DNA of 43,060 nt, taken from Synechococcus sp. (lineage in GTDB: Bacteria > Cyanobacteriota > Cyanobacteriia > Thermostichales > PCC-7336). The notes under the pieces were generated by a model. That model saw only the letters and a list, made by a program, of their open reading frames with translations. It made no database searches and was not told the DNA's origin. Both the position numbers and the translations under genes were made by a program. Within the stretch, counting starts at the first letter, position 1, and each line of letters begins with the position of its first letter. Shown in pieces: positions 1 to 43,060 of this stretch. The stretch covers positions 1 through 43,060 of the forward strand of contig JBFRWD010000117.1 in assembly GCA_051439425.1 (NCBI GenBank), written 5' to 3'.

Positions 1-942
1 GCATTCGACTCTGTTGAAGATATTGTGCGGGGGTTGGATGCAGGGGCTGACGATTTCCTGACTAAGCCCCCGGAGATTTCCGAACTCAAGGCCAGGATTC
101 GGACGGGAGTCCGCTCCTACGAACTCAAACGGGAGCTGCAGCGTAAGACACAAGAGTTAGAGGCGGGATTGCGAGCCACGGCAAATTACATCAGATCGGT
201 ATTGCCGCCCCCTCATACCAGTCATATCCTCTCGTTCAGCAGCGAATGGCAACCTTGCCCTCAGTTGGGAGGAACTGGAATTGTCGGCCATTGGTTAAAC
301 GAAGATGCACTGATCTTTGGTGTACTGGAGACGGCGCATAGTGGAATTGAGGCTGCTCTTCAGGTTGCCCAGCTCATGTCTGCCATACAATGCACCCGGA
401 TGTCAGATCTAGCTCTTTCTCCGCCGGATCGTGTTTTAGTAACGCTACAGCAACAGATAGCAGAGCAATTTCAAGATTCTAGCCGGGCATTGAATATTTG
501 GTACGGCATTTTTTCTCCTGGTGACCAACAGCTTACGTATGTTTGCGCAGGCCACATCAAGGCCGTGATTGTTGATAGTCACGGTCAAGTTACGCATCTG
601 GCTAGCCAGGAAGCTCGACTGGGAATGATGCCAGCAGTTCCCAACCAATCTTTGGACCGCTTGACTGTGTCTACATCGAGCGAGCTAGCAACGTACACCG
701 TTACCAAACAACCTCTCAATTCTGGCAACACACTGTATCTCATTGGCAGCAGCTTAAGTCAGCGCGCATCTGCCGAAAGCAATCAAGACATTCAGTGGCT
801 GCTGGATGCCGAGACTGAAGCCGAAGCCGGCATCATATCAGAGGATGGCATCCTAACAGCTGCTGCGGACAATCTGCGGGGACAACTGGGCGTTGACACG
901 TTTGATGGCGATCTGTCACTGGTGCGCTTGCGCGTCCACTAA
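1..942 (+). CDS. Response regulator (REC) + coiled coil + degenerate SpoIIE/PP2C-like domain; 5'-truncated by the window edge
   Basis: Frame is open from base 1 (AFDSVEDIVRGLDAGADDFLTKP is a REC C-terminus). SpoIIE-like segments follow: WQPCPQLGG, IWYGIF, LTYVCAGH, DGDLSLVRL. Confidence 0.85.
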   Translation, partial: AFDSVEDIVRGLDAGADDFLTKPPEISELKARIRTGVRSYELKRELQRKTQELEAGLRATANYIRSVLPPPHTSHILSFSSEWQPCPQLGGTGIVGHWLNEDALIFGVLETAHSGIEAALQVAQLMSAIQCTRMSDLALSPPDRVLVTLQQQIAEQFQDSSRALNIWYGIFSPGDQQLTYVCAGHIKAVIVDSHGQVTHLASQEARLGMMPAVPNQSLDRLTVSTSSELATYTVTKQPLNSGNTLYLIGSSLSQRASAESNQDIQWLLDAETEAEAGIISEDGILTAAADNLRGQLGVDTFDGDLSLVRLRVH

Positions 943-1077
943 TGGCTGCAGATTTTTCACACTCATTCAGGGGGCCGGCTACAGGACTACCAACCTTCTC
1001 CTCTTGATGCCTTTATGGCCAGACTGTTCCAACCGCGCTAAAACCATACCCAGTAAGCCCTTACGGAAGTGGATGGG

Positions 1078-3042
1078 ATGCGAGAGTCAAGAGAGATAGA
1101 CGTCTTGCCAAGTCTCTGGCTGCGGATAGTTGCTCTGAGCTGTACTGCGCTAGCCGCCCTAGTGCTGGCGTTCCCCCTTGCCGTAAACTCGCATCCCCTG
1201 ACAGCACCTGTAGATCCTTCATCAGACGCATCTACCCTCGAGCTTGTCAATCCAGTTCTTTCCTCTCCTGCCTCTACACCTGCCAATCTTGCAAGGGAGC
1301 ACAACGAGCCAACCGTCGTCGCCAACAGCGAAAGTTCTTTCGATCCAATTGTTTATCCACCCAAAGAGCGCGTCACTCTGTCCCCCTCAATCTTTGTCAT
1401 CGGTACTGCTCCCCCAACGACTCGCGTCACCCTTAACGGTCAGGATATTCACCGTAGCCCTGCCGGTCACTTTGCCCCCAGCGTCCCCCTCGCCATTGGC
1501 AATAACACCCTGACCCTCTCCCTCCAGTCCCCAGATGGTCAAGTCCAGCAGTTTGTTCGTCAGGTCATCCGTCGCAATCCCGTCCGCCAGCCCCCAACCA
1601 CGGCAGGAATTTTGGATGACACCATCCGACCCAACTCGGAGCTATGGAAGCGGCCGGGAGATGTTGTCTGTTTCGAAGCGATCGCCACTCCCAATGCACA
1701 ACTTTCGCTGCAACTGTGGGATAGCCGCATTCAACTGGTGGAGCAATCATCCGCAACCTCTCTTCCTGCCGCCAACGAAATTCTGACTCAAACGCCAGCT
1801 GCTGGAACGGTTACCCAACCCGGTCTATATCGCGCTTGCGCTCAATTGCCGGATAGTACGGCGGGGCAGGAAACCACTCCCGAGCTCACTCTCAACGTCG
1901 GTGGTCAAGTGGTGACAAAAACCACTGCGCCTCTCAAAGTGCTCGGCCCCAATCGAGTATTAGTCGCTCGGACCAACACCGATGACGCGATCGCCCGCAA
2001 CGGCCCTAGCACCAATTTCATCCGCTATTCCCCCTGGCCACAGGGGACTAAGTCTCGGATTATTGGCCGCGAAAACGATTGGTTACAGACTGCATCCGAG
2101 CGATGGATTGCCAGCGAAGACGTGGATATCGAGGTGGTTGACGAACCTCCAAGCAGCGCAATTGGAAGTACACAGCTGGTTCGAGTGGGGGAATGGACGG
2201 AATTAAGACTGCCGATGACACTAAGACTGCCGTATAACGTTGTGGAAGAGCCGGGTCAAATCATTCTTGATATTGATGGTGCCGTTCTACAAACCGACTT
2301 CTTCAAGCTGACTCCCGATAACCCCCTAGTGCAAGATGTCAGTTGGTCGCAGGTCAGCCCCGATCGCGTGCGCTACATTCTGCATTTGACTCAAGATTAT
2401 GCGTGGGGCTACGACATTGATTACGAGGGCACCACTCTACTGCTAAGAGTACGCCACAGCCCGGAGGTGGATGCCAATGCTCCGTTGAGAGGATTAACAG
2501 TGGCGATCGATCCCGGTCACGGTGGCAGCATTGATTTGGGCACGAGCGGTCCGACAGGGATGCCTGAAAAAGATTTAGTCTTGCCTGTCAGCCAATACCT
2601 CAAGGACTTGCTCGAACAGCAAGGGGCAACCGTATTAATGACTCGCACGGAAGATGTTTTTGTTCCGCTGGTCGATCGTGCCGATCTGCAAGTGGAGCAA
2701 GAGCCCCATCTGTTTGTCAGCTTGCACTATAACGCTCTACCCGACAGCGGTAATGCCGAGGCAACCAGAGGGATTGGCAGCTTTTGGTACTTCCCCCACA
2801 GTCGCGCATTAGCGGAAACTCTCCACCTCGATCTCGTTAATCAACTGGGTCAACCAGACTACGGTCATTTCTTCTCCAGTCTGGCAGTGATTCGGGCAAC
2901 CACATGCCCCTCTGTGCTGTTAGAGCTGGGTTTCGCTATTAACCCCGAGGAGTTTGAGCTGATTTCTTCCCCCCTTCATCAGCAGCGAACTGCCGCAGCA
3001 ATCGCGCAGTCTTTACAACGATATGTCGCTAATTCTACTTGA
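1078..3042 (+). CDS. N-acetylmuramoyl-L-alanine amidase (Amidase_3, AmiC-like) with N-terminal signal/TM segment and SH3/AMIN-like domains
   Basis: Zn-amidase motifs VAIDPGHGG, PEKD, SLHYNA and SVLLELGF, plus a hydrophobic N-terminus. ATG at 1078 (the ORF track starts at GTG 1069). Confidence 0.92.
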   Translation: MRESREIDVLPSLWLRIVALSCTALAALVLAFPLAVNSHPLTAPVDPSSDASTLELVNPVLSSPASTPANLAREHNEPTVVANSESSFDPIVYPPKERVTLSPSIFVIGTAPPTTRVTLNGQDIHRSPAGHFAPSVPLAIGNNTLTLSLQSPDGQVQQFVRQVIRRNPVRQPPTTAGILDDTIRPNSELWKRPGDVVCFEAIATPNAQLSLQLWDSRIQLVEQSSATSLPAANEILTQTPAAGTVTQPGLYRACAQLPDSTAGQETTPELTLNVGGQVVTKTTAPLKVLGPNRVLVARTNTDDAIARNGPSTNFIRYSPWPQGTKSRIIGRENDWLQTASERWIASEDVDIEVVDEPPSSAIGSTQLVRVGEWTELRLPMTLRLPYNVVEEPGQIILDIDGAVLQTDFFKLTPDNPLVQDVSWSQVSPDRVRYILHLTQDYAWGYDIDYEGTTLLLRVRHSPEVDANAPLRGLTVAIDPGHGGSIDLGTSGPTGMPEKDLVLPVSQYLKDLLEQQGATVLMTRTEDVFVPLVDRADLQVEQEPHLFVSLHYNALPDSGNAEATRGIGSFWYFPHSRALAETLHLDLVNQLGQPDYGHFFSSLAVIRATTCPSVLLELGFAINPEEFELISSPLHQQRTAAAIAQSLQRYVANST

Positions 3043-3625
3043 GACACTTGCAAACATAGGCCGGTTTTAAGTGGCAGTAACGTAGAAGCCGACATCAATT
3101 GATTCAAATAAATCTAACTCGTTCCAGTTTTTTGTTTGTCTTTTTACATACCGGATTGGATAGTAAAGGTGCTGCTAATGCAGCTTCAATGACTCAAATC
3201 GCTTCACTTAATAGTTAGCGTGAGGTCACATGTGTTTATGGCATCTTACGCTCGGCATCTTGATTAGAGAGTGCTTTCGTTCGTACCTAATCGGCTCCAG
3301 TCTGGACGACGTCAAGAGGTATGGGCGGCACTAATTTCATCGCTGCAGAGCAACGCATCTTGCTCGTACCTATAAGGTCTGTTTTTGCCCTAAGAATCAA
3401 CCTGACCCCGTCTAAATGATTTGACTGGTATAGTTTGTGCGTGTTTTTGGATTGACATGGTTCAAGAAAAGAATACCCGTGATTTTGCGGATTTTTTAGC
3501 ACGTCTGCAATAGATGACTGTGCTTTTGCGCAACCGGTTTTTCTGTAGCTACCGCTGTAACTTTTATTGAGATTGGGGAAATCTAGATATAGAGGCTAAT
3601 TCGACCAACCTAATGTCAAAACATG

Positions 3626-3660
3626 AGCCACTGCCCGGGTTTGTGGTGGTGGCTTTTTTT
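3626..3660 (+). terminator. Rho-independent terminator-like hairpin
   Basis: agccactgcc-cgggtttgt-ggtggtggct forms a 10-bp stem with two G-U pairs and runs into a T7 tract. Confidence 0.75.
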
Positions 3661-3771
3661 TAATCAAACTCAGTTTAAATCGATCGTTGATATTGGCTCG
3701 CGGGCTCACCTGAACTAAGGGAGCCACCCATCGACCTTCAAGCTCGCTCATCTATACGAACATTGCCCATC

Positions 3772-3945
3772 ATGAATATTACGAAGCTCTCACGTACTTG
3801 GGCGATTGCTACGTCCATTTCTGCCTATGTTTTATTGGGACCAGCCCTTGCTGGTTTCATGGAGATCGTTCCTCAAGTTCTGCTGATTGCATCTTTCCCT
3901 ATTGCAATTGCCTACTTGCTGTTGAAGCTTCATCGTGCAGCGTAA
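3772..3945 (+). CDS. Small hydrophobic membrane protein (57 aa, two predicted TM segments)
   Basis: MNITKLSRTWAIATSISAYVLLGPALAG...VLLIASFPIAIAYLLLKLHRAA has two hydrophobic stretches. No family recognised. Confidence 0.55.
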   Translation: MNITKLSRTWAIATSISAYVLLGPALAGFMEIVPQVLLIASFPIAIAYLLLKLHRAA

Positions 3946-4002
3946 CGTTTGGGAGATCGGGGCCGGGAGCAAGAGCTATGGGGGATTACGACAATGTGCC
4001 CC

Positions 4003-4626
4003 TCATGTTTCCATGAAAAAGGCAAATCGCCAGAGAGCTGCGACTCCAAACCCACCGATCGCAAGGCCGGATAGTCGATTGAGCCACACAAGTGTGCTGA
4101 TGTGGATATAGCGAGACAGATAATGAATTCCGCTACTCAATGTCAACCACCACAAGGCCGAGCCGACAAACACCCCCGAAACCAGAACGACAGAACTACC
4201 GAGGCTGGTTTGCTGCTGCCCCAAGCCTAATCCAGAAAAAATACCCAGAAACGAAACAATGGTTAGTGGGTTCGCCAGTGTCAGAACAAGAGCAGACAGA
4301 AAAGACGCTAAGGCCCCTCGTCGTGACTGTCCGACTTGAGTTTTCTTTGGCGGTTTCTGCAGGAACGTGGTCACTCCGAGGTAGCACAAAAAGAGCCCGC
4401 CAATCGGCAGCAGCCAGCGGCTTTGAGCGACCAAGAGATCGGCGATCGCTCCGATACCTAACCCAGCAATGCAGCCATAAATGCCATCTGCTGTAGCAGC
4501 CCCCATCCCAGAAATGAAGCCAATCCAGCGCCCTTGGATAAGGGTGCGCTGAATGCACAAAATTCCAATCACACCCACGGGAGCTGCGATCGCCAGCCCA
4601 ATCCCCAGTCCTTGTAGAAACAGCAT
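4003..4626 (-). CDS. LysE/RhtB family amino-acid exporter
   Basis: GLAIAAPVGVIGILCIQRTL, GMGAATADGIY and LTLANP motifs; ~207 aa, polytopic membrane protein. Confidence 0.93.
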   Translation of the reverse strand: MLFLQGLGIGLAIAAPVGVIGILCIQRTLIQGRWIGFISGMGAATADGIYGCIAGLGIGAIADLLVAQSRWLLPIGGLFLCYLGVTTFLQKPPKKTQVGQSRRGALASFLSALVLTLANPLTIVSFLGIFSGLGLGQQQTSLGSSVVLVSGVFVGSALWWLTLSSGIHYLSRYIHISTLVWLNRLSGLAIGGFGVAALWRFAFFMET

Positions 4627-4754
4627 TTGAACCCATCAATACGGCTCATTAAACTGTAGAAATTCTGACACCTAAATACCAGGCAAAAATCAAGGCTGTT
4701 TCTGCTCTTTGCCTTTATAATCAATTTCTTGTCGACAATTGACTTTTAATTCTT

Positions 4755-5210
4755 ATGGAATTAGATGGAACAGATTGGCAGATTTTAACTGCACTGCAGG
4801 CAGATGCAAGGCAATCGTTTACGGCTCTAGGCCAGAACGTCGGTCTGTCTGCTCCGGCCGTCACGGAGCGTATCCGCAAGCTAGAAACCGCAGGCGTCAT
4901 TCGGAAATACACCGTCCAGATCGATCTATCGGCTCTTGGTGCAACTATTCAGGCATTCGTGAAGCTCACAACGTCACCCCAGACCTATCCACACGTTCAT
5001 CGCTTGGTCAACGAAACGCCTGCCTTTCTCGAGTGCCACCACCTGACTGGCGATGCCTCCTTCGTCATTCGAGTTGTGACGTACTCGCTGCCACAGCTTG
5101 AGACATTACTACACAAGCTGAGTCGTTATGGAACCACCCAAACGGCTCTTGTCCTGTCTACGACAGTTCCAAGCAAAGCAATTACTCCGGAAATTTTGAC
5201 GTCATCCTAG
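4755..5210 (+). CDS. Lrp/AsnC family transcriptional regulator
   Basis: LDGTDWQILTALQADAR...LSAPAVTERIRKLE HTH and ECHHLTGD RAM domain; divergent from the lysE-type gene. Confidence 0.95.
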   Translation: MELDGTDWQILTALQADARQSFTALGQNVGLSAPAVTERIRKLETAGVIRKYTVQIDLSALGATIQAFVKLTTSPQTYPHVHRLVNETPAFLECHHLTGDASFVIRVVTYSLPQLETLLHKLSRYGTTQTALVLSTTVPSKAITPEILTSS

Positions 5211-6559
5211 CGAATGAGTGATCGCCACTCATCCGGCATTGCCGTTACTGCGCGCAATACAGAGGCCGTATCGAAATCCCCCGGACCGACACTGGTATCC
5301 GAGACATTGCTGGACGGTACGCCAATCAATTCTCCTTTTGCATTCAAGGCCGCTCCGCCTGAATTGCCTGCATTCACTGTCGCGTCCGTGATGAAATCGT
5401 GTCTGCGACCGTTACGGGGCAAAATGGCTCCGATTACCCCTTCGGTCAGTGTCAGGTACGATGCACCTCCCGCTTGAATAGACGTCGTACCGGGGAAGCC
5501 TAAAACCACAACGCGATCGCCCAGCCCAACATCATTGGCATCTCCCAGCGGTACTGTGTCAAACTTCATGTTGTTGGGAATCGGATTGCCTAACAGATCG
5601 CTGGTGATTTTTACCAGCGCTAAATCTTCTGCCTCAGCAGATCGCTCGATGGTTCCGCGAAATAGTGGCGTAACCGCGCGATCGGGTTCTGTGGCTACAC
5701 CAATATAAATGGGCTCTTTCGTTAGGGTTGTGCCGTCACTTTCCGTTATTACGTGATAGTTGGTCAGCAGCATCCCATCATCTGTCAGTAAGGTGCCGGA
5801 GCCCGACCCTTGCCCAACATACAACTGCACAACACTGCGATAGCTCGTCCCTTCGGCACTGACCTGAGCGCGACTACTGGAGAGATCTGCGATGGTCTGG
5901 GGGATATCCAGTGGAGCCAAGCTGCTGTCAGATGGTGTTGGGAATATACTTTCTGCAATTTCGGCTTGGCCGGTAATCCCAATGTCGTAGCTGCCTTGCT
6001 GCAGCACTCCATAGGTGGATACCAAAATAGTGTAGGTACCTGCTTCTAGCGATTCATCGAGGCGGGAGTTGAAGTTGAAATCCGAGCGATCGTCGTTTTC
6101 GGCAATCAGGTTGCCTTCCGCATCCAAGAGACGGAGGTAGGCGTCAAACTCATCAGACTTGAGTTCTACCGTTACCCGCCCCTGTTGGTTCAACGATATT
6201 TCGTAGCTACTGGCCAAACTGCCATTGGCGATCAGGGTACTACCATCTAAACCAAGTCGTCCCGACTGAGATGAGTCCGGTCGAGTATCGGCATCTCCAC
6301 CGTTTTTCTGCGCTAGCAGGGTGCTGTCTTCAAGACTAGCGGGAGAAGACTCGGAGACGGCTCGCTCTCGAACGAGCTTAGGAATTCCAATCGCTGCTTT
6401 AGCCACCTGTAGAGGTGTTGTGGTGGTGAGAGTGGTGCTAGCGAACTTGTCGGTATGGTGGCTAGCTGTGTGGGTAGGAGTAACCCAAATACCTGTTGCG
6501 ATCGCCGAGATCGCTACTCCTGCTGCTGTCCACTGCAAATGTGTCCGCTGCAAATTCAC
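5207..6559 (-). CDS. Secreted trypsin-like (S1C/HtrA-like, no PDZ) serine protease with a PPC domain
   Basis: Catalytic triad motifs LTNYHV, EDLALVKI and GNSGGA; PPC motif FDAYLRLLDAEGNLIAENDD; N-terminal hydrophobic segment. Stop overlaps the lrp stop by 4 bp. Confidence 0.9.
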   Translation of the reverse strand: MNLQRTHLQWTAAGVAISAIATGIWVTPTHTASHHTDKFASTTLTTTTPLQVAKAAIGIPKLVRERAVSESSPASLEDSTLLAQKNGGDADTRPDSSQSGRLGLDGSTLIANGSLASSYEISLNQQGRVTVELKSDEFDAYLRLLDAEGNLIAENDDRSDFNFNSRLDESLEAGTYTILVSTYGVLQQGSYDIGITGQAEIAESIFPTPSDSSLAPLDIPQTIADLSSSRAQVSAEGTSYRSVVQLYVGQGSGSGTLLTDDGMLLTNYHVITESDGTTLTKEPIYIGVATEPDRAVTPLFRGTIERSAEAEDLALVKITSDLLGNPIPNNMKFDTVPLGDANDVGLGDRVVVLGFPGTTSIQAGGASYLTLTEGVIGAILPRNGRRHDFITDATVNAGNSGGAALNAKGELIGVPSSNVSDTSVGPGDFDTASVLRAVTAMPDEWRSLIR

Positions 6560-6658
6560 GCTCGCTCCGCCAATCTCAATAACGACTACATTACCGCCAG
6601 AATGCTAGATCTGCTTGGCCGGTGCTGGAGTCTTGCAGGGGTTTGCCCGAAACAGCAA

Positions 6659-8737
<2,079 letters not shown>

Positions 8738-8888
8738 TTAGCTGGGGCGGTGACTCAACTGGTTGAATGACAGACGGACTTTACAAGCAGCCAGATTTAA
8801 AGATGCTCGGCCCCAGGCAATACTGTACGGCTAGCATTACGCACAGCGGAAAACACTAGTTGTCAACGCAATTTTGTGTAGCAGAATC

Positions 8889-9644
8889 TTATTCCAGCGG
8901 TTCCAGCCGGTAGCGGCTCAGCCAGTTGTCTAGGGCTTTTTCTTCTTCGTCCAACAGCGCTAAATTAATCAAGCCTCGCTTGAACGCTAATCGAATGGCT
9001 CGCGATCGCAAACTAAATGTCGTTCCCCACTCATCGCTTTCAATCTGGTCGTTATTCACTTCCAGCTTGTCGTACAAATTCCGCAGGCGGTTGGTCACAC
9101 CACGACGGGAGAGGAAGCGGCGAGAGGCGATCGCTTGGTCGGTTAACCCCAATGCAATGTCGATCAAAACCTCGTACTCGGCATCGCTGAGACCGGTAAT
9201 TTTGTTTTGAGAGCGAGAATCAACGCCGCGTACTTCGCGATCGATCACGCACTGCTCATCTTGGACCACTGCCTGAATAGCACTGATTAACTTCTCGTCA
9301 GTACTGTTTTTGAGCAAATATCCATAAACGGTCTGTGGCGGAACGATCTTATGCAGTTCCCGCACGTAGACTTCGTCAGCAAAGTTTGACCAAAACAAAA
9401 TTCGTGTGTCTGGTTGCTGCTCCCAAACCTGACGCGCCACCTCAATTCCAGTCATTTCCGGCATCTGAATATCGAGTAGCAGGAAGGATGGAGAGTGTAA
9501 TCCAGCTAACTCAAGAGCCTCTTTCCCATTAGAGGCAACGTGAAAGGGACCGTAGCTCGAAAGTCTTGCTTCTAGTAGTTCGCGAACATGCTGACGATAC
9601 AAGCTATCATCTTCGGCAATTAGAGTGCTCACTAGCCCGACCAT
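8889..9644 (-). CDS. NarL/LuxR-type response regulator (REC + HTH)
   Basis: IAEDD...LLDIQMPEMTGIE...YLLK receiver; LSDAEYEVLIDIALGLTDQAIA HTH. No kinase nearby. Confidence 0.92.
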   Translation of the reverse strand: MVGLVSTLIAEDDSLYRQHVRELLEARLSSYGPFHVASNGKEALELAGLHSPSFLLLDIQMPEMTGIEVARQVWEQQPDTRILFWSNFADEVYVRELHKIVPPQTVYGYLLKNSTDEKLISAIQAVVQDEQCVIDREVRGVDSRSQNKITGLSDAEYEVLIDIALGLTDQAIASRRFLSRRGVTNRLRNLYDKLEVNNDQIESDEWGTTFSLRSRAIRLAFKRGLINLALLDEEEKALDNWLSRYRLEPLE

Positions 9645-9934
9645 CCTGCGAAAATGTCGTTCCTCAATCTATCGAAGGTATCACCTTGTCGCAAGGAAAA
9701 TGCGCAACCTCTGTCAATAACAGCAGGTACTGCAAAACAGTCGATGCTAGTCAATAATCTTTCAGGCTTGCAATGGGAAGTGTCATCGAACTATCAATGC
9801 ATTTCAAAAAGCCTGAGAGAGGAATATATGTCCTCCTTACCCTGACAAGCTTATGCTGACAGAGCACTAGCTACTTCGCGCGAAGGAAAACATGAGCTTT
9901 CTGGAAACTTATCCGCCAATAGGGAAGGCGATCG

Positions 9935-10369
9935 CTACTTCTTTCGTTTCCCCATGACTGATTGCGCCCATCCACCTATCGTTTTGGCAAAATTGAGAGC
10001 CTGCTTGGGCATGGGGGGCTTGGCTACAGTAATCGGCTCATCCGCGTAGAGTTCATCCTTCAGGCGATATCCGTATTCCAGCGAGTTTCTAAACTTAGCC
10101 AGACGCGGAAAAATTCTCAATGCGCCTTGTAGCAATTCAGCTTCATTCTGATAGATAGCTGCATCAATTGCTGAAGAGCGCTTGACGGCAACTGACCCCA
10201 CTGGAAACCAATTTTTGGGTTTGTTGCGATCTCGAATGTAGATATTGAATTCGGGCAACCCTTCATCGCGCATATTTTCATACTTGACTGCTGCTGCCTT
10301 GCGCTTTTTGGTCCCTTTCGAGACAGTTTTCTTGGGCTTGGGAGGGCCAAATCCTTGAGCAGAAGCCAT
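9935..10369 (-). CDS. HHL1-like conserved cyanobacterial protein
   Basis: Basic GFG-K-rich N-terminus, then GLPEFNIYIR...WFPVGSVAV...IYQNEAELLQGA...LEYGYRLK, recalled as the HHL1-like family. Confidence 0.75.
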   Translation of the reverse strand: MASAQGFGPPKPKKTVSKGTKKRKAAAVKYENMRDEGLPEFNIYIRDRNKPKNWFPVGSVAVKRSSAIDAAIYQNEAELLQGALRIFPRLAKFRNSLEYGYRLKDELYADEPITVAKPPMPKQALNFAKTIGGWAQSVMGKRKK

Positions 10370-10911
10370 AATCTACCTGAGAATTCTTTACATAAAGTTA
10401 CGATAGGCGATCGTCTAGCAAAAATACAACCCAAGCTACTCTTGGGCCGGTTGTCGCGACTGCTCTCCTGCACTTGCAGAAGCCGACACGATGCATCAGT
10501 CAATATGACTCAGCCGGTCCGGCTTACGTTAGGGATTATCGTCTCGTAACCAATACGCTGCTGTAGGTCTTGGAGCTGTCGTGCCCTTCTGAGAATTTGA
10601 TGGAGCACTAGGGCGCAATTACGATAACGCCGCAGGTCAAGAGTGATATAATATACCAAGAATATTTTTCTTATGCTAAAAGTTACATCAATCTGTGTGT
10701 CATTATCACCTGTTCGATTTACACTAATTTTGTCAATCAATAGCTTCTTGTTAAGACGACAAATTTGGGTTTCTCGCAGTAGCGAGTCCTGTTCCCCTTC
10801 CGATAACCTCATCGCTTCATCGCCCTCTGCTACTTAATATGTAGAACTAAGGACTGAAGCACGATACCAACTCTGACCCTCAGTAGTCGGCAATAATAAC
10901 CGGTGTCACGC

Positions 10912-11949
10912 ATGACGCATCCAGCTCCAGATTCGCATAACGATCCCTCTCATTCAGGCCGCAACCCATTGGTGTCGGTGATTATCCCGGCATATAACGT
11001 AGAGACTTACGTAAAGTACGCGATCGTCTCCGCGCTGGCCCAAACGGTCTCGAATATTGAAGTGATTGTTGTCGATGATTGTTCTCAAGACAGCACATTG
11101 CAGGTTGTTCGTGCCTGTGCTGCCGCAGATGATAGGGTAAAGGCGATCGCAAGCCCGGAAAATCGTGGTGCTGCTGTGGCCCGTAATCTTGCTCTGGATG
11201 CGGCTACTGGTGATTGGGTTGCTATTTTGGATGCAGATGACTGGTTCTCACCTACACGGTTAGAAGTGTTGCTATCGAAGGCAGAGGAGTACTCTGCAGA
11301 CATGGTTGCGGACGATCTGTCCTACGTTCGAAATATGGAATCAGAACCATGGACGAGTTTTGTCCAGCAAAATGGAGATCTCTACACAAGCCCCATTGAG
11401 ATTGACGAGCTGTTTTATGTCAGGGAAGATAGCCGACTCTGGATCAAGCAGGGAGTCAGTCCGGGATTTCTCAAGCCGATCATTCGCCGTTCGCTGCTTG
11501 AGGATAACAGCGTTCGTTACAAAGACTACATTCGTTTAGGTCAAGATTTCTTCTTTTTCCTAGAATGTTTGCTTGCCGGTGCCCGATATTTTTTCTATCC
11601 CGAGGCTCATTACTTTTATCGTGCTCGCCCTGATTCTCTGGTAACTAAAAGTCAACGAGAGCGGTGGCTTCAGGCAGAGCGAGGTCTATCCGAAATTTTG
11701 CAGGATCCACGGCTGATTGAGAAAGCGGACCTGAAGGAAGCGTTGCTGGTAAAGCTCGGTGTCTGCAAGAAGAAACGTCAGTATGAATCTGTTGTAGAGC
11801 CATTGCGACAGAAGCAATATGGTAAAGCCATGGTTGAAATGGTCAAAAACCCCTATTTTTTTGTCCGAGTTACCCAACGGTTGCTGGAAAAGAAGCCTTT
11901 CAAATTGTTGCAAGAAAGTAGCAAGATAGCCGAACGACTGATTTTCTAG
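10912..11949 (+). CDS. Glycosyltransferase family 2 (ExoO/ExoU-like)
   Basis: VSVIIPAYN, VVDDCSQD, ARNLAL and ILDADD (DxD) motifs. Confidence 0.93.
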   Translation: MTHPAPDSHNDPSHSGRNPLVSVIIPAYNVETYVKYAIVSALAQTVSNIEVIVVDDCSQDSTLQVVRACAAADDRVKAIASPENRGAAVARNLALDAATGDWVAILDADDWFSPTRLEVLLSKAEEYSADMVADDLSYVRNMESEPWTSFVQQNGDLYTSPIEIDELFYVREDSRLWIKQGVSPGFLKPIIRRSLLEDNSVRYKDYIRLGQDFFFFLECLLAGARYFFYPEAHYFYRARPDSLVTKSQRERWLQAERGLSEILQDPRLIEKADLKEALLVKLGVCKKKRQYESVVEPLRQKQYGKAMVEMVKNPYFFVRVTQRLLEKKPFKLLQESSKIAERLIF

Positions 11950-12177
11950 TCGTTTCGATGTGATTGGGATGACTGGCTCATGTTTGACGCGATCGCTGTT
12001 GATGGGAGCTATGGTGCCAGCAGTCATGTGTTTCAGAGGCCCTGCTTGTCAGAAGCTTTGCACTCCTACCTCATCAGGACGTACAGGTTCATTTCTGTCA
12101 GTGGAGAGAGATTGGCAATTCCCACAACGCTATAAGCCTTATTAAAATGGCCCTAACGAACTGGCTAAATCGCCCGT

Positions 12178-13338
12178 ATGGCAATTATTTCCTCGCAATC
12201 CGGCAAGACTCCCGAACGTCGCAGTCAGACATCGCCGCCATCCGAATCCGTATCTTTACCCACAGTTGCCGAGGATCGGCCCAAAGTTGCGAGTTATTTG
12301 CTACACCCCCAAGCGACTCCTAACGAAGCAGATGCTAATTCAGGGGGAGCCAGTGATGGCAGTAATAGTCCCTCAGAGGCGTCCTTACGGCCGCAAACAC
12401 TATCAGAGTACATTGGTCAACGCGAGCTCAAAGAGGTGCTCAGCATTGCGATCTCCGCTGCTCAAGCCCGAACAGAACCTCTCGATCACCTGCTGTTTTA
12501 CGGGCCTCCTGGACTGGGCAAAACTACTGTCTGCGCTGCTCTTGCCAATGAGATGGGGGTCAAGATGCACATGACAAGCGCGCCTGCTTTAGAAGGGGCC
12601 AAAGATATTGCTGGTTATCTCGTCAATCTTAAGTTGGGAGATATTCTCTTTATCGATGAAATCCACCGATTGCCCAAGGTCACAGAAGAAATGCTGTATC
12701 CGGCCATGGAGGATTTTCGGCTGGATATCACTGTCGGCAAAGGGCGCTCAGCTCGCGTAACCAGCCTCAACCTGCCTCGGTTCACCCTTGTGGGAGCGAC
12801 GACAAAGGTTGGTGCTTTAACTGCGCCACTCCGCGATCGCTTCGGTTTAGTACAGCGGCTGCGCTTTTACGAAACAGACGAGTTGGTGGAGATTGTGATG
12901 CGCACAGGCCATTTGCTCGAAACACCGATCGATCGTCGAGGGGCCTCAGAGATTGCTCGTCGATCGCGTGGTACGCCTCGTATTGCCAATCGACTATTCA
13001 AACGAGTTCGTGACTACGCTCAAGTGAGGGGCGATGGGGCAATAGATGCCGCGATTGCCTCCACCGCGCTGGAACTGTTTAACGTCGATCCATTGGGATT
13101 GGATTGGACCGATCGAAAACTCTTGACCATGATGATCGAAAAGTTTGATGGCGGGCCGGTGGGCTTAGATACGATGGCTGCCGCCACAGGTGAAGACTCA
13201 CAGACAATCGAAGAAGTCTACGAACCGTATCTCCTTCAAATCGGATTTATTCAGCGAACAGCCCGAGGACGGGTGGTTACACCCGCCGCATTGCAACATC
13301 TGGGATACGAGACCAACTTACCGCTGAATCTATGGTGA
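12178..13338 (+). CDS. ruvB: Holliday junction branch migration helicase RuvB
   Basis: [41 protein letters not shown] and VYEPYLLQ motifs; ~65 aa disordered N-terminal extension. Confidence 0.99.
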
Positions 13339-13367
13339 GATGGTTCATCCCGATAGATGCATGGGAA

Positions 13368-13411
13368 TCAACGACAGCGTTACTCGGTATAGAGAGCCGA
13401 TCCGTCGTTGA
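13368..13411. terminator. Stem-loop between convergent ruvB and DM13 genes
   Basis: Outer stem tcaacgac...gtcgttga with an inner tcgg/ccga stem. No U-tract. Confidence 0.4.
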
Positions 13412-13449
13412 GGCTGGGGGTTGGTCGAGACAGCTATCTGTCGGAGCAA

Positions 13450-14139
13450 CTAGAGTGATGCATAGCCGAATACGGTATTAGACTCTTCGCACCAAATGGC
13501 GATTGCCTCAAACTCATTCAAGTTCATGTCTTGCGGGACTGGATATCTGCTGGCCCCTCTATAGGCTAGTAATTCTGCTATGTGGACGTAGTCATTACCA
13601 TCAATTTGTTGGGGGACTACAGCGTCTCGAAATGCTACTAGCTGTAGGTTGGAACCATCAGCGGTGCGAAAATCATCAGCTAATTCAACAACTGCCTGGC
13701 CTGAGATTTCAACAATTTTCATGCTCCCCGATGTGGGATGGCTCGGATGTGCTGTAAAAAACTGGCCGGCAGCAACCTCTGCAACCCTAGAATAACTAGA
13801 TGTATTGCTCGCCTCGACTGTCTCTGGGGATGACAGTTCAACAGCAATCTCTCTTGCTGGCTCTGCAGGCTCTAAAGTTTCGTGAAGAATTGGCAGATTG
13901 GTCGATGGCCCCGAAGCACTGTCCACCACTGTTCTGCCACTCTGCTCGGAGATATCAACGGCAACGCCTTCACCGGCAGCTGTGCCCGAGTTTGGTTGTC
14001 CCTCTGAAGAGGCTGCGCTTCGAGCAACCGTATTACTGCGAGGGATCGTTACAGAATCGGGAGGCGGAGTTCCGCAGGCAGCTGCAATATAGGCGAGGGT
14101 ACTTAAGCAGCAAGCCAGACCGAGACCTCTAGAGATCAT
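13450..14139 (-). CDS. DM13-domain lipoprotein
   Basis: Lipobox-like IAAA-C; C-terminal DM13 pattern (HPTSG...ELADDFRTADGSNL...Y..P...AIAIWCEESNTVFGYA). Confidence 0.85.
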   Translation of the reverse strand: MISRGLGLACCLSTLAYIAAACGTPPPDSVTIPRSNTVARSAASSEGQPNSGTAAGEGVAVDISEQSGRTVVDSASGPSTNLPILHETLEPAEPAREIAVELSSPETVEASNTSSYSRVAEVAAGQFFTAHPSHPTSGSMKIVEISGQAVVELADDFRTADGSNLQLVAFRDAVVPQQIDGNDYVHIAELLAYRGASRYPVPQDMNLNEFEAIAIWCEESNTVFGYASL

Positions 14140-15264
14140 GAGAGCAACCTAAAATACAATTTATTAGCGATGTAAGTTAACAAGCAAAAAGTAAATTAAG
14201 CGGTGAGAAGTATTGAAAGCTGCACAATATAAAAAGAGGGATGCTGTTGGTCATAAAGACTGACTTCAGCCAAATTATGTTCTTTATGTCAAGATTCGCG
14301 TCGCTCCAAGCGCTCTGCAAAAGTACTGAATATCTTTCCGATAAACACGGCGTTCTATTTGCGCAGACCTGCCAAGGAGCTAGAGATAATATGTATGGCA
14401 GCTTAAAACTCTAGCAAGTGTCAAAGATGGCTGGATATTGGATGAGATTGGTGAGTCTATCCAGCTTGGTTCAAGATTGCTAATTAGAGCTATATACTAA
14501 AGAAAATCTAAGCTCTACATGCAGTTGTGCCCCATCCATAAAACATATCTTATCCGAGCCGATCTGCCAGTTTGAACACGCATTGGTTTGTCTTTATTTT
14601 TTTTAGAATTCCTATCTTAGCCAAACCTTCTCATCTGCACAGTAGCTCTCACAATCGGTACTTGCTTCGTCAAATTACTAGGATATGTTCTCTCCAACCC
14701 GAGCTGCCCGCTTCAAAACGAGCGAGTTGAGGCATTTTTCTTGACCGTAGATATCTAAGCAGAAAGGTTTGATCGGGTTGGATGCAAGCAGATGGACGTA
14801 ATTCTATGGGTTGGCAATCTCATGTATACAAGTTATCAAGTTGTCAAAAAGCATGCTCTGACTAGAAAATTGGTTGGTAGATATGGCTAGAGCTTCTACA
14901 AAAGAAGTGAAGATTGGGATCGTTCAGAAGGAAGATTTTAGCTGAATCCGACAGTGTATTTTTATACTTATTCTCCGGCTTTTCTCTGCTATGCCCGGGT
15001 GTTGCCCAGAGCCTAAGGGGGGACGATAAAGGCCAATCTTGGAGAAGATGTGTTGTTCTACGCAGAGCTTTTTCAGGGATTTATCTTATCTAATCTTATA
15101 GTTGATGAACTACGGCTATTGATGGGGTCTAGAATCGTATTACTAAAGAGCAGGCAGCTTAAACTTATTAACTAATTGTCTCGGATAATTAAATAAACCA
15201 GTGCATTGCTGCCAATAGCTATGCCAGATAGCTAGTATGGTTGAGAACGGCAAGAGTACGCAAC

Positions 15265-15606
15265 ATGGAACTCTTAGAACAGCAAGTCAGTGAACTGCAG
15301 CAGCAGGTCGACCTGCTTCGAGTTGAGATTGAGCGTTTGCCCACTCTAGTGGCATCCGAGTTGTCAACTAAGGCTGCTGTTCCTGCTCGATCGCATGCTA
15401 CTACATACGGTTATGGAGCCGAGGGCGATTCTGTAGAGGGTATTCTCTTGGATGAAAGTCTCTCTGCAGAGCGCAACGCAAGGGCCGCTGCTAATCAAGA
15501 TATGCCTCCCGAGGCGCAGGTACAGCGTCTGACTGCCCAATTGACGGCCGCATACAATCGTATAGCAGCTTTGGAAGAACAACTGCTGTCACAGCGTCTT
15601 CAATGA
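15265..15606 (+). CDS. Conserved cyanobacterial coiled-coil protein
   Basis: Coiled coils at both ends. The C-terminal QVQRLTAQLTAAYNRIAALEEQLL is recalled as a conserved cyanobacterial motif. ATG at 15265 (TTG at 15241). Confidence 0.8.
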   Translation: MELLEQQVSELQQQVDLLRVEIERLPTLVASELSTKAAVPARSHATTYGYGAEGDSVEGILLDESLSAERNARAAANQDMPPEAQVQRLTAQLTAAYNRIAALEEQLLSQRLQ

Positions 15607-16163
15607 TGAATCGTGGTTGGCTGTGCAGAAATCCTAGGCAAAGGCCAAATGATAAGTTAGTAAGTTGAATAAGAACTTGTCCGCTGGAGTGTAGCTTCGG
15701 CGGTGTTTTTTTGTCTTTTCACTAGTACTTGAAGATTGTTTCGTTTCTCCACGATTGGCCGATTGGTGCACAAGCTGTGTCGGAGTTGTAAGTGTTGCAA
15801 GCGCTTGAGCGATTGCGCGAGCATCGAGCCAAGCCCCCAACGTGCTGAGGAGGAGAATCGTTCGGTGATAATGCTTGTCTAGCTGTTTGATAGATTCTGA
15901 ATCACAGCTAGATGGCCGCAAATTGTTGAAAGAGGCCCCAGCCTGGGACCTCTTTGAGATAAGCAAATAAATGCTGGAACTGTACGTATTTCGCAGCGAA
16001 AATGTGCTTAAGGATTAAAACGAAGCAGGAAACTCGATGTCCCTTGCCTCTATATTTTCTTAGCCGCCCGAGACTGTCAGCAAGAGATATAGGAGGTTAA
16101 TTCATGGGGGGTGAGCATGATTACTTCGTTTCGATCGCTAAGAAAAATGCAACAGAATTACGC

Positions 16164-18050
16164 CTAGTCATCAGCCTCTGATAGCAGCTCTGCCAGATTC
16201 AGCGATTCCAAATCTTCAGATGCTTCGTCACTTTCCTGCTCGACCAGAGCAACAGCATGTTCGAGAGATGCTGCAACAACGGCCTCGGCTTCGCTCTCAC
16301 CCGATGACCCGTTAAATAGATCGGCAAGGTTACCATCTTCGGAATCGGGTGCATTGGGAGCTGTCAACTCGGTCACTGATGAACGATCGACAGAGGAGAA
16401 AAAAGCATCAACATCATTGGCCTCTTCTGCAGGCTCCTCCTCAGCGGCCTCCACAACGCTGCCTTCGATTGCACCTAGCAACTCGTCCAGTGAAGCAGCA
16501 TCAGCAGCTTCTGCTTCAGCCGATACTTCGGTTACGCTATCACCCATCTCGAACGTAGATTCGGATTCGGGTGGTTCACTGAGGAGCGCGCTCAAGCTGA
16601 CATCCTCGTCAGTCTTGGAGTCTTCCATGCTGACAACATCATCTAGTAGGGCATCAGCGTTACCGCCATCGTAAAAGGCTTCAGCGGTGAATGCCTCTAC
16701 AACTTCATCTGATGCAATTTCGGTCGCATCCTCGCCTAACAGTTCGCCCAAGCCCATCTCGTCAGTGAACTCAGGTTCTTCTAGCGTTTCCTCAGTCCTA
16801 GCAGTGGATTCCCGTGCAAGGCTTTCGAATAGAGCATCTTCACTGATTGGGCCATCTTCCAGCGATTCGCTATCCATCGTAGAGTCAAGCAATGCATCCG
16901 AAGGGCTTTCACTCAACAGCCCACTTAGGGTGTTCTCATCTGTGGCTTCGCCATCATCATCGCTAACTAGGTCGCTGGTGGATTCCATTAAAACGGCTTC
17001 GCCATCATCCAAAGAATCTTCACCTAGCGGTTCGTCAGATTCTGCAATCACTTCCTCGCTCGATTCGAGTGAGAGTGGAGCGGAGAAATTGAAAGGCTCT
17101 GCGCTATCTTCCGGTTCGAGCGCAGTCTCATCCTCAGATTCACCGCCAAACAAATCTCCTTCTGCAAAACCTCCCTCAGAGATCGCAGGGTCGGCAGTGG
17201 CTTCAGCCTCAAATGCTTCTTCCTCCGGATCTGCTTCAGGCCGATTAGAGATCGAGTCGCTTGTCGAAGCCGATTCTGAAAACGCTGACTCTAGCTGCTC
17301 GCTGGATTCAGAAGCGGCTACTTCTTCCAAAGATTCATCCGGCGATACAGGTTCTTCTGGCTGGTCAATGGATTCCAACTCTTCAGAAGCTTGGTCAGCT
17401 ACGTTCAGCTCATTGATTTGAGTCTGGAGTTGTTCGAGCTCGGATTGGCGATTTGCAATTGTTTGATTTAACTCAGCCTCAGAGGCCTGCAGCTCACTCA
17501 CTGTTTGCTGTTTAAGTGAAACGTCCTCTTGGAGCTGTTGCTGTTGTTGAGTCAGTTCTTCAAGTTGTTGGCGGGCGCTGGCTAAATCGACACCGGCACT
17601 TTCTTCAACCTGGATAGTTTCATCAAGACTGGAACGCAGTTCGGAAAGCTCCCGCTCTGCGTTTTGCTTGCTACTTTCTAACGCTTGTTGCGCATCTTGC
17701 AATTCTGCAATCTGGGATTGCAATTGCTCTGCTTCTGCTTGTGCACTCAGTAATTGAGATGACAGTTGCGCAATCTCATTCTGTTCTTCGGTGACTCGAT
17801 CACTGGTTTGGTTGGATTCCGCACGAGCGCTTTTTAATTGAGTTTCTAGTTCTGCTACTTTCTGTTCTAGTTGCTCTTTCAGTTGCTTATTGCTGCCACC
17901 GTTTCCGGCAACGGCAATACCGACGATTGTGGAGGAAACAGCCGCAGCGCCACCAACGGCAGCACCCGCAATATCTCGCTGGCTAGCGAATCCTGCAGCT
18001 GCGCCAATGCCAATAGCTGCAACTCCGGCAAGGATGTACTTCTGAACCAT
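16164..18050 (-). CDS. Membrane-anchored coiled-coil protein with a long, very acidic low-complexity tail
   Basis: Two N-terminal hydrophobic segments, ~170 aa Q/E/L heptad region, then ~400 aa rich in E/D/S/A. ATG at 18050. Confidence 0.85.
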   Translation of the reverse strand: MVQKYILAGVAAIGIGAAAGFASQRDIAGAAVGGAAAVSSTIVGIAVAGNGGSNKQLKEQLEQKVAELETQLKSARAESNQTSDRVTEEQNEIAQLSSQLLSAQAEAEQLQSQIAELQDAQQALESSKQNAERELSELRSSLDETIQVEESAGVDLASARQQLEELTQQQQQLQEDVSLKQQTVSELQASEAELNQTIANRQSELEQLQTQINELNVADQASEELESIDQPEEPVSPDESLEEVAASESSEQLESAFSESASTSDSISNRPEADPEEEAFEAEATADPAISEGGFAEGDLFGGESEDETALEPEDSAEPFNFSAPLSLESSEEVIAESDEPLGEDSLDDGEAVLMESTSDLVSDDDGEATDENTLSGLLSESPSDALLDSTMDSESLEDGPISEDALFESLARESTARTEETLEEPEFTDEMGLGELLGEDATEIASDEVVEAFTAEAFYDGGNADALLDDVVSMEDSKTDEDVSLSALLSEPPESESTFEMGDSVTEVSAEAEAADAASLDELLGAIEGSVVEAAEEEPAEEANDVDAFFSSVDRSSVTELTAPNAPDSEDGNLADLFNGSSGESEAEAVVAASLEHAVALVEQESDEASEDLESLNLAELLSEADD

Positions 18051-18525
18051 AGTTATAACGTGGGTGAAAGGGGTGACCTGCAAATTGCGTGTGTCTGTTA
18101 ATCGGTTGAAAAGCTAGAAAATCCTACGTGATTGCACGAGCTATCGACTAAACAGTCAAACTAAAGTACCCACTTTTCTTCCAAACGCAATATCTTGTAA
18201 AAAAATAACTGTATTTTGGATCGATGCTGTATTTCAGTTCCATCCCGAAACCAACCTGTTTGTGAGCCGGACATTGTGAAGGCAGACCGCTTGTCCCCAC
18301 AAAAAGCGAAAGCCTTTGAGCTGGCACCAGCCATGACTATCCCGCTGAATCCAATTATCCTTCCCACTCAGTCTTCCCTTGACCTTGAGTTCAAGGGTTT
18401 ACAGCCTCCGGCTCTGTTCTAGCTGTTAATCTCTGTCGAACTGACGTTAACTCAGACGTGCAACAGTTCTTTGAGCAGGCGATCGATTGAGCCAGTTGCA
18501 GAAGCGATCGCCCGAATGGTCGCGT

Positions 18526-18999
18526 TTAGCTCGCTAAATTAGCTTTAATCTCTGACTCTTGCTCGCGATAGATTTCTTTTTCGCGATCGATAAAAATAGC
18601 AGCCAGGCCATTGTAGGCTTCTGTCCAAGCTCCCATCACTTCAGGAGTCGCAGCATCACCCAAGACATCCTTCATCGCTGCCAACAAGCATTCTCCAATA
18701 ACAGGATACTGTTCTGCAATGACACGAGTGTTGACATGAGCTTTAGCAATACTTTCAACCGCATCACCCAGCTTTTCCAACTCATCGATATGACTTGCGT
18801 ACGCATATACAGATGCAGCTAGCTTAGCAGCCTGTTTCTGGCCATCCTCTTCACTCTTCATATGAGTGTTTTCAAAAAATCTTCTATATTCGGGACGTTC
18901 TGTAAACGCTATCTCGTACATTCTTGCCGTAATAGCTTTTCCGTGCTCTTTCACCACTGGAGCAGTGGCCTTAACGATTTCGATAGTTTCAGCTTTCAT
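18526..18999 (-). CDS. Single-domain 3/3 globin (Vitreoscilla Hb / flavohemoglobin globin-domain type)
   Basis: IVKATAPVVKEHG, ITARMY (B10 Tyr), RRFF (CD1 Phe), QAAKLA (E7 Gln), IAKAH (F8 His), EQYPVIGECLL, AWTEAY. No reductase domain. Confidence 0.93.
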   Translation of the reverse strand: MKAETIEIVKATAPVVKEHGKAITARMYEIAFTERPEYRRFFENTHMKSEEDGQKQAAKLAASVYAYASHIDELEKLGDAVESIAKAHVNTRVIAEQYPVIGECLLAAMKDVLGDAATPEVMGAWTEAYNGLAAIFIDREKEIYREQESEIKANLAS

Positions 19000-20046
19000 C
19001 AGGTATTCTTGGATGCAACTCGAACAAAATGATATTAATTTAGCTTTTAAATGATTTCAATTCTGAAGATATTTGGGATCGAAATTGGAATCATAAAGTT
19101 TTTAGGCTGTTTGGTCAGTATGTATTAAAAAGCACAGATCGCCTCGCTTAGTCATTCGGAACTTACATTGGCAATCTGAGATATCCTATGAGAATAGGAC
19201 ATGTTTTGGCCAGTCAATTTATCTGCGATCGTCAAGTGAAATAAAGGAACGGCCGAAGCAAATCATGTTTTTTATGTGTCTTCCAGTGCACAGATTTGAT
19301 TAGCCGAGGCGGCTAGTCTGTGACTTTATGAATGAGAAAATCGGGCCGAGCCAATACATTATCCAGACGATTCTTGACCATGCGGCGTCACCACACAAAA
19401 TAGTTGCTTGGTTGGACTGTCTTTTCTATCTAGCGGGAATTCTGGTTTCTGTAGGTTATCGACACCCCATTTGTTATGCGCATCTACTTTCCAATTCCTA
19501 GATACTTCATAACTACTTATGAGGGGTAAAAAGCTTTTAGATATTCCCAGTCTCTAGTTGGAAATACTGAATCTAGATCTTTATTTTGGATTGTTTATTT
19601 GCGATTTGAGTAACGAGATCGGGGGCTTTGGTACAACTGCTGAAAGATTGGAAGAAAGTTCTTTATCGGAACATTCCTTATCAGAACATTGGGCGACGCT
19701 TGAAAAAAAATCATCGGTGATGTTTATAAATGCGTGCTTTTATTCATTGTGATTGAAAGTAGAACTAAGATTGAAAGCGGAGAAAAGATTGAAGCCAAAA
19801 TTCACGCATTCGGTGATGGTGACTTACAAGCGCAGGCATGCGGGCCCAACCTCAGCATAGGCTGGAGGCACGGCGTTAGCTTCAACCTTCTTGAAGTGGC
19901 CTCACTCGTAAAGTAGCGTGCTTCTGTTTGATAAATCGGTCCAAATCTCCTTACTATGACAAGCAGGCTTCTCCATCGTTTTGCTAAATAATGGGTGATT
20001 AAAGATCGTGCTAATCTGACACCCACGAATACTACCCACGCCCACT

Positions 20047-21642
20047 ATGGTGCTACTTTCGCAAATGCGACAGTTTTCCCGCTCAGTAGCAGTAGCATTT
20101 GCACTTCTCCCCCTCAGTCTGTTGGGCTGTCGCTCGGAGTCTAAAACGATCGGACTTTCCACCGGATCGCCTACCGGCTATTACTATCGGCTAGGCCAGA
20201 CAATCGAAGCCTCTGTCGAAAACACGGTACGCATGGATGTTGATGTCCGACAATCCACAGGATCTTTAGATAACCTGCATCAACTTCTCAATGGCGAAAT
20301 CGATGTCGCCTTGGTTCAACTCGACGTTGCTGAAGAGAGCATGATAGCGGGTGACATTACAGCCATTGCAATCCTTGCCCAAGAGCATATTCACTTAATT
20401 AGTCGCCAGGCGAACAACTCGTCTGCCGAGACAACGACAACGAATGATAATGAACCAGCAACCCTGTCTGACCTTACCGGTCAAACCGTAGCAATTGGGC
20501 CTCCTGGCAGCGGCATTCGGTTCACTGCGAAGCAACTCCTCGATACTGCTCTATTGGATGAGACCGTTCAAGTCGATGAATCCGGTTTTAGCGAGGCATT
20601 AGATCTATTGAGCCAAGGACAGGTAGATGCTGCATTTTATGTGGGTCGCTTGGGTGCCAATGAACGTCTTCGGGAGGCCTTTGCTACCAATCCAGAACTG
20701 AAGTTACTCTCAATATCGCCTGGTTTAGCGAACTTTCTAGCCATTCAAAATCCTGGAGTCTATCGAACAGCAACAATACCTGAAGGTATCTACGGTGTGT
20801 TTCCAAGTCGACCCGAAGGAACGCTGACTAGTCTGACAACACCGACAGTGCTTGTCACTCGCCCCGACATCGAGCCCAGAACGGTTCGCTTAATTACTTG
20901 GTCAATTGTGGCAACAGCCCACCAATACGCATCGTTCTATCCCGAACTCCAATCAGGAGATCCGAACGATCTATTGCGCCAGGGATTATTTTTTGTCCAT
21001 CCAGGTGCCGTTGATGTTTATGAGTACGGCGATCCGCGTCAGGCCTGGGTTCGCTATTGGGAAAGCAACAGCGATCTTCAAGCTGGGATCTTTCTTCTCT
21101 TAGGGACGACCACCGCAGGCATGTTGTTGCAATATTGGCGCAAAATGCGTTCCCATCGCCTGGGCAATAAAATTCATCAGCGTACGATAGAAATCAATCA
21201 GCTGTTAAGCCAGTCCCCACAAGAAGCTCTGCGAGAGATTGAAGAACTCAGTCAAGATAATCGGTTTCAGTTTATTGCTGGCAAGATTCCTGACGAGGTT
21301 TACGTTCAACTTCAGCAAAAAACTCAAACCCTCAGCGACCAGTGTCGCTCGGTACTGGATCGCCAGCGCCGAGAACAAATTCTGAATACCCTTTTGTTGC
21401 TAGACGAATGGCAAGAGACTCTACAAACCGATCCATCTGCGGCCCTGAGCAAGCTCAGCCAAATTAAGCAACAGTACCGAGACATGCTGCTTTCCAATCA
21501 GGTCGATATCCAGGCCTATATGGAGTTGACGGAGCTAACGCTGATTTCGCTGATGACCCTAGCGCCAGAAAAGCGACTATACGCAGATCGGATACCGATG
21601 CTGTCTTCTGAAGATGTGCAATCACCATCCCCTCAGCAGTAG
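20047..21642 (+). CDS. TAXI-family solute-binding lipoprotein fused to a TM helix and a cytoplasmic helical domain
   Basis: Lipobox LLG-C; TAXI motifs STGSPTGYYY, STGSLDNL, AIGPPGSG and VHPGA; TM GIFLLLGTTTAGMLLQYW followed by RKMR. Confidence 0.88.
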   Translation: MVLLSQMRQFSRSVAVAFALLPLSLLGCRSESKTIGLSTGSPTGYYYRLGQTIEASVENTVRMDVDVRQSTGSLDNLHQLLNGEIDVALVQLDVAEESMIAGDITAIAILAQEHIHLISRQANNSSAETTTTNDNEPATLSDLTGQTVAIGPPGSGIRFTAKQLLDTALLDETVQVDESGFSEALDLLSQGQVDAAFYVGRLGANERLREAFATNPELKLLSISPGLANFLAIQNPGVYRTATIPEGIYGVFPSRPEGTLTSLTTPTVLVTRPDIEPRTVRLITWSIVATAHQYASFYPELQSGDPNDLLRQGLFFVHPGAVDVYEYGDPRQAWVRYWESNSDLQAGIFLLLGTTTAGMLLQYWRKMRSHRLGNKIHQRTIEINQLLSQSPQEALREIEELSQDNRFQFIAGKIPDEVYVQLQQKTQTLSDQCRSVLDRQRREQILNTLLLLDEWQETLQTDPSAALSKLSQIKQQYRDMLLSNQVDIQAYMELTELTLISLMTLAPEKRLYADRIPMLSSEDVQSPSPQQ

Positions 21643-21952
21643 TCCCTGTTATTCGAAACACATTGGCAAAGGCTCTCACCCCGCTATCCTTATTCTGCTC
21701 TTCATATCTTCAGAAGAGTGGGGGCCCTCAGGCCTGATGAAATATATCGTCATTGCATGATGTAGATTTTCGCAGTCTGCGACAGAGAGTCCCCTGACTA
21801 TTTAGGGGTTGAGTCGTCTCCAGACTCCAAACTCTAGAGTGGACTGCCATACCAGAAAGCACTATATTGCAAGACCGCCACGAATTCCTAATTCACCGAC
21901 TGAGTTTTCAGAACGGGCGATTGTTCGCTAGATAGAGACTAGAGACGTAGCA

Positions 21953-22657
21953 ATGCTCGCAACCATAGCCATCTTCTTTTTTGCCGCAATGCTACGCGCA
22001 ATATTTGGATTTGGGGATGCTCTAATCGCAATGCCCCTGTTGACCCTAACTTTGGGTATTGGCACCGCCACTCCTCTGTTTGCCCTAATCGCCACCAGTT
22101 CGGCACTGGCTATTTTTGCCACAACCTTTAAGCAGATTGACTTCAAAGCTTCCCGCCAACTGGTATTGTCAAGCATTCTGGGGATTCCCTTCGGCCTCAT
22201 CCTCATCAAACTTGTCCCCGAAGCGATCGTCATGAGGCTCTTGGGAATGTTTTTAATCGTCTTTGCCTTCAATCGCCTTATCCAAAAACAAGCTCCCCGC
22301 ATCAAAAGCCGCTGGTGGGGATATGGATTTGGGTTTGTGGCAGGCGTTCTGGGCAGCGCTTTTAACACCAACGGGCCACCCATCGTAACCTACGCTGCCT
22401 TGCGCCAATGGCCTCCCGATTCATTTCGCTCCAACCTGCAGGGGTACTTTTTCCCTGTTGGACTAATTATTGTGGCCAGTCACGGCATCTCGGGGTTATG
22501 GACTATGCAGGTGGGTCAGTTGTATTTGGCTTGCTTACCGGCAGCGCTGATGGCGATCGCGATCGGCAGCAAAATTCACCAATCACTCCCTCCAAAGAAA
22601 TTTGAAACCCTGCTGTCTCTTCTCCTCGTCATCTTCGGGATTGTTCTAATGATTTAG
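21953..22657 (+). CDS. TauE/SafE family (sulfite/organosulfonate) exporter
   Basis: GFGDALIAMPLL and GVLGSAFNTNGPP motifs; ~8 TM segments, 234 aa. Confidence 0.9.
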   Translation: MLATIAIFFFAAMLRAIFGFGDALIAMPLLTLTLGIGTATPLFALIATSSALAIFATTFKQIDFKASRQLVLSSILGIPFGLILIKLVPEAIVMRLLGMFLIVFAFNRLIQKQAPRIKSRWWGYGFGFVAGVLGSAFNTNGPPIVTYAALRQWPPDSFRSNLQGYFFPVGLIIVASHGISGLWTMQVGQLYLACLPAALMAIAIGSKIHQSLPPKKFETLLSLLLVIFGIVLMI

Positions 22658-22676
22658 CGATCGCCCGGAAAGATAC

Positions 22677-22717
22677 ATACAAGTCAGAGCTTTGTATATT
22701 TATCGAAAAACTTGATA
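22677..22717. promoter_or_regulatory. Adjacent inverted repeats upstream of the ABC operon (candidate LysR boxes)
   Basis: ATACAA-N9-TTGTAT (22677-22697) and TATC-N9-GATA (22701-22717). The second fits the LysR T-N11-A rule. Confidence 0.45.
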
Positions 22718-22889
22718 TCTTAGGCACCGAAATGAACTTGCTTCCCCCTCAGATCTACGTATAAATATTTTGTATCGCACCAAATACTAACGTGATAGTT
22801 AACCTGCACAATTGGTAGTCTTCATCACAAAGCCCTTAGAAGAATCCCGATTGAATTAGCTCAACTCTAACGGCTTTGAGAGACATATC

Positions 22890-24371
22890 ATGACTGCCAT
22901 TGGTTGCTCGAAGTGGACACAGGGGCTTGCCGCATCGCTGCTAATATTTGGTGCTTCAGCCCTCAGTGTTGATGCTGAAACCATCCGAATTTCAATCGGA
23001 ACGCAAGACCAGGTGATTAACACTGCAGTGGGCGGTGCCACCGTACGTGAACTGGAGTTACTCGAAAAGTACCTACCCACAGATGGCGAATACGAAGGGG
23101 TAGAGTACGACATTCAATGGTCCAGCTACACCTCCGGCCCGCCCATTACCAATAAAATGCTGGCCGACCAAATCGACATCGGCCTCATGGGGGATTTTCC
23201 TGCCGTAATCAATATGATTACGTTCCGTGAAGAAAGCGATGTTGAGACAACCTTTATCGGCACGCTTGCCTACAGTTCTAACGGCGCAGGGAATGCCGTC
23301 GTTGTACCGAGAACCAGCGACGCCAGCACCTTAGAAGATTTGCGCGGCGGAGTCGTCTCCGTTCCGTTTGGTTCGGCAGCCCACGGCATGCTGCTGAAGG
23401 CTCTCCAGGATGCAGGTATCGACCCCGAGAACGACCTCCGGCTCATCAGTCAGGCACCTGAGGTCGGGGGCACCAGCCTACGCACTGGCCAAATTGATGC
23501 GCACGCTGACTTTGTACCATTTGGCGAGCTGTTTCCCTTCCGAGGATTTGCTCGCAAGATCTTTGATGGCGCACAAACCGGCGTACCGACCTTACATGGC
23601 ATTGTGGTTCGGGATGATTTCGCAGAAGAGCACCCCGAAATTGTGGTGGCCTTCATGAAGGCGATGCTGGAAGCCAACCAAACATTCCGCGACACCCCAG
23701 AGGCTGTTTCCGCTCAAATTGAGGAATGGTCGGGCATCGACAAAGAAGTGGTCTACATGTTCCTCGGTCCTTCAGGCTTGCAACCCCTTGACCCCACCAT
23801 TCGCCCCGTTCATCTAGAAGCGCTGCAAAATAGCATTGCCACGCTCATTTCTCTGGGCAAAGTCGACCCTGAAATTAACCCAGAGGATGTCAATGGCTGG
23901 GTGGATGAAAGCTTCTTGCAAACCGCAATGGATGAGATGGGACTCGAGTACGATGCGGTTGTAGACGCCGGCGCTACTTATCAAATCGAAGGTAACGACG
24001 CCCTCACCGATGAACCCATTACTGACCCCACATTGGCGGCGCAGTTTTGGGTCCAAGGCGAAGATACAGTTACAAACTTCGCCACAATTGAGAACATGAT
24101 TGGCGGCTTGGATCAATTGCTAGATGAGGGCAAAGCAGCTGACGTCATGTTCGTTCACGATCGCGAAAATGGCTGGAAGCTATTTGCAGAAAATTCATAC
24201 TACGTCCAAGACGGAGAAGAGATTTCTGCCTTTCTCCTCAGAGAAGATGCAGAAGCGTTTGCAGCATCAACAGGGGGAGAAGTCACCGACTTTGGTGGGT
24301 TACAAGAAGCGCTAGCGGTAAGTAGCGATGTCGTAAACAGTGAGGTGGCCAGTATCAACTTGTCAAACTAA
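22890..24371 (+). CDS. ABC transporter substrate-binding protein, SsuA/TauA/NMT1-type, with a C-terminal NosL-like extension
   Basis: Sec signal peptide (VDA-ET); TSGPPITNKML...DIGLMGDFP and VPFGSAAHGML motifs; ~110 aa extra C-terminal domain. Confidence 0.92.
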   Translation: MTAIGCSKWTQGLAASLLIFGASALSVDAETIRISIGTQDQVINTAVGGATVRELELLEKYLPTDGEYEGVEYDIQWSSYTSGPPITNKMLADQIDIGLMGDFPAVINMITFREESDVETTFIGTLAYSSNGAGNAVVVPRTSDASTLEDLRGGVVSVPFGSAAHGMLLKALQDAGIDPENDLRLISQAPEVGGTSLRTGQIDAHADFVPFGELFPFRGFARKIFDGAQTGVPTLHGIVVRDDFAEEHPEIVVAFMKAMLEANQTFRDTPEAVSAQIEEWSGIDKEVVYMFLGPSGLQPLDPTIRPVHLEALQNSIATLISLGKVDPEINPEDVNGWVDESFLQTAMDEMGLEYDAVVDAGATYQIEGNDALTDEPITDPTLAAQFWVQGEDTVTNFATIENMIGGLDQLLDEGKAADVMFVHDRENGWKLFAENSYYVQDGEEISAFLLREDAEAFAASTGGEVTDFGGLQEALAVSSDVVNSEVASINLSN

Positions 24372-24377
24372 AACTCA

Positions 24378-24470
24378 CTACGAGGCTCTTGCCTCGTAGC
24401 CGCTACTACTGTTTGACGGAACTTAACTCGTTACTGTGCTTGAGTCAGCTGTTTGCATTCAGTTGACTCA
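24378..24470 (+). promoter_or_regulatory. Two intercistronic hairpins after the SBP gene
   Basis: ctacgaggc-tctt-gcctcgtag (perfect 9 bp, 24378-24399) and tgagtcagctg-N8-cagttgactca (11 bp, one G-U, 24441-24470). Confidence 0.65.
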
Positions 24471-24527
24471 TGCTTAATTAGATCCTCTTTTTATTTCACC
24501 CTGTAGTACTTACTCAAACACAGTGTT

Positions 24528-25388
24528 ATGGCATATTCCCGCACCCCTCCGGCAACGGCAGAATTATTGGAAAATATGCATCAGGGATATGTCAATCTCC
24601 GGTTCAATCTCTCCCGAAATTCTGCTGCGAGAAAGATTGCCTCTCTACTGCTATTTTTAGGGCTGTGGCAGTTATTTTGTGTCATTAATTTCAAGTTTCT
24701 GATTAACTTTCAATTTGTTCCCGCTCCTACTGAAGTTGTCACGGCTACCATTGAATTCTTCTCCTCAGGACCGCTCGTTCATTTCCGCTCTAGTATTTCT
24801 AGAGTGCTGATTGGGTTTGGGATTGCCGCTGTTTTAGGGATGATTTTAGGGATTGCGATTGGCACCTTCCAAAAAGTGGAAGACTTGTTGATGCCCGCTC
24901 TAGAAATTCTTCGTCCGATTCCCGCCGTTGCTTGGATTCCGCTGGCCATTCTCATGTTTCCCTCTGCCGAATCCGGCATGGTTTACATTACGTTTATTGG
25001 CGGTTTTTTCCCCATTTTAATTAGCACCATTCGCGGTGTGGAAAGCATGTTAGGAGATACTGTTCTGCTCCGGGTTGGGCAGTGTTTGGGAGCCAGGCCG
25101 TGGGATGTATTTAAAGACATTGTGGTGCCGGGAGCGTTACCCAGTATTGCGAGTGGTTTAGCGATCGGTATGGGTAATGCCTGGTTCTGTTTAGTTACGG
25201 CTGAAATTTTGGCCGGACGCTACGGCATTGGCTACATTACGTGGGAGTCGTACGTTACCTCAAACTTCCCGCCTATTGTGATGGGGATGCTGCTGATTGG
25301 ATTGATGGGGGCATTTAGTTCTTGGGCGATCGATCGCGTTATGTCGATGTTGATGCCTTGGCGGCGGTTGCAGAAGAAAGGGGTATAG
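24528..25388 (+). CDS. ABC transporter permease, SsuC/TauC/NrtB-type
   Basis: LRPIPAVAWIPLAIL, EAA-like loop GQCLGARPWDVFKDIVVPGALP, and LVTAEI. Confidence 0.95.
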   Translation: MAYSRTPPATAELLENMHQGYVNLRFNLSRNSAARKIASLLLFLGLWQLFCVINFKFLINFQFVPAPTEVVTATIEFFSSGPLVHFRSSISRVLIGFGIAAVLGMILGIAIGTFQKVEDLLMPALEILRPIPAVAWIPLAILMFPSAESGMVYITFIGGFFPILISTIRGVESMLGDTVLLRVGQCLGARPWDVFKDIVVPGALPSIASGLAIGMGNAWFCLVTAEILAGRYGIGYITWESYVTSNFPPIVMGMLLIGLMGAFSSWAIDRVMSMLMPWRRLQKKGV

Positions 25389-25394
25389 GGGTTG

Positions 25395-25488
25395 GGTCGT
25401 TGGTCATTAGTCACTGGTTATTTCGAGGAACAAAGGACTAAGGACTAAGGACTAAGGACTAAGGACTAAGGACAAATGACCAAGGACA
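25395..25488. repeat. Bipartite heptamer tandem repeat (STRR-like), copy 1
   Basis: ggtcgtt-ggtcatt-agtcact-ggttatt, a spacer, then (AAGGACT)x5 at 25433-25467 plus aaggaca-aatgacc-aaggaca. Confidence 0.9.
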
Positions 25489-25565
25489 AGACAAATCCAT
25501 TACAATTCCCATCAAGAATCTCACATCTAGAAAACCTCACATCACCAACCATTTCGAGAACCATC

Positions 25566-26399
25566 ATGCAGACTTCCCAGAAACCAACTGCTGTTTCTCC
25601 AATGCAATCTCAACACCGTAAAGGCTTCGTCGAGGTTGACGATCTGTCTGTATCGTTTCGCAGTCGAGATACGGTGCACGAAGTTCTGCATTCCGTTCGC
25701 TTCCGAGTCAACCCTGGTGAATTTGTTTGCTTGTTGGGACCTTCTGGGTGTGGAAAGTCGACGCTGTTAAATGCGATCGCTGGATTTGTCGCCCCCACCC
25801 AAGGGTCAGTGTCTGTGGATGGAAATCGCGTCACCCGTCCTGGCGCCGATCGAGGATTTGTATTTCAGCAATATTCGCTTCTGCCCTGGAAGACCACATT
25901 TCAGAATGTGGAAATGGGCTTGAAATACCAAAAGATGCCCAAGGGAGAGAGACGGGAGCTTGTCGATCGCTATCTCAATCGGGTGGGGTTATACAAACAT
26001 CGAAATTCCTATCCCCACCAGCTATCTGGAGGTATGCAGCAGCGGGCCAGCATTATCCGGGCGCTGGTCAATTCTCCTGCAGTGTTGTTGATGGACGAAC
26101 CCTTTGCCGCTCTAGATGCTCAAACTCGCCACATGATGCAGGAACTACTGCTGGATATTTGGGATGAGGACAAGACCACGATTGTATTTGTGACTCACGA
26201 TATTGAGGAAGCGGTATTTTTGGGCGACCGCATTCTCGTAATGGGCGTCAATCCAGGTCACATTAAGGAACAAATCAACATTCCCCTCCAGAGACCTCGC
26301 CATATTGACGACATGCTTACTCCTGAATTCACTCAGCTTAACCGCCAGGTATTTGACTTAATTCGGGAAGAAACTCTCAAGAGCATGGAAGTCGAATAG
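25566..26399 (+). CDS. ABC transporter ATP-binding protein, SsuB/TauB/NrtD-type
   Basis: GPSGCGKST, LSGGMQQR, LLMDEPF and VTHDIEEA motifs. ATG 25566 preferred because the upstream ATG at 25476 lies inside the repeat. Confidence 0.96.
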   Translation: MQTSQKPTAVSPMQSQHRKGFVEVDDLSVSFRSRDTVHEVLHSVRFRVNPGEFVCLLGPSGCGKSTLLNAIAGFVAPTQGSVSVDGNRVTRPGADRGFVFQQYSLLPWKTTFQNVEMGLKYQKMPKGERRELVDRYLNRVGLYKHRNSYPHQLSGGMQQRASIIRALVNSPAVLLMDEPFAALDAQTRHMMQELLLDIWDEDKTTIVFVTHDIEEAVFLGDRILVMGVNPGHIKEQINIPLQRPRHIDDMLTPEFTQLNRQVFDLIREETLKSMEVE

Positions 26400-26447
26400 A
26401 GACTTTAGGACCTCACACTACCTCACACTAATTTTGAGATTTTTAGG

Positions 26448-28478
26448 CTAGTTCTTGACAGCCGCCGTCATAAAATCAGCATCGATCCAGCGACCGAGAT
26501 TGAGACTGGCAAACTGGCAATCGTCAGTGGCAGATTGGTAGTGGTTAACATGTTCCACAATCCAGTCGGTACGGATCTGAGTATCGGGGAAGTACAGTCC
26601 TTGCGAATATTGGGTGGGACTGGTGCCCAATATACTATCGATAATACGTGGAGCACTGCGGGTCCATTGGCTTAATTTTTGGCTGGAATTCGGCACTGTT
26701 GCTTGCCAATGCTGAGCTGCCACTAATCCTTTTAAATAACTAACCACCAGATCGGGATGCTCGTCTGCAAATCCTTTGCGAGCCACCACACCATAAAATG
26801 CAGGCAAACCGCTGACATTGCCATCAAATAAATATCGGAACTGATTGCGCTCCAACGCTAATTCGTGAAATGGCGAAAAGTGGGCGTAGCCGGCTATTTC
26901 GCGATCGGACATGACAGCGCGATTCGCTCCATCCATCTTGCGAGCGTTCTCCACAGGAACTAGTTCCACATCTGACGACAATCCGTGCTGGTGCAGCACG
27001 CGCAGCACCATACCGTGCGCTGCCGAGCCGTTGGGAATCGCCAACGCCAGTCCTCGTAAATCGTCGATCTCGTTGACAACAGAATGCTGCGGTACGATCA
27101 CGGCATTTCGACATCCGTCGGGGTTAACCGCTACAAATCCAATCAGAATTGTTGAATCTTCCCCAGCACCCCGCTCCTGGTTGCGCTGAGCGCTCAATAG
27201 CATTGGATAATCCCCCAATATCCCCAGGTCGAGTTGGCCGCAGTGCAATCCATCCACTATGGGCATGCCGGTGGAATAATTTTGCCAGCGCACGTCAAAT
27301 TGAGACGACGCGTACCGTCCTGCTTTGGGTAGATAGTGGTTCAATAACCCCAATTTCTGCATCACAATGCCAGCTGATGCAGACGGAAGCGTTTGATTCT
27401 GCACGCCAATCCGAATGGGTAATGTCTCTGTTTTGTCGATCGTACGAATTGAGGTGGTGTGAGCTGGAGCATCCATCGCAGGTGCAGCACCTCTGAGACT
27501 TGATGCGCCTGTGAATGGGTCCGCTAGCTGACTGTCCCGAGCATTGCGATCCAACAACGTCAGCAGTTTCTGCACGGGGGTCTCGGATTGACTTCGCTTA
27601 CCTACCGAGCGTGCCGATGCCTGCAAACTGTCAAACGTGCGCGACGGGAGGGCCACAAATATAGGAGACGGCAGCGGGAATTCATGGATGGGAAGAGCAC
27701 GCAGTTGTGCAGCAGCAATCTCCGACTGGAAACATAAGGTGGAGGCAAACCCCAAATAGCCACCGGATTCGATGTACGCCTTCATGAGGGCTTCGGTTTC
27801 GGCTATTTCCACTGTCTCCAATTGCTCGATCGCCAGCCCGATATCGGCCAACCGTTGTGCGAACACAGACTGCGCAATGGAATCTTGGCGGTTCAACACC
27901 CATCGTTCCGCTGCCACTTCCGACAGACTGAGGCGATCGCGCATCGCCCAGGGGCTACTGGGTGCACAAATAACGGTGTATTGAATGGACGAAATTGGTT
28001 GAGAGTGGATCTCCTGAGAGTCGCTAAAACTAACTTCTGAAATTCCCAGGTCGGCTTCGGATGATGTCAGCGCGTGATAGATATCTTGGCTGATATTCAC
28101 AATCTTCAGATCGATCTCGATCTCGGGGTTCTGTTCTCGAAACTGAACTAATGGGTTGGCAATATACCCAGTAGCAATCGCCGAAGAGCAGGCAATTTTT
28201 AACACCCCCTTACATCCTTTTTTGTAAGTCTCTAGCTCTTGGTTCAGGGCAGCTTCACGTTCGACTAGATCCGTTGCCCCATCCAGTAAAAATTCACCCA
28301 TCTCGGTCAACTTGACCGTTCGACCCAGGCGATGAAATAAAGGGGCTCCAATGTCCGACTCTAATGACTTAATTTTTGCACTCACGGCTGGCTGGGTTAA
28401 GTTCATCGAGCGTGCCGCTTCAGTGAAACTGAGATATCGAGCCACCTGCAAAAAAACTTTTAGCTGGTAGATTTCCAT
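26448..28478 (-). CDS. LysR-family regulator fused to a C-terminal SsuA-like substrate-binding domain
   Basis: LysR HTH (LKVFLQVARYLSFTEAARSMNLTQPAVSAKIKSLE) and effector domain, a linker, then IRIGVQNQ...GILGDYP...IPNGSAAHGMVL, homologous to the SBP at 22890. Confidence 0.92.
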   Translation of the reverse strand: MEIYQLKVFLQVARYLSFTEAARSMNLTQPAVSAKIKSLESDIGAPLFHRLGRTVKLTEMGEFLLDGATDLVEREAALNQELETYKKGCKGVLKIACSSAIATGYIANPLVQFREQNPEIEIDLKIVNISQDIYHALTSSEADLGISEVSFSDSQEIHSQPISSIQYTVICAPSSPWAMRDRLSLSEVAAERWVLNRQDSIAQSVFAQRLADIGLAIEQLETVEIAETEALMKAYIESGGYLGFASTLCFQSEIAAAQLRALPIHEFPLPSPIFVALPSRTFDSLQASARSVGKRSQSETPVQKLLTLLDRNARDSQLADPFTGASSLRGAAPAMDAPAHTTSIRTIDKTETLPIRIGVQNQTLPSASAGIVMQKLGLLNHYLPKAGRYASSQFDVRWQNYSTGMPIVDGLHCGQLDLGILGDYPMLLSAQRNQERGAGEDSTILIGFVAVNPDGCRNAVIVPQHSVVNEIDDLRGLALAIPNGSAAHGMVLRVLHQHGLSSDVELVPVENARKMDGANRAVMSDREIAGYAHFSPFHELALERNQFRYLFDGNVSGLPAFYGVVARKGFADEHPDLVVSYLKGLVAAQHWQATVPNSSQKLSQWTRSAPRIIDSILGTSPTQYSQGLYFPDTQIRTDWIVEHVNHYQSATDDCQFASLNLGRWIDADFMTAAVKN

Positions 28479-28493
28479 CAATGAGCCCTACAG

Positions 28494-28594
28494 ATAGAAT
28501 TGATTTATGGATGGATTTCAGGTCGCGATAAGAGAGCTATTCTAAGGACGAAAAGACCGATCTAAACTAATACAAACGTAAATTTCGAAATTTA
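28494..28594. promoter_or_regulatory. Divergent promoter region: LysR-type box and a perfect 16-bp palindrome
   Basis: ATA-N9-TAT (T-N11-A) at 28494-28508; TAAATTTCGAAATTTA at 28579-28594. Confidence 0.5.
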
Positions 28595-28713
28595 GTTCCC
28601 TAGCGATCGCCGGACAAATTTTCAGCAGCATTGCTACAGCGGTATAGGGATTCGCTTGGTGTATCCGAGCGAACATTCGACTGGACCTTTATAGCCCCTT
28701 TTCTCTGGGAGAA

Positions 28714-30459
28714 ATGTTTATGGTGAGCACGTTTACGGCAGGTACGCATACGGCGGGTACCCAGAGATTGCAAACCGATGTGCTGGTCGTTGGAGGCGGT
28801 ACAGCCGGAACAATGGCTGCTATCAAGGCGAAGCAAGCCAATCCCGAGGCCGACGTGCTAGTTCTGGAGAAGGCTAACATCCGTCGTAGCGGCGCGATCG
28901 CTATGGGCATGGACGGTGTGAACACCGCAGTTATTCCCGGAAATTCCACGCCCGAACAGTACGTCCGCGAGATCACCATTGCCAACGACGGTATTCTCAA
29001 CCAGGAAGTGGTGTATCAGACGGGCAAGCTGGGCTACGAAGTTATCCAGGAATTGGATAGTTGGGGGGTAAAGTTTCAGAAGGACGCCTACGGTAATTAC
29101 GATCTCAAACAAGTGCATCGTGTGGGTAAATATGTACTCCCGATGCCGGAGGGCAAAGACCTCAAGAAGATTTTGACCCGTGAGGTCAAGCGTCACAAAG
29201 CTAAAGTTATCAACCGAGTTATGGCCACCCGGGTGATTGTTAGCGATGGGCGAGCCACTGGGGTAACGGGCTTTGATGTTCGCAATGGCGATTTTGTCAT
29301 TATTCAAGCCAAAGCCGTCATTCTTTCCACCGGAGCTTGTGGACGATTGGGTCTCCCTCAATCGGGCTACCTCTACGGCACCTACGAAAATCCCACTAAC
29401 GCCGGTGATGGCTATGCCATGGCCTACCATGCTGGGGCCGAGCTCAGCAATATTGAATGCTTCCAAATTAATCCGCTGATTAAGGACTACAACGGGCCGG
29501 CTTGCGCCTATGTCGCCGGCCCCTTTGGTGCCTATACCGCTAATGCTGAAGGGAATCGCTTCGTCAGCTGCGATTACTGGAGCGGCCAGATGATGCTGGA
29601 GATCTATAAGGAACTCCATTCCGGACGCGGCCCCATCAGCCTCAAGCTGAATCACTTGGACGAGGACACCATTTCCGAGATCGAAGAGATTCTCTGGGCC
29701 AACGAGCGGCCCAGTCGCGAACGCTTCCACGAAGGTCGTGGCGAGAATTATCGCACCCACGGCGTCGAGATGGAAATTTCCGAAATTGGTCTCTGCAGCG
29801 GTCACAGTGCTTCGGGGGTACGTGTCGATGCTAAGGCTGCAACTACAGTTCCCGGTCTGTACGCGGCGGGAGATATGGCCTCCGTCCCCCACAACTACAT
29901 GATTGGAGCCTTTGTCTTCGGTCGCATTGCCGGAACCAACGCGATTGAATACTGTCGCGAGCTTCCACATGTAGAGCCCGACCCCGATTTCATTGCGGCA
30001 GAGATGGAGCGTATCTACCGTCCTCTCAAGCAGCCGGAGGGAGTGCCCCACACCCAGGTGGAATACAAGCTGCGTCGGTTTGTGAATGACTATCTCCAGC
30101 CCCCCAAGAACACCCACAAGATGGAGATTGCTTTAGACAAGTTCGTGAATTACTATTCCACTCTCGATTTGATGGGGGCTCGCGATCCGCACGAGCTGAT
30201 GCGCTGCATGGAAGTGCATGCCATTCGTGACTGTGCAGAGATGGCGGCTCGCGCCTCTTTGTTCCGCAAAGAGAGTCGCTGGGGTCTGTACCACTATCGA
30301 GTGGATTACCCCGAGAAGAACAACGACGAGTGGTTCTGCCACACCCATCTCAAAAAGGACGAGTCGGGGGAAATGACGATCGCCAAAGCCCCGATCGAAT
30401 CCTACGTAGTGGATGTGGATCTGGAGAGTGAAACCTACGACGTCGCGATTAATGCCTGA
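28714..30459 (+). CDS. FAD-dependent oxidoreductase of the SdhA/FrdA/AprA family, APS-reductase-alpha-like
   Basis: DVLVVGGGTAG FAD motif, RSGAIAMGMDGVN (cf. AprA RSGAVAQGLSAIN), NAGDGYAMAYHAGA, GLYAAGD, RKESRWGLYHYRVDYP. No SdhA-type flavinylation His motif (SHT). Confidence 0.9.
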   Translation: MFMVSTFTAGTHTAGTQRLQTDVLVVGGGTAGTMAAIKAKQANPEADVLVLEKANIRRSGAIAMGMDGVNTAVIPGNSTPEQYVREITIANDGILNQEVVYQTGKLGYEVIQELDSWGVKFQKDAYGNYDLKQVHRVGKYVLPMPEGKDLKKILTREVKRHKAKVINRVMATRVIVSDGRATGVTGFDVRNGDFVIIQAKAVILSTGACGRLGLPQSGYLYGTYENPTNAGDGYAMAYHAGAELSNIECFQINPLIKDYNGPACAYVAGPFGAYTANAEGNRFVSCDYWSGQMMLEIYKELHSGRGPISLKLNHLDEDTISEIEEILWANERPSRERFHEGRGENYRTHGVEMEISEIGLCSGHSASGVRVDAKAATTVPGLYAAGDMASVPHNYMIGAFVFGRIAGTNAIEYCRELPHVEPDPDFIAAEMERIYRPLKQPEGVPHTQVEYKLRRFVNDYLQPPKNTHKMEIALDKFVNYYSTLDLMGARDPHELMRCMEVHAIRDCAEMAARASLFRKESRWGLYHYRVDYPEKNNDEWFCHTHLKKDESGEMTIAKAPIESYVVDVDLESETYDVAINA

Positions 30460-30649
30460 TGCTTTCTCAGGCTCACTGTCCTGCTAAATCTTCGGGCTTA
30501 CTGCCTGTGCAACTGCTTGCAAGTTATCGCCTTTCAGTAAGCCTGGTAGATTATGTAGCGACTGATTGACTGAAACTCAGTAACCCACTTGTTGGTTCAA
30601 AACACGATCACCCAACCCCAATCGTTTTAAAACTGGAGCTCCCTTCCGA

Positions 30650-30877
30650 ATGGCCTTAACTTCTCAACGTGTCGATGTCCCCGTCATTGTGGACGAGTCC
30701 AAATGTCTGGAAAAATGTACCGCCTGCATTGAAGTCTGTCCATTAGACGTACTGGTCAAAAATCCCGAAACCGGCAAAGCCTATATGAAGTATGACGAAT
30801 GCTGGTTTTGCTTGCCCTGCGAAAAGGAATGCCCAGTGGATGCGATTACCGTGCAGATCCCGTTTTTGTTGAGGTGA
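30650..30877 (+). CDS. 2x[4Fe-4S] ferredoxin, AprB-like small subunit
   Basis: CLEKCTACIEVCP and CWFCLPCEKECP; CW-x-C pattern as in AprB. Confidence 0.93.
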   Translation: MALTSQRVDVPVIVDESKCLEKCTACIEVCPLDVLVKNPETGKAYMKYDECWFCLPCEKECPVDAITVQIPFLLR

Positions 30878-30883
30878 TGGGAT

Positions 30884-30999
30884 AGTCCTTGATCCCTGGT
30901 CTTTGGTCCTTAGTCCTTCGTCCATGGCAAAGAACAAGCGAGTTCCTACCAATGACCAGTGACTAATGACTACTGACTACTGACGAGTGACTAGTAACC
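30884..30999. repeat. Bipartite heptamer tandem repeat (STRR-like), copy 2, inverted relative to copy 1
   Basis: agtcctt-gatccct-ggtcttt-ggtcctt-agtcctt-cgtccat, a spacer, then aatgacc-agtgact-aatgact-actgact-actgacg-agtgact-agtaacc. Confidence 0.85.
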
Positions 31000-31060
31000 A
31001 ATCCCCAACCCTCAAACCCACCACTTCTCCCAGCCAACCCCACTCAGGACACCCCCCAAC

Positions 31061-32023
31061 ATGGATAGCGAACTACAACAATGGGTCGAGATGTTGCAGT
31101 CAGAAGATGTTGGCGATCGCCTCGTTGCCGTTAAGATGCTGCAGCACGAGGGGGATGAAGAGGCTCTGGAGCCACTGATTGGAGCATTACCTGACGAGAA
31201 TCCAGGGGTGCAAAAACTGGCAATTACCACACTGTGGGAGATGGCGAACCACCAGGCGGTACGTCCGCTGATTCCCTGCTTGGGGTCGCCGCACGAAGAG
31301 GTGCGAACCGAAGCGCTCGGGGCTTTGAAAGAACTAGTCATTCCCGACGATTTACTGTTGCTGCTGGATGCTCTGCATCAAGAAGACATTAATATGCAGC
31401 TCAATATTTTGGTGCTGCTGCGCAAGATTCACGACGTGCAAGCCTTGCCGTATATCCTGCCGTATTTTGAATCCGACAACGAAGAGTTACGAGAAGCTGC
31501 GATAACGACACTGCGATACCTCAATCAGGTCACCAGCTGTGCTCCGGCCCTCGCACTGATGAGCGATCCATCTCCAGTCGTTCGTCGAGAAGCGGCATTG
31601 ACCATTGGCTACTTACAGGATGACGAGGTGGTCGATTTGCTCAATCAAGCACTGACAGATGAAGACTGGCAAGTCAGGCGCAATGCCGCCCAATCAATTG
31701 CCATCCTCAAGCCTCAAGCCTCCATTCCTCCACTGAGCGAAGCCATGACGGACGAGCACTGGCAGGTGCGTAAGTTTGTGGCTCGGGCGTTGCAGCAGGT
31801 GCCGGACGACAGTGCGATTCCCGTCCTGGTTGCTGCGTTAGCTGACGAGTATTCAGATGTAAGGCGAGATGCGGCGATCGCATTGGGAAATATTGGCAAT
31901 CCATCCGTGATCAATTCCCTCAAACAGACTCTCGACGATCCGGACGCGGACGTGCGGATTTTCTCGCAGCGGGCGATCGACGCCATCGAGGGGGCACAGG
32001 CAGCAGAGGTATCCAATGGTTGA
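31061..32023 (+). CDS. HEAT-repeat (PBS lyase-like) protein
   Basis: About 10 repeats of ~31 aa (L-x-D-E-D/H-W-Q-V-R-x-x-A-A-x-x-L). Overlaps the mrp start by 8 bp. Confidence 0.92.
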   Translation: MDSELQQWVEMLQSEDVGDRLVAVKMLQHEGDEEALEPLIGALPDENPGVQKLAITTLWEMANHQAVRPLIPCLGSPHEEVRTEALGALKELVIPDDLLLLLDALHQEDINMQLNILVLLRKIHDVQALPYILPYFESDNEELREAAITTLRYLNQVTSCAPALALMSDPSPVVRREAALTIGYLQDDEVVDLLNQALTDEDWQVRRNAAQSIAILKPQASIPPLSEAMTDEHWQVRKFVARALQQVPDDSAIPVLVAALADEYSDVRRDAAIALGNIGNPSVINSLKQTLDDPDADVRIFSQRAIDAIEGAQAAEVSNG

Positions 32024-33134
32024 ACACTCATCCCCCATTCAAGTACAACAGCCTCCTTCCAAGCAGGAACAGGCTACTGATGACAAAGTTCTCATGCAAG
32101 AACGAGAGGCGATCGCTGCCCTTAAGACGGTCATCGAGCCCAATTTAGGCAAAGACATTGTCAGTTTGGGCATGGTTCGCAACCTGCGCATTGTTGATGA
32201 TTACGTATCCGTCCGTCTCTATATCGGAGCCCACCAGACTGACATAGAAGAACAAGTACTGCAGAAACTAAACGACCTACCGTGGAGCAAGAAGGGTTAC
32301 GTGCAGCGATGCTCGATTCCAGGTGTGCGGACTACGATCGCGGTGTCCAGTGGTAAAGGAGGGGTTGGTAAATCCACCACTGCTGTCAACCTGGCAGCTG
32401 CGCTGAGCATGCAAGGGGCAAAAGTAGGGGTACTGGATGCGGATGTATACGGGCCTAACGTTCCGCATATGTTGGGGTTGGGGCATGCAGATGTCGAGGT
32501 ATTTGAAACTCCTAACGGTCAGCGATTTCGCCCACTAGAAGCACATGGAATTAAAGTGATGTCGGTGGGGCTGCTGGCAGAACCAGACCATCCGTTGGCG
32601 TGGCGCGGGCCAGTATTGCACAAAATCGTGACCCAGTTTATTCACGACGTGGAATGGGGAGAGCTGGATTATCTGCTGATCGATTTACCTCCCGGCACCG
32701 GAGATGCCCAAATCACCATCGTTCAGGAAAGTCCCATTTGTGGCGTAGTTCTCGTGACAACACCCCAGCAGGTGGCATTGTCTGATGTGCGCCGCAGCAT
32801 CCACATGTTCCGCAATGTTGGGGTGCCAGTGTTGGGAATTGTGGAAAACATGAGCTATCTAAAACAAGATAATGGCGATCGCCTCTTTGTTTTTGGGGCT
32901 GGTGGTGGCGAGCAATTGTCTAAGGAACTCAATGCTCCATTGATGGGACAAGTTCCCTTGGAACCCAATATTTGTAGCCAAGGGGACCGAGGGAAACCGA
33001 TTCCTCTAATTGATAACCAGTCCGATATTTCCCTAGTGTTTGGACAAATCGCCTGCGAGTTAATTCGTATCTTTGGCATGAATGACGAAGGAGAAAATGT
33101 CGAAATCGACAATCAGGCTCTGAGTTTAGCTTAA
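32016..33134 (+). CDS. mrp: Mrp/NBP35/ApbC family Fe-S cluster carrier ATPase with an N-terminal DUF59-like domain
   Basis: SGKGGVGKST deviant Walker A, LDADVYGPN, WRGP, IDLPPGTGDAQ, VTTPQ and GIVENMS motifs. Confidence 0.93.
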   Translation: MVEHSSPIQVQQPPSKQEQATDDKVLMQEREAIAALKTVIEPNLGKDIVSLGMVRNLRIVDDYVSVRLYIGAHQTDIEEQVLQKLNDLPWSKKGYVQRCSIPGVRTTIAVSSGKGGVGKSTTAVNLAAALSMQGAKVGVLDADVYGPNVPHMLGLGHADVEVFETPNGQRFRPLEAHGIKVMSVGLLAEPDHPLAWRGPVLHKIVTQFIHDVEWGELDYLLIDLPPGTGDAQITIVQESPICGVVLVTTPQQVALSDVRRSIHMFRNVGVPVLGIVENMSYLKQDNGDRLFVFGAGGGEQLSKELNAPLMGQVPLEPNICSQGDRGKPIPLIDNQSDISLVFGQIACELIRIFGMNDEGENVEIDNQALSLA

Positions 33135-33355
33135 TGTCGAAAAATATATGTATTCGACAGCCACCACTGATAAATAGTAACGACTATAAGTTCGCTTGTC
33201 CGTGAATTTGATGTCTTCTGATATTGGATTTCTATCCACTTGTTAGCTCAAAAGATATTTTTCGTTGGCTTGGTTTTCCTGCTCGCAATGACATACACAC
33301 TCTTATGGTGAGACTGTCTCCCTAAGAATCATTTTTTTCTTTGGAAGAGAGATAC

Positions 33356-34348
33356 ATGCACAAGATCGATCGATGGTTATATGGGGTGTATTTGTGCGTG
33401 GCAATCGCAGTCATCTCAAAACTTCTGTCGTTCTATCTTCCGCTTGGGTCGGTAGCTATAGCCTTGATTTTGGGAATCGTTGTTGGAAATAGTGTTGCTA
33501 TAGGAGAAGGTTTAAAACCTGGAATTATGTTCAGTGAGAAAGTCCTGCTTTCCCTGGCAATCGCATTGATGGGAGTCAATCTTGACTACTTTGTATTGCG
33601 AGAGCTGGGAGGGCGAACAATTTTCTTGATTATTTTAGCCATAGGGTTATCGACTTCCTTTACTGTATATATTGCCAGAATAATGGGAGTGAAACCCACC
33701 CAGGCGTTACTGATTGGAATTGGGAATGGAATTTGCGGAAGCTCGGCAATTGCGGCAACCAATCACATCATCAAGGCGAAGGAAGAAGATGTAGGCATTG
33801 CGATCGCAATCGTCAATTTCCTTGGGACGATTGGGATGCTTTCTCTGCCAATCCTGGCAAAGATTATTCTTGGGTTTACCGATATTCAGGTGGGTATCTT
33901 GATCGGAAACACCCTTCAAGCGGTGGGTCAAGCTGCTGCTGGTGGCTTCTCTGTCAGCGACACTGCCGGTCAAACGGCAATCATTGTCAAAATGGGTAGA
34001 GTCATGATGCTTTCCCCATTTTTACTCATTCTGTTTGTAAGCCTTTCGAGTAAAGGGCTGCCAGAGTTGAGAGGAGAAGCAGATATGCGAAAGCAACAAA
34101 TCCCTTTATTTATTTTTGGATTTATTTTTTTCTCGCTGCTTTCTACTTTTAATATTATCTCTCAAACGTATATTGAGTTTCTGAGTGTTGTGGGCAATAT
34201 TCTTCTACTGGTTGCCATGTCGGGAATTGCTCTTAAAATCAATATATTTTCCATTCTTAAGAATGGCAGAAAAGTCCTGATGTTGGGGTGCTTCACATTC
34301 ATTGTTCAAATACTATTCAGCACATCTCTGATCCAACTGATGTATTAA
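33356..34348 (+). CDS. YeiH / putative sulfate exporter (PSE, UPF0324) family membrane protein
   Basis: GNGICGSSAIAA, IGNTLQAVGQ and IVKMGRV motifs; ~10 TM segments; visibly more AT-rich than its neighbours. Confidence 0.9.
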   Translation: MHKIDRWLYGVYLCVAIAVISKLLSFYLPLGSVAIALILGIVVGNSVAIGEGLKPGIMFSEKVLLSLAIALMGVNLDYFVLRELGGRTIFLIILAIGLSTSFTVYIARIMGVKPTQALLIGIGNGICGSSAIAATNHIIKAKEEDVGIAIAIVNFLGTIGMLSLPILAKIILGFTDIQVGILIGNTLQAVGQAAAGGFSVSDTAGQTAIIVKMGRVMMLSPFLLILFVSLSSKGLPELRGEADMRKQQIPLFIFGFIFFSLLSTFNIISQTYIEFLSVVGNILLLVAMSGIALKINIFSILKNGRKVLMLGCFTFIVQILFSTSLIQLMY

Positions 34349-34499
34349 GTTCTAAACGAGCGATTGTTCATGATGAATGAGTCTCTGCTCAATCGCTCTG
34401 ATTCTTTCATGGCCGAAAAGATGTGTGTGTTTGACAGGATAGGGCTAGTCAGGGGCAGATCGCTTGTTGGGTAAGGGCTTGACCTACTCAGTTTTATGA

Positions 34500-34784
34500 A
34501 TGGGGTGCGATGGCGATCGTGAAGGGGATGTGCTGAGGGTGGCCAGCAGCTCGCGGCTTGCGGATGAGTTGAACGCTCCGCTGCGGGGCAAAATGCTGCT
34601 CGATCCACGCATTTGTCAGCAGGGGGATACCGAGCGATCTCTACTATTTCCGGACACAACGGCAGAGATTTCACCCATGTTTTCTCAGTTTGTCCGTGGA
34701 CCGATCTCTAGATTTAACGTTGCGAACAGTATCGATCCCCAATCCACTACTGAAGACGGTATAGCCCTATTAGTGGTCTGGTAA
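34500..34784 (+). pseudogene. Decayed duplicate of the 3' end of the mrp gene
   Basis: RLADELNAPLRGKMLLDPRICQQGD...EISPMFSQ aligns with Mrp QLSKELNAPLMGQVPLEPNICSQGD...DISLVFGQ. No ATPase motifs are present. Confidence 0.8.
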
Positions 34785-34862
34785 TCCCGAGAGATGGGAA
34801 TTTGAATGCATTCGGCCAGAATTTTTCGCTACCAAACTTGTTCGCGACCAAACTCGTCCCCA

Positions 34863-35873
34863 CTACTCAGCCTTTTCAACATCAGTATTTGTTTCTGTTT
34901 CTTGCTTCGCAAGATCGGCAGCATAAGCACGGTAGCCCTTCGCAATCTCGCGAATGCGATCGCCAGTCTGGTTCGGAGCCAAGTCTTCAGCTAGCTCAAA
35001 TAACGTCTGCGCCTCGCCAAAATTACGTTTATCCTCCGACGCGTTACTCAGCATCAGCGCCTTCTCAAACGCCGGTCGAAAATCCTCCGGATCGCTCTTC
35101 AGCAAGCGATCGTATACGCCAATCGCATCGTCAAATCGATCGCCCGCTCGATAGGCTTGCGCCAACAGCAGCGAGGTCGCCACAAACCCATCGCCTTCCT
35201 TCACCTTCGCTTCCAAACGGGCAATCGCTGTCTGAGGCTTTCCTGCCAAAATCTCGGCATTCACTAACGTTTCCAGCACATCTGTCCGCGTAGGATGGGC
35301 CTCGTATACCGCCTTCAGCGTCCGCAATCCCTCATCCGATCGATCGGTCTGCATCTGCAACTGTCCGAGCTGCAATGCCAAATCCACACGCTCCGGTTCC
35401 AACTCCGTTAAATGTTGCAACGGGGCGATCGCATCCGGCATCCGGCCCAATTGAAATAAATCGCCAATCAGCCCCTGCAACGCTGATTCGTTATCGGGCT
35501 CCAGAACCAACACCTCTTCGTATTTGGCCACCGCCTGCTCTAGCTGCTCCACAGATACCCGATTGCTGGAGAACGTACTGCTCCAATCCACATGTTTGAG
35601 CGCCCCCAATGCTGGCAAGAACGAAAAACTTACAAACGCCAGCACAGCGGTAATCAGCACAGCGCGGAAGCCCCAGCTTCGACCCGCAGATTTAGAGTTT
35701 GCAGAATTAGCCGCCTCTTTCTCCTCACGAGCCTTTTGTCTGGCCTTATATTTTTGAGTTGCCCGAGTCTCGTATACCGGTTCGGTGCGATCGCTACCGC
35801 CACTAATATTCTTGCCTGATTTCTTCGTATTGCCAGACTTAGACTTACCGCCAGATTTGGATCGCTTACCCAT
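34863..35873 (-). CDS. TPR-repeat membrane-anchored protein with a basic N-terminus
   Basis: K/S/G-rich N-terminus, TM (AVLITAVLAFVSFSFLPAL), several TPR-like helices (EPDNESALQGL, DDAIGVYDRLLKSDPEDFRP). ATG at 35873. Confidence 0.88.
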   Translation of the reverse strand: MGKRSKSGGKSKSGNTKKSGKNISGGSDRTEPVYETRATQKYKARQKAREEKEAANSANSKSAGRSWGFRAVLITAVLAFVSFSFLPALGALKHVDWSSTFSSNRVSVEQLEQAVAKYEEVLVLEPDNESALQGLIGDLFQLGRMPDAIAPLQHLTELEPERVDLALQLGQLQMQTDRSDEGLRTLKAVYEAHPTRTDVLETLVNAEILAGKPQTAIARLEAKVKEGDGFVATSLLLAQAYRAGDRFDDAIGVYDRLLKSDPEDFRPAFEKALMLSNASEDKRNFGEAQTLFELAEDLAPNQTGDRIREIAKGYRAYAADLAKQETETNTDVEKAE

Positions 35874-36321
35874 GCACCAGCTCTCCCCAGTCAAAACTCT
35901 CCACAATCAATAACAAACACCCAGAGTAGTCGCAAGCCTTCCGCAGCTAGATTGCAAGCGTTGATTTCCTGCTTGCCAATGTTAACGAATCAGAGTTCAG
36001 TCGAATCGAAAAGGAGCCACTAGTCAGGCGCTTAGTCTGATGCTCAGAGAACCAGCGCCATGAGAATATCGCATCAAAGTCTTGCAATAATCGATTTGTA
36101 CCAAACACCAACTACTTCTGTTTCCCTTACATCTCAATACATAGAATGGAGCTTAATTGAAGGGGCCAGAATTTTCAGCTAAAACCGTAGTACTGATACA
36201 CTGCGGTTTGCTATATTAGCTAGCCCCCGGTCACGTCTCAGTTACTTGACGTCCCCCAAATTGAGTTCGATCGCTTCAGATCGCCCTTGATTTACCAGGC
36301 TCCATCGCTAGAACGATCGCC

Positions 36322-37293
36322 ATGACAGAGCACAGTGCTCCCAATCCCCCAAGGCCTCCCAAACGGCCAGCGCCCATCGCCAGCTCTCCGACTGCCCCTG
36401 CGGCGGCTACTAACCCTGGCTCTCCATCCACTGGCGACTCATCCAACGGAATTCGCTATCACCCCATCGCGCCTCCCGATTCACCGATGCAGTTTCGGGC
36501 GATCGGGGTTGTGGAAGGTCGCTACTTACCCTCCGAAGAGCAATTTACCAAGGGCAATCTCGTTACACCGGATGGAGAAGAAATCAACGCCGTCTTGCTA
36601 GGGCGCGTCATGAGTTTGGTACGGAAGTACATTCAGGACGATCGCGACTATTTGTGGGTGGTTTATCCCCGCACGGGGGCAAAGACCAAGCAGGATCGGC
36701 TGCACGTTCAAATTTCGGGCGTGTGGGCTCCCGAGGAAATGGGTCCCATCGGCACCGATCCTCATGCAGAAGAGCACGATGCTGATAGTGGGTCAGATGG
36801 CGGCTCTGATGATTCTAGTTCAGACAGTGCCAGTACAGAGGTTGCATCCGGTCCTCAAGCACTGCCCCCCAAACCGCCATCCACGGACGTTGAGCCCGAC
36901 ATGTTCTCAATCCGTGGAGAAGTAGTAGGGCAAAAGTCTGAAGAAAGCGCCCTGACCATCAAAATCGTTCAAAGTGCCCGCAAAAACTCGCCTAAATCCA
37001 AGCCCTCGTCCTTCAAGCTCAATCTGCATGGCGTTCTGCCCTCCCACGCCCTCGGCGAATTTTGGGATTTCGTAGTGAAACGTGAGGGCAGCGTGCTGGA
37101 GGTGGTGAAAGGGATGGCGATTGGCCCTGCGCCTAAACCGAAGCCTCGTAAGAATCGCAATAAGGGAGTCGCTGGAGGTGGAGGAGCTGGTAAGCCGCGT
37201 CCGCGACCTCGTGCGAGATCGCACGGCGATGATGACAAGCACGAGCGTCCGGCTCCACCCAAAACCCGCAGTTCGTCACAATCGGACGGGTAA
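36322..37293 (+). CDS. Conserved cyanobacterial hypothetical protein
   Basis: QFRAIGVVEGRYLPSEEQFTKG...AVLLGRVMSLV...LWVVYPRT and FSIRGEV blocks recalled from cyanobacterial hypotheticals; Pro/Lys-rich termini. Confidence 0.82.
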   Translation: MTEHSAPNPPRPPKRPAPIASSPTAPAAATNPGSPSTGDSSNGIRYHPIAPPDSPMQFRAIGVVEGRYLPSEEQFTKGNLVTPDGEEINAVLLGRVMSLVRKYIQDDRDYLWVVYPRTGAKTKQDRLHVQISGVWAPEEMGPIGTDPHAEEHDADSGSDGGSDDSSSDSASTEVASGPQALPPKPPSTDVEPDMFSIRGEVVGQKSEESALTIKIVQSARKNSPKSKPSSFKLNLHGVLPSHALGEFWDFVVKREGSVLEVVKGMAIGPAPKPKPRKNRNKGVAGGGGAGKPRPRPRARSHGDDDKHERPAPPKTRSSSQSDG

Positions 37294-37437
37294 TAGTCTC
37301 TACGCACAACGGTTCGGTCTCGGCCATTCATCATTGCCCACTGAGTCTGGCCCAAGCTAGCTGCTTCGATCTCTCTCATCCCCCGCTGGCTTTAGCCACG
37401 CGGGGGTAACGTATATTGTTTTGTCTGATGTTGTTTC

Positions 37438-38745
37438 ATGGGAAATCGCAGTATGACGGCATCACAGCCTCCATCAACGTTCGAACCTGCCGCATATCTC
37501 CAATCTCTAGGCCGTTTCGGCGTGCAACTGGGGCTCGATCGCATGCTGGCTCTCCTGCAGGTGCTCGATCGACCTCAGCAATCCATTCCCGCCATCCACA
37601 TCGCAGGTACGAATGGCAAGGGCTCCGTCTGCGCCATGATGTCCACCGTTCTCGCCCAGGCCGGATACACCGTCGGTCGTTACACCTCTCCCCATCTGGT
37701 CAGTTGGCAAGAGCGCATTTGCATCAATGGCAAACCGATTTCTGCAGCAGACTGGCAGCAGGTACTGTGGCGAGTTAAGGCAGCACTGAGTGATTATCCA
37801 GAAAGCGACGAGCCTCCGACACAGTTCGAGATTGTGACGGCAGCCGCCTGGTTGTACTTCCATCAGCAGGATGTGGATGTGGCTGTGTTGGAAGTGGGGC
37901 TGGGGGGACGGTTGGATGCGACGAATGCCGGCATCTCTCCCTGTTTGACGGCGATTACTCCGATTGGTCGAGATCATTGGCAACGATTGGGAGATACATT
38001 GACTGAAATTGCGGGAGAAAAAGCAGGAATTATCAAACCCACGATTCCGGTTGTATGCTCTCCTCAAGTACCCGAGGCACTGGCTGTCATCACCCAGACG
38101 GCAACAGACAGGGACGCTCCGCTTGTGGTTGTTTCGCCTGCCCACTGGAAGGATGGCTCCACTATTGTTTGGCAGGGTCAATCCTACGAATTGAGCTTGT
38201 TGGGAGATGCCCAACTCAGCAATGCAGCAGTCGTGCTAGAAGCCATTGCTCAATTACGGCGGCAGGGATGGTCGATTCCCGAGGAGGCAGTGCAAGCGGG
38301 GTTGGCCGATACTCGCTGGCTAGGTCGCTTGCAATGGGCTCAACTGGGCAATCGAGACGTCTTGCTCGATGGAGCCCACAACGTTCCGGCTGCCGAGATT
38401 TTACGCAGATTTGTCGATCGCCAATTCCCCAGTTCTTCAGTCACCTGGTGTATGGGCATGCTGACCACCAAGGATGCCTCAGGCATTTTTCAGGCGCTGC
38501 TGCGATCGGGCGATCGGCTCTACACTCTGCCCATTCAGGATCATCTAGCGTTTTCACCTGACGAGCTATTGGCGATCGCGACAGAAACGGGGGTCTCATT
38601 GCAAGACACACAGACACTTGAGCCGCTCGACGATCTGAAAGACGTCCTAGCTCAACTGCCAGCCACCGCCGATCCAATTGTTATCTGCGGCTCCCTCTAC
38701 ATGCTGGGCCAGTTAATGGAGCGCTATCCCCAGTTGATGGAGTAG
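37438..38745 (+). CDS. folC: Folylpolyglutamate synthase / dihydrofolate synthase
   Basis: IHIAGTNGKGS, YTSPHL, EVGLGGRLDATN, EKAGIIK and LDGAHN motifs. Alternative start at 37453. Confidence 0.98.
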   Translation: MGNRSMTASQPPSTFEPAAYLQSLGRFGVQLGLDRMLALLQVLDRPQQSIPAIHIAGTNGKGSVCAMMSTVLAQAGYTVGRYTSPHLVSWQERICINGKPISAADWQQVLWRVKAALSDYPESDEPPTQFEIVTAAAWLYFHQQDVDVAVLEVGLGGRLDATNAGISPCLTAITPIGRDHWQRLGDTLTEIAGEKAGIIKPTIPVVCSPQVPEALAVITQTATDRDAPLVVVSPAHWKDGSTIVWQGQSYELSLLGDAQLSNAAVVLEAIAQLRRQGWSIPEEAVQAGLADTRWLGRLQWAQLGNRDVLLDGAHNVPAAEILRRFVDRQFPSSSVTWCMGMLTTKDASGIFQALLRSGDRLYTLPIQDHLAFSPDELLAIATETGVSLQDTQTLEPLDDLKDVLAQLPATADPIVICGSLYMLGQLMERYPQLME

Positions 38746-38766
38746 TTGGTGGAGTCAATGTCTGGC

Positions 38767-39633
38767 TCAGGCGATCGCCACTCCAGCGCTCCCATAGTCT
38801 TCTGACCAATCGCAATCGTTTTCCCGACGCTCATCCACGATTCTCTTCACACCGCGTGTCACCTGATTCAAGCCCCACAGTGACTCTGCACGCACATTTC
38901 CAAACCCAGCATCAGCCAACCAGTCCTCAATATTGCCTGTCGCAAAGTCTTGGATGTAAGGCTCCTCAAAAATCTCCATCAACCAGCGAGTCTGGGATAA
39001 CGTCTGTTGAGATCCATCCAAAACTAGCAGCTCTCCCCCCGTCACCAGCAACCGATAACACTCCCGCACAATAGCCCTGGATATATGCACTGGGGTTTCG
39101 TGGAATAGCAGAGAAGCGGTGACGAGGTCAACACTGGCCTCGGGGAATGATGTCGTTTCTGCCGGTCTGTGGCGAAACTGAACGTTACGGCAGCCGGATG
39201 CCTTCGTCTTATACTCCGCCATCGCCAGCATGTGAGGGGATAAATCTACCCCCACCACCTCGGCATCGGGATACGCCTTTGCCAACATCAGCGTGGTCGA
39301 CCCAGTGCCACAGCCCAAATCCACAATGCGCCGAGGATGAGTTTGCACTCGATTCAGCAACCCTTGACGCACCCAGTGCTCACTTGGCGGCATGACATAA
39401 CGAGTAATCGAGTCATAGGTCAGGGCAGCATCCATACTTAAGTAGCCCCCCGGAACACCGTGGAATTGTTGACTGCTGTAATACTCGGGAATCGTCACGG
39501 TTGGATCGGCAAGGCGATCGCAGTCTGCCTCCCAATCTATCTGACGACGCATGCGTGCGATTTCGTCGAGATCGAGCAACACGTTGCCAAATAACGGAGC
39601 AAGCACGCGATCGAATAACGATGACTTCGCCAT
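38767..39633 (-). CDS. Class I SAM-dependent methyltransferase
   Basis: IVDLGCGTG, GVDLSPHML and SLLFHETP motifs; N-terminal YYSSQQFHG..GGYL. ATG at 39633. Confidence 0.93.
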   Translation of the reverse strand: MAKSSLFDRVLAPLFGNVLLDLDEIARMRRQIDWEADCDRLADPTVTIPEYYSSQQFHGVPGGYLSMDAALTYDSITRYVMPPSEHWVRQGLLNRVQTHPRRIVDLGCGTGSTTLMLAKAYPDAEVVGVDLSPHMLAMAEYKTKASGCRNVQFRHRPAETTSFPEASVDLVTASLLFHETPVHISRAIVRECYRLLVTGGELLVLDGSQQTLSQTRWLMEIFEEPYIQDFATGNIEDWLADAGFGNVRAESLWGLNQVTRGVKRIVDERRENDCDWSEDYGSAGVAIA

Positions 39634-39783
39634 AGCTGTCCTTCCTGACTCAAATGCAGGGTCTATTGACAGAGAAACATACAATTCCCATTTGCGTCTG
39701 CATCTATAGAATCGCAAATCCACGGGGGCAAGCGGATGAATGGAGTTGCAAGATACAGTTGACGGTGCCGACCCAGCAAAGCC

Positions 39784-39834
39784 ACACTAATTCCCCACAG
39801 ACACTAATCCCCTCAAAACACTAATTCCCTACAT
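39784..39834. repeat. Three-copy 17-bp direct repeat
   Basis: acactaattccccacag / acactaatcccctcaaa / acactaattccctacat at 39784, 39801 and 39818. Confidence 0.85.
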
Positions 39835-39912
39835 ATCCCGTCCTTCCATGCAGAGCCGTCCATCTTCCTTGATTCACTCACCCAGCGACCCTGTAACAGG
39901 AGCATCAGACCG

Positions 39913-41136
39913 TTGAGCACCTGGGTTTACGTTATTCCACCGTTGGCTGGCCTGGTGATTGGATATTTCACCAACGACATCGCCATCAAAATGCTGTTTC
40001 GCCCCTACCGGGCTTACCATCTCGGTAGTTTCAAGCTTCCCTTCACCCCCGGCCTCATCCCCCAAAACCAATCCCGTTTGGCCCAGAAAATATCGGACGC
40101 CATCATGGGCTCCCTCCTCACCCCCGAGGAGCTACAAAAATTGGCCCGTCGCCTATTGGAACCGGAACGGGTTACAGGAGCTATTCAGTGGTTGCTGGAG
40201 CTAGCGGTCGATCGCCTGCAAAACCCAAAACAGCAGGAACAAACGGCTATCGTCTTGGGACACATTCTGGCCGACCTGTTTGGCGAGTCGTTGCCCCGTC
40301 TGATTCGGGCATTGGCCCGCCAAGAAAATTTTTTGGAGGAACAGCTCAACCAAATTTTCGACAGTGTATTGCTGGAAGTGCGTCTGTCTCCGAACCAAGC
40401 CCAACAACTATCGCAGTGGGTGCTAGACCAGGTTATCCCACCCAATATTTTGCGACAGGGGTTGGTAGATTTCCTTACCGATCGCAATATCAATGCCCTC
40501 GATGAAGAATTTCGCGAACGAGCAACGGGTTCTTATTGGGTAGTCGCCAATCTTTTTGGTCTCAAAAACGCCCTCACCCGTCTCCGTTCCTATTGTTTGG
40601 ATGACCCGGAGGGGGCAGATGAAATCTTGGAGGAGTTATTGGGCGCACTGGGGGCTCAGCGCCGCCTCACTGAAATTTCTCAAAATCTATCCTTGCAAAA
40701 CTTGCCCGTATCCACCGTCCGTCAACTGCGACAGGCCATGCGCGAAAGCGTGCGCGACTTCCTACGAGAAAACGGTGGCTCTCTGCTGCAAGATCTGAGC
40801 AATTCTATCAATTGGACCAGCGTTGCCAAACTCGTGCTGGCTCGCCTGCAACGGTCTTCCGTCCTCGACACCGCCATCCCTCAAATCAGCGCCGATTTAG
40901 CCAACATCCTCAAGCGCTATCTCGATCGCGACATAGAGTCCATCATGACCCAAGTAATCCCAATTCTAAATATCGACAAAGTCATCGTCGATCGCGTCAA
41001 CGCCACCCCCCCAGAAAATCTCGAACAAGCAATTCAAGACATCGTCCGCAGCGAGTTACAAGCGATCGTCAATCTGGGAGGTATCCTGGGTTTTCTCGTT
41101 GGCTGCATCCAAGTCCTCATCCTGCAATTCACCTGA
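39913..41136 (+). CDS. DUF445 (YheB/UPF0754) family membrane protein
   Basis: [17 protein letters not shown]...TPGLIP N-terminus and [18 protein letters not shown]-terminus; TTG start. Confidence 0.92.
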
Positions 41137-41371
41137 AATAAGACATCCCAACAGTCAGGATTGTTGGTTGGCCATCAGCGAAAGATCGATGAGGTCATAA
41201 GGGTGCACCTCACATAATGCAATCTGGCAATCTGCCCATTCGATCTCGCCGGCCACGCAGTGCATCCCCAGTTGCAGTCCCAATCGATAGTCAGCCGCCG
41301 CCTTCTCCAGTGAGTTCACGAGCCTAAATCTTTCCTCATGACAAAGGACTAGGGACGAATGACCCTCTCAG

Positions 41372-41764
41372 TCACTCCCGACAAGCCGAACACAGCCCGT
41401 AAAAGTCCAACACATGCCGCTCGATCTGAAAGTCGTATTCTTCAGACAACTGCTGCTCCAAACTTCTGACCGGACAGCTCGGCAACGGCATCACCTTACG
41501 ACAGGATGTACAAATCAAATGATGACTGCTGTGACTGCTCTTGACTGCTACCTGGTAGTACGCCTGATTATCTTCTAAGTCTAATTCCTGCAGAAACCCG
41601 CCATCTTTCAAGGAGGCGATCGCTCGATACACAGTTGCCAAACCGATTGGGCGATCGCTCTCCCGCAACTCCATAAAAATTTCTTGGGCAGACAGCGGTT
41701 GAGAGCGACCGTCAAGCATATCCAAAACCGCTTGTTCGCCTCGTGTGTGGTTAGTTGCGGCCAT
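41372..41764 (-). CDS. zur: Fur-family regulator, Zur-type
   Basis: SAQEIFMELR...IGLATVYR, HHLICTSC, CPV..LEQQL and FYGLCSAC closely follow the cyanobacterial Zur (FurB) pattern. ATG at 41764. Confidence 0.8.
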   Translation of the reverse strand: MAATNHTRGEQAVLDMLDGRSQPLSAQEIFMELRESDRPIGLATVYRAIASLKDGGFLQELDLEDNQAYYQVAVKSSHSSHHLICTSCRKVMPLPSCPVRSLEQQLSEEYDFQIERHVLDFYGLCSACRE

Positions 41765-42018
41765 AGATGCGCTCAGAAGTACCGTCTCCTTCAATTATCT
41801 AAAATTTTGCCCTAAGGTCTAAACGTTAATCTGCAACACAGGCAGCAACTTGAGTCTGACAAGCTTCGTACTCTAAGACGAACAGCATCGATATCGACTA
41901 ACCTCACGTCATCCACGTACTCTGTCAAGCATAAGAACAGAGACCAGGACTACCTCACAGGCTGACTGCAATATGCTCGATTGGCGATAGAACGCTTGGA
42001 AGTCAGCCTGACAACGCG

Positions 42019-42336
42019 CTAAGGATCGATTTCGGATTTCATCCGTTCCAGCGTTTTATTCATTTGGTCGAACATCTGAGCGGGAGAAATTCCCATACTC
42101 CCAAACTGACTTTGAAGCTGCTTCATGCTCATTTGAGCCATAAAGTCATCCGACAACTCCATCCGCTTCATAAAAATCTTTTGCCGATCCATCAGCGCTT
42201 CCATTTGGCTGATGAACATCTTTTTACCTTCGCGATCGAACTTGCCGTAATCGCCACCCAATTGCATCAAAGACTGAAAGTCATTGAACAGCTCTTGGGC
42301 TTCATTTTTCACAATATCGGAGTCGAAGAAACCCAT
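42019..42336 (-). CDS. DUF1825 family cyanobacterial protein
   Basis: MGFFDSDIV...YGKFDREGKKMFI..ME.LMDR..IFMKRMELSDDF. Confidence 0.88.
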   Translation of the reverse strand: MGFFDSDIVKNEAQELFNDFQSLMQLGGDYGKFDREGKKMFISQMEALMDRQKIFMKRMELSDDFMAQMSMKQLQSQFGSMGISPAQMFDQMNKTLERMKSEIDP

Positions 42337-42606
42337 CGGTCACCTCGCTAAACAGTCGCGGCCATTTCATTCAAGGCCATAATCATCCTAACGGATGGAA
42401 CTTTATCAACTAGGTGAATCCACCGGCCTAGCCAGATTGTTGGAGGTGGGGATTCCCGCCAGAGCAACCCCCTCCGAACTATACTTTGGTGAATTGCTGG
42501 ATGCTAAACCTGCAGACGTCAGTTCGACATCGCGACAGCTTTCTGCCATGGCTCAACCGAGCGAGCGTTAACCATGAGCTTATCTGGATGCCTGCAAATA
42601 AGAGTT

Positions 42607-43060
42607 TCAGAACAATTTGACTTCTAAAAACACACCGACGGCAATGTCGTCGGCACCAATGCTGTGTCGCCAATTCACTTGGCTGGCCAACCTTAATCTG
42701 CGAGTGAGGTGGTACGCCGCCGTAACCGAACCCAATGTTGCCTCGTCTCCGGCAAATGGGTCGAGCAGACTGTATGACACCGCCAAATCGGCAGCTCCGG
42801 GGGCCAAAGCAACGGTTCCTAGCAGGCCCACGTTCACCCCGTCGTTGATGCGATCGCCTAAATCAAGATGGCGAAATCCCAACAGCGGCGCAACGTTAAC
42901 GTAAGAGCCGCGTGGAAAGAGGTAATACCCCAGATCGACTCCATAGTCCTCATCCGACTGGTCATCAAATGCGGCACGATAATGCCCCCTCACCACCGCA
43001 CGGTCGTAGACGGTGATGTCTTCAATCCCAACGAGCCATTCACGATTGCTTGCTACCCCC
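42607..43060 (-). CDS. Probable outer-membrane beta-barrel-like conserved protein; 5'-truncated by the window edge
   Basis: Frame is open to the window end (GVASNREWLVGIEDI...). Alternating amphipathic beta strands and a C-terminal Phe (EVKLF). Confidence 0.75.
   Translation of the reverse strand, partial: GVASNREWLVGIEDITVYDRAVVRGHYRAAFDDQSDEDYGVDLGYYLFPRGSYVNVAPLLGFRHLDLGDRINDGVNVGLLGTVALAPGAADLAVSYSLLDPFAGDEATLGSVTAAYHLTRRLRLASQVNWRHSIGADDIAVGVFLEVKLF

Follow-up and report, generated by a model that had tools for sequence, protein, structure and literature searches.

Among systems that have been studied genetically, the one nearest to the locus described here is AsfAB, which serves arylsulfonate desulfonation. 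The asfRABC genes are described as encoding a LysR regulator, a reductase, a ferredoxin and a substrate-binding protein (SBP) (review PMC4267179; C. metallidurans PMC2864759). AsfA-like proteins are distant paralogues of the present flavoprotein, with only 26–28% identity, and the probable AsfAB family has the same gene order, flavoprotein-ferredoxin-SBP. Of the relatives with a solved structure, the closest is M. thermolithotrophicus PAPS reductase (MtPAPSR; PMC10322725), and AprAB-like paralogues in anaerobes have been proposed to act in sulfur assimilation (PMC8477390). In the Apr active site, Asn-A74 and His-A398 are described as holding the sulfate/sulfite oxygens at FAD N5, and Arg-A265 and Trp-A234 are counted among the sulfate-polarising residues (PMC2211403). 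We found no substrate assignment for this flavoprotein family or cluster in the published literature, in line with an earlier note on this DNA. The note called the system apparently uncharacterised, which holds for the substrate but has to be qualified by AsfAB, a partly studied analogue.

A ten-gene cluster conserved across phyla

The window, a 43,060-nucleotide stretch of Synechococcus sp. DNA, carries a cluster of ten genes at 21953..34348, each an intact ORF where the earlier note had placed it. Its flanks are unrelated to it, with genes for a TAXI SBP and a globin, ruvB and ligA upstream and a TPR gene and a Mur-ligase-like gene downstream. Domains were scored with Pfam profiles, or NCBIfam models where named, and judged against each model's cut-off. 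As had been claimed, a scan of the window's 26 larger ORFs turned up no sat, qmo, aprM, dsr, SsuD or TauD. Across the whole 96%-complete genome there was no match to TauD, and no SsuD candidate passed the cut-off of 518 bits (the best had 32), which we counted in favour of flavin desulfonation.

A gene-neighbourhood survey, a check that the note had proposed, covered 80 related loci. Counted over the loci eligible for each gene, the ferredoxin was found in 67 of 68, the HEAT protein in 61 of 62 and the Mrp in 46 of 57; a full-length regulator orthologue occurs in 39 of the 71 loci that extend 3 kb or more upstream. Importer, regulator and enzyme core are together in 18/80 loci and the ten-gene set was found again on a Leptolyngbya plasmid, so the grouping is not due to chance. 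The proteobacterial flavoprotein-ferredoxin-ABC-HEAT clusters that the note had mentioned are real: Proteobacteria have a flavoprotein-ferredoxin-SBP-permease-ATPase-HEAT operon at 60–64% identity. In Cupriavidus, Acinetobacter and one Verrucomicrobiota MAG, the operon comes with a GntR/UTRA regulator. The genes thus co-occur in other genomes and make up a unit that is conserved across phyla.

Other copies differ in their neighbours. Among the 80 loci, TauD-family genes adjoin the cluster in seven, luciferase-like monooxygenases in seven and Cys/Met PLP enzymes in five, and these neighbours point to sulfur supply. The plasmid copy of Nostoc edaphicum has metX, O-acetylhomoserine sulfhydrylase and YeeE nearby, and the Nostoc operon is interrupted by insertions encoding two HAD hydrolases and a FosA-like VOC protein. 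The commonest extra neighbour is an amidase (12/80 loci). The copy in the marine Synechococcus MIT S1220 adjoins ureC and also another ABC system of NMT1 type, which includes an amidase; Prochlorococcus has the same amidase set. That marine Synechococcus and Prochlorococcus, living in sulfate-rich water, possess the cluster argues against simple sulfur scavenging there.

The flavoprotein and its predicted partners

The flavoprotein gene (28714..30459, + strand; 581 aa, or 579 aa if the third codon is the start, as in P0001) is present in one copy in the genome. Its product belongs to NCBIfam PRK08275 (NF006131; 996 bits, cut-off 587), and falls below the cut-offs of aprA TIGR02061 (189 bits against 642) and PRK06854 (319 against 557). 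The closest solved structure is the MtPAPSR alpha subunit (PDB 8A8O, 8a8o_A; E 7e-70), followed by A. fulgidus AprA (AfAprA; 5e-45), whereas SdhA and NadB structures match at about 1e-20. In a quick IQ-TREE phylogeny of 35 rows, the clade of the window flavoprotein (support 99) is nested in a PRK08275-like group (100), which is sister to eight PRK06854 Apr-like representatives (97). The earlier label of AprA-like flavoprotein is therefore apt: in the comparison against AprA, SdhA and NadB, for which the note had suggested a phylogeny, structure matches and tree group the protein with the Apr-like enzymes and not with NadB/Sdh.

The active site is only partly that of AprA. In an alignment of 13 members of the family, drawn from Cyanobacteria, Planctomycetota, Verrucomicrobiota and beta- and gamma-Proteobacteria, the equivalents of Asn74 and His398, N70 and H364, are invariant (13/13), and the pair is also kept in 8/8 Apr-like representatives. 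AsfA-like proteins, unlike the window flavoprotein, lack it in the alignment. Arg-A265 and Trp-A234 are replaced by Leu255 and Tyr224, invariantly across the family, and with these two lost the N5-sulfur chemistry may not be retained. The AprA adenine clamp is invariantly lost, Val273/Gly274 and Leu278 are replaced, and the 3'-phosphate residues K120, R121 and S122 of MtPAPSR correspond to K139, Y140 and V141, K139 itself being lost outside cyanobacteria. Because AprA phosphate- and adenine-binding residues are missing, the flavoprotein, judged from its sequence, is a sister of the AprA-type PAPS/APS reductases and not itself an APS reductase. Across four phyla, 243 of the 581 residues are invariant, including a substrate-channel pattern of N70, E86, Y140, Y224, N253, L255, C264, H364 and H393.

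The next gene (30650..30877, +) encodes a 75-aa 2x[4Fe-4S] ferredoxin and is visible only at a minimum ORF length of 30 aa. Eight cysteines (C19, C23, C26, C30, C51, C54, C57 and C61) are invariant, as is W52, and the cyanobacterial ferredoxins are 85–100% identical to one another. The protein had been called AprB-like, which is correct for the ferredoxin domain only: it scores 35 bits against aprB TIGR02060 (cut-off 136), covers model positions 2–65 of 132 and lacks the AprB tail.

The HEAT-repeat protein (31061..32023, +; 320 aa; HEAT_2, 174 bits) aligns to positions 611–896 of PRK13800, a fused flavoprotein-HEAT model, and such a fusion exists in P0122 (925 aa; PRK13800, 1585 bits). The modeled complex with HEAT scored 0.81, whereas none of three controls exceeded 0.10. 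Among solved complexes 116 of 157 attain this score mark, and among mismatched pairs 2 of 215 do, counts that apply only roughly to the present model with its three chains and our own alignments. At least 80% of contacts were common to the runs, with partner pLDDT of at least 89. According to this modeling, the HEAT protein is predicted to dock on the enzyme as its third subunit or as a cap. Its gene overlaps by 8 nt the gene for the Mrp/ApbC/NUBPL-type Fe-S cluster carrier ATPase (32016..33134, +; 372 aa), which matches PF10609 (306 bits), has FeS_assembly_P at residues 31–96 and scores 278 bits with the ApbC model (cut-off 348). A higher-scoring Mrp is encoded elsewhere in the genome (contig C141), and the cluster Mrp/ApbC is a dedicated second copy.

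Import, regulation and flanking transporters

The periplasmic SBP (22890..24371, +; 493 aa; NMT1/NMT1_2) consists of a signal peptide, a TauA/SsuA-like body (residues ~30–345) and a C-terminal NosL-like domain (~383–474), the last being recognised by Pfam NosL in 11 of 13 orthologues, with E 1.2e-7 at best. In the PDB it is closest to TauA (6ssy, E 2e-17) and SsuA (2x26, E 1e-13), which also rank highest in Foldseek with its AF2 model (pLDDT 77). The importer is therefore of Ssu/Tau type, as had been proposed. The SBP scores 116 bits against NCBIfam SsuA_fam, below the cut-off of 163.5. In a 22%-identity alignment, with an inferred numbering offset of 21 that fits five of the seven residues checked, the sulfonate contacts described for TauA (Ser60, Gly61 and Gly79) align with S82, G83 and G101, and the Ser preceding Thr132 with S162; all four are invariant or nearly so across 13 orthologues. 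The amine-binding Glu106 and Asp205 of TauA correspond to invariant Asn135 and His236. At this end, then, the ligand does not resemble taurine, and it could be something other than a sulfonate altogether.

The ABC permease (24528..25388, +; 286 aa; NitT/TauT type, PF00528) scores 100–122 bits with NCBIfam SaoP, NtrB, TauC and SsuC, each below cut-off, and has orthologues of 55–77% identity in 30/80 loci. The ABC ATPase (25476..26399, +; 307 aa; PF00005, 117 bits) is nearest to SaoA (277 bits), NtrCD (247) and TauB (240), again below each cut-off.

The opposite strand encodes a 677-aa LysR-type regulator fused to an SsuA/TauA-like domain (26448..28481, −), divergent from the flavoprotein gene. 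This fusion, noticed before, is borne out by its Pfam domains: HTH_1 (6–63), LysR_substrate (91–288) and NMT1_2/SsuA-like (355–603). Over 274 aa, residues 352–624 share 34% identity with the SBP of the transporter (E 3e-54). The best NCBIfam matches are a selenium-metabolism-associated LysR and then an aminoethylphosphonate-catabolism LysR, both below cut-offs. The presumed regulatory spacer (28482..28713) has no Rfam match, and promoter-like hexamers in it are not commoner than in shuffles. It holds a 14-bp perfect palindrome (28580-28593), of which the window has a single copy, with 0.01 expected. The corresponding spacers of 45 related loci lack it, so any role is at most putative.

The cluster begins with a TauE/SafE (TSUP) membrane transporter (21953..22657, +; 234 aa; PF01925 over residues 5–231, 96.2 bits, cut-off 32.6). 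TauE-family genes occur in 14/80 related loci (tblastn), and one adjoins Mrp on the Leptolyngbya BL0902 plasmid. It ends with a YeiH/PSE-family (putative sulfate exporter family) membrane protein (33341..34348, +; 335 aa; PF03601, 228 bits; TIGR00698, 146 bits, cut-off 233), with homologues in 24/80 loci, marine Synechococcus and Prochlorococcus among them. The earlier note spoke of two exporter families. Both families are present, but export can only be presumed, because the TauE family includes importers as well as exporters and YeiH is a putative sulfate exporter.

Candidate functions of the cluster

The cluster probably provides an undescribed route to sulfite from an imported sulfonated compound. 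We tentatively favour, as quite possible, substrate-induced import followed by ferredoxin-driven flavin desulfonation of a small sulfonate-type anion, with release of sulfite. The ABC importer would take up the compound through its TauA/SsuA-related SBP with the extra NosL-like domain, and the LysR regulator may sense the same ligand through its paralogous binding domain and switch on the divergent enzyme operon. In the cytoplasm, a complex of flavoprotein, ferredoxin and HEAT protein would accept low-potential electrons and would rely on the dedicated Mrp to insert its clusters or repair them. The chemistry, as we infer it, would be attack of the reduced FAD N5 on sulfur, as in AprBA, giving an N5-sulfite adduct and then free sulfite. 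Sulfite might enter assimilation via ferredoxin-sulfite reductase; alternatively, sulfite, sulfate or residual sulfonate might leave through TauE and YeiH. The leaving group in reductive C-S cleavage of an unactivated sulfonate is poor, and to our knowledge this cleavage is unprecedented in this fold. The loss of Arg265/Trp234, the sub-cut-off SBP with its replaced amine-binding residues, the cluster's presence in marine Synechococcus and Prochlorococcus, the amidase neighbours and the importers in the TauE family were counted against this reading.

It is unlikely that the flavoprotein and ferredoxin cleave nothing themselves and form an AsfAB-like electron-transfer module feeding a separate desulfonating oxygenase. 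The like parts of asfRABC, the matching gene order of the probable AsfAB family and the TauD-family and luciferase-like genes beside other copies are consistent with such a module. An oxygenase is, however, absent from the ten-gene unit and the proteobacterial operons, the genome has no TauD or over-cut-off SsuD, and AsfA-like proteins combine low identity with loss of the Asn/His pair. The extensive invariance, channel pattern included, is also hard to square with a mere carrier.

Flavin desulfonation would run electrons into the complex. An oxidative NadB/Sdh/TcuA-like dehydrogenase, quite unlikely in our view, would pass them out via the ferredoxin while acting on an imported nitrogen-bearing or carboxylated compound; the cell would retain ammonium or carbon and export a sulfonated or other remainder. 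The amidase genes, ureC and the second ABC system fit this scheme, TauE-family exporters of isethionate and sulfoacetate take part in taurine-nitrogen assimilation, and the stretch E248-C-F-Q-I-N-P-L255 is, we take it, nearer to the EFxQFHPT motif of SdhA/FrdA/NadB than to the corresponding stretch of AprA. Set against this are the much stronger match to Apr-like reductases, the retained Apr-typical Asn/His pair and a non-Arg residue in the alignment at what is presumably the dicarboxylate-binding Arg position of Frd/Sdh.

A sulfur-free tetrahedral oxyanion, such as a phosphonate, phosphite or selenium compound, is a very unlikely substrate. Weak Pfam Phosphonate-bd matches in 10/13 SBP orthologues, the selenium and aminoethylphosphonate regulator models and the HAD and FosA-like insertions in Nostoc point towards it, and the GntR/UTRA class, used by the proteobacterial copies, includes PhnF. 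TauA itself, also in its favour, is reported to bind 2-aminoethylphosphonate weakly (PMC6906117). Against it, these matches are all under curated cut-offs and weaker than the TauA/SsuA likeness, the recurring neighbours are sulfur genes and not phn/ptx, and related clusters repeatedly include TauE- and YeiH-family genes. The SaoA/SaoP matches reflect only the shared nitrate/sulfonate/taurine ABC class (bioRxiv 10.1101/2022.07.06.499078). An alternative assimilatory APS or PAPS reductase, suggested by MtPAPSR and the anaerobes' paralogues, is highly improbable given the sub-cut-off Apr models, the substituted binding residues described above and the absence of sat and cysC nearby, where there are instead a dedicated importer and a ligand-sensing regulator. 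With amidase genes in 12/80 loci and ureC next to the marine Synechococcus copy, the imported compound may still serve as a nitrogen or carbon source.

The flavoprotein and its partners

Ten genes, each intact, occupy 21953-34348 of the window, which confirms the observation of the earlier note, and its boundaries for the cluster are right because the genes on both flanks are unrelated, being housekeeping genes or genes of unknown function. The 581-aa flavoprotein (28714-30459, +) scores 996 bits on NCBIfam NF006131 (PRK08275) against a curated cut-off of 587. The family carries only the name 'fumarate reductase/succinate dehydrogenase flavoprotein subunit', we found no experimentally assigned function for it in the literature, and none of 14 control genomes holds a protein above its cut-off. 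The flavoprotein also scores 901 bits on PRK13800, the model of a fused flavoprotein-HEAT protein, and stays below the cut-offs of the archaeal AprA-like PRK06854 (NF005331; 318.8 bits vs 557) and of aprA (TIGR02061; 188.7 bits vs 641.75). Among solved structures, the nearest is the alpha subunit of MtPAPSR, the PAPS reductase of Methanothermococcus thermolithotrophicus (8A8O; E 7e-70, residues 17-549 aligned), followed by A. fulgidus AprA (5e-45) and then by SdhA, FrdA, and NadB near 1e-20. The closest named organism is Synechococcus sp. PCC 7336, whose copy is 95% identical. In a library of representatives at 50% identity, only P0122 (925 aa, fused to a HEAT domain) and P0123 (585 aa) exceed 60% identity among the full-length proteins, and below these two the full-length relatives reach at most 43%. 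NCBIfam labels on 67 representatives mark eight as PRK06854 Apr-like and place one intermediate group near the PRK08275 cut-off. A quick IQ-TREE phylogeny of 35 rows recovers the window clade as monophyletic (SH-aLRT 99) inside a PRK08275-like group (100), whose sister is the Apr-like clade (97).

According to excerpts of PMC2211403, Asn-A74 and His-A398 of AprA form the FAD N5/sulfite site, Arg-A265 and Trp-A234 contact the sulfate and phosphate, Arg-A317 and Leu-A278 clamp the adenine, and Val-A273, Gly-A274, Tyr-A95, and His-A446 contact the phosphate and ribose. HMMER alignment to 1jnr puts Asn74 at N70, and His398 is matched to H364 by a column with His in all eight Apr-like representatives. 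Both residues are invariant in 13/13 family members, a set drawn from Cyanobacteria (including marine Synechococcus and Prochlorococcus), Planctomycetota, Verrucomicrobiota, Cupriavidus, and Acinetobacter. His446 is likewise kept, as H393, and Phe448 becomes Y395. In contrast, L255 and Y224, equally invariant in 13/13 members, stand in the columns of Arg265 and Trp234, which hold R and W in the eight Apr-like representatives. The HMMER alignment replaces Tyr95 by E86, Glu141 by V137, Trp144 by Y140, Gln145 by V141, and Arg260 by F250. The adenine clamp and ribose contacts are not kept at Leu278 (A268 here, T or S in other phyla) or at Val273/Gly274 (A263/C264), and Arg-A317 falls in a stretch that HMMER left unaligned. 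The 3'-phosphate residues of MtPAPSR, listed as Lys120, Arg121, and Ser122 in an excerpt of PMC10322725, align with K139, Y140, and V141; only the lysine matches, and at position 139 other phyla carry S or A. Since nearly all AprA-mapped positions are invariant across the 13 sequences, the sulfite-holding N5 pair has been kept and AMP/PAP recognition rebuilt identically everywhere. Overall, 243 of the 581 residues are invariant in this set, from cyanobacteria to gamma-Proteobacteria. Our reading of these alignments is that the family may share one substrate, which would be non-nucleotide and carry an oxyanion head. The earlier note had called the enzyme APS-reductase-like: the likeness to Apr stands, with 8A8O as nearest structure and N70/H364 in place, and an APS reductase proper does not, given the score on aprA and the presence of L255 and Y224.

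The 75-aa 2x[4Fe-4S] ferredoxin (30650-30877, +) has eight invariant Cys residues and an invariant W52 after the first Cys of the second motif, where AprB has Trp-B48. On aprB (TIGR02060) it scores 35.2 bits vs 135.65, matching only model positions 2-65 of 132, and the C-terminal tail by which AprB wraps AprA is missing. The label AprB-like therefore fits its ferredoxin domain, with the cysteines and W52, and fails for the tail and the family score. Its first motif reads C-x3-C-x2-C-x3-C-P, vs the usual C-x2-C-x2-C-x3-C-P, and is invariant in 16 sequences.

The HEAT-repeat protein (31061-32023, +, 320 aa) aligns with the last third of PRK13800, and in P0122 such a protein is fused to the flavoprotein. 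In a three-chain model, its N-terminal repeats (18-62, 91) lie on ferredoxin residues 20-29 and 60-63 and also on residues 57, 118, and 152-160 of the flavoprotein. This prediction scores 0.81 vs 0.10 for the best of three controls, a mark reached by 116/157 solved complexes and 2/215 mismatched pairs in a calibration that holds only roughly here, because own alignments and three chains were used. The model runs share at least 80% of contacts, with a partner pLDDT of at least 89. This prediction supports, but does not show, binding of the HEAT protein to the flavoprotein-ferredoxin pair. The Mrp/ApbC gene (32016-33134, +, 372 aa) overlaps the HEAT gene by 8 nt, and its product scores above threshold on PF10609 (about 306 bits, 305.6-307) and on an N-terminal FeS_assembly_P domain (49.8 bits), and below the cut-off on the ApbC equivalog (277.8 bits vs 348). 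Elsewhere in the genome, an Mrp/NUBPL-type gene (G000:C141:4324-5070) scores 333 bits vs about 307 for the cluster copy, making the latter an additional paralogue. In Acinetobacter, a DUF971 gene follows the HEAT gene.

Importer and regulator

The importer consists of a 493-aa substrate-binding protein (SBP; 22890-24371, +), which starts with a signal peptide, a 286-aa permease (24528-25388, +), and a 307-aa ATPase (25476-26399, +). In the PDB, the SBP is nearest to TauA (2e-17), E. coli SsuA (1e-13), and Xanthomonas SsuA, and Foldseek ranks the same TauA and SsuA proteins first for an AF2 model (mean pLDDT 77), with matches confined to the TauA-like body. The importer shares with TauABC and SsuABC the SBP fold, a NitT/TauT-class permease and ATPase, and, by a tentative mapping, the sulfonate-contacting backbone positions. 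Unlike in those systems, its SBP scores below the family cut-offs (SsuA_fam 116 vs 163.5; TauA 87 vs 304), and it adds a NosL-like domain of ~110 aa at the C-terminus (23922-24371, residues ~345-493). Pfam NosL is found in 11/13 orthologues (best E 1.2e-7), with W387, V422, D424, G428, and K430 invariant; the domain also occurs in proteobacterial SBPs of 474-476 aa and is absent from TauA and SsuA. TauA ligand contacts were taken from excerpts of PMC6906117, and because paper and chain numbering differ, an offset of 21 was inferred that fits 5/7 residues checked, which makes the mapping weak evidence only. With this offset, the residues that fall where TauA contacts the sulfonate are the conserved S82, G83, G101, and S162, and the amine-binding Glu106 and Asp205 are replaced by N135 and H236, both invariant. 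This weakly suggests a sulfonate ligand that has no free amine at its other end. Also unlike Tau and Ssu, the importer is not paired with TauD or SsuD, and neither TauD nor an SsuD above cut-off was found in the window's own genome.

A lead towards the selenium (SAO) system, given by the top NCBIfam matches SaoA, SaoP, and LysR_Sec_metab, was dropped since all lie below their cut-offs. SaoA itself is described as a member of the nitrate/sulfonate/taurine ABC class in part of a preprint (bioRxiv 10.1101/2022.07.06.499078).

Two membrane proteins complete the cluster. The 234-aa TauE/SafE protein (21953-22657, +) scores 96.2 bits on PF01925 (gathering 32.6), and the 335-aa YeiH-family protein (33341-34348, +) scores 227.6 bits on PF03601 (gathering 24.5) and, below the cut-off of 232.6, 145.7 bits on TIGR00698.

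The 677-aa LysR regulator (26448-28481, -) has a complete effector domain and a second, SsuA-like binding domain. This C-terminal domain and the SBP share 34% identity across 274 residues (E 3e-54), and it probably senses the transported ligand. The architecture forms one ORF cluster (median 678 aa) in 42 of the best 80 loci, and the regulator in proteobacterial and verrucomicrobial operons is of the GntR/UTRA type. A perfect 14-bp palindrome lies at 28580-28593 in the divergent spacer between the LysR and flavoprotein genes, once in the window vs 0.01 expected. It is absent from 45 related spacers, and a repeat search gave no inverted repeat; a conserved operator in this spacer was therefore rejected. 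An Rfam search of 19000-36500 gave no family or riboswitch match up to E 0.1, and a promoter scan gave matches not above those in shuffled sequence.

Candidate function and related systems

Our findings partly support the interpretation proposed earlier: the cluster encodes a real and widespread Apr-like enzyme, so far uncharacterised, together with an importer of the sulfonate type. The reading we prefer, tentatively, is that it imports a small sulfonate-type compound and releases sulfite by a flavin-mediated reaction, the enzyme chemistry, the substrate, and the benefit (sulfur, nitrogen, or carbon) being what we infer. A literature search with open-access reach found no assigned substrate or characterised function for the HEAT-associated clade. 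Two actinobacterial sulfur-limitation papers mention no such flavoprotein in the excerpts at hand (PMC8557817, PMC7661421).

In soils, asfA is in use as a marker gene. Among genetically studied systems, AsfRABC of Pseudomonas putida S-313 comes nearest; according to part of a review (PMC4267179), the strain cannot use arylsulfonates without this set of LysR regulator, reductase, ferredoxin, and SBP. Like the window cluster, AsfRABC encodes together a LysR protein, a fumarate-reductase-superfamily flavoprotein, a small 2x[4Fe-4S] ferredoxin, and an SsuA-like SBP, and it has a genetic link to sulfonate use (same excerpt of PMC4267179). The window module could accordingly be an Asf-like electron shuttle, a rather unlikely reading; were it only an electron-delivery module, its significance would fall to that of a second Asf-like system. 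The window flavoprotein was expected to be AsfA itself, which did not hold. The comparison was made through the probable AsfA/AsfB of Cupriavidus metallidurans CH34, in place of the P. putida proteins; an excerpt of PMC2864759 places asfAB on a replicon of this species. The best matches to the window flavoprotein on that replicon are 28-29% identical, AsfA-like proteins being 26-28% identical, and no PRK08275 orthologue was found on the second CH34 replicon. One of these matches (CH34 locus L085, which we infer to be Rmet_4334/5) is a 549-aa flavoprotein (56 bits on PRK08275) directly followed by a 111-aa ferredoxin, and its relatives in Achromobacter, Bradyrhizobium, Pandoraea, and Nostoc have the order flavoprotein-ferredoxin-SBP. 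No HEAT or Mrp partner was seen in such loci, and the AsfA-like protein forms a long branch far outside the Apr-like group in the quick IQ-TREE phylogeny. Given the low identities on the CH34 replicon and these separate flavoprotein-ferredoxin-SBP loci, AsfAB is a distant paralogous system of another family. The AsfA-like and PRK08275 families both occur in Nostocales. The second flavoprotein-ferredoxin-SBP family (L088-L167), probably AsfABC-like, is common in Nostocales, Bradyrhizobium, and Achromobacter, and on the Anabaena azotica SJ-1 chromosome (L166, L039) it lies ~10 kb from a PRK08275 gene.

That the enzyme is an oxidative dehydrogenase, with nitrogen or carbon as the gain, is unlikely. 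In marine Synechococcus MIT S1220 (L070 404-2113, 14384-19908), the cluster has ureC and an M20 peptidase gene as neighbours, together with a second NMT1-type ABC system in which an amidase gene is embedded, and in a Prochlorococcus single-cell genome (L067 15-3327) the same amidase-ABC set stands beside it. These neighbours are a nitrogen context, in organisms of sulfate-rich water. A Nostoc edaphicum plasmid offers a sulfur context, with metX, O-acetylhomoserine sulfhydrylase, and YeeE near the cluster.

A non-sulfur oxyanion as the substrate is quite unlikely. Plain (P)APS reduction is most improbable: the system is like the dissimilatory APS reductase AprBA (1JNR/2FJA) and MtPAPSR (8A8O) in fold, domain order, and the pairing of an FAD protein with a 2x[4Fe-4S] ferredoxin, and keeps the AprA Asn74/His398 pair and His446, but it is unlike them in lying below both family cut-offs, and unlike AprBA in exchanging Arg265, Trp234, Tyr95, Gln145, Gly274, and Leu278 for Leu, Tyr, Glu, Val, Cys, and Ala/Thr/Ser, in lacking the AprB tail, in adding a HEAT subunit and a dedicated Mrp, in standing beside an ABC importer and not sat, cysC, or qmo, and in occurring in aerobes and oxygenic phototrophs.

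The AprAB-like paralogues described with the DiSCo tool span 63 organisms, the majority of them Clostridia or other anaerobes; their neighbours are sat, cysC, and asr, and a role in sulfur assimilation was proposed for them on grounds other than experiment (excerpt of PMC8477390). They are like the window system in having an AprB-like subunit without the tail and NitT/TauT ABC and sulfur-assimilation genes nearby. Compared by this partial description, they are probably PRK06854 proteins or the 40%-identity relatives, and not the HEAT-bearing clade of at least 60% identity.

To our knowledge, all known organosulfonate cleavage is carried out by oxygenases (flavin or 2-oxoglutarate), ThDP-dependent Xsc, glycyl-radical lyases, or a nitrogenase-like system. 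The module differs from these routes. Both soils and the sea hold much sulfur and carbon in the form of organosulfonates. Within sulfonate import and sulfite release, the more specific proposal, possible though doubtful, is that the PRK08275 flavoprotein-ferredoxin-HEAT complex constitutes a new class of desulfonating enzyme, in which reduced FAD N5 would attack the sulfur of a small imported sulfonate and cleave its C-S (or N-S) bond, driven by ferredoxin and independent of oxygen. If true, this would add a further desulfonation route, present in ~6% of the cyanobacterial genomes sampled as well as in many aerobic members of the Proteobacteria and Actinobacteria. A 2026 paper describes, in the portion available, TauABCE genes in Synechococcus MAGs that have no known enzyme for cleaving taurine, and does not settle the matter (PMC12997750). 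The new class, if true and if those genes belong to clusters of this kind, would explain this 'TauABC(E) without TauD' puzzle of marine Synechococcus. The module, tightly conserved and often plasmid-borne, couples a sulfonate-type importer to an APS-reductase relative with a rebuilt nucleotide site; a HEAT subunit and a dedicated Fe-S loader have joined it. Knowing what the enzyme acts on would bring a new enzyme class into the sulfur cycle and make sense of thousands of genes, and could reveal what is taken up by the orphan Tau-like transporters of marine and terrestrial cyanobacteria.

Distribution and surroundings

Relatives of the flavoprotein are encoded in 594/601 candidate stretches from species-representative genomes, and the neighbourhood counts rest on the best 80 of these 594 loci, in which identity is 62-64% in two non-cyanobacterial loci and 73-95% in cyanobacteria. 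Where enough flanking DNA is present among the best 80, the ferredoxin is found in 67/68 loci, the HEAT protein in 61/62, Mrp in 46/57, and the full-length LysR fusion in 39/71. In 18 of the best 80, the importer, the regulator, and the enzyme core are all present; 14 of these 18 also have YeiH, and 9 of these 14 TauE. Since many contigs are short, the co-occurrence counts are lower bounds. The same ten genes are found on a Leptolyngbya BL0902 plasmid. In heterocystous strains, an SsuA-like SBP gene lies directly upstream instead, and HAD, methyltransferase, GNAT, and VOC genes stand inside the operon. Other neighbours among the best 80 loci are an amidase (12), methyltransferase (10), SDR and GNAT proteins (9 each), MFS transporter (8), TauD-family dioxygenase and luciferase-like monooxygenase (7 each), alpha/beta hydrolase (6), and Cys/Met PLP enzyme, ArgJ, and a further TauE group (5 each). 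In PLSDB, 62 records match; 4 are plasmids of cyanobacteria, 80-90% identical, and 51 fall in the 60-80% range. The flavoprotein gene is present in only 23/401 sampled cyanobacterial genomes (15/156 genera); it is an accessory trait and probably a mobile one.

Directly upstream of TauE, the window encodes a TAXI-family TRAP solute-binding protein (20047-21642, +; 131 bits, above cut-off), which ends in a C-terminal extension of ~200 aa and was not seen in the related loci. Further out, a 639-aa ORF (16164-18083, -) has no Pfam match and a 323-aa ORF (36322-37293, +) none in Pfam or NCBIfam. Among the sampled cyanobacterial genomes, one flavoprotein gene carries an in-frame TAA (G294:C91:6505-8196) and another genome retains a match only to the C-terminal two thirds (G242:C3:5400196-5401335); both may be decaying copies.

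Follow-up and report, generated by a model that had tools for sequence, protein, structure and literature searches.

A regulator of the LysR type usually has two domains and about 300 amino acids. In the 43,060-nt stretch of Synechococcus sp. DNA analysed here (contig JBFRWD010000117.1; hereafter the window), one gene of this type (26448..28478, reverse strand, ATG at 28478) encodes 676 amino acids, and the additional part resembles the substrate-binding protein (SBP) of the ABC importer encoded next to it. This raises the question of whether such a fusion is a real gene, and what the protein would sense and control.

Architecture and distribution of the fused gene

A preliminary description of this DNA had proposed a 676-aa LysR protein with an extra C-terminal domain and neither a signal peptide nor a NosL-like tail, all of which is borne out here. 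The winged helix-turn-helix (HTH) occupies residues 5–62 (28293..28466, reverse strand, as are all parts of this gene; Pfam HTH_1, PF00126, E = 1.6e-21, 76.4 bits, cut-off 26.6), and the effector-binding domain residues 90–287 (27618..28211; LysR_substrate, PF03466, E = 1.7e-28, 99.8 bits, cut-off 28; also placed by Foldseek). A variable linker with Pro338 as its one conserved residue, delimited by the model and by conservation among homologs (residues 316–350; 27429..27533), leads into the SBP-like domain (residues 351–676; 26451..27428), which was defined by BLASTP, structure comparison and pocket residues and is matched by Pfam NMT1_2 at residues 354–602 (E = 7.7e-9). The protein begins at the HTH, which is the best-conserved part of the family (mean top-residue share of 0.87 in 55 homologs), and contains no strongly hydrophobic segment (best 19-residue Kyte–Doolittle mean of 1.35). 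The SBP-like domain, internal and behind the HTH, does not have the form of an exported binding protein, and it stops short of the NosL-matching region of the neighboring SBP. The full-length model (pTM 0.81) hints at a defined arrangement of the domains.

The description had added that the fusion would be an artefact if its homologs were always split. Both halves were found within one open reading frame in 75 of 80 loci, and a clean split at the junction in none. Among the 120 homologs listed, the fused protein measures 632–706 aa. A few loci are broken (L070 is truncated, and the breaks in L105 and L032 lie away from the junction), which could speak for an error of sequencing, assembly or read-through; against this, 41 of the 42 matches in a sample of 301 cyanobacterial genomes are in uninterrupted frames, each 662 aa or longer, closed genomes are among the carriers, and two contigs span the junction. 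One of them, from run X1, possibly the window's own source, covers 26217–28900 with zero differences, and the other, from run X2 of a separate study, covers 25710–28442 with 38 substitutions and no gap. The chance of an artefact is thus negligible, and the HTH–LysR–SBP fusion is a genuine gene that is widespread in cyanobacteria.

Genome counts were based on a profile search of this class-level sample, used instead of a single-sequence search of the phylum that recovered only 5 of the 301 genomes. The regulator was present in 41 genomes, 40 of which also had the APS/PAPS-reductase-like flavoprotein and 39 the cognate SBP, and 11 genomes contained the flavoprotein while lacking both regulator and cognate SBP. 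At the level of loci, many of which are cut by contig ends, the regulator had the flavoprotein beside it in 71 of 80 cases and was accompanied by the cognate SBP in 47; in two (L081 and L087) the regulator adjoins unrelated transporters. Two cyanobacterial clusters of the ESM Atlas, automatically named LysR/NMT1, belong to the fused family. A literature search by title or abstract start found no HTH–LysR–SBP fusion, so that at this level the architecture is apparently undescribed; the gene cluster was not found in the search either.

Origin and binding pocket of the SBP-like domain

The cognate SBP (22890..24371, forward strand; 493 aa) is SsuA/TauA-like by profile matches and has a NosL-like tail, whose match is weak (residues 383–474, E = 9e-4, 20 bits against a cut-off of 24). 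BLASTP aligned the fused domain with it at 94 of 274 identical positions (34%, E = 3e-54), and this alignment includes all five motif pairs previously matched by eye. The regulator had accordingly been said to carry its own copy of the binding protein. The paralogy holds, but the copy is old and not a recent duplicate: in a quick tree (SH-aLRT 100; attachment point of the clade not fixed; P0265 placed elsewhere), 29 of 30 fused domains grouped into a single clade with a long stem, separate from that of the cyanobacterial SBPs, and recent duplication of the adjacent SBP was rejected. Judged by sequence, the fused domain is an ancient cytoplasmic paralogue of the neighboring ABC binding protein.

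Its fold is that of a class II SBP, closest to SsuA (Z 28.1, rmsd 3.2, 278 aligned residues) and TauA (Z 26.9; PDB 3ksx and 6ssy), and less close to NrtA (Z 23.3) and NrtC (Z 23.4). It differs from SsuA/TauA in having only about 20% identity, no signal peptide, Phe in place of Trp185 and a TIGR01728 score of 79.8 bits, below the cut-off of 163.5. The sulfonate ligands described for SsuA are Gln36, Gly68, Gly86 and Ser141 (PMC3839906). In 88 fused domains, the first three correspond to Q360 (100%), G404 (95%) and G422 (100%), and Ser141 to position 486, which is Ser in 62% and Ala in 28%, including the window protein; the adjoining S485 is 99% conserved. F534 is common to fused domains and cognate SBPs, and outgroup proteins have Trp. 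The window protein retains Q360, G404, G422, S485 and F534, and the oxyanion pocket thus appears intact. It is likely that the fused domain senses the imported oxyanion, and because some pocket positions are not the same in the two (D207 in the cognate SBP, His or Tyr at position 533 in the fused domain), it may bind a derivative or a product instead. The motif Q-x-P-E-V-G, typical of transporter proteins, is absent from the fused domain, and W591, W605, D638 and W639 are invariant only there.

Cytoplasmic sensors with an SBP fold are known from other systems. NasS is a separate protein that works with NasT on an RNA antiterminator, whereas here the SBP-like domain is joined to a DNA-binding LysR protein. 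SgrR joins an HTH to a family-5 SBP domain and, unlike the fused regulator, has no LysR effector domain in between. The analogy drawn earlier with the regulatory domain of NrtC was supported: this cyanobacterial domain of NrtC/CmpC (PDB 8wm7 and 9uak; Z 23–24) is likewise a cytoplasmic SBP paralogue, about 30% identical to the cognate SBP (PMC10945777). It is carried by an ABC ATPase and is described as controlling transport via PII, whereas the domain studied here sits on a transcription factor and is nearer SsuA/TauA, and the ATPase of this cluster (25476..26399, forward strand; 307 aa; profile matches) lacks a C-terminal regulatory domain; hence the fused regulator belongs to neither the NrtC/CmpC nor the NasS class.

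According to the same account, the SBP-like domain of NrtC binds nitrate, but its binding site is dispensable for regulation, a nitrate-site mutant being similar to wild type (PMC10945777). By this precedent, the fused domain might serve for docking (to PII, to the ATPase of the transporter or to the enzyme) or for oligomerization, and its pocket might not be the signal input. The new invariant aromatic residues would fit such a role; they might equally pack against the LysR domain, and pocket residues are retained at 95–100% although overall identity in the family is only about 40%, which argues against it. We consider docking improbable and prefer sensing of the oxyanion by the fused domain.

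Predicted operators, NtcA boxes and the LysR effector domain

The two flanking promoters, that of the importer and that of the flavoprotein operon, have in common a tandem box of the LysR type (two AT-N11-AT units at a distance of 21 bp; consensus ATAA-N7-TTAT with a 6-bp spacer). One predicted operator (28494..28529, forward strand; 15+6+15 bp) precedes the regulator ATG by 15 bp and also lies ahead of the flavoprotein gene, and the other (22761..22796, forward strand) is upstream of the SBP gene; these are exactly the two regions (28482–28713 and 22658–22889) that had been put forward for EMSA. The flavoprotein operon also has a candidate −35/−10 pair with a 17-bp spacer (28540..28568, forward strand), seen by eye and with the same spacing in L026. 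The regulator gene is divergent from its predicted target operon and associated with tandem T-N11-A boxes, as is characteristic of LysR proteins.

Scored with a matrix that had been derived from other genomes, the two sites ranked first (28494–28529) and third (22761–22796) in this genome. A matrix built from importer promoters only gave 40 of 54 flavoprotein-side regions a score beyond the 95th percentile for shuffled sequence; in 49 of the 54, its top site overlapped the motif that had been found independently. The median score was 17.3 for importer promoters of regulator-bearing clusters, −0.1 for 14 upstream regions of regulator-less clusters, where matrix scoring did not find the tandem box, and −0.2 for random AT-rich windows. 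At the importer side, only 20 of 36 sites exceeded the 95th percentile of a random control that itself probably contained true sites. The promoters were dereplicated, and their source genomes are related. On the basis of these patterns, it is likely that the regulator binds the tandem box in each of the two promoters.

Downstream of the LysR boxes in the importer promoter, at a distance of 18 bp, there is an NtcA-like box (22815..22828, forward strand) reading GTA-N8-CAC, one mismatch from GTA-N8-TAC, and 22 bp further on a candidate weak −10 element (22851..22856, forward strand), which looks similar by eye in most homologous promoters. Of 36 importer promoters, 30 have the strict GTA-N8-TAC at the equivalent place, compared with an expectation of 0.55, and its offsets (6–7, 17–18, 27–29 and 38) step by about one helical turn; in only 4 of 32 does a strict TAN3T follow the box at 21–23 nt. 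At flavoprotein promoters, a relaxed form, chosen only after the sites had been seen, recurs at a single fixed position in 29 of 54, against 2.6 expected, and in every case TAN3T comes 30–32 nt later. The other 25 had no NtcA box, and none was recognized at the window's own flavoprotein promoter. A candidate third LysR box at the flavoprotein promoter was re-read as NtcA-like. Of the 14 upstream regions of regulator-less clusters, 5 also have strict NtcA-like words, at scattered places. A genome-wide count of TGTA-N8-TACA was uninformative, as was a strict sigma-54 search, negative in three proteobacterial loci.

A similar arrangement is described at nirA of Anabaena, where tandem 15-bp palindromes of NtcB lie upstream of a phased GTA-N8-TAC and cooperation of NtcA and NtcB needs helical phasing (bioRxiv 10.1101/2022.10.10.511513). 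There, the NtcB box is ATGC-N7-GCAT-N7-ATGC-N7-GCAT at 15 bp from the NtcA site, and NtcB is described with DNA-binding and effector domains only, whereas the present boxes have the ATAA-N7-TTAT form with a 6-bp spacer at 6–38 bp, and the fused regulator adds an SBP domain. LysR boxes phased with an NtcA box are thus shared with the NtcB type, the window having only the one-mismatch box. Given NtcA boxes in 30 of 36 importer promoters, the operon is probably nitrogen-controlled, like nirA under NtcA and NtcB. This link, absent from the preliminary description, likely shifts the physiology from sulfur to nitrogen scavenging. Sulfur supply to nitrogenase as a reason for NtcA control was weakened by the occurrence of nifD, present in 17 of the 41 genomes with the regulator and in 94 of all 301; since 24 of the 41 lack nifD, sulfur demand of nitrogenase fails to explain the link.

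The regulator had initially been viewed as a two-input sensor, with metabolic status read by the LysR cleft (for example, through 2-oxoglutarate or a pathway product) and imported substrate by the fused domain. This effector domain is present in full, and its structure is predicted with good confidence (pLDDT about 90). Its best Foldseek match is CcmR (5y2v, E = 3e-23), and CcmR/NdhR (PDB 5y2v), a LysR protein of the CbbR subfamily without an appended SBP, is, among solved structures, the nearest relative of the N-terminal 300 aa (E = 6e-26) and matches the LysR half only. Conservation is fair along one side of the cleft (P201, S202, R203, D227 and T228 in 41, 44, 49, 45 and 41 of 55 homologs, respectively), but positions 98–100 and 128–130 are free to vary (top residue in 13–36 of 55), and neither the CcmR cleft residues aligned there nor the motif R-E-x-G-S-G-T-R, both of which we take to be ligand-binding, is conserved in the fused family. 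As a status input is already given by the NtcA boxes, a metabolite-binding cleft seems unlikely, and status probably enters via NtcA rather than the poorly conserved cleft. The two-input reading is therefore only partly supported: the fused architecture and the SBP paralogue with its intact pocket stand, and the LysR cleft as status reader found no support.

Enzyme cluster, substrate and proposed pathway

The importer is completed by a NitT/TauT-type permease (24528..25388; profile matches; here and below, forward strand). The divergent operon encodes an AprA-like flavoprotein (28714..30459; PRK08275, 996 bits, cut-off 587), an AprB-like ferredoxin of 75 aa (30650..30877), a HEAT-repeat protein (31061..32023) and an Mrp/ApbC Fe–S carrier (32016..33134), the last two by profile matches. 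Two putative exporters lie further out, one of the TauE/SafE sulfite-exporter family (21953..22657; profile match) and one of the YeiH sulfate-exporter family (33341..34348; below the TIGR00698 cut-off).

The closest solved relative of the flavoprotein is the PAPS reductase alpha subunit 8A8O (E = 7e-70). The pairing of flavoprotein and ferredoxin is that of APS/PAPS reductase AprAB (PDB 8A8O and 1JNR), whereas here a HEAT protein, Mrp and an importer are attached in addition. All 80 sequences examined have Leu where AprA has Arg (position 265), and one Asn and one His of AprA are kept; all three presumably have roles in AprA. The active-site stretches are identical between regulator-bearing and regulator-less cluster types. 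In AprAB, FAD N5 attacks sulfur and sulfite is released (PMC10322725).

The substrate likely yields both nitrogen and sulfur, because the same enzyme sits in sulfur-scavenging islands of regulator-less cyanobacteria. Sulfamate is possible as a guess by elimination. A literature search at listing level did not find reductive sulfamate use in bacteria; in yeast, sulfamate use is described via sulfate (PMC5534208). The PA229x genes are not named in PMC12581299.

Alternatively, this could be a sulfur-scavenging cluster like asfRABC of Pseudomonas putida S-313, which uses sulfonates by means of a similar set (LysR protein, reductase, ferredoxin and binding protein; PMC4267179). The boxes would then belong to another LysR protein, or GTA-N8-TAC would be used otherwise, and the fused protein would sense sulfonate or sulfur status. 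The SsuA/TauA fold, the Apr-like enzyme, the location of regulator-less flavoprotein copies next to ssuA-like and methionine/cysteine genes, and the rank-2 box site of this genome, at an unrelated cluster, would all fit. Several findings point the other way, namely the phased NtcA-consensus boxes, the confinement of the tandem box to regulator-bearing clusters among the regions scored, and the exporter genes, present in 36 of 80 regulator loci and without a BLAST match in 10 regulator-less type-B loci (one TauE-like frame was seen by eye in L113). The asfRABC system is described as controlled by sulfate limitation, and a fused regulator does not figure in that description (PMC4267179). We give sulfur scavenging only a slight chance.

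The reading that we prefer, with a probability of about 0.55, is that an ancient SBP paralogue was joined to a LysR protein that binds both tandem boxes, senses the imported oxyanion and, together with NtcA, co-activates the importer and the APS-reductase-like enzyme, probably when nitrogen is short. The division of labor would be that of NtcB and NtcA at nirA, with nitrogen status reported by NtcA and substrate by the local LysR protein, whose effector domain may act mainly as scaffold and relay. If sulfamate is the substrate, FAD would split it reductively into ammonium, which would be retained, and sulfite, which would exit via TauE/YeiH. More speculatively, and with considerable doubt, the whole may be one undescribed nitrogen-scavenging pathway of about one-seventh of sampled cyanobacteria, in which the flavoenzyme splits the N–S bond of sulfamate or a close N-sulfo compound to ammonium and sulfite, under NtcA gating and a three-module LysR protein whose effector sensing has passed from its own cleft to the captured SBP, the same enzyme scavenging sulfur in other lineages.

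If the preferred reading is true, a LysR protein acquired a new sensor by capture of its transporter's binding protein, a design that would be relevant to biosensors. The promoter anatomy predicts nitrogen control in cyanobacteria and offers a handle on a widespread orphan module (PRK08275 flavoprotein, ferredoxin and HEAT protein). The candidate substrate is narrowed to an oxyanion bearing nitrogen and sulfur, and two soluble binding domains and two predicted operators are at hand for direct ligand screening.

Architecture and distribution of the fused regulator

The gene at 26448-28478 (minus strand) is an ORF of 676 aa, in which domain matches were obtained for HTH_1 (residues 5-62), LysR_substrate (residues 90-287) and an NMT1-like domain (residues 354-602), confirming the preliminary description of a LysR regulator of this length. 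Its C-terminal part could be aligned with the binding protein (SBP) of the adjoining ABC importer (22890-24371, plus strand; the cognate SBP) with 34% identity over 274 aa (E 3e-54), and all five motif pairs from which this likeness had been proposed were present in the alignment. The reported lack of a NosL-like tail and of a signal peptide also held: a weak NosL-like tail was present on the SBP only, and the fused protein had no strongly hydrophobic segment. The full-length AlphaFold2 model (55 homologues) had a pLDDT of 85.9 and a pTM of 0.81, and Foldseek matched its first half to CcmR and its second half to SsuA. The isolated C-terminal domain (residues 351-676; the fused domain) was predicted to have the suggested SBP structure, most similar to SsuA (Z 28.1) and TauA (Z 26.9), with NrtC, CmpC and NrtA behind (23-24).

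A protein search of 7999 candidates of similar length gave 292 matches; the 120 listed homologues were 632-706 aa long with 95-100% of the query covered, and all organism-named ones among them were cyanobacterial. In a locus survey of the best 80 of 583 GTDB loci, which is biased to close relatives, both halves were found in one ORF in 75 loci, two of them with breaks away from the fusion junction, while four of the remaining loci were cut by contig ends and one was truncated together with its flavoprotein. In a second sample of 301 genomes drawn evenly across the class, 41 genomes carried the fused domain at E ≤ 2e-119; of the 42 matches at this level, 41 lay in frames no shorter than 662 aa. 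The junction was also crossed without gaps by contigs from two studies. The one-ORF loci, the long frames and the spanning contigs rule out a sequencing or assembly artefact; homologs are not always split, and the LysR-SBP fusion is real.

Several unusual loci were observed. Locus L070 (Nostoc flagelliforme FACHB-838) is decayed, with the N-terminal half of the regulator and much of the flavoprotein missing. Two fused regulators (L081:8906-10975 and L087:8951-10978) were present beside unrelated SsuA-like transporters without the flavoprotein operon, the former also near a flavin monooxygenase-like gene. The cluster was often plasmid-borne in Pseudanabaena and others (loci L048, L049, L060 and L093, matches H1-H4) and occurred twice in genome G517, which suggests that it is mobile.

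Origin and conserved residues of the SBP-like domain

A quick maximum-likelihood tree was built from 72 rows, comprising a subsample of 80 fused domains and 36 SBPs together with library proteins. All but one of its 30 fused domains formed a single clade (SH-aLRT 100, stem 1.15), which was placed outside the cyanobacterial cognate-SBP clade and among NosL-tailed SBPs, with no firm attachment point. This topology excludes a local copy of the adjoining SBP. Thus, the description of the domain as the regulator's own copy of the transporter's binding protein was right in that it is an SBP paralogue (34% identity), but by the tree it appears to be one old capture. Outside the cyanobacterial fused clade, P0265 (683 aa), in which a LysR HTH is combined with a tailed C-terminal domain of distant SBP likeness, may be a separate, independent fusion. 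P0133, P0136, P0139 and P0144 (one named Cyanobium sp. NAT70) form a divergent sub-clade in which the SBP-like domain persists; in three of these four proteins Pfam barely detected the LysR effector domain. Another protein, P0146 (779 aa, two members), is a HEAT-repeat protein fused to a cognate-type SBP, which could reflect read-through between neighbouring genes.

The sulfonate ligands Gln36, Gly68, Gly86 and Ser141 of Xanthomonas SsuA, as given in the accessible part of PMC3839906, correspond by alignment columns to Q360, G404, G422 and position 486 of the fused protein. Among 88 fused domains, conservation was 100%, 95% and 100% for the first three, whereas position 486 was S in 62% and A in 28%, next to S485 (99%). 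F534 was common to fused domains and cognate SBPs, in contrast with W in outgroup proteins, and the pocket differed at D207 of the SBP versus H/Y533 of the fused domain. The motif Q-x-P-E-V-G, invariant in 36 cognate SBPs, varied among the fused domains and was modelled poorly there, whereas W591, W605, D638 and W639 were invariant and particular to the fused domain. We therefore infer from these residues that permease docking was probably lost and a new surface gained. A docking role like that of NrtC-CRD, whose nitrate site is dispensable and which already represents an SBP fold acting as a cytoplasmic sensor (both from the part of PMC10945777 available), would be an improbable alternative.

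In the LysR half, the HTH was highly conserved (0.87). The CcmR motif aligned at the cleft, which we take to have a ligand-binding role, was not kept, and cleft positions 98-100 and 128-130 varied; on this basis a true two-ligand sensor seems rather unlikely, although P201-S202-R203 and D227-T228 were fairly conserved. SBP folds have also been reused as cytoplasmic sensors in NasS and SgrR. Our search of largely open-access papers gave no example of a complete LysR protein to which a copy of the SBP from its own transporter is appended.

Gene neighbourhood and the flavoprotein

The regulator is convergent with the ABC importer and divergent from an operon encoding an AprA-like flavoprotein (28714-30459, plus strand), an AprB-like ferredoxin, a HEAT protein and Mrp, with TauE and YeiH exporter-family genes on the cluster flanks. 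The flavoprotein belongs to PRK08275, and its closest structure is PAPS reductase 8A8O (E 7e-70). Among the best 80 of 583 loci, the flavoprotein was found in 71, the cognate SBP in 47 and TauE or YeiH in 36. Of the 53 flavoprotein-containing genomes in the 301-genome sample, 40 had a full regulator match, 2 had nothing beyond partial or SBP matches, and the remaining 11 (one at a contig edge) had neither regulator nor cognate SBP. In the other 10 regulator-less loci, the enzyme genes lay near a generic SsuA-like gene, several with ssu-like or methionine/cysteine genes (identified by eye or by annotation) alongside, and BLAST revealed no TauE/YeiH sulfite/sulfate exporter. Two proteobacterial examples had no adjacent regulator and one had GntR. 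The active-site stretches of the flavoprotein were nearly invariant across 65 + 11 + 4 sequences, which suggests one substrate across cluster types. In L108 (a Nostoc) and L109 (a Methylocystis plasmid), the enzyme module is found together with genes for GNAT acetyltransferase and amidase, which may serve to process N-acylated substrate precursors.

Other features of the window include a 7-bp tandem repeat tract between the permease and ATPase genes (25396-25487), whose length differs between two sequencing runs (X1 and X2); a single-domain globin resembling the flavohemoglobin N-terminus (18526-18999, minus strand) and a TAXI-type binding protein extended at its C-terminus by a membrane and helical part (20047-21642, plus strand), both without a match in the 80 related loci; and a very acidic, low-complexity protein of 639 aa with an N-terminal hydrophobic segment and a coiled-coil-like region (16164-18083, minus strand).

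Predicted operators, probable nitrogen control and candidate substrate

Gibbs sampling was performed on two dereplicated promoter sets, the regions between regulator and flavoprotein genes (54 retained of 69) and those upstream of the importer (36 retained of 46). Both motifs consisted of a pair of AT-N11-AT boxes separated by 6 bp and contained 25.1 (flavoprotein side) and 22.1 bits (importer) versus 10-12 for shuffles. With the importer-only matrix, 40 of 54 flavoprotein-side regions exceeded the shuffled 95th percentile, although all promoter counts come from relatives and are not independent. Only 20 of 36 importer sites passed the control percentile, which was probably inflated by true sites in the control. 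The median box score was 17.3 for importer promoters with the regulator, against -0.1 for regulator-less loci and -0.2 for random sequence. With a matrix from other genomes, the predicted operators at 28494-28529 and 22761-22796 ranked first and third in the 4.8-Mb genome. The second-ranked site (G000:C93:13541-13576 in this genome; L121:8541-8576) is flanked on one side by a TauA/SsuA-like ABC importer and an M20 deacylase and on the other by an allophanate-hydrolase-like and biuret-hydrolase-like pair. These genes are likely a cluster for nitrogen scavenging, and the site may be an additional target of the fused regulator or belong to another LysR.

Strict GTA-N8-TAC, the NtcA box (bioRxiv 10.1101/2022.10.10.511513, as far as available), occurred downstream of the boxes in 30 of 36 importer promoters (0.55 expected), at offsets clustering about ten bases apart, and in 14 of 54 flavoprotein promoters (1.4 expected). 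A relaxed NtcA-like pattern, chosen afterwards, was found in 29 of the 54; its position was the same in every case, and TAN3T always followed 30-32 nt later. In the window, the importer promoter has GTA-N8-CAC only and no NtcA box was found at the promoter of the flavoprotein operon. Strict words were also present, at scattered places, in 5 of 14 regulator-less regions. Cooperation between LysR-type regulators and NtcA is already known, and the same preprint, in the part available, describes NtcB binding to two tandem palindromes phased with an NtcA box.

The most likely reading, to which we give a probability of roughly 55%, is that the fused protein activates both operons locally and is also its own repressor, the latter because box 1 is 15 bp from its own start codon. 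On import, the substrate would cause the captured SBP domain to close, closure would shift the tetramer on the boxes, and NtcA would serve as a nitrogen-status gate. Nitrogenase does not explain the proposed nitrogen control, because nifD was absent from 24 of 41 regulator carriers. Plain sulfur scavenging seems hardly probable, and for clusters of the regulator-bearing type the NtcA boxes speak against it. The same enzyme is apparently used for nitrogen in exporter-bearing clusters and for sulfur in ssu islands, which suggests that its substrate contains both elements. The AprA-type mechanism, FAD attack on sulfur (from the accessible part of PMC10322725), would suit an N-S bond, which makes sulfamate the leading but unproven candidate substrate of this cyanobacterial system.

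Follow-up and report, generated by a model that had tools for sequence, protein, structure and literature searches.

To our knowledge, sulfur chemistry at the N5 atom of a flavin is so far known for APS and PAPS only. In AprA, the flavoprotein of AprAB, four invariant active-site residues are described as polarising the sulfate, and an asparagine and a histidine touch the oxygens of sulfate or sulfite (accessible text of PMC2211403). In Clostridia and other anaerobes a short-tailed 'AprAB-like' class is found, as outlined in the available part of PMC8477390, and one member has been solved: the PAPS reductase of Methanothermococcus thermolithotrophicus (PDB entry 8a8o), in which Lys120, Arg121 and Ser122 of a loop are proposed to hold the 3'-phosphate (accessible text of PMC10322725). 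The flavoproteins of succinate dehydrogenase and fumarate reductase (Sdh/Frd) have their superfamily and Pfam domains in common with the protein described here. At the level of the operon, the SsuEADCB and TauABCD systems are comparable, each with a self-contained SsuA/TauA-type ABC importer and one redox enzyme.

From the window (the whole stretch of DNA analysed, 43,060 nucleotides from a Synechococcus sp. contig), 29 proteins were scanned with NCBIfam; the genes of interest are listed in Table 1. Both open reading frames of the initial annotation, for a flavoprotein and a ferredoxin, lie exactly where it had placed them, and all the motifs it quoted are present in their translations. It did not mention the HEAT-repeat component, nor the SsuA/TauA-like importer operon with its ligand-sensing-type regulator.

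Table 1. Genes of the putative operon and its surroundings, in window coordinates.
Feature	Position	Strand	Details
TauE/SafE-family (TSUP; sulfite-exporter family) membrane protein	21953..22657	+	Pfam PF01925, 96 bits, E 3e-27
Substrate-binding protein of ABC importer, SsuA/TauA-like, extra C-terminal domain of ~130 aa	22890..24371	+	
ABC permease, NitT/TauT type	24528..25388	+	Pfam BPD_transp_1; NCBIfam TauC, SsuC and NtrB all below cut-offs
ABC ATPase	25476..26399	+	Pfam ABC_tran, 117 bits; taurine, nitrate and SaoA ATPase models below cut-offs
Regulator: LysR-type HTH, effector domain and SsuA-like binding domain	26448..28481	-	Pfam HTH_1, LysR_substrate, NMT1_2
Alpha subunit, FAD flavoprotein with predicted AprA/PAPS-reductase fold	28714..30459	+	581 aa; NCBIfam NF006131 (PRK08275)
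Beta subunit, 2x[4Fe-4S] ferredoxin, CWFC, no AprB tail	30650..30877	+	75 aa; Pfam Fer4_7, Fer4
HEAT-repeat (PBS-lyase type) protein, likely third subunit	31061..32023	+	Pfam HEAT_2, 174 bits
Mrp/ApbC-type Fe-S carrier ATPase (DUF59 + NBP35)	32016..33134	+	Pfam ParA/NUBPL, 306 bits; FeS_assembly_P
YeiH-family membrane protein ('putative sulfate export transporter', NCBI)	33341..34348	+	Pfam PF03601, 228 bits

The flavoprotein and the ferredoxin are real genes rather than chance reading frames, since the former reaches 996 bits with the NCBIfam profile NF006131 (cut-off 587) and has at least 120 listed homologues, each at least 81% identical, while the cysteines and tryptophan of the latter are invariant. 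The named closest relatives among the matches listed are from cyanobacterial metagenome-assembled genomes (96–98% identity) and Synechococcus sp. PCC 7336 (95%), which is consistent with the oxygenic-phototroph host initially proposed; Synechococcus elongatus does not occur among the matches listed (60 of 68 plasmid records). The predicted mis-annotation as SdhA/FrdA is real: the source-given names of the 120 homologues listed are all either Sdh/Frd flavoprotein or 'putative oxidoreductase'. The gene for this flavoprotein is present in thousands of genomes as 'succinate dehydrogenase/fumarate reductase flavoprotein', a name that skews reconstructions of metabolism such as that of the TCA cycle in cyanobacteria.

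Within the fumarate reductase superfamily, to which the Pfam domains FAD_binding_2 and Succ_DH_flav_C assign it, the flavoprotein has, judged by sequence and predicted model, its nearest relatives in the Methanothermococcus AprA-type PAPS reductase and in AprA, not in SdhA/FrdA, which bears out the AprA-type kinship claimed at the outset. A search of PDB sequences gives as best match the alpha subunit of the PAPS reductase (8a8o_A, 239 bits, E 7e-70, over the full length), followed by AprA of Archaeoglobus fulgidus with 157 bits, while SdhA, FrdA and NadB reach about 80 bits or less. Among NCBIfam models, the AprA-type ones score 318.8 and 188.7 bits, those for Sdh/Frd at most 170.5. The predicted structure (pLDDT 92.5) has the three domains of AprA (FAD-binding, capping and helical), a fold shared with AprAB of A. 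fulgidus (1jnr, 2fja) and Desulfovibrio gigas (3gyx). Foldseek TM-scores are 0.88/0.92 for 8a8o_A (r.m.s.d. 2.1 Å), 0.90/0.81 for 2fja_A (0.90 on the query) and 0.86/0.76 for 3gyx_A, compared with 0.82 for FrdA. The chain is 60–80 amino acids shorter than AprA, and its identity to the PAPS reductase is only about 29–35%. It is a member of a separate clade, NCBIfam PRK08275, or PRK13800 (NF010374) when fused to the HEAT protein, which in a quick tree stands apart from the AprA-like rows with an SH-aLRT value of 100. Hosts of this clade are cyanobacteria including Prochlorococcus, actinobacteria, proteobacteria and Verrucomicrobiota.

The residues lining the pocket were deduced from alignments rather than from model geometry. 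Residues 58–70 of the flavoprotein read RSGAIAMGMDGVN, where the alignment with A. fulgidus AprA shows ERSGAVAQGLSAIN; Gly60, at what we take to be the position of the flavinylated histidine of SdhA, is glycine in all 55 rows of alignment A2. The AprA pattern RSGA..G...N with Asn-A74, as well as His-A398, His-A446 and the carboxy-terminal ESRW..Y.YR (ESRWGLYHYR, residues 520–529), is kept. Two of the four invariant residues of AprA are retained: Asn-A74 corresponds to N70 and His-A398 to H364, both conserved throughout the 10 rows of the window clade and in all six rows of relatives that are 38–43% identical. The other two have changed, Arg-A265 to Leu255 and Trp-A234 to Tyr224, again in 10 of 10 clade rows, whereas the eight AprA-like (PRK06854-type) rows all retain the N, W, R and H, with the Trp-Tyr pair and the arginine intact. 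Because Arg-A265 as well as Trp-A234 is changed, N5-sulfur chemistry is not assured. Residues of the AMP-binding channel, mapped by hand on the A. fulgidus alignment, are likewise replaced (Y95 by E86, E141 by V137, W144 by Y140, V273/G274 by A263/C264, F277 by V267 and L278 by A268); this holds for those that could be mapped, Arg-A317 lying in a stretch left unaligned by HMMER. In the alignment with 8a8o, Lys120, Arg121 and Ser122 face K139, Y140 and V141, preceded by a five-residue insertion, and the equivalent of K139 is serine in two homologues (P0121 and P0122). Three arginines, Arg211, Arg332 and Arg454, are present in all 10 clade rows and mostly missing in the AprA-like ones. The divergent substrate pocket suspected initially is thus borne out by the two changed AprA residues and by the replaced nucleotide contacts.

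The ferredoxin has eight cysteines (residues 19, 23, 26, 30, 51, 54, 57 and 61), with the CWFC motif, the CW.C of AprB, at residues 51–54; neither the eight cysteines nor Trp52 vary in any of the 24 orthologues aligned. Its AprB matches in the PDB sequence search are 3gyx_B (43 bits), 8a8o_C (33 bits) and 1jnr_B (32 bits), and the aprB model TIGR02060 gives 35 bits (cut-off 135.65). Both clusters and the tryptophan, which in AprB lies on the electron path, are those of an AprB-type beta subunit, but the long tail with which AprB clasps alpha is missing; the chain stops after the ferredoxin domain, at 75 amino acids compared with 150 for 1jnr_B, 166 for 3gyx_B and 104 for 8a8o_C. The partner is indeed, as first described, a two-cluster ferredoxin with the AprB-type tryptophan and without a long carboxy-terminal tail, not a three-cluster SdhB. 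Membrane anchor genes, whose absence had also been noted, were not found: an NCBIfam scan of the 29 window proteins revealed no SdhC/D-, QmoC- or AprM-type gene, and no sat, cysC or qmo (QmoABC) gene either, Sat and QmoABC or AprM being the genomic partners of AprAB. The membrane proteins near the pair are transporters only (the ABC permease and the TauE/SafE- and YeiH-family proteins). The pair resembles that of M. thermolithotrophicus in the full-length alignment of the alpha subunits and in the short, tail-less, two-cluster beta subunit with a tryptophan beside a cluster cysteine; both enzymes are taken to be soluble, both do without Qmo or AprM, and assimilation has been proposed for both. 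The window system differs in its additional HEAT subunit and importer, in neighbours other than sat, cysC and asr, and in its aerobic hosts.

The HEAT protein aligns with the carboxy-terminal part (611–896) of the NCBIfam fusion model PRK13800, on which a 925-residue fusion homologue (P0121) scores 1585 bits. A survey of 80 related loci from four phyla, in which an importer match was counted at 100 bits or more within 6 kb of the flavoprotein, showed that 74 have the ferredoxin close to the flavoprotein and 77 have the HEAT protein, encoded in 52 of the latter within one open reading frame with the flavoprotein. The SsuA-like binding protein, the permease and the ATPase are each present in 66 of the 80. 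Of the 63 loci whose sequence extends 6 kb to either side, 52 have the full core. Membership of NF006131 goes together with partnership with a small ferredoxin and a HEAT protein. The latter is likely a third component of the enzyme; contacts between alpha, beta and HEAT chains are suggested by homology, gene order, the 52 flavoprotein-HEAT fusions and one alpha-beta fusion, from which we infer a complex.

The binding protein of the importer scores below the NCBIfam cut-offs for SsuA_fam (116 bits, cut-off 163.5) and TauA (87 bits, cut-off 304). Its four best matches in the PDB sequence search are sulfonate-binding, TauA and SsuA being the best, and the seven top Foldseek matches of its model (pLDDT 88.9) are all TauA or SsuA chains. 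Its relatives also include binders of nitrate, bicarbonate, pyrimidines, PQQ and 2-aminoethylphosphonate (TauA entry 6ssy), and there is a weak match to Pfam Phosphonate-bd (25.9 bits). For the extra carboxy-terminal domain, a NosL-like lead was obtained (Pfam E 9e-4, below the cut-off; atlas score 0.85). The Acinetobacter baumannii binding protein is named 'nitrate ABC transporter substrate-binding protein' by PGAP. The flavoprotein gene of Nostoc is directly preceded by that of a canonical SsuA (310 bits, cut-off 299). The Mesorhizobium and Ralstonia records contain no SsuA-like importer, the Ralstonia pair adjoining a sugar-type ABC system. Compared with SsuEADCB and TauABCD, the window operon has an AprA-fold Fe-S flavoprotein in place of a luciferase-like monooxygenase or 2-oxoglutarate dioxygenase, with O2 not an obvious co-substrate, and adds the extra domain of the binding protein and a ligand-sensing-type regulator of its own.

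This regulator is transcribed divergently, and its carboxy-terminal part is 34% identical to the importer binding protein over 274 amino acids (E 3e-54); equivalent fusions are present in two other loci (L001 and L004) and in Leptolyngbya. Regulators outside the cyanobacteria are of the GntR/UTRA type, of the HutC/PhnF kind. A GntR cluster was found in 28 loci by all-against-all clustering of neighbours, which spurious antisense reading frames in high-GC loci blurred and which was used for this cluster only. Downstream, the start of the Mrp gene overlaps the end of the HEAT gene; an Mrp/ApbC gene lies within 6 kb in six of the 80 loci, cyanobacterial without exception. No Rfam family matches anywhere in the window, hence no riboswitch, and the predicted promoter sites (10, compared with 13.9 in shuffled sequences) and terminators (18, compared with 13.8) between 21500 and 34800 are uninformative.

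The TauE/SafE gene is located just 5' of the importer genes; L001 has a homologue of it, and L067 a weak one. The YeiH-family protein scores 146 bits with TIGR00698, below the cut-off of 232.6, and has homologues in L001, L004, L009 and L030 and on the Leptolyngbya plasmid; the plasmid cluster of Leptolyngbya BL0902 contains both an annotated TauE/SafE gene and a YeiH-family gene. Flanks were scanned with Pfam in 13 lower-GC or proteobacterial loci (90 open reading frames), 55 actinobacterial flanks being left out. Sulfur-type neighbours are present in seven of the 13: a SrpI type-2A encapsulin with a cysteine desulfurase (L069 and L078; the desulfurase also in L073), TauD, luciferase-like monooxygenases, a Na/sulfate symporter, a rhodanese, Cys/Met PLP enzymes with MetX-like hydrolases, and a sulfotransferase. 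For the family of SrpI encapsulins, a response to sulfur starvation has been reported (available part of PMC8049743). Five of the scanned loci (L064, L066, L071, L075 and L077) have no sulfur-related neighbours, and in L001 the TauE and YeiH genes are the sole sulfur link. Further neighbours in annotated records are genes for NtaA/DmoA monooxygenase, for members of the acyl-CoA-dehydrogenase and SsuA families, for two proteins that bind sulfonates and for O-acetylhomoserine sulfhydrylase, as well as metX; operons of the window type often adjoin ssuD-, tauD- or sfn-like genes.

The reading we favour, to which we give about an even chance, is that flavoprotein, ferredoxin and HEAT protein form a soluble, cytoplasmic Fe-S flavoenzyme which, via a flavin-N5 adduct, frees sulfite by reductive cleavage of an imported X-SO3 compound. 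A sulfonated compound X-SO3(-) would be taken up by the SsuA/TauA-like importer and would induce the operon through the regulator, which bears a copy of the importer's binding domain. Electrons from a cellular donor would pass through the two beta-subunit clusters and the conserved Trp52 to the FAD, the N5 atom of the reduced flavin would attack the sulfur as in AprA, X would depart, and the flavin-N5-sulfite adduct would decay to sulfite. The sulfite may be assimilated, any surplus being exported by the two anion-exporter-type membrane proteins (TauE/SafE and YeiH), and Mrp may serve as the operon's own Fe-S carrier. As the mappable nucleotide contacts and Arg-A265 are lost, X should not be AMP or PAP, and a non-nucleotide substrate is proposed; candidate substrates are a sulfate ester (with an alkoxide as X), a thiosulfonate or S-sulfo compound (with a thiolate), a sulfamate (with an amide) or an activated sulfonate (with a stabilised carbanion). 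Against sulfur cleavage, the binding protein is below the curated SsuA/TauA cut-offs and has relatives that bind non-sulfur ligands, the GntR/UTRA regulators are of a kind usual in catabolic operons rather than in the CysB/SsuR sulfur regulon, some loci are devoid of sulfur-related neighbours or of an SsuA-like importer, and the aerobic hosts already own O2-dependent enzymes for desulfonation.

The flavoprotein could instead be an oxidative dehydrogenase, abstracting hydride from its imported substrate, an organic acid or sulfonate (compare SdhA, NadB and TcuA), and passing electrons out through the ferredoxin, with any sulfite arising spontaneously or further along the pathway; in that case the substrate, rather than N5-sulfur chemistry, would account for the connection with sulfur. 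We regard this as unlikely, if the most serious of the alternatives. It would fit the superfamily, the aerobic hosts, the loss of Arg-A265 as well as Trp-A234, and the substrate-sensing GntR/UTRA and LysR regulators, and the three clade-specific arginines could suit an anionic organic substrate. Yet by every measure the nearest relatives are sulfite-forming AprA-type enzymes, the asparagine and histidine that contact sulfate or sulfite are retained, no hydratase, lyase or aldolase is conserved with the core, and neither an electron acceptor nor a membrane anchor is encoded. Considerably less probable is an operon for a sulfur-free source of N, P or C (a phosphonate, nitro compound or carboxylate) with coincidental sulfur neighbours. 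The breadth of the binding-protein family, its weak Phosphonate-bd match, the PGAP 'nitrate' name, GntR regulators like PhnF, PhnR and HutC, and the five loci devoid of sulfur neighbours would agree with it, but by fold and by sequence alike the binding protein best matches proteins that bind sulfonates, sulfur-type neighbours recur across unrelated phyla, the core has no conserved association with phn genes or with genes for nitrate or urea assimilation, and S(VI) is what the closest relatives of the enzyme act on.

That the locus encodes a genuine AprAB-type enzyme reducing APS or PAPS for assimilation is very improbable. The Methanothermococcus PAPS reductase is the best solved relative and has a short beta subunit in common with the window enzyme, and a role in sulfur assimilation has been proposed for the AprAB-like proteins of anaerobes (available part of PMC8477390). 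However, the profiles for such enzymes stay below their cut-offs (NF005331, PRK06854.1-2, 318.8 bits, cut-off 557; TIGR02061 aprA, 188.7 bits, cut-off 641.75), the clade is separate, Arg121 and Ser122, the PAPS-specific residues, face tyrosine and valine, sat, cysC and qmo are missing from the window, and a dedicated importer would make no sense for an intracellular nucleotide. This identity was rejected on the changes of Arg-A265, Trp-A234 and the mappable nucleotide contacts. The database identification as an SdhA/FrdA flavoprotein, or as L-aspartate oxidase, is the least credible of all. Beyond the names themselves it has the two Pfam domains in its favour; the best SdhA/FrdA models reach 170.5 bits (cut-off 826) and 157.9 bits (cut-off 567.3), the NadB model TIGR00551 reaches 125.1 bits (cut-off 452.75), and AprA-type structures are nearer than FrdA or SdhA. 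Both names were discarded on these cut-offs, on Gly60 at the presumed covalent-FAD histidine position, and on the lack of a three-cluster partner and of anchors.

A bolder and rather doubtful extension of the sulfur-cleavage reading is that the enzyme is the first recognised member of widespread, O2-independent, ferredoxin-driven 'sulfo-group reductases' (AprA-like flavoprotein, mini-AprB and HEAT protein), which would use flavin-N5 chemistry to release sulfite straight from a sulfonate, sulfate ester or S-/N-sulfo compound after its import, needing neither ATP activation nor O2. If true, it would add a hitherto unknown entry into sulfur assimilation for cyanobacteria (including some Prochlorococcus), actinobacteria, rhizobia and Burkholderia. 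Should the sulfur-cleavage reading hold, the operon would be a so far overlooked way of turning dissolved organosulfur into sulfite, present in soil bacteria and in phototrophs that are abundant. A literature search, which reached a minority of the subscription journals, found no paper or experiment on the PRK08275/PRK13800 family, on an AprA-like protein with HEAT repeats or on a cyanobacterial AprA-like enzyme, and the accessible part of the Gordonia sulfur-source transcriptome report (PMC7661421) mentions no such gene. The system is compact, with one importer, one sensor domain and one enzyme, and is directly testable; as these three should share one ligand, the substrate could be sought with the binding protein or with the sensor domain of the regulator. 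A curated HMM for the flavoprotein family already exists, and the family is not confined to phototrophs, being common in aerobic soil and water bacteria.

The genes for the FAD flavoprotein (alpha) and the ferredoxin (beta) are open reading frames lying exactly where the initial annotation had placed them, and the motifs it quoted, RSGAIAMGMDGVN, ESRWGLYHYR and CWFC, are all present in the window proteins. Database copies of alpha begin two residues later, giving a protein of 579 amino acids. Conservation is strong in both genes: each of the 120 alpha homologues among the matches listed is at least 81% identical, and all 24 orthologues of beta share its eight cysteines and Trp52. The nearest named carriers of alpha are cyanobacterial MAGs (96–98%) and Synechococcus sp. 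PCC 7336 (95%), which marks the window as cyanobacterial. Where the alpha homologues among the matches listed bear a name, it is 'fumarate reductase/succinate dehydrogenase flavoprotein subunit', some variant thereof or 'putative oxidoreductase'.

Alpha belongs to NCBIfam family NF006131 (PRK08275; 996 bits, cut-off 587) and covers the first 565 positions of the 898-position model NF010374 (PRK13800). The next NCBIfam models are of the AprA type (319 bits, cut-off 557; TIGR02061, 189 bits, cut-off 642). An Sdh, Frd or NadB identity was rejected, as every NCBIfam model of these scores 170 bits or less, far under the cut-offs. The best PDB sequence match, aligned end to end with 239 bits, is 8a8o_A, the alpha chain of the PAPS reductase from Methanothermococcus thermolithotrophicus, an APS-reductase-like enzyme; the solved AprA structures of A. 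fulgidus and D. gigas score 157 and 109 bits, those of SdhA, FrdA and NadB at most 80 bits. The AlphaFold model of alpha, made with 55 input sequences, is confident (pLDDT 92.5, pTM 0.93) and superposes best on 8a8o_A (TM 0.88/0.92, rmsd 2.1 Å), with A. fulgidus AprA second (TM 0.90/0.81) and a poorer fit to E. coli FrdA (TM 0.82). Beta matches the AprB-type chains of D. gigas (43 bits), the PAPS reductase (33 bits) and A. fulgidus (32 bits), and polyferredoxins match it equally well or better (FwdF, 63 bits). It stops where the AprB tail would start, the solved beta subunits being 150, 166 and 104 residues long.

In a quick maximum-likelihood tree (SH-aLRT support, arbitrary root), the window clade is a single group (support 100) that nests with relatives of 38–43% identity (16 rows together, support 99). 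The AprA-like rows stand apart (8 rows, support 100), and 31 further unnamed flavoproteins are also separate from the window clade. From the NCBIfam, PDB and fold comparisons and the length of beta, the description of an AprA/AprB-like, tail-less, anchor-less pair mis-annotated as SdhA/FrdA is correct; the initial observation is confirmed, and its interpretation is supported and extended.

AprA residues (prefix A, A. fulgidus numbering) were mapped onto alpha by hand from HMMER alignments to solved structures, with a 55-row flavoprotein alignment as an independent check. Of four residues described as invariant in AprA, Asn-A74 and His-A398 are kept as Asn70 and His364 (the latter via 8a8o), and Trp-A234 and Arg-A265 are altered to Tyr224 and Leu255. 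His-A446 corresponds to His393. The AMP channel of AprA is shaped, in the excerpted account of PMC2211403, by Tyr-A95, Trp-A144, Val-A273, Gly-A274, Phe-A277, Leu-A278 and Arg-A317. The first six are Glu86, Tyr140, Ala263, Cys264, Val267 and Ala268 in alpha, and Glu-A141 is Val137; Arg-A317 falls outside the mapping, in a stretch unaligned in HMMER. Lys120, Arg121 and Ser122, proposed for the 3'-phosphate of PAPS by Jespersen et al. (excerpts of PMC10322725), lie opposite Lys139, Tyr140 and Val141, after a five-residue insertion. Eight rows of the 55-row alignment have Trp-Tyr and Arg at the A234 and A265 columns, and the three of them that were scanned (P0152, P0163 and P0167) proved to be true members of PRK06854.1-2, 'adenylyl-sulfate reductase alpha' (674–805 bits). 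All ten window-clade rows have Tyr-Glu and Leu there. The six 38–43% relatives carry Tyr or Phe in the A234 column and one of Met, Glu, Leu and Cys in the A265 column. With Trp-A234, Arg-A265, the mappable nucleotide-channel residues and the Arg and Ser of the PAPS loop replaced, alpha is judged not to be an APS or PAPS reductase, and the divergent substrate pocket foreseen from the motifs is borne out. Every one of the ten window-clade rows has Arg211, Arg332, Arg454 and His527. The AprA-like rows have Gly in place of the first and Gln in place of the third and fourth, and vary at the second; judged from the alignment, they are candidate parts of a new anion site.

The real unit around alpha and beta is an operon, in the order TauE/SafE, binding protein, permease, ATPase, regulator, alpha, beta, HEAT, Mrp and YeiH (see table). 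Three parts are fused in the regulator: the helix-turn-helix and the effector domain of a LysR protein, and a copy of the periplasmic-type binding domain of the transporter, which is 34% identical over 274 residues to the importer's binding protein. This arrangement implies that the transported ligand is sensed in the cytoplasm. Equivalent fusions are found in the Prochlorococcus, Pseudanabaena and Leptolyngbya loci.

Features of the window and of related loci (L numbers)
Feature	Location	Strand	Remarks
Globin	window 18526-18999	-	157 aa
TAXI/NMT1_3-type solute-binding protein	window 20047-21642	+	531 aa
TauE/SafE-family membrane protein	window 21953-22657		
SsuA/TauA-like binding protein	window 22890-24371		extra C-terminal domain
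ABC permease	window 24528-25388		
ABC ATPase	window 25476-26399		
LysR regulator fused to second copy of binding domain	window 26448-28481	-	divergent
Alpha, flavoprotein	window 28714-30459	+	581 aa; Pfam FAD_binding_2 and Succ_DH_flav_C
Beta, two-cluster Fer4 ferredoxin	window 30650-30877	+	75 aa
HEAT-repeat protein	window 31061-32023		matches C-terminal third of PRK13800 fusion model
Mrp/ApbC Fe-S carrier	window 32016-33134		start overlaps end of HEAT gene
YeiH-family 'putative sulfate exporter'	window 33341-34348		
Luciferase-like monooxygenase	L002, L006		
Acyl-CoA-dehydrogenase type 2 gene and NMT1 binding protein	L002		
Cys/Met PLP enzyme and MetX-like hydrolase	L003, L006		
SrpI-like type-2A encapsulin and its long cysteine desulfurase	L069 6075-8832; L078 14953-17950		adjoins operon; Cupriavidus necator, Paraburkholderia solitsugae
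Cysteine desulfurase and rhodanese	L073 13366-15435		P. sediminicola
Na/sulfate symporter and luciferase-like monooxygenase	L073		
TauD and two luciferase-like monooxygenases	L078		
Sulfotransferase	L080		
DUF971 protein after HEAT gene	L081 15090-15371; L086 9879-10172		annotated records

The binding protein carries, at residues ~375–493 (window 24012-24371), an extra C-terminal alpha/beta domain of ~130 residues that is absent from TauA and SsuA (~300 residues). All 22 orthologues retain Trp387. A weak likeness of this domain to NosL (Pfam E-value 9e-4, below the cut-off; atlas score 0.85) is only a lead. The solute-binding protein just upstream of the TauE gene exceeds its family model by ~200 residues. 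The globin further upstream is a single-domain protein without a reductase part, matching positions 3–146 of the 399-position NO-inducible flavohaemoprotein model with 171 bits, below the cut-off.

A sulfur role is argued for by the nearest characterised enzyme relatives, which make or use sulfite at flavin N5, and by the importer. For its binding protein, the top four PDB matches by sequence and, with a confident model (pLDDT 88.9), the top seven by fold are all TauA or SsuA proteins, although it scores under the curated SsuA and TauA cut-offs. TauE/SafE and YeiH genes accompanying the operon point the same way; both are beside it in the window, in locus L001 and on a Leptolyngbya plasmid, with YeiH recurring in the Prochlorococcus locus and in two loci from actinobacteria. 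Flanking genes add to this. A Pfam scan of 90 ORFs from the flanks of 13 non-actinobacterial loci gave sulfur-type genes in seven (see table), a raw count uncorrected for background. Annotated records contribute, for Cupriavidus pinatubonensis, an NtaA/DmoA monooxygenase, an acyl-CoA-dehydrogenase-family protein and an SsuA-family binding protein and, for Nostoc edaphicum, two sulfonate-binding proteins, metX and O-acetylhomoserine sulfhydrylase. The encapsulin and desulfurase loci (L069, L078 and L073) suggest a shared sulfur-starvation island; a link of the SrpI encapsulin to sulfur starvation is described in excerpts of PMC8049743. Against a sulfur role stand five of the 13 scanned loci, in which no sulfur-related neighbours were seen, and the GntR/HutC-type regulators, which are more typical of catabolic operons.

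Taken together, the operon parts suggest that a sulfonated compound would be imported, that the operon would be induced through the sensor domain copying the importer's binding domain, and that a single cytoplasmic redox step would follow. We infer the substrate and chemistry of alpha by analogy with AprA, as set out in part of PMC2211403: beta, with its two clusters and Trp52, would be the entry point for electrons, the reduced FAD would attack the sulfur of X-SO3(-) through its N5, X would leave, and sulfite would be released from the N5-sulfite adduct. The sulfo group would be held by Asn70 and His364. Loss of the nucleotide channel and of Arg-A265, in AprA also a phosphate contact, fits a non-nucleotide leaving group. 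Among the rival readings, an oxidative dehydrogenase with a sulfonated organic acid as substrate ranks first. In the reductive desulfonation scheme, the HEAT subunit could, speculatively, be a docking or stabilising subunit in place of the missing AprB tail.

The family is not new, since curated HMMs already exist, but its name is wrong; full-text literature searches found no study of PRK08275/PRK13800. Tail-less 'AprAB-like' proteins, for which an assimilatory role has been proposed, are described from Clostridia, Negativicutes, Deltaproteobacteria, Nitrospira and Archaeoglobi (excerpts of PMC8477390), and one member is a demonstrated PAPS reductase (excerpts of PMC10322725). Unlike these, the window clade has a different active site, a HEAT partner, an importer and regulator, and aerobic hosts. 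The enzyme family is large and mis-named, lends itself to direct testing and may provide a further way into sulfur assimilation.

A scan with one genome per species yielded 200 confirmed relatives, and the best 80 of these were analysed further. Going by record title, 7 of the 80 loci are cyanobacterial (among them a Prochlorococcus single-cell genome), 17 proteobacterial, 55 actinobacterial and 1 from Verrucomicrobiota. Within 6 kb of the flavoprotein gene, these 80 contain a ferredoxin in 74 loci, a HEAT protein in 77, and the large binding protein, permease and ATPase in 66 each; HEAT and flavoprotein share one ORF in 52, all actinobacterial. Of the 63 loci that extend at least 6 kb in each direction, 52 have the full core, and the 11 exceptions are informative. 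In Nostocales and Microcoleus, a canonical SsuA lies directly upstream instead (310 bits in L005, cut-off 299), in Ralstonia a sugar-type ABC system adjoins the genes, and in some Burkholderiaceae no nearby importer was found within the scanned flanks. In window-type cyanobacterial loci the regulator is a LysR-binding-domain fusion; the other loci have GntR/UTRA proteins. The flavoprotein gene is on plasmids or chromids in 58 records (E-value 1e-50 or better), among them rhizobia, Paraburkholderia, Methylocystis, Acidithiobacillus, Acinetobacter baumannii and four cyanobacterial plasmids, which suits an accessory, mobile trait.

Accessory genes vary with phylum. Mrp/ApbC is present in six of the seven cyanobacterial loci, occupying the place after the HEAT gene, and a DUF971 (gamma-butyrobetaine-hydroxylase-N-like) protein of ~95 residues lies 3' of the HEAT gene in 11 of the 80, all proteobacterial (L066, L072, L077, L078 and seven others). 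Plant HCF101 joins DUF59, Mrp and DUF971, and by analogy with this architecture the Mrp and DUF971 accessories would be Fe-S delivery factors.

In a Ralstonia MAG (L075 10007-11986, forward strand), flavoprotein and ferredoxin form one 659-residue ORF, which may be real or an assembly error; in Ralstonia wenshanensis the genes are separate, with a two-base gap. In Nostoc, four or five genes are inserted between them (L005 11712-14530; L083 11638-14819): a PdxJ-like gene, HAD hydrolase, SAM methyltransferase and GNAT in L005, and two HAD hydrolases, a methyltransferase, GNAT and a VOC protein in N. edaphicum. The inserted genes may process the desulfonated product. Upstream of the Prochlorococcus operon (L004 15-3327) lie a binding protein of the taurine type, whose 198 bits fall short of the cut-off, an amidase resembling allophanate hydrolase (NF006043, 520 bits, cut-off 487) and an extra ABC ATPase. 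Together they may constitute a second nutrient-scavenging module.
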